A stretch of DNA of 22,428 nucleotides from Gemmatimonadota bacterium (GTDB lineage Bacteria > Latescibacterota > UBA2968 > UBA8231), in the NCBI GenBank assembly GCA_038128265.1, contig JAYPJE010000061.1, positions 1 through 22,428 on the forward strand, in the 5' to 3' direction. This document shows positions 1-22,428 of the stretch, one piece after another. The translations under genes and the position numbers were made by a program. Each line of letters starts with the position of its first letter. Within the stretch, counting starts at the first letter, position 1. The notes beneath the pieces were generated by a model, which searched no databases, was not told the DNA's origin, and was given only the letters and a program-made list of their open reading frames with translations.

Positions 1-438
1 GACGGCATCGACCAGTGGGCGCCCATTCCGGGTGAACTGCAGATTTCAGCGCCGGTCGGATCGGTCTATTTGCAGGACACGCGCGTCTGGCATTCGACGG
101 CGCTCAACCAGAGCGAGCACGAGCGCACGGCGGTGGTGTGTCGCTATGCGCCGTGGTGGCTGTCGGGCAACGAGTTTTGCAACCTGCACTCGGGCGGACA
201 CGCGCTGCGAACCTATGTGCCGCGCGAAGTGTACGAACGGTTTTCACCGGAATTACAGCTGCTCTACCGGCACTTGGTCGAAGGAGTAGAAGACGTGCTA
301 CAGCCAGAAAGTCAGCATCGAGCGATCCGTGCTCAGGGGTTGCGCGCAGCTGAACGAACTGTAGACAATAGCCACATAGTTGTCGGTGCGATGAGCAGCG
401 AAGAATGGGCCCGTCGCAATGCGGCCAATGCCCCATAG
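1..438 (+). CDS. Phytanoyl-CoA dioxygenase (PhyH)-family Fe(II)/2OG dioxygenase, 5'-truncated by window edge
   Basis: Frame is open from base 1 (DGIDQWAPIPGELQISAPVGSVYLQDTRVWHSTALNQSEHERTAVVCRY). This matches the PhyH C-terminal pattern G-x-hhh-D-x-R-x-W-H...N...R with the distal iron-binding His. Stop TAG at 436-438. Confidence 0.75.
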   Translation, partial: DGIDQWAPIPGELQISAPVGSVYLQDTRVWHSTALNQSEHERTAVVCRYAPWWLSGNEFCNLHSGGHALRTYVPREVYERFSPELQLLYRHLVEGVEDVLQPESQHRAIRAQGLRAAERTVDNSHIVVGAMSSEEWARRNAANAP

Positions 439-448
439 GCATCGGCTC

Positions 449-2632
449 ATGAAGCGGCAACTATATCTGGACTATGCCTACCAGGTTGCGGACCTAATCT
501 GGCAGGACTACGACGCCCTGCGAAACCAAGCCATCGAAAAGGGCAAAGCAGCACTGCGCGATCAGGGAAAGCTGCAAAATACGTTTCAGTTTGTCGGCAC
601 CGTCGCGCCCGCTGAGGCAAGGCGTTACAGGCAGACGGGCGAAGCGCGTTATCTGGAACGGGCAAAACGCTACTTGCTCGACGTGCATGACGTTTATCAC
701 GCGCTGAAGACCTATCAGGAAGCGGAACACATTGCGCTCCGCAACGCCGATTTTCCAACGCTCGGCTGGATGTTCGAGCCCGAGCCCTATATCAGCACGT
801 ACAATGAGATCAAGGGTATAGCCGACTTTACGGACGAGGAAACCGCATACGTCGAGACCGTCGTCGAATTGGCGATGCGACCGATTGAACGGATGCCGGA
901 GTACGGGCCGATGAACCGCAGTATGCTGCGTGCCCTTAACCTAGCGGCGGCCGGTTCGTCGTTTCCCGAGCACGAGGAAGCCGCGAAATGGCTGAAGATG
1001 GGGCGCCATATTTTCGCAGACAGCTTGGATAAGTGGTCGATGGAGGATTCCGGGGCGTATCAGGGCATTTGGCTATACAGCTTTATTGCGTATAACGAGT
1101 ATGTTCCCACGGTCAGTATAGAAGATAACTACGTCGTTAAACACTATGCCGATTTGTGGGCGAGACTGGTCACACCGCTCGGATTCATTCCCGACTACGG
1201 AGACTGGGACCTGGCTGAGGACTGGGTTCATATCGCGGCTGTCATGGAAAAGTGCGCGACCCTTTATCATTCCGCCACGCTCAAGTACGCTGTTAACCGC
1301 TTCACGGAAGCGCAGGTTGGACACGCCTCGGGACTTTCGGGTGGGATAGACCGTTTTCTGCGGCAGTTGGTCTCCGCCTACGACTGGTCGGATGATGATC
1401 TGGCAGAACAGAAGCCTCCACCGCATTCTCAAGAAGCATGTGATGACACAATTGGCAAGAAATGCGTCTTCCGCAACGGCTGGGATCGCGATAGTACATA
1501 CCTGTTACTCAACTATCGAGATGAGCCGGAGACCAACGAGATCTATCGAAAAAACCTGACGCTTACCATTCCAGTCAAAGCGGAAAAAACGCATCACGGC
1601 CACAGCGACGAAAACGCCCTCTGTATGCTCATTGCACAAGGGCGCATGCTGCTTACCGAAAGTGGCTATCGAAAGGGATTTGAACGAGGCTGCACGTATC
1701 GGAGCGACTACTACCACAATAAACTCATCGTCCGCAAGGGCGTCACCAAGGCGTATTCGTTCTTTGATCACATTATTGACTTCGGCGAATACAATCCCGT
1801 GCAGACGGAGCGCATTTATTTTTACCGTTTCGACGAAGTAGACTGTTCGAGAACGCGCTTATACGACACCCGCAACGCAGCGGTGTGCGACCGAGTCGTC
1901 TATTATCTGAAGAACGAAGACTGCTTTATCGTCAATGACGTTGTCTTGCCCGGGGAAGACGGCAGTTATACGCTCGGGCCTGTCTACCACGCACAGGATA
2001 TCAAACCGGCCGGCAGTAGAAGTTATGTTCTAAGCCAGATGGAAATCAGCAGGGGACAGGAGTTGACGTATACACAGCCAGGTGATGTGAAGCTCTATTT
2101 ACACTTCCCGATGGATGAACACAATGTCGAGTTGCAGGCGATAGACCGAGCCTATCGGAACCAAATGGCGGTGAGTCAGTTTTTTGCGGGATACGCGAAC
2201 GGGCAGTTTCCGCTCTTTTTTTCTTCGGTGCTATACCCGAGTCGACACGGTGCGCCGTCTTTCTTCGACTCATTTAGCTACCAGAAGAAGCCCAAAGGAG
2301 TGGGCCTTCAGTTTTCTATCGGTGAACGGTGCTACACTCTGTTCGATCGCTACTGCTATGAGTCCAAGATAGAAGACCTCAACAAACGCCCCGCGTATTC
2401 CTTTGCAGCAGGGCGAGAGCACGTTTTCGGAATCGAAACAGACGCGTATTCTGCCGTGACCATTCAAGACGACGAATCCACGTACTTTTGCTGCGTCGAC
2501 TTTAGCACGTTGATCTACGAGGGTAAATCGCTCTTCGAGATGGAGGCGATGGAACAGCTGCAGCTGGATTTCAACGATCCCCTCAAGCGAACAACGAGCT
2601 GGAGCAATTGGGATGACCGAGTTTATATGTAG
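449..2632 (+). CDS. Heparinase II/III-like protein (putative polysaccharide/oligosaccharide lyase), no obvious signal peptide
   Basis: Helical N-terminal half with EDSGAY and PDYGD. It is followed by FRNGW..., HHGHSDEN, GRMLLTESGY and YRSDYYHNKLIV, typical of the heparinase II/III beta-sandwich domain. ATG 449 chosen over 419 because it avoids overlap with the upstream gene. Confidence 0.7.
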   Translation: MKRQLYLDYAYQVADLIWQDYDALRNQAIEKGKAALRDQGKLQNTFQFVGTVAPAEARRYRQTGEARYLERAKRYLLDVHDVYHALKTYQEAEHIALRNADFPTLGWMFEPEPYISTYNEIKGIADFTDEETAYVETVVELAMRPIERMPEYGPMNRSMLRALNLAAAGSSFPEHEEAAKWLKMGRHIFADSLDKWSMEDSGAYQGIWLYSFIAYNEYVPTVSIEDNYVVKHYADLWARLVTPLGFIPDYGDWDLAEDWVHIAAVMEKCATLYHSATLKYAVNRFTEAQVGHASGLSGGIDRFLRQLVSAYDWSDDDLAEQKPPPHSQEACDDTIGKKCVFRNGWDRDSTYLLLNYRDEPETNEIYRKNLTLTIPVKAEKTHHGHSDENALCMLIAQGRMLLTESGYRKGFERGCTYRSDYYHNKLIVRKGVTKAYSFFDHIIDFGEYNPVQTERIYFYRFDEVDCSRTRLYDTRNAAVCDRVVYYLKNEDCFIVNDVVLPGEDGSYTLGPVYHAQDIKPAGSRSYVLSQMEISRGQELTYTQPGDVKLYLHFPMDEHNVELQAIDRAYRNQMAVSQFFAGYANGQFPLFFSSVLYPSRHGAPSFFDSFSYQKKPKGVGLQFSIGERCYTLFDRYCYESKIEDLNKRPAYSFAAGREHVFGIETDAYSAVTIQDDESTYFCCVDFSTLIYEGKSLFEMEAMEQLQLDFNDPLKRTTSWSNWDDRVYM

Positions 2633-2745
2633 GACGTTTGCGGCGTCGCTCTAGAACCGTTTATCTAACGTGCTTTTCGGCAAACTCGCAGGCGTGATCA
2701 AGGTTGTTCCAACGCCCAAACAAGCGCACTCGGGTAGGGAAGGGT

Positions 2746-3657
2746 CTACGGCGTGAAGGGCTCGCCCGTGCGGCGCAATTCTTTGGTGATGGCGATCTGG
2801 CAGGTGGCGTAGGTGCCCATATAGCCGGTGGCAAAGCCGGGTCGCGCATCGCCGATGGTGCCGACAATCATATTGGCGTACTCGTAGGTCGTGTCGTAGC
2901 GGTCGATGAGTAGGGCAACCATTTCCAGCCAGGCGTGGCGCAGCGCCTCGCCCCAGGTCTCGGCTCGGGCACTCGTCAGCCATTCCTCGGCATGTTCGAC
3001 GACGCGCGTTTTTTCCACGACAGGAGCGCTGCAGGGAAAGCCGGGCGAGCGGCTGACCTTCAGGGTGATGGCTGCGTCGATCTCGACACCGGCGCCGGTG
3101 AGCTCGCCGTCCCCCATGCGTGCGTGCACGTCGCCCAGCGAGAGCTCGCCGCCGGGCTTTTGTGCGCGGATGTGCACCGTGCTGCCGGATTGGATGGCGT
3201 TGAAGTCCATATTGCCGCCGTGGTCAATGGCGTTGGGTGCCCACGACGCTAGCTGAATCACGCCGATCATCGGTCGAATGGGCACGATAAAGTCGGGCGG
3301 AAAATGCACCAACCCATCGCGCACGGGGGCTAGGCAGCGCCAGTTGCCCCAGTTGGGACCGCCGTTGCGATAGAAGCCATAAGGCCCTACTTCGATATCG
3401 ACGATTTCGATGGCTACCCAGTCGTCGGGTTCGATGCCCTCGATCAGAAAGGGGCCGCCCGGTCGGGCGTAGCGCCGATGGCTGGCTCCAGATATGATCT
3501 GTCCTGCCTTGAGAAAGCCGGCCGCTTCGTAGTCATTGTCGGCTCCCCCCAGGGTCTCGATAACCACCGTTTCACCCAATTCGAGCGTGCCGCGTACTTC
3601 GCCTATAGCAGGATCGTCTGGACCACTGTAGTGGGGGGTTCGGTTAAAGCGTCGCAT
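2746..3657 (-). CDS. Acetamidase/formamidase family protein (FmdA/AmdA)
   Basis: Motifs GPFLIEGIEPDD..IEIVDI, PIRPMIGVI, HGGNMD, LSLGDVHARMGDGELTGAGVE. ATG 3657 preferred over 3732, which overlaps the upstream ORF. Confidence 0.85.
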   Translation of the reverse strand: MRRFNRTPHYSGPDDPAIGEVRGTLELGETVVIETLGGADNDYEAAGFLKAGQIISGASHRRYARPGGPFLIEGIEPDDWVAIEIVDIEVGPYGFYRNGGPNWGNWRCLAPVRDGLVHFPPDFIVPIRPMIGVIQLASWAPNAIDHGGNMDFNAIQSGSTVHIRAQKPGGELSLGDVHARMGDGELTGAGVEIDAAITLKVSRSPGFPCSAPVVEKTRVVEHAEEWLTSARAETWGEALRHAWLEMVALLIDRYDTTYEYANMIVGTIGDARPGFATGYMGTYATCQIAITKELRRTGEPFTP

Positions 3658-3685
3658 GGGCAACCGGTTATGGACTGGGGGGTCC

Positions 3686-3994
3686 CTATATGACCAGCGT
3701 CTTGCAGGCGAGCTGTTGAAACGCGGTTTCAAGACCGCTGGCAGTGGCGCTGCGCGTGCGGTCGAGCAGCAAATTCTCGATCAATTCTCCCGGTTCTATT
3801 CCCTCGGCCGTGCAATAATCGCGCAGTGCGCGCAGGACGCCTTGATCGATGTCAAAGTGCGCGGACTCTTTCACTCCGCTCTTCTGAGCCTGAGCCATTG
3901 CCTCGCGTGCGCGCTCGCGTTCGACGAGTCGCGCAAGGACTTCGGTGTCTGCAGCCGGTAGCGAATGGAGAGTCGAAAAGTCTATTTTTTCCAT
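3686..3994 (-). CDS. Small hypothetical protein with ribbon-helix-helix (CopG-like) DNA-binding segment
   Basis: Good RBS (GGGGAGG) before ATG 3994. Segment SAHFDIDQGVLRALRDYCTAEGIEPGELIENLL fits the RHH strand-helix-G-helix pattern. Confidence 0.5.
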   Translation of the reverse strand: MEKIDFSTLHSLPAADTEVLARLVERERAREAMAQAQKSGVKESAHFDIDQGVLRALRDYCTAEGIEPGELIENLLLDRTRSATASGLETAFQQLACKTLVI

Positions 3995-4283
3995 CGGCGA
4001 CCTCCCCTGGTATGCGATGTGAGACAAAGATACAACCGTATGCATTTTTCAGCCCGCCTATTTTATAGAATGGTATTAAATATTGTTCTGTTGGGTCGCT
4101 ATGTGTTAACGCGCTACATCCGCAGCTCGCGCCCAGATATGAGCGCAGAAAAAACTTGTGCCGGGTAATGTCTTTTAGTCCGGCGAACTCCTAAATTATC
4201 TGAGCATTTGGCGCCGCGGTTGGGCGATGACTTGCAGTGCCAACAGAACGGCGTTTGTGCTGCTTTTATCAGAGAAATGGATC
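3995..4283. promoter_or_regulatory. AT-rich divergent intergenic/promoter region
   Basis: Non-coding gap between divergent genes with AT-rich tracts such as TTTTATAGAATGGTATTAAATATTG. No confident -35/-10 pair assigned. Confidence 0.4.
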
Positions 4284-6797
4284 ATGTCCAATCTAGCTAA
4301 AGTTCGGGCCGGCTATCGGCGCTTGCGCGAGCGCATATATGAGGCGATGGAAGTTGCCATGCCCGGCGATGTGCTGAGCCGCGTGCTCAATCTGGGCATT
4401 ACGGCGCTTATACTCATTAGTATTGCAGCCTTTGCACTCGGCTTTGTCGCTCGACTGGCGCCCTACAGAGCCTACTTAGACCTAGTCGAAACAGTCTCCG
4501 TTGCTCTATTTACAGCAGAGTATCTGCTGCGACTGTGGTCGTGTGTAGCCTCGGCGCGCCACACGCGCCCATTGATCGGTCGCTTGCGCTTTGCCATGCG
4601 CCCGATGATGCTCATTGATCTGCTCGCCGTACTGCCCTACTATCTGCCATTTTTCTTTTCCCTGGATTTGCGTCTGCTGCGATTGCTGCGTCTGACGCGC
4701 CTGCTGCGCCTGCTTAAACTGGCCCGCTATCTGAAAGAGTCGCCGCCCGACGAGTCGGCCGTTGGTGACCTACTCAACGAATATCAGCGGAGCATGGCGC
4801 AGCAGCGCGGCCAGCTGACGGCGCTGCGCGACGAAAATATGGCGCTGCGCCGCCAGCAAATAGACGGCGCCATTGCCGATATGCGCCGCGCGCAGCAGCT
4901 GTGGCAGGTGCGCCGCCGCCGCAGCACCGTCGAGGGAAGCGAGCGCGAGGCGATTGAAGCGCCCATTGACGTGCTCGCGGCCGCGCTGGCTGAGCAGCAG
5001 TGGCTGGAGCAGGTAGCTCAGCAAAACGGAGCGATCTACGGCCGAGCGGCCGCGCTGTTTGACGAGGCGCCGCACGCAGCTACGCTGGGCGTCGATATAG
5101 GCTGGAAGAACATTCGCAGCTTTACGCGCGTGCCCCTGCAGCGCATTGGCACGCACCACTTTCGCGGGTTGGACGCGCTGCACGGAGCGGCCTTTGCGCG
5201 CTTTAGTCGCTCCTATGCGGAAGAGACGCGTCGCCGACTCGAAGCGGTGCGCACGGCTGTCAGCTACGCGCTGGATCAGGGCGAGCGAGAAATGGGCGGC
5301 AGCTTTTCGCAGGAGATGCGCGTGAGTTTGAATCGCGCGACCAACCGACTGCGAGACTTGGGCGACCCGGTGCGCGCTGCCTGGGATGGACTGATTTGGG
5401 AGCTGCAAGACGAACAGCAAAATCGCATTGAACGCGTGCAGGTAGATATTGCCCGCTACGGCAGCGCGATGTTTTATGTCGGGCGCGCGTGGCGTTCAGT
5501 CGACGTGGGTTCGCGCCGCCTGCGCGAGCGCGCCATTGATCTATTCTACGAATTTCTGCCGCGCGTCCGCGCCGCGCTGCGCACTGCCTATCGGCGGGCT
5601 AGCAGTCAGATTGAACCGGTTCTCTACTGGCTGGGCCTAGTTAAAGCCGAGGCGCGCGAGGTGCTCGAGGCCATCGACCAGGCGCAAATGACGCCGCGTC
5701 AGGATCTGGCCGAGGACTATCGTAGGCACTTCACGTTTGCGCCGTTGGAAAGCGACGAGCTCTTCGTGGGATTTGACGAGGAACTCGCTCTCATCGACCA
5801 GGCCATACAGCGTTGGGAGGATGGATTGACCACGTCGTTTATCGTGCACGGTCAGCGCGGTTCGGGAAAGACGACGCTGCTCAATATTGCGCAGGAGCGT
5901 CTGTTTGAAGATGACCAGATTGTCGTGCGCGCTTCCGTCGAAGAGAAGATCATCGGTGTAGATGCGTTGGTCCATTATCTCAGCAGCCTGCTTCAGCTAG
6001 GCTCAGTCGGTGATGTGGAAGAGTTGGCCCAGCGCCTGCTGCAGGAGCCGCCCAAAGCCATTCTGCTCGAGAGCTGCCACAATCTATTTCTGCGTAAAAT
6101 CGGCGGGTTAGAAGCGATGCGTCACCTGCTGTGGCTCATCGCCCGCACCAACCACCACGTTCTGTGGGGTATATGCATGGGGCGCCATGCGCGCGATTAC
6201 TTGACCAAGTTTCTCGCGCTCGACCAGCTATTTCACTTCGAGGTGCGGATCAGTGCGTGGGAGCCGAACGAGCTGCGGCAGCTGCTGCTTTTGCGCCACG
6301 ACCAGAGCGGCTATAGCCACAGCTTTCTGCTCGATAAGAGCCTAGAGCGCGTGCTGCGCCGTCGGCTGCGCCACTGGCGTAGGGTAGAAGAGCCGGCCGT
6401 ACAGGAAGCCCTCGAGCGGATCTTTTTTGAAGAATTGGCAGAAATTAGCGGCGATAATATCCTCGTCGCGCTCTACTATTGGCTGCGAGCCCTGCAGGCA
6501 AGCGGCCGCGATCACTACGCCGTGCGACCGCTGCGCGAGCTAGACCTTGATCTGGTAAAGTCAATTACCCTTGAACAGGCTTTTATCCTAGCGGCTGTGT
6601 TTCATCACGACAACCTAAGTGCGCAGGAAACGGCGGATATTCTCGATGCCAATGCGATACAGACGCGGCTCATGCTGGAGATATTGGACAACTTTAATAT
6701 TCTGGACTTCGACCAGCAAACGCGGCGCTATCGCGTCAACCCAGTGGTGTTGCACTCCGTGAGCGAAACGCTGCGCGAGCGCAACCTGCTTTACTAA
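4284..6797 (+). CDS. Fusion protein: Kv-type voltage-sensor domain (S1-S4, no pore) + long helical/coiled-coil region + STAND/AAA-like P-loop NTPase + C-terminal winged helix
   Basis: S2 VETVSVALFTAEYLLRLW, S3 IDLLAVLP, S4 RLLRLLRLTRLLRLLKLAR (about 4671-4730). Then hydrophilic helices, FVGFDEEL, Walker A GQRGSGKTT (5850-5876), Walker B-like AILLESCHNL, ISGDN, and a wHTH-like tail LSAQETADILDAN..LEILDNFNIL..RYRVNP. ATG 4284 preferred over 4227. Confidence 0.8.
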   Translation: MSNLAKVRAGYRRLRERIYEAMEVAMPGDVLSRVLNLGITALILISIAAFALGFVARLAPYRAYLDLVETVSVALFTAEYLLRLWSCVASARHTRPLIGRLRFAMRPMMLIDLLAVLPYYLPFFFSLDLRLLRLLRLTRLLRLLKLARYLKESPPDESAVGDLLNEYQRSMAQQRGQLTALRDENMALRRQQIDGAIADMRRAQQLWQVRRRRSTVEGSEREAIEAPIDVLAAALAEQQWLEQVAQQNGAIYGRAAALFDEAPHAATLGVDIGWKNIRSFTRVPLQRIGTHHFRGLDALHGAAFARFSRSYAEETRRRLEAVRTAVSYALDQGEREMGGSFSQEMRVSLNRATNRLRDLGDPVRAAWDGLIWELQDEQQNRIERVQVDIARYGSAMFYVGRAWRSVDVGSRRLRERAIDLFYEFLPRVRAALRTAYRRASSQIEPVLYWLGLVKAEAREVLEAIDQAQMTPRQDLAEDYRRHFTFAPLESDELFVGFDEELALIDQAIQRWEDGLTTSFIVHGQRGSGKTTLLNIAQERLFEDDQIVVRASVEEKIIGVDALVHYLSSLLQLGSVGDVEELAQRLLQEPPKAILLESCHNLFLRKIGGLEAMRHLLWLIARTNHHVLWGICMGRHARDYLTKFLALDQLFHFEVRISAWEPNELRQLLLLRHDQSGYSHSFLLDKSLERVLRRRLRHWRRVEEPAVQEALERIFFEELAEISGDNILVALYYWLRALQASGRDHYAVRPLRELDLDLVKSITLEQAFILAAVFHHDNLSAQETADILDANAIQTRLMLEILDNFNILDFDQQTRRYRVNPVVLHSVSETLRERNLLY

Positions 6798-6810
6798 AAC
6801 GAGATTGCTC

Positions 6811-7638
6811 ATGGAGACGTCCGTGTTGGAGGCGGGAACCGGCGGGCCCATTAATATCACCGTTGGCAAGGTGCTATTGCTGGCCTTTGTGGTGCTCTGT
6901 GCCTACGGGATAAATAGCGGAATAAATTTTCTGCTCGAGCGGCTTGCCGAGCGCCTGCCGGCGCAGCGACTGCTTTTCAAGCGCCTGATTCCCATTCTGC
7001 GGCTCTGCGTCTACGCGTTCACCATATATCTCGGTGTAACGGTTGTCAGTCCACAGCGTGAATCGCTCTACGCTATGCTTGGTTCGATGGCCCTTGCGCT
7101 GGGCCTGGCAGCCAAGGATCTGCTGACGGATATCATCGGTGGTATTGTCGTACTATTTGACCGCTCTTTTCAGGTGGGGGACCGCGTTGCCGTCGGCGGC
7201 TACTACGGCGAAGTCGTTTCTATCGGTTTGCGTTCGACAAAAATTGTTACCGTAGACGATTCGCTTGTTACCGTACCAAACTCAACGGTGCTCTCTTCGG
7301 CTGTATCCAATACCAACGCTGGGGCGATAGACTGCCAGGTCGTAGTCGATATGTATCTCCCGGCAGACTGTGACCTGACACAGGTGGAAACCATTGCGCG
7401 TGAGGCCGTGCTGACTTCCAAGCTGGCCTATTTGAACAAGCCCGTGGTAGTCAACGTGAAGGACGAGTTCAAAGAGACCTACCTGACGCACCTCGTCGTT
7501 AAAGCCTACGTATTTGACACGCGCTACGAGAATGCCTTTGCCGCCGATTTGACGCGCCGTATCAAAAAAGAGTTGGCGCGCCGCGCGCTCGTGCCGAGCG
7601 ATGGGCGTTTTGCCTCGAGTTCAACGTCGGGCATGTAG
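6811..7638 (+). CDS. MscS-family small-conductance mechanosensitive channel
   Basis: Three TM segments, ALALGLAAKDLLTDIIGGI, FQVGDRV, GEVVSIGLRSTKI, VPNS. Starts 13 bp after the VSD-NTPase stop. Confidence 0.92.
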   Translation: METSVLEAGTGGPINITVGKVLLLAFVVLCAYGINSGINFLLERLAERLPAQRLLFKRLIPILRLCVYAFTIYLGVTVVSPQRESLYAMLGSMALALGLAAKDLLTDIIGGIVVLFDRSFQVGDRVAVGGYYGEVVSIGLRSTKIVTVDDSLVTVPNSTVLSSAVSNTNAGAIDCQVVVDMYLPADCDLTQVETIAREAVLTSKLAYLNKPVVVNVKDEFKETYLTHLVVKAYVFDTRYENAFAADLTRRIKKELARRALVPSDGRFASSSTSGM

Positions 7639-7703
7639 AGGGTGAATATCTCGTAAAGGGAGCGAGCCTCGATCGCGCTGTGGGGTGCGCCGTTTCGGCT
7701 GCT

Positions 7704-9662
7704 CTACTCTGCGTCGTATGGCGTGAATTCGGCGGGGTTAATGCCCGTTGTATAGGTGGCAAGCATAATGACTTCGCCGTCGTCTCCCAGATCCCAGTGC
7801 TGCCCTTTGTCTGGGTTGAGAAAGGTGCTGTTGTCGAGACGCAGCCCCAGAGCCGTCTGGCCGCGCGCCTGGGCGGCCGCCTGCACCTGGTCAAAGCGCA
7901 CCGGCCCTTGCAGGCCGCAGTCGGACGCCTTGCAAAAGCAAATCTCTGCTCCACCCGGCCCGAATAGTTCGTCAAAGACCGCGCGCAGTTCACGGCGCAG
8001 CGCCACCTGTGCCAGCATGTGGCTGATGATCTGTGGGCTGACGAGAACTTCCGAGGGGGAGTCGTCAAAAAGCGCCGTATTTTCCGATTCCATCAGTTCG
8101 ACGATGATCGGGGGACCGTCTTCGCCAATCAACTCGCGCAGCAGCAGGTGGCCGAGCGTCGTGCGCGCGTCGGACTCGCCTTCCGACTCTAGCCAATCGC
8201 TGCCGAGTAGGACGATGCCGTCATAGGTGTGCGGCCTCAGACGCGCCAGTTCGTTGGGCGCGGTAAAGTCGCCTTCGTAGTGATGGACGCGAACGGATTG
8301 GGGGTGCACCTCGTGGCGCTCGAGCAGGCGCTGGCGCTCTTCGATGCCGACGTAGGCGAAAATGTCGATGGCGAACTGCTCGCCGGCGTAGCGATCGAAT
8401 TCGCTGAGCAGTGCCGGTGCGCGATGGCTCCATCCTAGCACCAGCAAGCGGCGCTCGTCTCTGCGCTCCTGCTGCGGCGCTGCGGCCGAGACCTCCTGTG
8501 AATGCGGCGTAAAGGTCTGCAGTGCCGTCGTATCGGAAAAAGTGCGCGCGATGAATACCAGTCGATCGCCCTGTTGCACTTCGGTTTCTGGGGGCGGGTT
8601 GAGCAGGGGAGCGAACCCGCCTCCGGCTTCGGGGCGCAGGGCACCTAAAAGCACGGCATCCGGAAAGGCCGGTCCGAGACCGCCCATGCGCTGCCCGACC
8701 AGTGCGTCGCCGCTGCGCACATACACTTCGTTGGTGCGGTCGCCGCTAAGCAATTCGTTAAAGACCTTTGACAGACCTGGATGACGCAGAGTCTGCACAA
8801 TGAGTCGGCTTATAAAGAGGTCGCTGCTAATAATTTCCACGGGGCCAGTATAGGCGCGCACGCCTACCATGACTTTGCGGGGGTCGAATATTTCGGCAAC
8901 GATAAGCGGAATGCGCTCTGCACCGTTGTGTGCGGCGTGACGCGATATTGAGAGCAATGTTTTGATCGTGCGTGCATCGGCTTGCATTGCTCCGTCATAA
9001 AACGAACCGGGCAGGATGACAGCCGCTGCGTTGGCAAAGTCGACGCGGTGCAGGTGGTCTATATCGAGCGGCGTGCCAGTGCGAAATACGATGTGCTGAC
9101 TGTCCCACAGCGGACCGAGGTGGTCGCGCAGTTCCTGCACCCGCTCGGCATTTACCTCTTCGGCGAGCACGGCGATGTTGAGGCGGCGTGCTCCGTAGCG
9201 GCGCAGAAAGCGGTGCAGGCGTTCCTCAGACGACGACAGCAGTTCTTCGATAATGGGGGCCGTGCGGTTGGTCCAACCCAACACCAATACGTGATCGCTC
9301 TGAGTAATGGGGGTCAGCCCGCTTTCCAAGCGTCGCATCGTCTGCGCTAACCACTGCGACATGATGGCGATGAGTGCACCCATAAAGAGCACATAGCCCG
9401 AGATGGTAACAGCGGTCGATACGGTCCGACGCACCAGCCCTTCGTCATCGCCGAGGTAGCCGGGATCGGTGAGGCGTAAAAAGGCCCACCACATCGCTTC
9501 GCCTGCGCTAGAAAACCCGCCCGCAAATTCCATGACGAGCGCGCCGCCGACAGCGGCTATGATCCCGAGCAGCGCGGCGATGAAGAGCAGGCGATAGTGC
9601 GCGCCGCGCAGCAGCATGCGTTCGACGAGAAAGGTAAAGCGGTCTTTCGCTCTCTTTATCAT
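7704..9662 (-). CDS. CASTOR/POLLUX (DMI1)-like cation channel with two RCK domains
   Basis: TM-pore-TM with WWAFLRLTDPGYLGDD filter region. RCK1 HVLVLGW and RCK2 RLLVLGWS. Family motifs ADARTIKTLL, PGLSKVFNELL, SDARTT, MLAQVAL..ELRAVFDELFGPGGAEI. Confidence 0.82.
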   Translation of the reverse strand: MIKRAKDRFTFLVERMLLRGAHYRLLFIAALLGIIAAVGGALVMEFAGGFSSAGEAMWWAFLRLTDPGYLGDDEGLVRRTVSTAVTISGYVLFMGALIAIMSQWLAQTMRRLESGLTPITQSDHVLVLGWTNRTAPIIEELLSSSEERLHRFLRRYGARRLNIAVLAEEVNAERVQELRDHLGPLWDSQHIVFRTGTPLDIDHLHRVDFANAAAVILPGSFYDGAMQADARTIKTLLSISRHAAHNGAERIPLIVAEIFDPRKVMVGVRAYTGPVEIISSDLFISRLIVQTLRHPGLSKVFNELLSGDRTNEVYVRSGDALVGQRMGGLGPAFPDAVLLGALRPEAGGGFAPLLNPPPETEVQQGDRLVFIARTFSDTTALQTFTPHSQEVSAAAPQQERRDERRLLVLGWSHRAPALLSEFDRYAGEQFAIDIFAYVGIEERQRLLERHEVHPQSVRVHHYEGDFTAPNELARLRPHTYDGIVLLGSDWLESEGESDARTTLGHLLLRELIGEDGPPIIVELMESENTALFDDSPSEVLVSPQIISHMLAQVALRRELRAVFDELFGPGGAEICFCKASDCGLQGPVRFDQVQAAAQARGQTALGLRLDNSTFLNPDKGQHWDLGDDGEVIMLATYTTGINPAEFTPYDAE

Positions 9663-9729
9663 GGTTGCACCTTAAAGGCAATGGGCTGAATACGCGCGCG
9701 TTTGCCATACGCCCAGGCGCAGTACCTGA

Positions 9730-11868
9730 CTAAAACCACTTGTCTTTTCGAGCATATCCCAAGCCGAGCTGTAGCTCAGATTTGATCCCCGTCGAGCCGA
9801 CGGCGCTGCTGCGGTGCGCGAAAAAGTTGGCGTCGATTGATAGGTTGAGGTCGCTGCCGAGTCGGACAGTGAGCGAGTTGTACTGCTGCAGCGATAGCGT
9901 GCGCGCTTTGGACGCTCCGACAAATAGCTTGCACGAGGAGCTGAAGCCGTTGCCTTTCCACTGCGCCTTATATTCGGGCAGCAACTCGATACCCAGGTCG
10001 CTTTCGCCGGTGGCTACATCGCGCTCCCAGCCCAGCCCGACGCGCACGTTTCCACGCTGGCCGAGCGAGCGCTGCAGGCCGGCACTGGCGCGCAGCGTTA
10101 GCGGCCGCGGATGCCCCTGCTGCGTGGTCCATACGCTATTGGCTGCCAGCGCGGCAAAGGGTGCCGGACTGCGCGTCTGGCGCGTGTAGGTCATATCGAC
10201 CTGCAGTCGATCGCTCGACTCGCGAAAGCGACCATCGTTGCGCACTTGCCCGTAGTTAGAGCGCACCTGATGTTCGAGGCGTCCGCTGGGCACCTCGCTG
10301 CTCAAGCGCCCGTCAAAGAGGCCGTTCCACGCTAAGGCGCTGCGACCGCTGAGAAAAGATACGTCTTGGTAAGCGGCACCGCCGTCGCCAATTCCGGTCC
10401 AGCTAAGCGCGCCGCTTAGTTTGAAAGAGCTCTTCCAAACCCGCGCACTGTGTTCCCCATGTTCTTTGGCTGGCCCAGTTAGGTGGTCGATGATAAGCTC
10501 TTTGAGGGTGGGGTGTGCGCCGCTGGCATAGACGAGTTCGCGCGGCTTTAGATAGGCGTCACCACCTTCGGCTAAATAGGCGGTCGTGCTAACGCGGTAT
10601 TGTTCGTCTGGGATAAGCTTGCGCCCATTAACCGTTTTGGCGGATGGGTCGTATCCAGCAAAGACGAGGCGCTGGCTCTGCTTGTCGCGCACCGAGCTCT
10701 GCGCACCGAGCTCGACTAGCTGATCGCCGCTGAGGTCTAGTATAACGACGAAGTCGTCGTAGCGAACGAGGCGCCGAACTTCCCCCACGGTAATGCTATC
10801 CTCTAGGGCAAATGCGTTCACGGCACCGCGGTTTATAACGCTGACCTCGCTATGCGCACCGCTACGCATTAGGGACGCAATCCAGGCCGGCGCGTCGTCG
10901 ACGCGTTCGAGTAAACTGCCCACTACAAGGCGACCGGACTCGGCAAAGCGCTGCTGCAGACCGGCAATGGCATCGCCGGTTTCGGGATCAGGGCCGCTGC
11001 TGCCGTCTATGGGCAGCAGCTGGGCGACAAATGTTGTCTCGACTAGCTGATCGCCGCGTCGCACCCACTGCAGCGCAATGCGGCCGACGTGCGTGCCGCC
11101 AGCGGGGGTAGATATCAGGCGCGTCCCCCCGGCTAGCTGCACCTGGTGTAGGGAAGATGCCCGGCTGTCGGCGCGACGAAAACCGCCGGTTATGCACAGG
11201 TCGATGGCGGGAAAGCGCTGGGCCAGTGCCACGGCTTCTTCTTCCTCCATGTGCAAGAGGGCAATGGTATAATCGGCTGAATCGCTCAGTGCGGGCAGCA
11301 ATGTGTCCAGCGCGGCGAAGGGATCGCCCACTTGTAATCCGGAATTGTGCAGTGGGTTGATCAGCTTGGCAGTGGCCGGAGACAGCAGGCCGACGATCGC
11401 AATGCGCAGCCCGTTGCGCTCGATAAGAGTCCAGGGCTGCAGCGGATTGTCGTTGGCCGTTTGCACGTTGGCTGCCAGCAGGGGAAAGGGCAGCTGGCGC
11501 GCGCGCGCGCGCAGCGTATCGAGTCCGTAGTCGAACTCGTGGTTGCCGACGACCATGGCATCGTAGCCGGCATCCGCCATGAGCCGCGCGACTAGTGCGC
11601 CGCGGTCAAAGCGCGCTAGCGAGGAGGCGCCCAGCGCATCGCCGCCGTCGAGCATAAGCGCGCTGGCATTGGCTCTGCGCTCCCGTTTGAGCAGGGCCAG
11701 CAAATGGGCAAAGCCGCCGGAGATCGCGTCTCCACCGCTGCGCGGGAGCAGCTGACCCTCCAAGTCGTTTGTGTGCAAAATAGTCAGCTGGTGAATGTGC
11801 TGTTTGTCGTCGCCATATGCGGTATGGAGTAGCAAAGCCCAAAAAAACACTGTGGCGAACGCGCGCAT
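9730..11868 (-). CDS. Secreted UshA/5'-nucleotidase-like metallophosphoesterase with degenerate metal ligands, fused to a C-terminal putative outer-membrane beta-barrel
   Basis: Signal peptide MRAFATVFFWALLLHTAYG. Motifs TILHTND, LDGGD, VVGNHEFDYG, IALLH. 5'-nucleotidase C-domain (INRG, LSGDQL, YLAEGGDAY). The last roughly 235 aa are alternating amphipathic strands ending in LGLGY...WF. Confidence 0.75.
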   Translation of the reverse strand: MRAFATVFFWALLLHTAYGDDKQHIHQLTILHTNDLEGQLLPRSGGDAISGGFAHLLALLKRERRANASALMLDGGDALGASSLARFDRGALVARLMADAGYDAMVVGNHEFDYGLDTLRARARQLPFPLLAANVQTANDNPLQPWTLIERNGLRIAIVGLLSPATAKLINPLHNSGLQVGDPFAALDTLLPALSDSADYTIALLHMEEEEAVALAQRFPAIDLCITGGFRRADSRASSLHQVQLAGGTRLISTPAGGTHVGRIALQWVRRGDQLVETTFVAQLLPIDGSSGPDPETGDAIAGLQQRFAESGRLVVGSLLERVDDAPAWIASLMRSGAHSEVSVINRGAVNAFALEDSITVGEVRRLVRYDDFVVILDLSGDQLVELGAQSSVRDKQSQRLVFAGYDPSAKTVNGRKLIPDEQYRVSTTAYLAEGGDAYLKPRELVYASGAHPTLKELIIDHLTGPAKEHGEHSARVWKSSFKLSGALSWTGIGDGGAAYQDVSFLSGRSALAWNGLFDGRLSSEVPSGRLEHQVRSNYGQVRNDGRFRESSDRLQVDMTYTRQTRSPAPFAALAANSVWTTQQGHPRPLTLRASAGLQRSLGQRGNVRVGLGWERDVATGESDLGIELLPEYKAQWKGNGFSSSCKLFVGASKARTLSLQQYNSLTVRLGSDLNLSIDANFFAHRSSAVGSTGIKSELQLGLGYARKDKWF

Positions 11869-11880
11869 GATCAACGGGCG

Positions 11881-13326
11881 CTAGTAGGTGATATGGGTGC
11901 GGGCTTCCGCCCAGTGCACATCCATGTCGAGGACGGCGCGGTGCACAGAAGCCGATCTGCTTAGATCTGCGTTGGCCGCGGGCACGGGGTCCTCTCGGGT
12001 GCCGGCGATCCACGGGCGTAGCGCGTCGCCCGACCATACGGCATGCGCTGTTCGATAGCCCAGATAGCCATCGCCGCAGTGACTGCAGCCCCGCGGTTCG
12101 GCCAGCACGGCGCCCTCGCCAAAGAGAGCTTCTGCTTCGCCGGCTGTCGGGCTAGCTTGGCGGCAGTGTTGGCAGAGCTGGCGCATAGAAGTGAATTCGA
12201 CGGCGCCGAGCAGTACGCGTGCAAGGTCCGCCGCGATCACTTCGCTACTCAGCAGGCGCAGCAGGGCATCGCGGATGCCGCTGGCGCTGACAAAGGCGAT
12301 GACCAGAGCGCCGGCGCCGGCCCCTTGGATCAGTGAGCGCACCTGTGTGGGGTCGAGCACGTCTTCGACGAGTATGGCGTTGGGGCGCATATCGAGCGCG
12401 GTGCGCCACAGCGCAGAGAAATCGCCTTCGCTACCCATGTCCAACTGGACGAGCGAATCGTCGCGATACTGAACGGGGCGCTGTAGGCATACGACTAGGC
12501 GGCCCTCGTCGGCAAGGTGCTGGGCAAGGCCCAACTGTTGGCGTTCGGCGTTGGGGCCGGGTGAACCGGCCAAAATGACCAGACCCGGTCGACCAGATAG
12601 AATGGGCTTGAGCGCGTTGGCCTGCGCGGGTAGGTAACCGAGGCCCTCCAATCCGCGGTTCTCCACATCCAGGAAGAAGTGCAGGTGTATCAGCTGGCCC
12701 AATAGGGTGGGCACGGCCGCTAGGCGCAGCTGGTAGCTGACGCCATTGCAGGCGTGTTGGCCGAGCGCTTGACCAATGCCGCCCTCGTTCGGTATGGGAG
12801 CTAGACTGATGACCCATTCGACGAGCTTGTTGGCCAGGACAGCCGGAAAGCGGGCGCGTTCGCGCCGATTACCCTCCTGTCCGGCCAGCAGGCGCATGCC
12901 ATCGTGCAGCGGGTCGAAATACAGGTCGGGGATTGAGTCTAGCAGGGCATCGCGCAAGATGAGGCGTCCGAGTTCTGCTACTAGTGCGTCGGTATTGGCT
13001 GCGTCGATCGTGGGTAGTTCGCCGAGCTGTCCGCGTGCAGTCAGGCGTTCGGTGAAATGCGCTGTGGCTTCTTGGAGGGCGCTGCGCAGCTGCTGGCCCT
13101 CGTCGGCGACGGTGCGCTGATAGCGCTCCAGTTCGGCAGCGGCAAAAAACAGGTGCCGATCGCGCTTTTCGCTCTTGAGCGCCCCGTCCACGACGCGGCG
13201 GTAGACTTCGGCGCGCTGCAGCTGGAGGCGTTTGGCCGCCTCGTCTAGGTCGTAAAATACCTCGCTCTGTGCGGTATCGCCATCGGGCGCCGCTGCGCTT
13301 GTATCGCTTGTTTCCGCTGCAGACAC
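11881..13326 (-). CDS. N-terminal excisionase/MerR-like HTH fused to a PilB/GspE-like secretion ATPase domain with lost catalytic motifs
   Basis: YDLDEAAKRLQLQRAEVYRRVVDGALKS (HTH_17-like). PilB-like IPDLYFDP, LRLAAVPTLLG, GLVILAG, LDMRPNAILVEDV and tetracysteine CQHC...CSHC. GTG start with GAGG RBS. Confidence 0.72.
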   Translation of the reverse strand: MSAAETSDTSAAAPDGDTAQSEVFYDLDEAAKRLQLQRAEVYRRVVDGALKSEKRDRHLFFAAAELERYQRTVADEGQQLRSALQEATAHFTERLTARGQLGELPTIDAANTDALVAELGRLILRDALLDSIPDLYFDPLHDGMRLLAGQEGNRRERARFPAVLANKLVEWVISLAPIPNEGGIGQALGQHACNGVSYQLRLAAVPTLLGQLIHLHFFLDVENRGLEGLGYLPAQANALKPILSGRPGLVILAGSPGPNAERQQLGLAQHLADEGRLVVCLQRPVQYRDDSLVQLDMGSEGDFSALWRTALDMRPNAILVEDVLDPTQVRSLIQGAGAGALVIAFVSASGIRDALLRLLSSEVIAADLARVLLGAVEFTSMRQLCQHCRQASPTAGEAEALFGEGAVLAEPRGCSHCGDGYLGYRTAHAVWSGDALRPWIAGTREDPVPAANADLSRSASVHRAVLDMDVHWAEARTHITY

Positions 13327-13330
13327 GTCG

Positions 13331-14164
13331 TTATTCCTCGCGTTTTAGGTCGATGTCTTTGGCGGGCACGACGACGGCCAAACCGGCTGTCTCAAACTCC
13401 TTGCGCATCTGCGAGATGACGTCGCCAAATATGTTCATCGTGTCGACCGCACTCCACGCTTCCAGCATTACTAACACGCTATCGCCGGTTACATCCGATA
13501 CGGTAAATGTGGGAGCTGGCTCATTGAGCACGGCCTCGTGGCGTTGCAGCACGCCGAGTGCCAGGTCTTCTACCCAGTCGATATCCAATTCGTAGGACAG
13601 GCGCATGGGAACGCGTATGGCGCGCGTATCAAAGGTGGAAAAATTGACTATTTTGTTGCGCCACATCACCGAGTTGGGCACGATAATGTTGACGTTGTCC
13701 AGCGTCACCATGCCGGTATAGGTCATCTTTACTTCCGTGACTCGGCCAATTTGCGCCGGTGGGCCAAACTCGATGAGGTCGCCCTGTTTAAAGGGACGTG
13801 CGGCAAGCATCATAATGCCGGCAAAATAATTGGCGATCGACGTGCGTGCGCCCAGACCGATGATGACGCCGCTAATGCCAAAAGTGGTCAGTAGCGCATC
13901 AACGGGAAAATGTGCCTGCTTGAGAGCGGTTACGTAGCCGACGATCATCACGCCGTAGCGCAGCACCGTGCTCAGGTAGTTCCACAGTATTTCGTCGCCG
14001 CCAAGGCGCTGCATGGCGCGCAGGACGGCGCGTTTGCTCCACAGGCCTGCCCACCAGCTGGCGATGGCGATCAGCGCGCCCAGCATCAGGTCGGGCAGCC
14101 AGCCTAGCAAAGCCGTGGCGTACTCTTCCATGCGCGTAATGACGATGTCGTTGAGACGTTCCAT
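13331..14164 (-). CDS. MscS-family mechanosensitive channel (short, canonical type)
   Basis: GISGVIIGLGARTSIANYFAGI, PFKQGDLIE, GRVTEV, IVPNS. AGGAG RBS upstream. Confidence 0.92.
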   Translation of the reverse strand: MERLNDIVITRMEEYATALLGWLPDLMLGALIAIASWWAGLWSKRAVLRAMQRLGGDEILWNYLSTVLRYGVMIVGYVTALKQAHFPVDALLTTFGISGVIIGLGARTSIANYFAGIMMLAARPFKQGDLIEFGPPAQIGRVTEVKMTYTGMVTLDNVNIIVPNSVMWRNKIVNFSTFDTRAIRVPMRLSYELDIDWVEDLALGVLQRHEAVLNEPAPTFTVSDVTGDSVLVMLEAWSAVDTMNIFGDVISQMRKEFETAGLAVVVPAKDIDLKREE

Positions 14165-14190
14165 TCCCCGCTCCTACCGCCTTTTATTCG

Positions 14191-15117
14191 CTATGCGCTC
14201 TCGCCCATCGCACGAAGGGGCACTCCCTCGGGGTGGTGGTAGATGGTTCGGTGCGGGTAGGCGAATTCGACGGCCCTGCTGTGCGCCACTTCGCGCAGCA
14301 GAATGCGCACGATATCGCTGGAGACGCGCTGGCGATCCTTGGCTAGCGTCTGGTAGCGCAGGCGCGCCATAATACCCGATTCAAACAGCTCGGCGCGCAC
14401 GAACGGTGCCTGGCCAGTATGCTGTATAATGTCTGACGTTACTTGGCGGGCGGCTTCGAGAAAAATGCGCTCGGCTTCGTCAAAATCAGAGGCGTAGGTA
14501 ATGCGAATGGGGACTTCGTCAAGGATGTAGTTCGAGATGTTTGCGTCGCTGTCTTTATCGACCCCTTCCAGCGTGTAGTTGTATATGATCTGGCCGAAAA
14601 GGGTGGCGTTGGGAATGAGCACGGCGCGTCCCGACTTTTCTTCGCCGCCAATGGTGCCGCCGACCTGGTTGAGCAGCACGTGCGTCAGATTGATGTCGAC
14701 CACATCGCCGATAATGCCAGAGATAATGATGCGGTCGCCAATTTTGAAAGGGCGCTTCAGGATAATCATTAGCCAGGCGGCAATGCCCGTTACAGGTGCC
14801 TGCAGCGACCATCCCAATACCATGCCGAGGAAAGCAGCCGATAGCCCTAGCGTTGCTAGGGAGCCGGAAAAGCTGATAATGCCAAAGATGAAGCCAACGG
14901 CCATCCACACGTAGCGATAGATGAATAGAAAGTGCTGGACGTTGTCTTCTTTATAGGCTTTGGTAAGCAGGTAGCGCCGCAGCAGCCGGCGCGAAACTTG
15001 GTAGCCAACCCACAGAAAGACCAGTGTAAAAACGCCGAGCACGGGCGCATCTAACTCGACGTACTCTCCAGCAACGCGGGCGAATTCTTCGTACATGACG
15101 GCTATTTCTTCGTACAT
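14191..15117 (-). CDS. MscS-family mechanosensitive channel
   Basis: LGMVLGWSLQAPVTGIAAWL, RPFKIGDRI, GDVVDINLTH, SGRAVLIPN, EFAYPH. Alternative ATG at 15096 created by a tandem duplication. Confidence 0.9.
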   Translation of the reverse strand: MYEEIAVMYEEFARVAGEYVELDAPVLGVFTLVFLWVGYQVSRRLLRRYLLTKAYKEDNVQHFLFIYRYVWMAVGFIFGIISFSGSLATLGLSAAFLGMVLGWSLQAPVTGIAAWLMIILKRPFKIGDRIIISGIIGDVVDINLTHVLLNQVGGTIGGEEKSGRAVLIPNATLFGQIIYNYTLEGVDKDSDANISNYILDEVPIRITYASDFDEAERIFLEAARQVTSDIIQHTGQAPFVRAELFESGIMARLRYQTLAKDRQRVSSDIVRILLREVAHSRAVEFAYPHRTIYHHPEGVPLRAMGESA

Positions 15118-15126
15118 GACGGCTAT
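15085..15126. repeat. Perfect 21-bp tandem duplication spanning the mscS start codon
   Basis: TTCTTCGTACATGACGGCTAT at 15085-15105 and 15106-15126. Confidence 0.95.
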
Positions 15127-15198
15127 GGACCTTCTCTTCCTATGCTGATGTGCCGCAACTCAGTTGGGCGATGCTTGGGCGTTTCCCGATGCTAAGCT

Positions 15199-15276
15199 TT
15201 CACTAAAATATGCCAAATAGTGAACTCTTGCGACGGCAGAATGGCTTTTTGGGAAAAAATCGAAAAAAATATGCCA
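15199..15276. promoter_or_regulatory. Candidate operator region upstream of the mscS-mscS-HTH/PilB-nucleotidase-CASTOR operon
   Basis: Inverted repeat TTCACTA-N12-TAGTGAA (15199-15224). 11-bp direct repeat AAAATATGCCA at 15205-15215 and 15266-15276, inside an AT-rich intergenic gap. Confidence 0.4.
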
Positions 15277-15431
15277 CGCACTCGCGGAGGTCAGGCCGTC
15301 TAGGATTAGGGTGTATAGGGCGCGGTCATCGGCGGGTTGGATGCCCCCGATTAGGGAGGTGATGGAGGGTTGAGCTCGGGAGAGCCGCCTGCGGCTGATA
15401 GCCGTTTGCCGGGGGTGCAATGCGGCGCGGT

Positions 15432-16403
15432 TTAAGCGCTCGATGGTTCGAGGACCGCTAGGTGAATAACGGCATCGCCGCGGTGCACCAGCGGATCGAT
15501 GGCTTGGCCGACGACCAGGCCACCCATGGGCGCCTTAATTTGGACCGTTTCGTCGCCGAACGGATCGCTGACCTCTCCGAGGATTTGTCCCGTGCGCACC
15601 TTCTCGCCCAGGCCTACGCGCAGGCGCAGAATGCCGCTTTGCCTGGTTCGCACCCAGGTTGCTTGGTGCGAAAGGGCTGCCTCACCGCGCCGGCGCTGGG
15701 GTGCCCGCTTAATCATGCCTAGGTGCGACATGACGCGCAGCACGCCGTCGACCCCTGCGACAATGGCGTCTTCGTTGAAGCGGTGTGGCTCGCCTGCTTC
15801 GTAGAGCAAAATGGGAATGCCGCGTCGGTTGACCTCGCTGCGCAGCGAGCCGCGCGGGGCCGTGCCGTGCATGATAACCGGGGGGGCAAAGGCCTCGGCC
15901 ATGGTCAGCGCTTGTGGGTTGTCTAGGTTGCAGCGAATCTGCGGCAGGTTGACGCGCGGTGGTGCGGCCGTATGCAGGTCAATGGCGTGCGTGCATTTGC
16001 CAACGACTTCTGTCATAAATAGATGCGCCAGACGCCCGGCCAGCGAACCGCGCGCCGAACCGGGGAAAGAGCGGTTTAAATCGCGGCGGTCGGGTAGGTA
16101 GCGCGACTGGTACACAAAGCCGAAAACGTTGATAATCGGCACGGCGATGAGCGTCCCATCTATTTTGTCGGGCTGCAGTTTTGCCAGTATGCGGCGCACG
16201 ATTTCAATGCCGTTGATTTCGTCGCCGTGCAGCGCCGCGCTTACAAAGAGGCGCGGGCCGGGTTTTTTACCGCGCAGGACCTCGACGGGCATAGAAAGCT
16301 GGTCGTGCGTGTAAAGGCGACCGACGGGCAGGTTGATTTTAACCCGTTCGCCTGGCTCAATCGTGGTGCCGCCTATACACAGGCGTTGGTGCGCAGAGTC
16401 CAT
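15432..16403 (-). CDS. Succinylglutamate desuccinylase/aspartoacylase (AstE/AspA, M14-like Zn carboxypeptidase) family protein
   Basis: HGDEING, DRRDLNRSFPG, IDLHT, YEAG, plus a C-terminal barrel-sandwich hybrid domain. Starts 12 bp downstream of rimK. Confidence 0.9.
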   Translation of the reverse strand: MDSAHQRLCIGGTTIEPGERVKINLPVGRLYTHDQLSMPVEVLRGKKPGPRLFVSAALHGDEINGIEIVRRILAKLQPDKIDGTLIAVPIINVFGFVYQSRYLPDRRDLNRSFPGSARGSLAGRLAHLFMTEVVGKCTHAIDLHTAAPPRVNLPQIRCNLDNPQALTMAEAFAPPVIMHGTAPRGSLRSEVNRRGIPILLYEAGEPHRFNEDAIVAGVDGVLRVMSHLGMIKRAPQRRRGEAALSHQATWVRTRQSGILRLRVGLGEKVRTGQILGEVSDPFGDETVQIKAPMGGLVVGQAIDPLVHRGDAVIHLAVLEPSSA

Positions 16404-16415
16404 ATCGTTGCGTTT

Positions 16416-17321
16416 TTATCCCTTGCCGCGCGTTCGGGTCTTGCCTGGTTGGGCATTCTTTTCGATAAAGTCGATGATATTACCCGCTACATCCAAGCCG
16501 GTCGTCTGCTCAATGCCCTCCAGCCCAGGCGAAGAGTTAACCTCCATTACGACGGGTCCGTGATTCGAGCGCAAAATGTCGACACCGGCTACGTTGAGGC
16601 CCATCGTTTTTGCCGCGCGCACGGCGGTGGAACGCTCTTCGGGGGTGAGTCTGATTTTCGTCGCTGTGCCGCCGCGGTGCAGGTTGGAGCGAAACTCGCC
16701 CTGAGCACCCTGGCGCATCATCGCGGCGACGACGCGGCCACCCACGACAAAGCAGCGGATATCGGCCCCGCCCGCTTCCTTGATGAACTCCTGTACGAGT
16801 ATGTTGGCGTCGAGGCCGCGAAACGCATCGATGACCGATTCAGCGGCCTTTTTGGTTTCGGCCAGCACCACGCCAATGCCCTGTGTGCCTTCCAGTAGCT
16901 TGATGACCAGCGGCGCGCCACCCACCAGGTTGATGACGCCCTGGGTATCTTTAGTCGACCGGGCGAAGGCCGTAACTGGCAGGCCGATGCCGTCGCGCGC
17001 CAGCAGCTGCAGCGAGCGCAGCTTGTCGCGCGCGCGCGTTATGGCAACGGACTCGTTTACAGAGAACACGCCCATCATCTCAAATTGGCGGACTACAGCC
17101 GTGCCGTAAAACGTATACGATGCGGCGATGCGGGGTATGATGGCCTCAAAACCCTCCAGCGATTCACCTTGAAAGAGCACGGCGGGGCGGTGGGAGGTAA
17201 TGTTCATATAGCAGCGTCGATAGTCGACGACCTGCACTTCGTGTCCACGCTCTTCGCCCGCCTCTTTTAATCTGGTTGTCGAATAGAGAGATCCCTTGGA
17301 AGAGAGTATGGCAATTTTCAT
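16416..17321 (-). CDS. rimK: Ribosomal protein S6--L-glutamate ligase / poly-alpha-glutamate synthase (ATP-grasp)
   Basis: [80 protein letters not shown]; 301 aa. Confidence 0.96.
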
Positions 17322-17600
17322 TGCTGCTTCCTTTCATTGCGAAGCGCTGGATCGGTTTTCTAGCGATCGTAGCCTTACGAGCACTCGACGCTCGGATGAG
17401 GCCACACAAATATAGAGAAAAACGACTATTTTATGAGTGGGGCCAGCACATTTGTTGGCCGCCCACGTTATCACATATTTTTGTGGCGTGCGCACGAAAG
17501 TCGTATTTGTTGGGCCGACGGGTTATGCGGCTTTTGCCGTCCGATGCAATAGCACGGAACGAGAGCCGCCCACGCGCGGCGTTTACGTGGAGGGGAGCCA
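17322..17600. promoter_or_regulatory. Divergent promoter region between rimK and the mscS-kch pair
   Basis: Non-coding, relatively AT-rich gap. Short dyads GGCCAGCA-CATT-TGTTGGCC and CACA-TATTTT-TGTG. Strong RBS GGAGGGGAG before TTG 17601. Confidence 0.4.
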
Positions 17601-18461
17601 TTGCAAACAGTGCTGCAGCTGATGGATCGCTATCAGGGTTTGGACAACGCGCTGGCCAGCGCGCTGCTCCTGCTCGGCGTGTTGTTACTTCGTCAGGTGT
17701 TGGTCCGTTGGGTGCGGCGATCAGCCATCTACTCGTCCGATCTGCGCCGGCGCTGGGTAGTGCAGATTCGCAACGGCTGCTTCTTGCTGCTCGTTCTGGG
17801 GCTGGTCTTTGTATGGGCGACCGAACTGCGCACGTTTGCCCTGTCGCTGGCTGCTTTTATCGTCGCGTTCGTGCTGTCGACCAAGGAGCTTATCTCCTGT
17901 CTGACGGGTAGCTTTCTGAAGATTAGCTCGCGCGCCTTTGCCGTGGGCGATCGCATTGAGGTTGGAGGAATGCGCGGCGACGTCGTCGACCAGACGCTGC
18001 TGGTGACGCGCATTATGGAAGTCGGTCCAGCGCCGCACGCCCACTTTTACACGGGTAAAATTATCGCCCTGCCCAATAGCCTGTTTCTCACCGCTCCGAT
18101 TATCAACTTTAGCCTGACGTCCAACTATGTGCTGCACGCCTTTTGCGTTCCACTAGCCGATTCCACCGATTGGCAGCGTGCCGAAGAGCATATGCAGAGC
18201 GCCTGTGCAGAGGTCTGTGCCCCGTTTCTCGACGCGGCGCGCCAGACCTTAAACCGCCAGGCTCAACTAGAGGAGCTCGGTGTGAAGGCAGTAGAACCGA
18301 GCACCGCGCTCGTTGTGCAGGAAGCAGGTAGGATTGACTTAGCCGTACGGGTGCCGCTTCCGGGCGAGCAGGTCGGTCGCTGCGAGCAGGATATAATCCG
18401 TCGTTTTTTACAGCTGCAGGCCGCTGCTGCTGCGCGCGCTGGTGCAAGGGAAGGAGCGTGA
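17601..18461 (+). CDS. MscS-family mechanosensitive channel
   Basis: TM segments, STKELISCLTGSF, FAVGDRIEVGGMRGDVVD, TGKIIALPNSLFLT. TTG start with strong RBS. Confidence 0.88.
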   Translation: MQTVLQLMDRYQGLDNALASALLLLGVLLLRQVLVRWVRRSAIYSSDLRRRWVVQIRNGCFLLLVLGLVFVWATELRTFALSLAAFIVAFVLSTKELISCLTGSFLKISSRAFAVGDRIEVGGMRGDVVDQTLLVTRIMEVGPAPHAHFYTGKIIALPNSLFLTAPIINFSLTSNYVLHAFCVPLADSTDWQRAEEHMQSACAEVCAPFLDAARQTLNRQAQLEELGVKAVEPSTALVVQEAGRIDLAVRVPLPGEQVGRCEQDIIRRFLQLQAAAAARAGAREGA

Positions 18462-18464
18462 TGT

Positions 18465-19607
18465 ATGGAATGGCGTAGCCGGTTCAAAAGTGGCGTCCCG
18501 TACGCGGTAGCAACCGTCGTCTTGCTCAACGGTTTTCTCGCGCTGGCAGCAGGACTGTCGCGCTTTTTTCAGCTTGATTTATACTTCGAAAAAGAGCTGG
18601 AAGAAGTCGGCGAACTCATCGATGTGACGCCGGACTTGCAGGCAGAAGGATTCGTATCCATTCTGCTCGGGGCCCTGTTTATAGCGCTGGGCAAGGGGTT
18701 ATTTGAGCGGCGGCGTTCCTCCTGGCAAAAGAGCATCGCCGTGCTGGCCGTGCAGTTGCTCAACGCATTGGTGCAGGGCATGCCGCTCCGCACCGTTGGT
18801 CTTTCGGTCGTCCTGTTGGTCGTGCTGCTGCTGCTGCGTCGCGACTTTACCAACGTGCCCGTGCGCCGCAGAATGGGGTACGGGGAAGTGGTCGCCGCGC
18901 TCTCGGTCATTTTTGCCCTCACATACGGCATCGTTGGCTCGTACTTGATGCGCGGCGAATTTAGCGGAATCGAGGGTTGGCTGGATGCGGCCTACTTTAC
19001 CTTTGTGACGTTTAGCACCGTCGGCTACGGCGATCTGCTGCCGCAGTCGACGAATGCGCGCATATTTACCATGTCGATGATCCTGATCGGACTGAGCGCT
19101 TTTGCCACATCGGTGACGGTTTTTTTGGGGCCGTTGCTCGAGGAGCGCATGAAAGGAGTTTTTTCGGTTATGAGCAAGTTCCAGAAAACGGTGGATCACG
19201 TCGTCGTCTGCGGCTTTACCAGTGTTTCCGAAAGTATTTTTGACGAGCTGCGCGCGCGCAACACGCCTTTTTTGGTCATCGAAGAAGACGAGAACAAGGT
19301 CATGCTTTTAAAGGGGTTAGACTATGATGTGCTGCACGGAGATGCGACCAACAAGCTAACCTTAGAGCGCTCTAATTTGCCGCACGCTGCTGCGGTCATT
19401 GCCGCTACCGATTCCGATGCGACCAATACGCTTATTGCGCTGACGGCTAGAGCACTGCGCGACGGGGATGGAGGACACTCTTTCCGCATCATCGTGCGCG
19501 TCGAAGACGAAGAGAATATCGACAAGGTTCAGCGCATTGGAGTTGATGAGGTGATCTCTCCGTCGACGCTGGGTGGGCGCATGATGGCGGAGAGGGCGCT
19601 AGGCTGA
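18465..19607 (+). CDS. kch: Kch-like 6TM potassium channel with C-terminal RCK (TrkA-N) domain
   Basis: K+ filter FSTVGYGD. Similarity by eye to E. coli Kch (VLLNG, LLLLRRDF, FATSVTVFLGPLL, DHVVVCG). RCK motifs GDAT, ATDSDATN, VDEVISP. Confidence 0.88.
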   Translation: MEWRSRFKSGVPYAVATVVLLNGFLALAAGLSRFFQLDLYFEKELEEVGELIDVTPDLQAEGFVSILLGALFIALGKGLFERRRSSWQKSIAVLAVQLLNALVQGMPLRTVGLSVVLLVVLLLLRRDFTNVPVRRRMGYGEVVAALSVIFALTYGIVGSYLMRGEFSGIEGWLDAAYFTFVTFSTVGYGDLLPQSTNARIFTMSMILIGLSAFATSVTVFLGPLLEERMKGVFSVMSKFQKTVDHVVVCGFTSVSESIFDELRARNTPFLVIEEDENKVMLLKGLDYDVLHGDATNKLTLERSNLPHAAAVIAATDSDATNTLIALTARALRDGDGGHSFRIIVRVEDEENIDKVQRIGVDEVISPSTLGGRMMAERALG

Positions 19608-19671
19608 AAGCCCCTGTTTAGCCGTAGTGGTTGCATTTGTAAATGCGTCACAGCCACCGTATGTTTGCTCG

Positions 19672-19687
19672 AAATAACCGGTTATTT
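19672..19687. promoter_or_regulatory. Perfect 16-bp palindrome, candidate repressor operator (LacI-family-like central CG)
   Basis: AAATAACCGGTTATTT is its own reverse complement and lies 25 bp upstream of ATG 19713. Confidence 0.55.
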
Positions 19688-19712
19688 AATCGTTCCAAAG
19701 CGAGGCAGCCCC

Positions 19713-20492
19713 ATGCAGGCTACAGGCGATTTTTCGGAAGACTTGCAGCATCTAAATGAGCAGGGTTTTCTGCTGATTAAAGGCGCGTTAGACGCTGAGC
19801 GGGTGGCGCGATGGCAGGATGTGCTCTACGGCATGTACGAGCGCGGCGAATACGAAATAGACAACAGCGTTGGTAATGTGGCCTTTGAGAAACTGCTCGC
19901 CCTGCAGCCGGAATTGGCCGGCGAACTGATCGGCCACGATTCCGTTGCCACCTATTTGAAGGCCGTGCTCGGCAAGCAGTGCCAGCTGCGCTCGCTGCGC
20001 GCCCACGTCAATCCGCGCGCCTACCTGCAGGAATGGCATATGGACTTCTACGACTACTACTATCAGCGAGAAAAGGCCGAAGGTGCGCAGTCGCTGGTGG
20101 GCGTGTGCATGAATACGACGTTCTACTTGACCGACAATCCGCCCGAACGCGGTCGCCTGACCTTTCTAAAAGACTACTTCAAACAGCCCATTCCCAATGA
20201 AATGATTCAACACATGGGCTATACGGATGACCGCAGCAATCCCTTTCAGGCCTGGTGCGATGGCCAGGAGCACGTCGACTTGCACCCCGAGGCCGGCGAT
20301 GCCGTGCTGTTTTACAGCCACGTGCCGCACCAGGGAGCCAAGGTCGGCGAAGATCCCGTGGGGCGGCCGCGGGCCAACATCGTGCTGCACTACCAGCAGA
20401 ATCCCATGTTTCCCGGTATCCACTTTGTCAGCAATCCACAGTTTACGCTGGATACGCTGGGCTATGCTGCCACGTTTCCCTTTGCCAACTGA
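19713..20492 (+). CDS. PhyH-family Fe(II)/2OG dioxygenase
   Basis: LNEQGFLLIKGAL, WHMD (HxD), AGDAVLFYSHVPHQG...R. GAGG RBS before ATG 19713. Confidence 0.85.
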   Translation: MQATGDFSEDLQHLNEQGFLLIKGALDAERVARWQDVLYGMYERGEYEIDNSVGNVAFEKLLALQPELAGELIGHDSVATYLKAVLGKQCQLRSLRAHVNPRAYLQEWHMDFYDYYYQREKAEGAQSLVGVCMNTTFYLTDNPPERGRLTFLKDYFKQPIPNEMIQHMGYTDDRSNPFQAWCDGQEHVDLHPEAGDAVLFYSHVPHQGAKVGEDPVGRPRANIVLHYQQNPMFPGIHFVSNPQFTLDTLGYAATFPFAN

Positions 20493-20498
20493 GGTTGC

Positions 20499-21248
20499 AT
20501 GAAAGCCGAACAGAAACAGTTTTTTCGCGATCACGGATTTGTCAATCTCGGCAAGCTGCTGACCGACCAGGAGGTGGCCTATTTCGACGGCCTATTTAAC
20601 GCGGATCGCCAGGCCTATCCCTACTTCTGGCACCCGTATGGTCATCACCAGCGGGCCAACTACGATGCCCTGCTAACGACGCCGGAGTTTGACGAACTGA
20701 TACGCCACCCGCGCATCTATCCGACTATCGAGGAACTGATGGGTGGTCCGCTGTGCTTTGGTGAGATCGGCCTGCGTTCAATGGGTGAGTATGACGGTCC
20801 GTTTCATCAGGGCTGGCACCGCGACAAGCCGCACTGGGACGAACATCCCCTGCGCATGGACTACATCCAGCTAATTGCCTACTTCGCCGATGTCGATGAG
20901 GATACGCACTGTTTTTCCATTTCGCCTGAATCGCTCGATGAGCCGGTGCTGGCCGACCGCGATGAGCAGCTGGCGCGCGGCGGTGCGTACGACCTACACG
21001 GCCCGGCTGGCACCTGCGCCCTGTTTAACGTGGCTGTGCTGCACACGGCGACGACGCGGCCCACGCGCGCCGAGCGCCGCACGGCGCAGATTTATTACGG
21101 GCATCGCGATCGCGCACCGCTGGCCAACGACTCGGGCATTCCTGCAACGCTGTGGCGCGACCACCAGGACGCCGAAACGCGCGCTTTTTACGGCGTGCTT
21201 AACGAGCGCACACAGGTCTATATGCGCGCCTTTGGCAGCGGCCAGTAA
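20499..21248 (+). CDS. PhyH-family Fe(II)/2OG dioxygenase
   Basis: FFRDHGFVNLGKLL, GWHRD, GPAGTCALFNVAVLHTA...RRT. Confidence 0.85.
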   Translation: MKAEQKQFFRDHGFVNLGKLLTDQEVAYFDGLFNADRQAYPYFWHPYGHHQRANYDALLTTPEFDELIRHPRIYPTIEELMGGPLCFGEIGLRSMGEYDGPFHQGWHRDKPHWDEHPLRMDYIQLIAYFADVDEDTHCFSISPESLDEPVLADRDEQLARGGAYDLHGPAGTCALFNVAVLHTATTRPTRAERRTAQIYYGHRDRAPLANDSGIPATLWRDHQDAETRAFYGVLNERTQVYMRAFGSGQ

Positions 21249-22006
21249 TGCGCGTAGCGCTGGCGCAGATGGCCGTCGGGACGGACGTGTCTGAAAATGT
21301 GCAAACGCTGCATCGCGCCGTTGACTTTGCCATAGCTCAGCGGGCCGACGTTTTGCTGACGCCCGAAGGATCGCTCAGCGGCTATACGCATCGCTTTGAT
21401 GCGAAAGCGGTTGAAAAGGGGCTTGCCGACGTTGTAGCGCACGCTCGAGAGGGACAGTTGGCATTGGCGCTGGGTACGTGCTTTATCGAAGGCGACGGCG
21501 ATTGCTACAACCAGCTTCGTTTTTACGAGGGCGACGGCACTTTTCGCGGCTTTCACAGCAAGACGCTGTGCTGCGGCACGCTGGAAAAGCCCTCGCGTGG
21601 GGAAATTGAACACTATGCGGTTGCGCCGCTGGCCACCTACGACTTGTGCGGTGTGCCAGTCGGCGGGCTGATTTGCAACGATCTGTGGGCCAACCCCTGT
21701 TGCACGCCCATGCCGGACCCCCATCTTACACAGCAGCTGCGCCAAATGGGCGCTCGCGCCGTTTTTCACGCGGTTAACGGCGGTCGCAGCAGCGACCCAT
21801 GGTCGCAGGTGAACTGGCATTTTCACGAGGCCAATTTGCGGATGCGCGCCCGCGCTTCCGCGCTGTATATCGCCACCGTAGACAGCTGTTTTCCCGTCGA
21901 CCTGCGCTGCTCATCGCCTTCTGGAGTTATTGGCCCGCAGGGTGAGTGGATGTGTCGCAGCGAAGAGTGCGGCGAGCAGTTTTTATGCTGTGATATAGAC
22001 CCGTAA
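21248..22006 (+). CDS. Carbon-nitrogen hydrolase (nitrilase superfamily)
   Basis: MRVALAQM. Catalytic triad E (LLTPEG), K (HSKT), C (LICNDLW). TAATG stop/start overlap with the upstream gene. Confidence 0.88.
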   Translation: MRVALAQMAVGTDVSENVQTLHRAVDFAIAQRADVLLTPEGSLSGYTHRFDAKAVEKGLADVVAHAREGQLALALGTCFIEGDGDCYNQLRFYEGDGTFRGFHSKTLCCGTLEKPSRGEIEHYAVAPLATYDLCGVPVGGLICNDLWANPCCTPMPDPHLTQQLRQMGARAVFHAVNGGRSSDPWSQVNWHFHEANLRMRARASALYIATVDSCFPVDLRCSSPSGVIGPQGEWMCRSEECGEQFLCCDIDP

Positions 22007-22108
22007 CGTGGGTTTGGTCCAACGGACGCCATTTGCCGCCGTGCGCGAACTTTGCCATTTTAGACGGGTTACACTGCTGGCTACACTCACTTCAAGGACA
22101 CTTCCACT

Positions 22109-22428
22109 ATGGAAAACGGCATCGTTCGCGTCGCAATCGGCGGTCAGGGCCGCAGCGGCTATAGCATCCACGCGCGCCACTTGGAAAAAGACTACGAGCG
22201 CTACCAGATCGTCGCCGTAGCCGATGAGATACAGGATCGCCGCAAAGACGCGCGCAACCAATTTGGCGCGCGCACGTACAAAGATTGGACCAAAATGATC
22301 GAAGCCGGCGATTTCGATCTCTTTGTGAACGCATTGCCCTCGCCGCTCCATACCCCAGCTACCATTGCTGCTCTCAACGCCGGCGCGCACGTTCTTTGCG
22401 AAAAACCGATGGCCAAAAACCTGCAGGA
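22109..22428 (+). CDS. Gfo/Idh/MocA-family oxidoreductase, 3'-truncated (absent from the ORF track)
   Basis: My translation: MENGIVRVAIGGQGRSGYSIHARHL...IVAVAD...LPSPLH...AGAHVLCEKPMA, which shows the Rossmann motif and the CEKP motif. AAGGA RBS upstream. Confidence 0.9.
   Translation, partial: MENGIVRVAIGGQGRSGYSIHARHLEKDYERYQIVAVADEIQDRRKDARNQFGARTYKDWTKMIEAGDFDLFVNALPSPLHTPATIAALNAGAHVLCEKPMAKNLQ

Follow-up and report, generated by a model that had tools for sequence, protein, structure and literature searches.

The voltage-sensor domains (VSDs) known so far gate a pore within the same protein, serve as proton conductors, or control a phosphatase or exchanger, and most of them are found in eukaryotes. 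The locus described here raises the question of what a VSD may control in a bacterium when it lacks a pore and is joined, in one chain, to an AAA+ NTPase. The locus lies in a window of 22,428 nucleotides (the whole stretch of DNA that was analysed; positions 1 to 22,428 of contig JAYPJE010000061.1, assembly GCA_038128265.1), deposited under Gemmatimonadota and placed by GTDB in Latescibacterota. The source is an uncultured marine or estuarine bacterium. From its N terminus the protein, here called VSD-NTPase, comprises a pore-less S1–S4 VSD, a 320-aa helical stalk, an ORC/Cdc6/STAND-like AAA+ NTPase and an acidic winged helix, and its gene is followed by one for an MscS-type channel:

4284..6797, + strand: VSD-NTPase gene, 837 aa (VSD, stalk, AAA+, winged helix)
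4284..4736, + strand: pore-less voltage-sensor domain (Pfam Ion_trans, KCNQ VSD matches, AF2 helices)
4668..4727, + strand: S4 helix, a basic residue at every third position
4761..5723, + strand: cytoplasmic helical stalk, residues 160–480, long antiparallel helices
5763..6503, + strand: AAA+ NTPase base and lid (AAA_16; Foldseek ORC2/Cdc6)
5850..5873, + strand: Walker A, G523–T530, matching GxxxxGK[ST]
6057..6074, + strand: Walker B strand, ending at E596
6549..6794, + strand: C-terminal acidic winged-helix domain (AF2 residues 756–832, spanned by the ORC/Cdc6 fold match)
6811..7638, + strand: MscS-type channel gene, 275 aa (PF00924, E 4.6e-21)

The VSD-NTPase gene occupies a single open frame (4227..6797, + strand) with two candidate start codons, ATG 4227 (856 aa) and ATG 4284 (837 aa), and the latter is favoured because five close homologues, matching across 100% of the length at 69–89% identity, measure 837–843 aa. 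Pfam, an AF2 model (mean pLDDT 76.2) and Foldseek together return the architecture given in a preliminary description of this DNA, i.e., a VSD, a helical region, a P-loop NTPase and a winged helix, and the motifs quoted there lie at the positions assigned to them: ETVSVALFTAEY in S2 (residues 69–80), IDLL in S3 (111–114), RLLRLLRLTRLLRLLKLAR in S4 (130–148) and GQRGSGKTT in the P-loop (523–531).

The assignment of the N-terminal part to a Kv-type S1–S4 module is borne out by a Pfam Ion_trans match on residues 33–151 (E 3.4e-12; 46.5 bits, cutoff 25), by the voltage sensors of KCNQ3, KCNQ1 and KCNQ2 as best PDB sequence matches for residues 1–165 (E 4.8e-8, query 8–146), and by the helices of the AF2 model, i.e., a pre-S1 helix (3–24), S1 (30–53), S2 (56–89), S3 (96–124) and S4 (129–148), of which S4 is modelled poorly (pLDDT under 50 for residues 121–143). 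The closest sequence relatives of the VSD are KCNQ/Kv7 and bacterial Kch-type K+ channels, with a likeness that includes the pre-S1 helix and the S2–S3 segment 'GRLRFA.RP'; unlike these channels, VSD-NTPase has no S5-P-S6 pore. The Ion_trans match covers only profile positions 2–113 of 241, which correspond to S1–S4, a hydropathy scan detects no hydrophobic segment past residue 127, and past residue 160 the AF2 model consists of soluble helices, so that neither hydropathy nor AF2 reveals a hidden pore and the earlier statement that S5-P-S6 is missing holds.

Conservation was counted in 26 full-length VSD-type relatives. R83, D112 and R136 are present in 26/26, E79 and R133 in 24/26, and E69 and R130 in 21/26, which upholds the S2 acidic residues and the S3 Asp singled out earlier. 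Two other features apply to this protein and its near kin and do not extend to the whole family: the seven basic residues of S4 (R130, R133, R136, R139, R142, K145 and R148) are reduced to three or four family-wide, charges past the third being variable (R139 in 17/26), and the Phe of the charge-transfer centre, F76, is kept in 16 relatives and replaced by Leu in eight of the 26. The counter-charge and charge-transfer roles of E69, E79, D112 and F76 are presumed here by analogy. The VSD is a candidate for gating-charge movement with voltage. The absence of the Hv1-type Asp from S1 is confirmed, since residues 30–53 contain no Asp and the matching polar position, placed by eye without structural alignment to Hv1, is occupied by Ser in this protein and by Asn in 22/26 relatives.

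The make-up of the VSD bears on a first alternative, in which output is the role of the N-terminal membrane module, by analogy with STAND/NLR proteins: oligomerisation of the NTPase, driven by nucleotide, would bring VSDs together to form a voltage-dependent leak for ions or protons. A polar-lined S1, in which 22/26 members have Asn at two positions, would suit such a leak, whereas the missing Hv1-type Asp and a hydrophobic plug residue (Phe or Leu in 24/26), which we liken to that of non-conducting VSDs, argue against it.

The stalk that follows S4 was modelled with a pLDDT of 84.5 and a pTM of 0.67 and includes one β-hairpin (266–283). Foldseek returned no match for it at E ≤ 0.001, and VIA-align matches were confined to generic helical bundles and to stalks of dynamin or Mx proteins, at Z 10.6–14.9 (top rows: the designed bundle 4uos, Z 14.9; the bacterial dynamin pair 5owv, Z 11.2; the MxB stalk 4whj, Z 10.6); as such Z values are common for helical bundles, no functional inference was drawn. 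For the NTPase, AAA_16 matches residues 494–601 (E 9.3e-8, Pfam), and a Foldseek search with the C-terminal part, in which base, lid and winged helix are all present, is headed by archaeal ORC2/Cdc6 (1w5t_A, 5.8e-8; 1fnn_A, 1e-7; 2qen, 5.9e-7), CED-4 and NLR chains ranking after them. NCBIfam gives nothing above noise for the NTPase. K529 is conserved in 25/26 relatives, E596 in 24/26 (Asp in the other two), and T622 and R671 in 26/26, and Walker A is invariant in a wide alignment of 28 rows; the names Walker B, sensor-1 (T622) and those of the other motifs are assigned by analogy with AAA+ proteins in general. Walker B carries a lone acidic residue (LLES or LEG, then C-H-N), E596 being followed by Ser or Gly and not by a second Asp or Glu, and NTP hydrolysis may therefore be slow or absent. 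The earlier label of a STAND-like NTPase thus stands for the ORC/Cdc6/STAND fold with AAA+ base, lid and winged helix, but not for the C-terminal sensor repeats of STAND proteins: the winged helix is the last domain of the chain, which stops at residue 837, and Pfam finds no repeat family (TPR, WD40, LRR). The lack of such repeats also counts against the output alternative, and the NLR and CED-4 chains among the fold matches count for it.

The fusion is conserved. It recurs in 15/168 genomes of the source phylum at 35–91% identity, some of them closed or single-contig, is found in proteins labelled Gemmatimonadota and Acidobacteriota, and is kept down to 35% identity among 26 aligned proteins. 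The VSD counter-charges, three S4 Arg residues, K529, E596, T622 and R671 are invariant or nearly so, which indicates selection on both halves. The preliminary description had named a chimeric junction after S4 and absence from other genomes as grounds for discarding the fusion. An assembly or gene-calling artefact of this kind, to which we assign a negligible probability, is refuted by the 15 genomes, single-contig ones included, and by contigs of 4/4 runs from four independent studies that bridge 4730–4760 without joints or indels. Six large Ion_trans-only proteins (P0076–P0081) were considered as further pore-less fusions and rejected because their Ion_trans repeats are full-length (P0081 has two stretches and each of the other five has four).

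The second element of the locus, and the most informative one, is the gene directly downstream, which the preliminary description does not mention. Its ATG lies 13 nt past the NTPase stop codon (TAA, 6795–6797) on the same strand, and its product has the MscS core, i.e., TM1–TM3, the β-domain and the α-β domain; residues 14–255 align to 29–261 of the 286 residues of E. coli MscS (E 2e-15), and NCBIfam MscS models match at 1e-19, under their equivalog cutoffs. The 13-nt spacer holds no convincing terminator, and together with the same-strand order it indicates co-transcription. This spacing argues against a separate target promoter, as would be expected if VSD-NTPase were a membrane-tethered transcription regulator in which voltage acts through the AAA+ module on DNA binding by the winged helix and thereby on expression of the adjacent mscS-like gene. 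ORC/Cdc6-type AAA+ proteins do bind DNA through a C-terminal winged helix, the fold match is to this group, and regulators often adjoin their targets; however, the winged helix is structural in STAND proteins, and the last 80 residues are acidic in all 26 VSD-type members (net charge −3 to −11, median −5), unlike DNA-binding winged helices. We regard transcriptional control as very improbable.

An MscS-like gene lies directly downstream on the same strand in 38/39 loci with downstream DNA, across three N-terminal versions and several phyla. In two of the loci examined it was located by tblastn, at 96% identity in L001 and with only a weak match in L030. It is found in 15/15 genomes with the VSD type. 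Within the phylum it also follows 9/9 soluble-type loci examined (two resting on weak tblastn matches, 1e-5 to 1e-8, and one on Pfam only). For the CPA2 type, whose related loci were searched with CPA2-fusion alignment A4, it is present in 12/13 metagenome loci with downstream DNA, the other being L083, with no MscS within its ~870 nt of downstream DNA. Both Novosphingobium megaplasmids (2/2) have it as well, one annotation reading 'AAA family ATPase', a 2-nt gap, then 'mechanosensitive ion channel family protein'. These counts leave out three weaker NTPase matches (G113:C386, G111:C131 and G111:C217). Reciprocally, 20/168 genomes have a member of the partner MscS subfamily (E ≤ 1e-30), one each, and all 20 copies adjoin an NTPase relative; the two proteins diverge together, the partner at 66–73% identity where the NTPase module is at 53–57%. 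The pairing of NTPase and MscS genes is thus near-obligate across the VSD, CPA2 and soluble versions and several phyla. This adjacency shows a functional link; it does not imply binding or a direction of control.

The N terminus, in turn, is exchangeable: this large, widespread and as yet unnamed NTPase family occurs with a voltage sensor, with a CPA2 cation/proton antiporter or with a soluble region of ~650 aa, the last also in Novosphingobium pentaromativorans US6-1. An exhaustive phmmer search with residues 160–837 found 2352 representatives at E ≤ 0.001 (461 at ≤ 1e-30), and a crude rule divides the 150 of them that were listed into 87 soluble proteins of at least 900 aa, 22 soluble proteins of 700–899 aa, five CPA2/Na_H_Exchanger fusions, seven VSD-like proteins, seven with one N-terminal TM segment and 22 fragments; the crude rule and Pfam combined give about nine VSD-type representatives among those listed. 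For the output alternative, in which the CPA2 antiporter would be switched in the sister fusions and the MscS-like protein would be a tension sensor or a parallel output, the antiporter in the N-terminal position of the VSD is favourable evidence, as a transporter in that place is more readily seen as an output than as an input. Against it, 109 of the 150 listed representatives are, by the crude classification, soluble, at least 700 aa long and without an N-terminal membrane segment, and the MscS partner is kept in all nine soluble loci examined, which makes MscS the common transport element. We consider an N-terminal output unlikely.

Defence against phage is a further explanation, in which infection, once sensed by the STAND-like NTPase, would lead to membrane collapse and abortive infection, either through opening of the MscS-like pore or by means of the VSD. 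The STAND/ORC-like fold and weak, sub-threshold Pfam matches to BrxC_BrxD and nSTAND models would fit, and there are precedents in Tmn (YobI family) and KAP/PifA, which are reported to defend through a change in ion flux; Tmn and KAP are P-loop NTPases anchored in the membrane, and in them turnover of nucleotide is coupled to the export of ions (PMC13001434). Tmn and KAP are, however, defence systems with TM helices in or beside the P-loop domain and no VSD, whereas in VSD-NTPase the membrane helices all lie within 30–148, some 370 residues before Walker A, and KAP_NTPase is absent from its Pfam matches. In PADLOC-DB 2.0 nothing matches the NTPase at E ≤ 0.001 (best 0.009, SngB), nor is there a match at this threshold for the MscS partner, five neighbours or the soluble and CPA2 relatives. 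The family has one copy per genome and no phage-sensing repeat domain, the synteny is kept across genera and families, closed chromosomes included, and the surrounding genes encode channels and transporters, along with RimK/AstE and a 5′-nucleotidase, none of them a defence gene. Abortive infection is accordingly a decidedly improbable role.

The near-obligate MscS partner and the exchangeable N terminus shift the reading from NLR-like immunity to ion or osmolyte homeostasis, and they make the MscS-like channel, rather than the VSD, the most likely conducting element. We propose, with a confidence that falls somewhat short of even, that VSD-NTPase is a partner that regulates a dedicated MscS-like channel in a nucleotide-dependent manner and is tethered by a VSD that supplies a membrane-potential input; roles in defence or transcription, or as a conducting VSD, have less support. 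In this proposal the NTPase would be a nucleotide-operated switch; docked to the heptameric MscS-like channel from the cytoplasm, it would set channel activity and with it the release of ions or osmolytes. In the VSD clade the N-in/C-in S1–S4 domain would keep this switch at the membrane, and movement of S4 with membrane potential would reach the NTPase by way of the short linker after S4 and then the stalk of 320 aa, such that solute efflux would depend on voltage and on the ATP/ADP state besides membrane tension. A more specific form of this proposal, a two-gene voltage- and nucleotide-gated valve in which a VSD-anchored AAA+ ring sits under the MscS-like channel and S4 and ATP/ADP open or lock the pore, is possible but doubtful.

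Complex prediction with residues 160–837 and the MscS partner gave a score of 0.58 (best of three controls 0.00; no interface returned), with runs agreeing in at least 95% of contacts and a partner pLDDT of at least 75. The mark for this score is reached by 116/157 solved complexes and 2/215 mismatched pairs, and the band up to 0.60 holds 18 of the 157 as well as both passing mismatches, counts that hold only roughly here, own alignments having been used. The prediction lends weak support to an NTPase–MscS complex. Points against the partner proposal are this weak-band score, the single Walker B acid, the variable Phe and S4 charges, the low AF2 confidence in S4, the CPA2 antiporter in the position of the VSD, and locus L083.

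Several known systems share parts of this design. In Ci-VSP/TPTE a short linker connects the pore-less S1–S4 domain to a catalytic module in the cytoplasm, giving a voltage-controlled enzyme. VSD-NTPase likewise has a pore-less S1–S4 domain joined C-terminally to a cytoplasmic module, but it is bacterial, its effector is an AAA+ module with a 320-aa stalk, it has a near-obligate MscS-type partner gene, and no phosphatase family is among its Pfam matches at E ≤ 1. KefC/KefF, KTN/RCK-regulated CPA2 proteins and KATP (SUR + Kir6) have K+ or cation pathways whose activity depends on a nucleotide-binding module in the cytoplasm. The NTPase family, too, includes CPA2 fusions; its fold, however, is AAA+ and not a Rossmann-type KTN or ABC fold, and the channel partner of VSD-NTPase is of the MscS type. 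With ORC/Cdc6 and STAND proteins (Apaf-1/CED-4/NLR, MalT) it shares the order of base, lid and winged helix, Walker A, the sensor-1-like T622 and R671; it differs from them in lacking sensor repeats or a known effector domain, and in its single-acid Walker B, acidic winged helix, membrane tether and MscS-type partner. In MscK, MscM and YnaI regulation resides in the same chain, whereas the partner here is an MscS core with a separate NTPase gene. In SLC9C1 a single regulatory logic unites a cation/proton exchanger with a VSD and a cyclic-nucleotide-binding domain (PMC6052114). The NTPase family similarly joins a nucleotide-binding module to a VSD or a CPA-type exchanger, but SLC9C1 holds all modules in one chain with a CNBD, and the present family has the VSD and the exchanger as alternative N termini, an AAA+ module and an MscS partner.

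The earlier statement that no characterised VSD-NTPase fusion is known agrees with the searches made here: those of open-access full-text literature returned neither such a fusion nor an NTPase–MscS pair, and no comparable MscS regulator was found in the literature searched. In passage searches, PMC7159879 has no occurrence of the words MscS, mechanosensitive, voltage or ion channel, and 'ATPase' and 'enzyme' are both missing from the VSD review PMC13661669. VSD-NTPase and its MscS partner may form a hitherto undescribed bacterial system in which the release of solutes is tied to membrane voltage and to energy state. If true, coupling of a bacterial voltage sensor to an AAA+ switch would add a new output class to voltage sensing and offer direct access to the question, still unanswered in bacterial electrophysiology, of how a bacterium senses its own membrane potential. 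Should the valve form apply, it would be a voltage-gated channel built in trans with a pore from another superfamily, and the first voltage-sensor-coupled ATPase, and the soluble and CPA2-fused relatives would be widespread, unrecognised ATP-dependent regulators of mechanosensitive channels. The VSD aside, the NTPase–MscS pairing suggests that some MscS-type mechanosensitive channels have ATP-dependent partners.

A scan of genome contigs found one relative only, and none of 596 stretches with the P-loop pattern from wide alignment A3 was a relative. In three RNA-labelled runs only 0.05–0.08 of the sampled words were present. A protein atlas returned only clusters named 'hypothetical' or 'ATP-binding protein', which are commonest in Bacteroidota and Balneolota.

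Read from the ATG at 4284, the open frame 4227..6797 (+) encodes 837 amino acids, a start that matches the length of the five closest homologues of this protein (P0001, the VSD-NTPase), which align across 100% of the length with 69–89% identity. The Pfam profile Ion_trans matches residues 33–151 (E 3.4e-12, 46.5 bits against a cutoff of 25) over profile positions 2–113 of 241 only, i.e., S1–S4 without the pore, and a hydropathy scan finds no hydrophobic segment beyond residue 127. This is in agreement with the preliminary description, in which the N-terminus was read as a complete Kv-type S1–S4 module without S5-P-S6, and the motifs quoted there are all in place in P0001. The top PDB sequence matches to residues 1–165 are the voltage sensors of KCNQ3, KCNQ1 and KCNQ2 (E 4.8e-8, query residues 8–146), in an alignment that takes in the pre-S1 helix and the S2–S3 stretch GRLRFA.RP, and are followed by Kv2.1, Kv4 and Kv3.1. 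The basic residues in S4 are R130, R133, R136, R139, R142, K145 and R148. Further along the chain, AAA_16 (Pfam) matches residues 494–601 (E 9.3e-8). An AF2 model from 26 homologues (mean pLDDT 76.2, pTM 0.51) has, in order, the pre-S1 helix, S1–S4, a short break, long soluble helices (160–449), an α/β NTPase and a winged helix (756–832); S4 has low confidence in this model, with pLDDT under 50 at residues 121–143. Foldseek matches the C-terminal ~360 residues best to archaeal ORC2/Cdc6 (1w5t_A, 5.8e-8; 1fnn_A, 1e-7), followed by the Pyrococcus ATPase 2qen and then by CED-4 and plant NLRs. The proposed succession of P-loop NTPase and winged helix is thus borne out, and P0001 is a real object, in which a voltage sensor of Kv type, lacking a pore, is fused to an AAA+ NTPase resembling ORC/Cdc6/STAND proteins.

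The VSD residues R83, D112 and R136 are invariant across the 26 rows of alignment A1, with W85 present in 25/26, E79 and R133 in 24/26 each, and R130 and E69 in 21/26 each. The charge-transfer Phe, F76, is found in 16 of the 26 rows and is replaced by Leu in eight, and the basic residues of S4 are variable past the third or fourth position (R139 17/26, R142 12/26). S1 has no Asp, as expected from the earlier remark that it lacks the Hv1-type selectivity Asp, and 22/26 rows have Asn at two of its polar positions. The residues kept in the NTPase are K529 (25/26), E596 (24/26), T622 (26/26) and R671 (26/26). A single acidic residue closes the Walker B strand, and after it come Ser or Gly and then a conserved C-H-N, a pattern which, going by general AAA+ motifs, we take to be that of a nucleotide-binding switch with an uncertain rate of hydrolysis. 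The winged helix (last 80 residues) is net acidic in 26/26 rows, at −3 to −11. This uniform acidity, together with the operon layout, argues against a membrane-tethered transcription factor, a role that we consider very improbable.

Modelled alone (pLDDT 84.5, pTM 0.67), the stalk (residues 160–480) is a long bundle of antiparallel helices that includes a single β-hairpin. Foldseek has no match for it at E ≤ 0.001, and the best VIA-align rows are designed bundles and dynamin/Mx stalks at Z 10.6–14.9, values rated by VIA-align as common for helical bundles. From the predicted fold, we infer no more than a connecting piece of extended shape, with a part in oligomerisation as a possible alternative.

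The same fusion was sought and found in other genomes. A search with residues 160–837 only retrieves 25 clusters of 795–860 aa at 40–91% identity, together with one 474-aa fragment, and most of the clusters that were tested carry the Ion_trans half-profile at the N-terminus. In the phylum, by which we mean the group of 168 species genomes searched, 22 genomes hold a relative of residues 160–837 at E ≤ 1e-10; in 13 of these (G000 included) the match begins no more than 18 residues from the stalk start, and the open frame around it measures 794–872 aa; two further VSD-type genes are truncated where a contig stops (G075, G160). Several carriers are single-contig genomes (G072, G083, G084, G086). 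Two representatives have the source labels Gemmatimonadota (P0092) and Acidobacteriota (P0116, MEW5983035.1). Furthermore, 20 public runs of 10 studies contain the stretch 4200–7700; their labels are estuary, marine, seawater, power-plant and biofilm metagenome. In four runs, each of a different study and none being the possible source sample, contigs read without joints or indels across the S4/linker junction at 4730–4760 (records 9, 12, 21 and 1) and likewise across the stop/start junction at 6797–6811 (records 11, 16, 26 and 5). The chimeric junction after S4, an artefact against which the preliminary description had warned, is refuted by the bridging of 4730–4760 and retains practically no probability.

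An exhaustive phmmer search with residues 160–837 against 1.84 billion representatives yields 2352 matches at E ≤ 0.001 (461 at ≤ 1e-30), and matches other than VSD-type ones are confined to the last ~360 residues.

Sorting by a crude rule of the 150 listed among the 2352 representatives.
Soluble, at least 900 aa: 87 of 150
Soluble, 700–899 aa: 22 of 150
1482–1508 aa with at least eight TM segments: 5 of 150
VSD-like by the rule: 7 of 150
One N-terminal TM: 7 of 150 (P0099, P0115 and P0116 are VSD-type by Pfam)
Fragments: 22 of 150

Rule and Pfam together give about nine VSD-type representatives among the 150 listed. Three of the five proteins with at least eight TM segments were scanned, and two contain Na_H_Exchanger (P0147, P0162), the latter with a further match to the CPA2 subfamily TIGR00932 at 2.4e-9. 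Among the representatives listed, the other N-terminal parts on this NTPase, a survey of which had been suggested, are CPA2/Na_H_Exchanger and soluble regions. In a protein atlas search, the clusters retrieved are named only 'hypothetical' or 'ATP-binding protein' and come most often from Bacteroidota and Balneolota. Members carry source names such as 'AAA family ATPase', 'ATP-binding protein', 'hypothetical protein' and 'GTPase SAR1 family protein', and neither NCBIfam nor PADLOC has a model for the NTPase, so that the family is large and unnamed.

The partner gene (275 aa, +) has its ATG at 6811, 13 nt past the TAA of the NTPase gene, and no convincing terminator is seen between the two. Its PF00924 match (E 4.6e-21) is the MscS β-domain, and residues 14–255 align to residues 29–261 of the 286 of E. 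coli MscS. In contigs from other studies, three adjacent variant positions (6808–6810) fall within the 13-nt spacer, and the coding sequence on either side varies little.

An MscS-like gene lies directly downstream on the same strand in 14/14 VSD-type loci having downstream DNA and also in G160, whose gene is divided between two contigs, giving 15/15 VSD-type genomes. The same arrangement is found in all nine soluble-type loci examined in the phylum (G065, G064, G114, G015, G011, G112:C42, G155, G115 and G014), where G112:C42 is counted on Pfam only, G114 (about 1e-7) and G155 (about 1e-5) on weak tblastn matches, and the NTPase of G014 is cut by the contig end. It recurs in 12/13 CPA2-fusion metagenome loci having downstream DNA (L083 has no MscS in its ~870 nt of such DNA, and two further loci, with no downstream DNA, are outside the count) and in 2/2 Novosphingobium megaplasmids. 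The total is 38/39, which leaves out three weaker NTPase matches from the 168-genome search and includes related genomes that are not independent samples. The pairing covers three architectures, and its record labels are Gemmatimonadota and Alphaproteobacteria, plus unlabelled metagenome contigs. The CPA2 fusions on metagenome contigs L032, L035, L037–L042, L060, L061, L084 and L104 are proteins of about 1480–1510 aa, in which a CPA2-type Na+/H+ (Kef-like) antiporter is joined to a ~700-aa hydrophilic region and the NTPase module; each gene is followed by an MscS-like gene. On plasmid pLA3 of N. pentaromativorans US6-1 (L111 3616–7868; the second Novosphingobium locus is L112), WP_007014233.1 (1110 aa, 'AAA family ATPase') is separated by 2 nt from the next gene, WP_039857743.1, annotated as 'mechanosensitive ion channel family protein', and this soluble gene pair is open to genetics if the strain can be grown.

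Reciprocally, 20/168 genomes carry the partner MscS subfamily (E ≤ 1e-30), as a single gene each, and all 20 genes adjoin an NTPase relative. The partner is 96, 95, 73 and 66% identical in relatives with an NTPase module identity of 92, 83, 57 and 56%, and 41–47% identical beside soluble relatives with a module identity of 25–33%; judged by these identities, it diverges in step with the NTPase. Complex prediction for residues 160–837 with the partner gives 'weak support' (score 0.58, best of three controls 0.00), with contact agreement between runs of at least 95% and partner pLDDT of at least 75. The mark for this score is reached by 116/157 solved complexes and 2/215 mismatches, at 0.60 or under in the case of 18 of the 157 and of both mismatches that passed, and these benchmark counts hold only roughly because our own alignments went into the prediction.

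The CPA2 exchanger holds the same position as the VSD, which would fit a VSD that is itself the output, assembled by the NTPase into a leak; however, an N-terminal membrane segment is missing from most of the family members listed, and MscS is kept in all of the soluble loci examined, and we regard this arrangement as unlikely. We tentatively propose instead, with somewhat less than even confidence, that a voltage-sensor-tethered AAA+ switch sets the activity of a dedicated MscS-type channel. The ancestral system would have been a soluble AAA+ switch with such a channel, the switch gaining an N-terminal voltage sensor in this clade and a CPA2 antiporter elsewhere. S1–S4 modules usually assume an N-in/C-in topology, which would place the NTPase in the cytoplasm beside the cytoplasmic cage of an MscS-like heptamer; the solved MscS entries matched by the partner all list 7 chains or multiples of 7. 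Displacement of S4 would act through the stalk on the nucleotide switch, and the switch on channel activity, and solute release may then respond not only to tension but also to voltage and energy state. To the observed architecture, its conservation and the gene pairing, this proposal adds what we infer, i.e., binding between NTPase and MscS, the direction of control and its voltage dependence.

Beyond the gene pair, the window stretch 6805–19607 is an ion-channel island.

Features of the window around the VSD-NTPase gene.
419–2632 (+): 737-aa ORF directly upstream of the VSD-NTPase gene
6805–7638 (+): MscS-like, one of four in the window (the partner ORF)
7704–9662 (−): Castor/Pollux-like RCK channel
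9730–11874 (−): UshA-like 5'-nucleotidase
11881–13326 (−): T2SSE-type ATPase with N-terminal HTH_17
13331–14164 (−): MscS-like
14191–15117 (−): MscS-like
15432–16403 (−): AstE/AspA-like enzyme
16416–17321 (−): RimK
17601–18461 (+): MscS-like
18465–19607 (+): Kch-like K+ channel with TrkA_N (PRK10537, 2.9e-63)

Parts of the island, namely the Castor-like channel, two more MscS genes, the 5'-nucleotidase, RimK and AstE, also accompany the VSD-NTPase in another family within the phylum (L023, L024, L026). A STAND-like fold and the Tmn and KAP precedents, as described in PMC13001434, could suggest anti-phage abortive infection. Such a role is nevertheless quite doubtful, given that eight proteins have no PADLOC match at E ≤ 0.001, that there is one copy per genome, that synteny is conserved and that the neighbourhood is rich in channels, not in defence genes. 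Other functions, such as channel assembly or turnover, share the remaining probability.

P0001 qualifies both as a genuine VSD and as a genuine AAA+ protein, within the ORC/Cdc6/STAND branch. In principle it works most like the voltage-sensing phosphatase, where a VSD is joined to a cytoplasmic catalytic module, and it likewise recalls the nucleotide-regulated transport complexes Kef/KTN and KATP, but it is a member of neither group. Compared with known systems, it has no phosphatase, no pore domain as in voltage-gated channels, no selectivity Asp as in Hv1 and no sensor repeats as in STAND proteins. No published account of the VSD-NTPase or of the NTPase–MscS pair was found in the main text of the open-access papers searched.

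The 737-aa ORF has no match in Pfam, NCBIfam or PADLOC; an ORF of equal length lies at the corresponding position in L001 (6110–8323), the relative with 89% identity, and none of this size is called upstream in more distant VSD-NTPase loci. Near the VSD-NTPase elsewhere (L022 2954–7881, L024 4775–8106 and L023 16319–16984) there are a KaiC-like ATPase with histidine kinase and receiver proteins, sigma-54 response regulators, PspA and a 563-aa protein with four MS_channel_1st_1 repeats, neighbours that may point to regulated envelope or osmotic stress loci. A Cpn60/GroEL-type chaperonin gene, absent from the window, lies beside the gene pair in two genomes of the same genus (L001 13449–15071, −; L022 11859–12884, +). 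Among the database matches to P0001, P0076–P0080 from metagenome sources (1169–1309 aa) contain four complete Ion_trans repeats, i.e., 4 × 6TM, like Nav/Cav channels.

Follow-up and report, generated by a model that had tools for sequence, protein, structure and literature searches.

A modular island of MscS-type channels, a pore-less voltage-sensor NTPase and a RimK–AstE pair in a Latescibacterota genome, with a plausible role in osmotic homeostasis

Mechanosensitive channels of the MscS family are usually viewed as stand-alone valves, and the reason why one bacterium carries many paralogues is an open question. MscS is not known to have an ATPase subunit dedicated to it, and the family member MscCG of Corynebacterium carries a large C-terminal extension with an extra transmembrane segment. 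Voltage-sensor proteins that lack a pore are represented by the VSP/TPTE phosphatases, Hv1 and SLC9C1. Modification of the ribosome by RimK and RimB needs the C-terminal glutamate of RpsF as acceptor; KO K05844 is presumably the entry for RimK-type enzymes. According to published work, RpsF of P. fluorescens, a known RimK substrate, ends in Asp-Glu and free poly-alpha-glutamate is made by RimK (PMC11957791), the survival of P. aeruginosa under hypo-osmotic conditions is governed by RimB-like proteases and an ATP-grasp enzyme (PMC12239564), and K05844 is enriched in brackish compared with marine genomes (PMC10219603).

Layout of the island and its recurrence in relatives

The window, as the whole stretch of 22,428 nucleotides analysed here is called (contig JAYPJE010000061.1 of genome G000), contains the cluster that the first-pass annotation had described: all 11 ORFs are present at 4284..19607, and each matches the family to which it had been assigned in Pfam, NCBIfam and PDB comparisons.

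4284..6797, + strand: VSD-NTPase, 837 aa (Pfam Ion_trans and AAA_16; KCNQ voltage-sensor matches)
6805..7638, + strand: MscS1, 277 aa, of a dedicated NTPase-partner clade, 7 bp 3' of the NTPase gene (Pfam)
7704..9662, - strand: CASTOR/POLLUX-like RCK-gated cation channel, 652 aa, with a filter-like TDPG motif (Castor_Poll_mid)
9730..11874, - strand: UshA-like 5'-nucleotidase domain with a C-terminal barrel-like domain, 714 aa (5'-nucleotidase family match)
11881..13326, - strand: HTH_17 plus PilB/GspE-like pseudo-ATPase, 481 aa (Pfam T2SSE and HTH_17)
13331..14164, - strand: MscS2, 277 aa, fixed partner upstream of the PilB-like gene (Pfam)
14191..15117, - strand: MscS3, 308 aa (Pfam)
15432..16403, - strand: AstE/AspA-family Zn peptidase/deacylase, 323 aa (AstE_AspA_cat)
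16416..17321, - strand: RimK alpha-L-glutamate ligase, 301 aa (NCBIfam PRK10446)
17601..18461, + strand: MscS4, 286 aa (Pfam)
18465..19607, + strand: Kch-like K+ channel, 380 aa, with TVGYG filter (TrkA_N/RCK and Ion_trans_2)

These genes are not one operon but three orientation blocks, found on the plus strand (4284-7638), the minus strand (17321-7704, including a gap of 314 bp between astE and mscS3) and again the plus strand (17601-19607). The cluster is real, but of its proposed edges the right one is set by function rather than by spacing, since phyH follows on the same strand 57 bp past the last gene. GC and GC3 of the window match those of the host, and all four PF00924 matches of the host genome (4.29 Mb, 84% complete) fall inside the window. 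G001 and G002 show the identical gene order, which speaks against an assembly error. An Rfam scan of the window gave no match, sigma-70 promoter and terminator scans stayed at the level of shuffled sequence, and no sigma-54 site was seen ahead of the four genes that head the window's blocks. Among relatives, 11 of 12 loci have a sigma-54 consensus 5' of the gene heading the rimB-rimK-astE run, compared with 0.05 in shuffled sequence and 12/12 for a pspA control; a divergent sigma-54 regulator usually accompanies it.

The clustering is not a product of chance, as its gene families are found again, differently ordered, in five genera belonging to three families of the phylum. This contradicts the refuting condition of the first-pass annotation, that the components are never syntenic elsewhere, although the genomes concerned are kin. 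Two of these genomes, G031 and G034, carry nearly the full set on one strand (rimB-rimK-astE-NTPase-mscS-CASTOR-mscS-mscS-nucleotidase). The island nevertheless splits into separable modules: CASTOR occurs without rimK or NTPase at eight fetched loci of the g19 group (G033, G036, G114, G109, G115, G116 and G029, plus G162 from another genus), the g14 and g22 loci hold Kch and MscS–PilB-like genes without CASTOR or NTPase, and G087 has the rimK triad with none of the island channels. Further neighbours are ion-related, and include an amino-acid permease, Na/Pi, CNNM, MgtE, NhaA, CorA, a GluR0-like channel, GDH and PspA. The idea that these relatives are sponge symbionts was dropped, since its only basis was the name of a bin, in all likelihood a program name.

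The voltage-sensor NTPase and its MscS partner

As judged from its sequence, the first gene product appears to consist of S1-S4 (residues ~33-151), a helical linker, a STAND/AAA-like P-loop NTPase and a probable C-terminal winged helix. The S4 segment, with R-x-x repeats, carries eight Arg or Lys residues (5-9 in 14 homologues), and acidic counter-charges are present in S2 and S3, as in voltage sensors. The earlier tally of seven channel-related genes among the 11 is correct as a count, but this protein is not itself a channel: it has S1-S4 only, without pore helices (S5-P-S6), and no hydrophobic segment or filter motif was found beyond residue ~150, which rules out a voltage-gated ion channel. 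A separate ORF of ~300 aa in the same genome includes a VSD-matching part that is 44% identical to this VSD. In G035, a gene of the VSD clade is cut at its N-terminal end by an insertion-sequence-like ORF.

The NTPase of the window keeps an intact Walker A (GQRGSGKT), as do only 104 of 146 relatives, and Walker B has Glu in the window protein and in 139 of the 150 listed matches, which is atypical in comparison with hhhhD; ATP hydrolysis is therefore uncertain. The family is large, with 2462 clusters (50% identity) at E<=1e-3 in an HMMER search with the NTPase domain, which exposed it where a word-based search with the full protein returned five close full-length matches and Kv channels. Its N-termini are swapped, a VSD being present in 9/150 among the matches listed and a Na/H exchanger in four when 46 were scanned, and some relatives weakly match ORC4/5 and nSTAND models. 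The distribution is patchy (22 of 168 genomes).

The NTPase gene adjoins an MscS gene in 40 of 41 evaluable loci (47 examined, with L073, a 26-aa match, and five loci ending <250 bp from the NTPase omitted; L046 and L055 share one contig, and L057-L060 hardly differ from each other). In the reverse direction, all 20 MscS1-clade genes of the 168 genomes come directly after an NTPase gene. The pair is also found in Novosphingobium and in metagenome contigs. A scan of genome contigs yielded one locus only. The partner MscS proteins have conserved C-terminal motifs of their own, and NTPase and MscS distances correlate (rho 0.61 for 17 pairs, a figure inflated by kinship). A complex prediction for the NTPase domain with three MscS1 cytoplasmic domains scored 0.64, but one control reached 0.48, and the score counts neither for nor against a complex.

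The remaining channels and the RimK–AstE module

A second MscS also has a fixed neighbour: in 13 of 15 genomes MscS2 lies directly 5' of the gene for the PilB-like protein, and the remaining two matches are at contig ends. The PilB-like protein keeps the Zn tetracysteine and has lost the Walker A lysine (GPTGSGKS of PilF aligns with GSPGPNAE), as have 10/10 full-length rows of the alignment. An active PilB/GspE pilus or secretion ATPase is rejected on account of this loss and of neighbours that are channels rather than pilus or T2SS genes. All four MscS proteins score above the Pfam cut-off, with transmembrane helices and the MS_channel_2nd beta-domain, and by domain content are predicted to be tension-gated members of the family. 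They are core channels of only 277-308 aa, with transmembrane segments in the N-terminal half only, and neither a large extra domain of the MscCG type nor a window match to an MscCG-like model was found; the glutamate export of MscCG type put forward in the first-pass annotation is consequently unsupported.

The CASTOR-like protein matches DMI1/CASTOR in the PDB at E 5e-26, has the tandem RCK gating ring and is matched in eight plasmid records. The Kch-like protein combines TVGYG and RCK, as in K+ channels of the Kch/MthK type, and scores below the Kch equivalog cut-off. The nucleotidase fusion (weak DUF3078 match, Atlas lead at 0.83, C-terminal Phe) is likely an outer-membrane protein. It is also likely to be catalytically degenerate: the GD and GNH motifs are mostly retained, but the DxH His is missing in 35/35 rows covering the site and the GHxH His in 36/36, and with two metal-ligand His absent an active UshA/CD73 5'-nucleotidase is rejected.

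RimK matches PRK10446 over its full length with 461.8 bits, compared with an equivalog cut-off of 331, and the AstE protein, in which the HGDE, H and E motifs are intact, likely trims glutamate. While rimB is found beside rimK in most relatives, a RimB profile search of the 84% complete host genome gave no match. An MscS gene lies <=10 kb from rimK in 16 of 20 genomes, against 0.32 expected, and two divergent rimK genes with no astE in their loci have none within that distance. Among the plasmid-collection astE records (14 of 44 opened), MscS is near six of nine rimK-astE loci (Vibrionaceae, Acaryochloris and Phaeobacter records), is missing from the other three, and is near none of five astE loci that lack the rimK-astE pair; outside the phylum, the rimK–MscS cases are confined to Vibrionaceae and the cyanobacterium Acaryochloris. 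One outside rimK-astE locus adjoins ectABC, and another is a single-strand run of rimK-astE-rimB-mgtE-corA-mscS-usp.

Searches of the open literature turned up no earlier account of an NTPase gene paired with MscS, and among the papers listed nothing was relevant to a pore-less VSD with an ATPase, to CASTOR with MscS, to RimK with MscS, desuccinylase or aspartoacylase, or to mechanosensitive channels in Latescibacterota. A 2009 comparative study of ATP-grasp gene neighbourhoods may mention some of these links.

Readings of the island and comparison with known systems

On balance, the locus is probably a modular island for ion and osmotic homeostasis, likely shuffled by horizontal transfer. Two of its MscS each have a fixed cytoplasmic partner, likely a regulator, and RimK/AstE likely store and release glutamate as a polymer. 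The osmotic role, which has outside support in PMC12239564 and PMC10219603, is plausible, while every biochemical coupling and osmotic trigger described here is one that we infer. Counting against this reading are the three orientation blocks of the window with no sigma-54 site ahead of them, the kinship of the genomes compared, the three outside rimK-astE loci without MscS, the channel-free rimK triad of G087, the missing RimB match in G000, the atypical Walker motifs and the truncated VSD-clade gene of G035. In the first module, MscS1 would offer its cytoplasmic cage as a docking site to the STAND-like NTPase, which would tune gating in an ATP-dependent manner. The N-terminus of the NTPase is exchangeable (Na+/H+ exchanger or soluble helical domains elsewhere), and since it is a voltage sensor here, membrane potential is the proposed input in this cell. 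In the second, the HTH-PilB pseudo-ATPase may serve as a nucleotide-independent scaffold or regulator of MscS2. In the third, a drop in salinity would lead RimK to polymerise glutamate, which balances the charge of K+ as its counter-ion, into poly-alpha-glutamate, lowering osmolarity with retention of carbon and nitrogen, as MscS and the K+/cation channels vent ions; on upshock, AstE (with RimB where present) would free the glutamate again. A further-reaching version is offered only tentatively, namely that these genes represent an undescribed, widespread class of ATPase-regulated MscS, in which a STAND-like NTPase with exchangeable inputs is obligate for its own MscS clade, the input here is a pore-less VSD, making a bacterial voltage-sensing ATPase by which a mechanosensitive channel is gated in trans, and the RimK/AstE island reversibly makes glutamate an osmotically silent polymer.

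An unlikely alternative is that the target of RimK is ribosomal protein S6, as it is in Pseudomonas, and that the enzyme merely rides along in a general stress island, where transfer and selection brought the channels together and glutamate metabolism is not tied to them. Such a role would fit a RimK that is a full equivalog, the Asp-Glu end of RpsF in G000 and G002, a RimK tree in conflict with taxonomy, which is consistent with transfer, and the rim genes near mobile elements reported in PMC11957791; however, RpsF ends in Glu in four of nine rimK genomes and in Gln or Ser in the other five, the link to MscS and Mg transporters recurs across the two RimK clades and also outside the phylum, and the constant astE partner is absent from the Pseudomonas rim operon as PMC10092738 describes it. 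Because RpsF of G000 ends like the P. fluorescens substrate, modification of the ribosome may nonetheless take place in this host. The proposal of the first-pass annotation, that all 11 genes form one integrated machine through which tension, voltage and K+ flux would govern the polymerisation of glutamate or its export in the manner of MscCG, is improbable. Despite the near-complete single-strand sets of G031 and G034, and the location of every host MscS gene within the window, this reading overstates the case, given that many genomes have the modules separately, and the three orientation blocks and the small MscS proteins also speak against it. Quite improbable, too, is a RimK module for divalent-cation homeostasis, in which MscS would be secondary and poly-glutamate would buffer Mg2+ or Ca2+ alongside the CASTOR-like channel, MgtE, CorA and CNNM: plant CASTOR is a Ca2+-regulated cation channel, MgtE, CorA or ZntB are near five of nine outside rimK-astE loci and CNNM and MgtE occur in loci of the phylum, but the window has no Mg transporter and MscS is the more constant neighbour. 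A role of the NTPase–MscS pair in anti-phage defence or another conflict, with the STAND-type sensor opening the channel and depolarising the infected cell, is very improbable, for although a STAND sensor with a membrane effector is a known defence design, and the STAND-like P-loop, the weak nSTAND matches and the patchy distribution would suit it, PADLOC gave no match for nine window proteins and no C-terminal repeat sensor was seen (membership among STAND/Avs defence NTPases being rejected on these grounds), the neighbours are ion transporters rather than defence genes, and the domains fused to the NTPase are ion-sensing or ion-transport ones.

The near-invariant pairing of MscS with an NTPase provides a testable answer to the question of paralogue number: different paralogues may answer to different regulators in the cytoplasm. 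Were an ATPase driven by a pore-less voltage sensor, the voltage-sensing enzymes, exemplified by eukaryotic phosphatases, would gain a bacterial member. Because the rimK-astE-MscS link is also present in marine bacteria that can be cultured, a physiological role of free poly-alpha-glutamate in buffering osmolarity is open to direct test.

Compared with RimK-RimB(-RimA) of Pseudomonas and RimK of E. coli, as described in PMC10092738 and PMC11957791, the island shares an equivalog RimK, with rimB adjacent in most relatives, but has a constant AstE/AspA partner, channel neighbours, an RpsF tail that is not conserved and, relative to Pseudomonas Rim, no rimA seen here and no rimB found in G000. 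The closest functional precedent is RloABC of P. aeruginosa, in which an ATP-grasp enzyme and a poly-Glu-cutting protease act in hypo-osmotic survival (PMC12239564); that system has secreted (retropepsin) proteases and an inactive 7TM transglutaminase, whereas the island combines MscS and K+ channels with an enzyme of AstE type and a genuine RimK, and neither an RloA-like nor an RloB-like gene was found in the window. The CASTOR-like protein shares the RCK gating ring of CASTOR/POLLUX/DMI1 (PDB 6o6j, 7vm8), differing in its bacterial origin and filter-like TDPG motif, and the Kch-like channel resembles E. coli Kch in filter and RCK, at a score below the equivalog cut-off. The NTPase has the P-loop and probable winged helix of STAND/Avs NTPases and Orc/Cdc6-type AAA+ proteins, in contrast to which it is C-terminal, with Walker B Glu and no repeat sensor seen. 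Like VSP/TPTE, Hv1 and SLC9C1, the VSD-NTPase joins a pore-less S1-S4 sensor to a cytoplasmic effector, but it comes from a bacterium and has a STAND-like NTPase as that effector. Finally, the TM2-TM3 and beta-domain core of the E. coli MscS family (PDB 2oau, 6pwo) and of Corynebacterium MscCG is conserved, and the island differs in having four paralogues, two of them with fixed P-loop partner genes.

Composition and layout of the cluster

ORF calling in the window, which is one entire contig (C61), places eleven open reading frames at 4284-19607, in DNA whose composition is that of the host genome (4.29 Mb in 102 contigs, 84% complete), and no RNA family is matched in the window. Pfam and NCBIfam matches bear out the family labels given to these frames in the first-pass annotation. 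Its count of seven channel-related genes also stands, although the voltage-sensor (VSD) NTPase among them is not a channel, because this 837-residue protein has neither a pore helix nor a filter motif after S4. All four MscS genes found in a search of the genome lie inside the window. The cluster forms three orientation blocks, between flanking genes whose synteny is confined to the genus:

Block 1, + strand: NTPase, mscS1
Block 2, - strand: rimK, astE, a 314 bp gap, mscS3, mscS2, pilB-like, nucleotidase, CASTOR-like
Block 3, + strand: mscS4, kch
Flanks, 419-3732 and 19665-22426: heparinase II/III-like (weak), acetamidase, two PhyH dioxygenases, carbon-nitrogen hydrolase, Gfo/Idh/MocA oxidoreductase

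A 119-residue ORF at 3686-4045 (- strand), for which no family match was obtained, is divergent from the NTPase gene and is kept in G001 and G002, two related genomes that also keep the window gene order.

MscS channels and their partner proteins

The adjacency of the NTPase and MscS genes is the tightest link in the whole finding. Among 47 NTPase loci, several of them redundant or congeneric, an MscS-family gene lies directly downstream in 39, directly upstream in one and is absent from one, the others ending too soon (5) or being a spurious match (1). In the reverse direction, the MscS1 clade occurs in 20 of the 168 genomes of the phylum and is preceded by an NTPase in all 20. Six of the partners are short MscS proteins comprising the beta-domain only, and a Novosphingobium replicon carries the pair without any other island gene.

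The NTPase begins with an S1-S4 voltage-sensor domain that matches KCNQ sensors and has 8 basic residues in S4, followed by a helical linker and a P-loop domain with an intact Walker A (as in 104/146 family members) and a Walker B that carries Glu, as it does in most of the family (139/150). The best matches of the P-loop domain to natural solved structures are ORC4/5, and these are weak. The domain family is large (2462 clusters at 50% identity, E<=1e-3), with named members in Gemmatimonadota, Acidobacteriota and KSB1 records and Atlas clusters that provide leads only to Bacteroidota, Balneolota and Acidobacteriota. Its N-termini vary, being a VSD in 9 of the 150 members listed and a Na+/H+ exchanger in 4 of the 46 scanned, while 109 of 130 long members have no predicted transmembrane segment. 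The NTPase may regulate its MscS channel; voltage would be the input to MscS1, and single MscS paralogues may be tuned by their partner proteins.

Several variants of the pair were observed. A second NTPase paralogue (~1000 residues) pairs with a short MscS beta-domain protein of ~175 residues (loci L036-L040, L053). Na+/H+ exchangers are fused to the NTPase (~1500 residues) in P0126, P0137, P0144, P0151 and L063:6614-11140, and the 1508-residue fusion in L063 is likewise followed by an MscS gene. On two unrelated metagenome contigs (L065:11144-16564 and L070), the pair adjoins a GluR0-like glutamate-binding K+ channel, a patatin and a second MscS, with CorA also beside it in L065. In G035 (L033:9225-13216) the N-terminus of the VSD-NTPase is cut back beside a transposase-like ORF. 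Elsewhere in the host genome (G000:C44:21908-22324), a separate ORF of ~300 residues includes a segment with 44% identity to the fused VSD. Most relatives have ORFs of this kind, which may be the Kv-type proteins from which the fused sensor derives. Genes that are presumably groEL-like, judging by their N-terminal sequence, lie at the mscS1/CASTOR junction in G001 (L022:7386-9008) and near the NTPase in G005 (L026:15858-16883) and G101 (L049:18646-19998).

The PilB-like protein has an N-terminal HTH, has lost the Walker A lysine and keeps the Zn tetracysteine. Its family is small (13 close homologues; 15/168 genomes of the phylum), and mscS2 is directly upstream of its gene in 13 of these 15, the remaining two matches being at contig ends; kch mostly precedes the pair. 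In G002 the gene is broken across two frames (L024:10909-12352). Two metal-ligand histidines are missing from the nucleotidase domain throughout its family (35/35 and 36/36 rows), and the domain is fused to a C-terminal barrel-like one (weak leads). Kch contains a TVGYG filter; the CASTOR-like protein has plant CASTOR/DMI1 among its matches (E 5e-26).

Linkage of rimK-astE to MscS

The RimK of the window scores above the equivalog cut-off, and the motifs for Zn binding and catalysis are retained in AstE. Among the 168 genomes of the phylum, rimK was found in 22; the gene is of the rimB/astE-linked type in 20 and divergent in the other two. MscS lies within 10 kb of the linked type in 16/20 genomes (0.32 expected), accounting for 37 of the 79 MscS matches of these genomes, and near neither divergent gene. 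Of the four exceptions, G087 is a real miss, and the other three sit on short contigs or at the end of a contig. The RimK tree, read unrooted, splits family f1 between one clade with f2 and Acaryochloris and another with f4 and Phaeobacter; channels accompany both clades, so one recent inheritance does not account for the link. Outside the phylum, 14 of 44 astE records of a plasmid collection were opened, and rimK is beside astE in 9. MscS lies within 8 kb in 6 of these 9 (two Salinivibrio, Acaryochloris, two Vibrio and one Photobacterium, a weak match) and at 0 of the other 5. One Acaryochloris record (L148) has a split rimK, and on Vibrio plasmid NZ_AP027047.1 (L139) an ectABC-aspartate kinase cluster lies within about 3.5 kb of rimK-astE-rimB-mscS. 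Glu is the last residue of RpsF in only 4 of the 9 rimK genomes, although the host is among these four. RimB was not found in the host genome (84% complete). It is unlikely that RimK modifies ribosomes and merely rides along.

Relatives, regulation and the nature of the island

In G031 and G034 most island members share one strand. In other genera they are shuffled and swapped, with additions comprising an amino-acid permease, a Na/Pi cotransporter, CNNM, MgtE, NhaA, a TM-helix MscS-like protein, a TLC-like transporter, PspA and glutamate dehydrogenase. In relatives, the lead gene of the rimB-rimK-astE run has a sigma-54 consensus in front of it in 11/12 loci (shuffles 0.05; pspA 12/12), usually with a sigma-54 response regulator lying opposite; the same scan gave no site before the blocks of the window. 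At L027:3131-6018 and 11 other loci, two proteins head the run after a perfect consensus, one of 545 residues that contains four repeats of the MscS 'conserved TM helix' and one of 405 residues without a Pfam match; both are absent from the window. The G005 island (L026:6953-11880) includes a KaiC-like ATPase, a small response regulator, a histidine kinase and a sigma-54 regulator, and has a sigma-54-like site upstream of the VSD-NTPase.

The modules are also found separately from one another, which favors cooperating units within an island over the earlier proposal of a single system coupling tension, voltage and K+ flux to glutamate polymerisation or export; that the eleven genes form one integrated machine is improbable. 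Divalent-cation buffering, for which one might cite MgtE, CorA or ZntB at 5 of the 9 outside rimK-astE loci, is still less probable, and defence, with no PADLOC match among nine window proteins, is the least. From the observed anatomy and linkages we infer couplings between the parts, and somewhat favor an island that handles the load of ions and osmolytes when salinity changes, through glutamate polymerisation and partner-tuned MscS: RimK would polymerise glutamate, AstE or RimB would release it from the polymer, and Kch, the CASTOR-like channel and MscS would be exit or entry routes for K+ and other solutes.

In published work, RimK produces free poly-alpha-Glu and is stimulated in this by RimB, with osmotic effects discussed (PMC11957791); hypo-osmotic tolerance involves Rlo proteases and an ATP-grasp enzyme (PMC12239564); K05844, one mechanosensitive channel KO and one Mg-uptake KO are commoner in brackish than in marine genomes (PMC10219603); and rim operon contexts are described (PMC10092738). 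The literature searched, with few subscription journals and no supplements, yielded no paper describing the NTPase-MscS pair, the fusion of a VSD to the NTPase or a linkage of rimK-astE to MscS. The gene cluster is a real feature whose component families are already known; as a whole it is a variant form of osmoadaptation island, new as such, and one of its modules could be categorically new.
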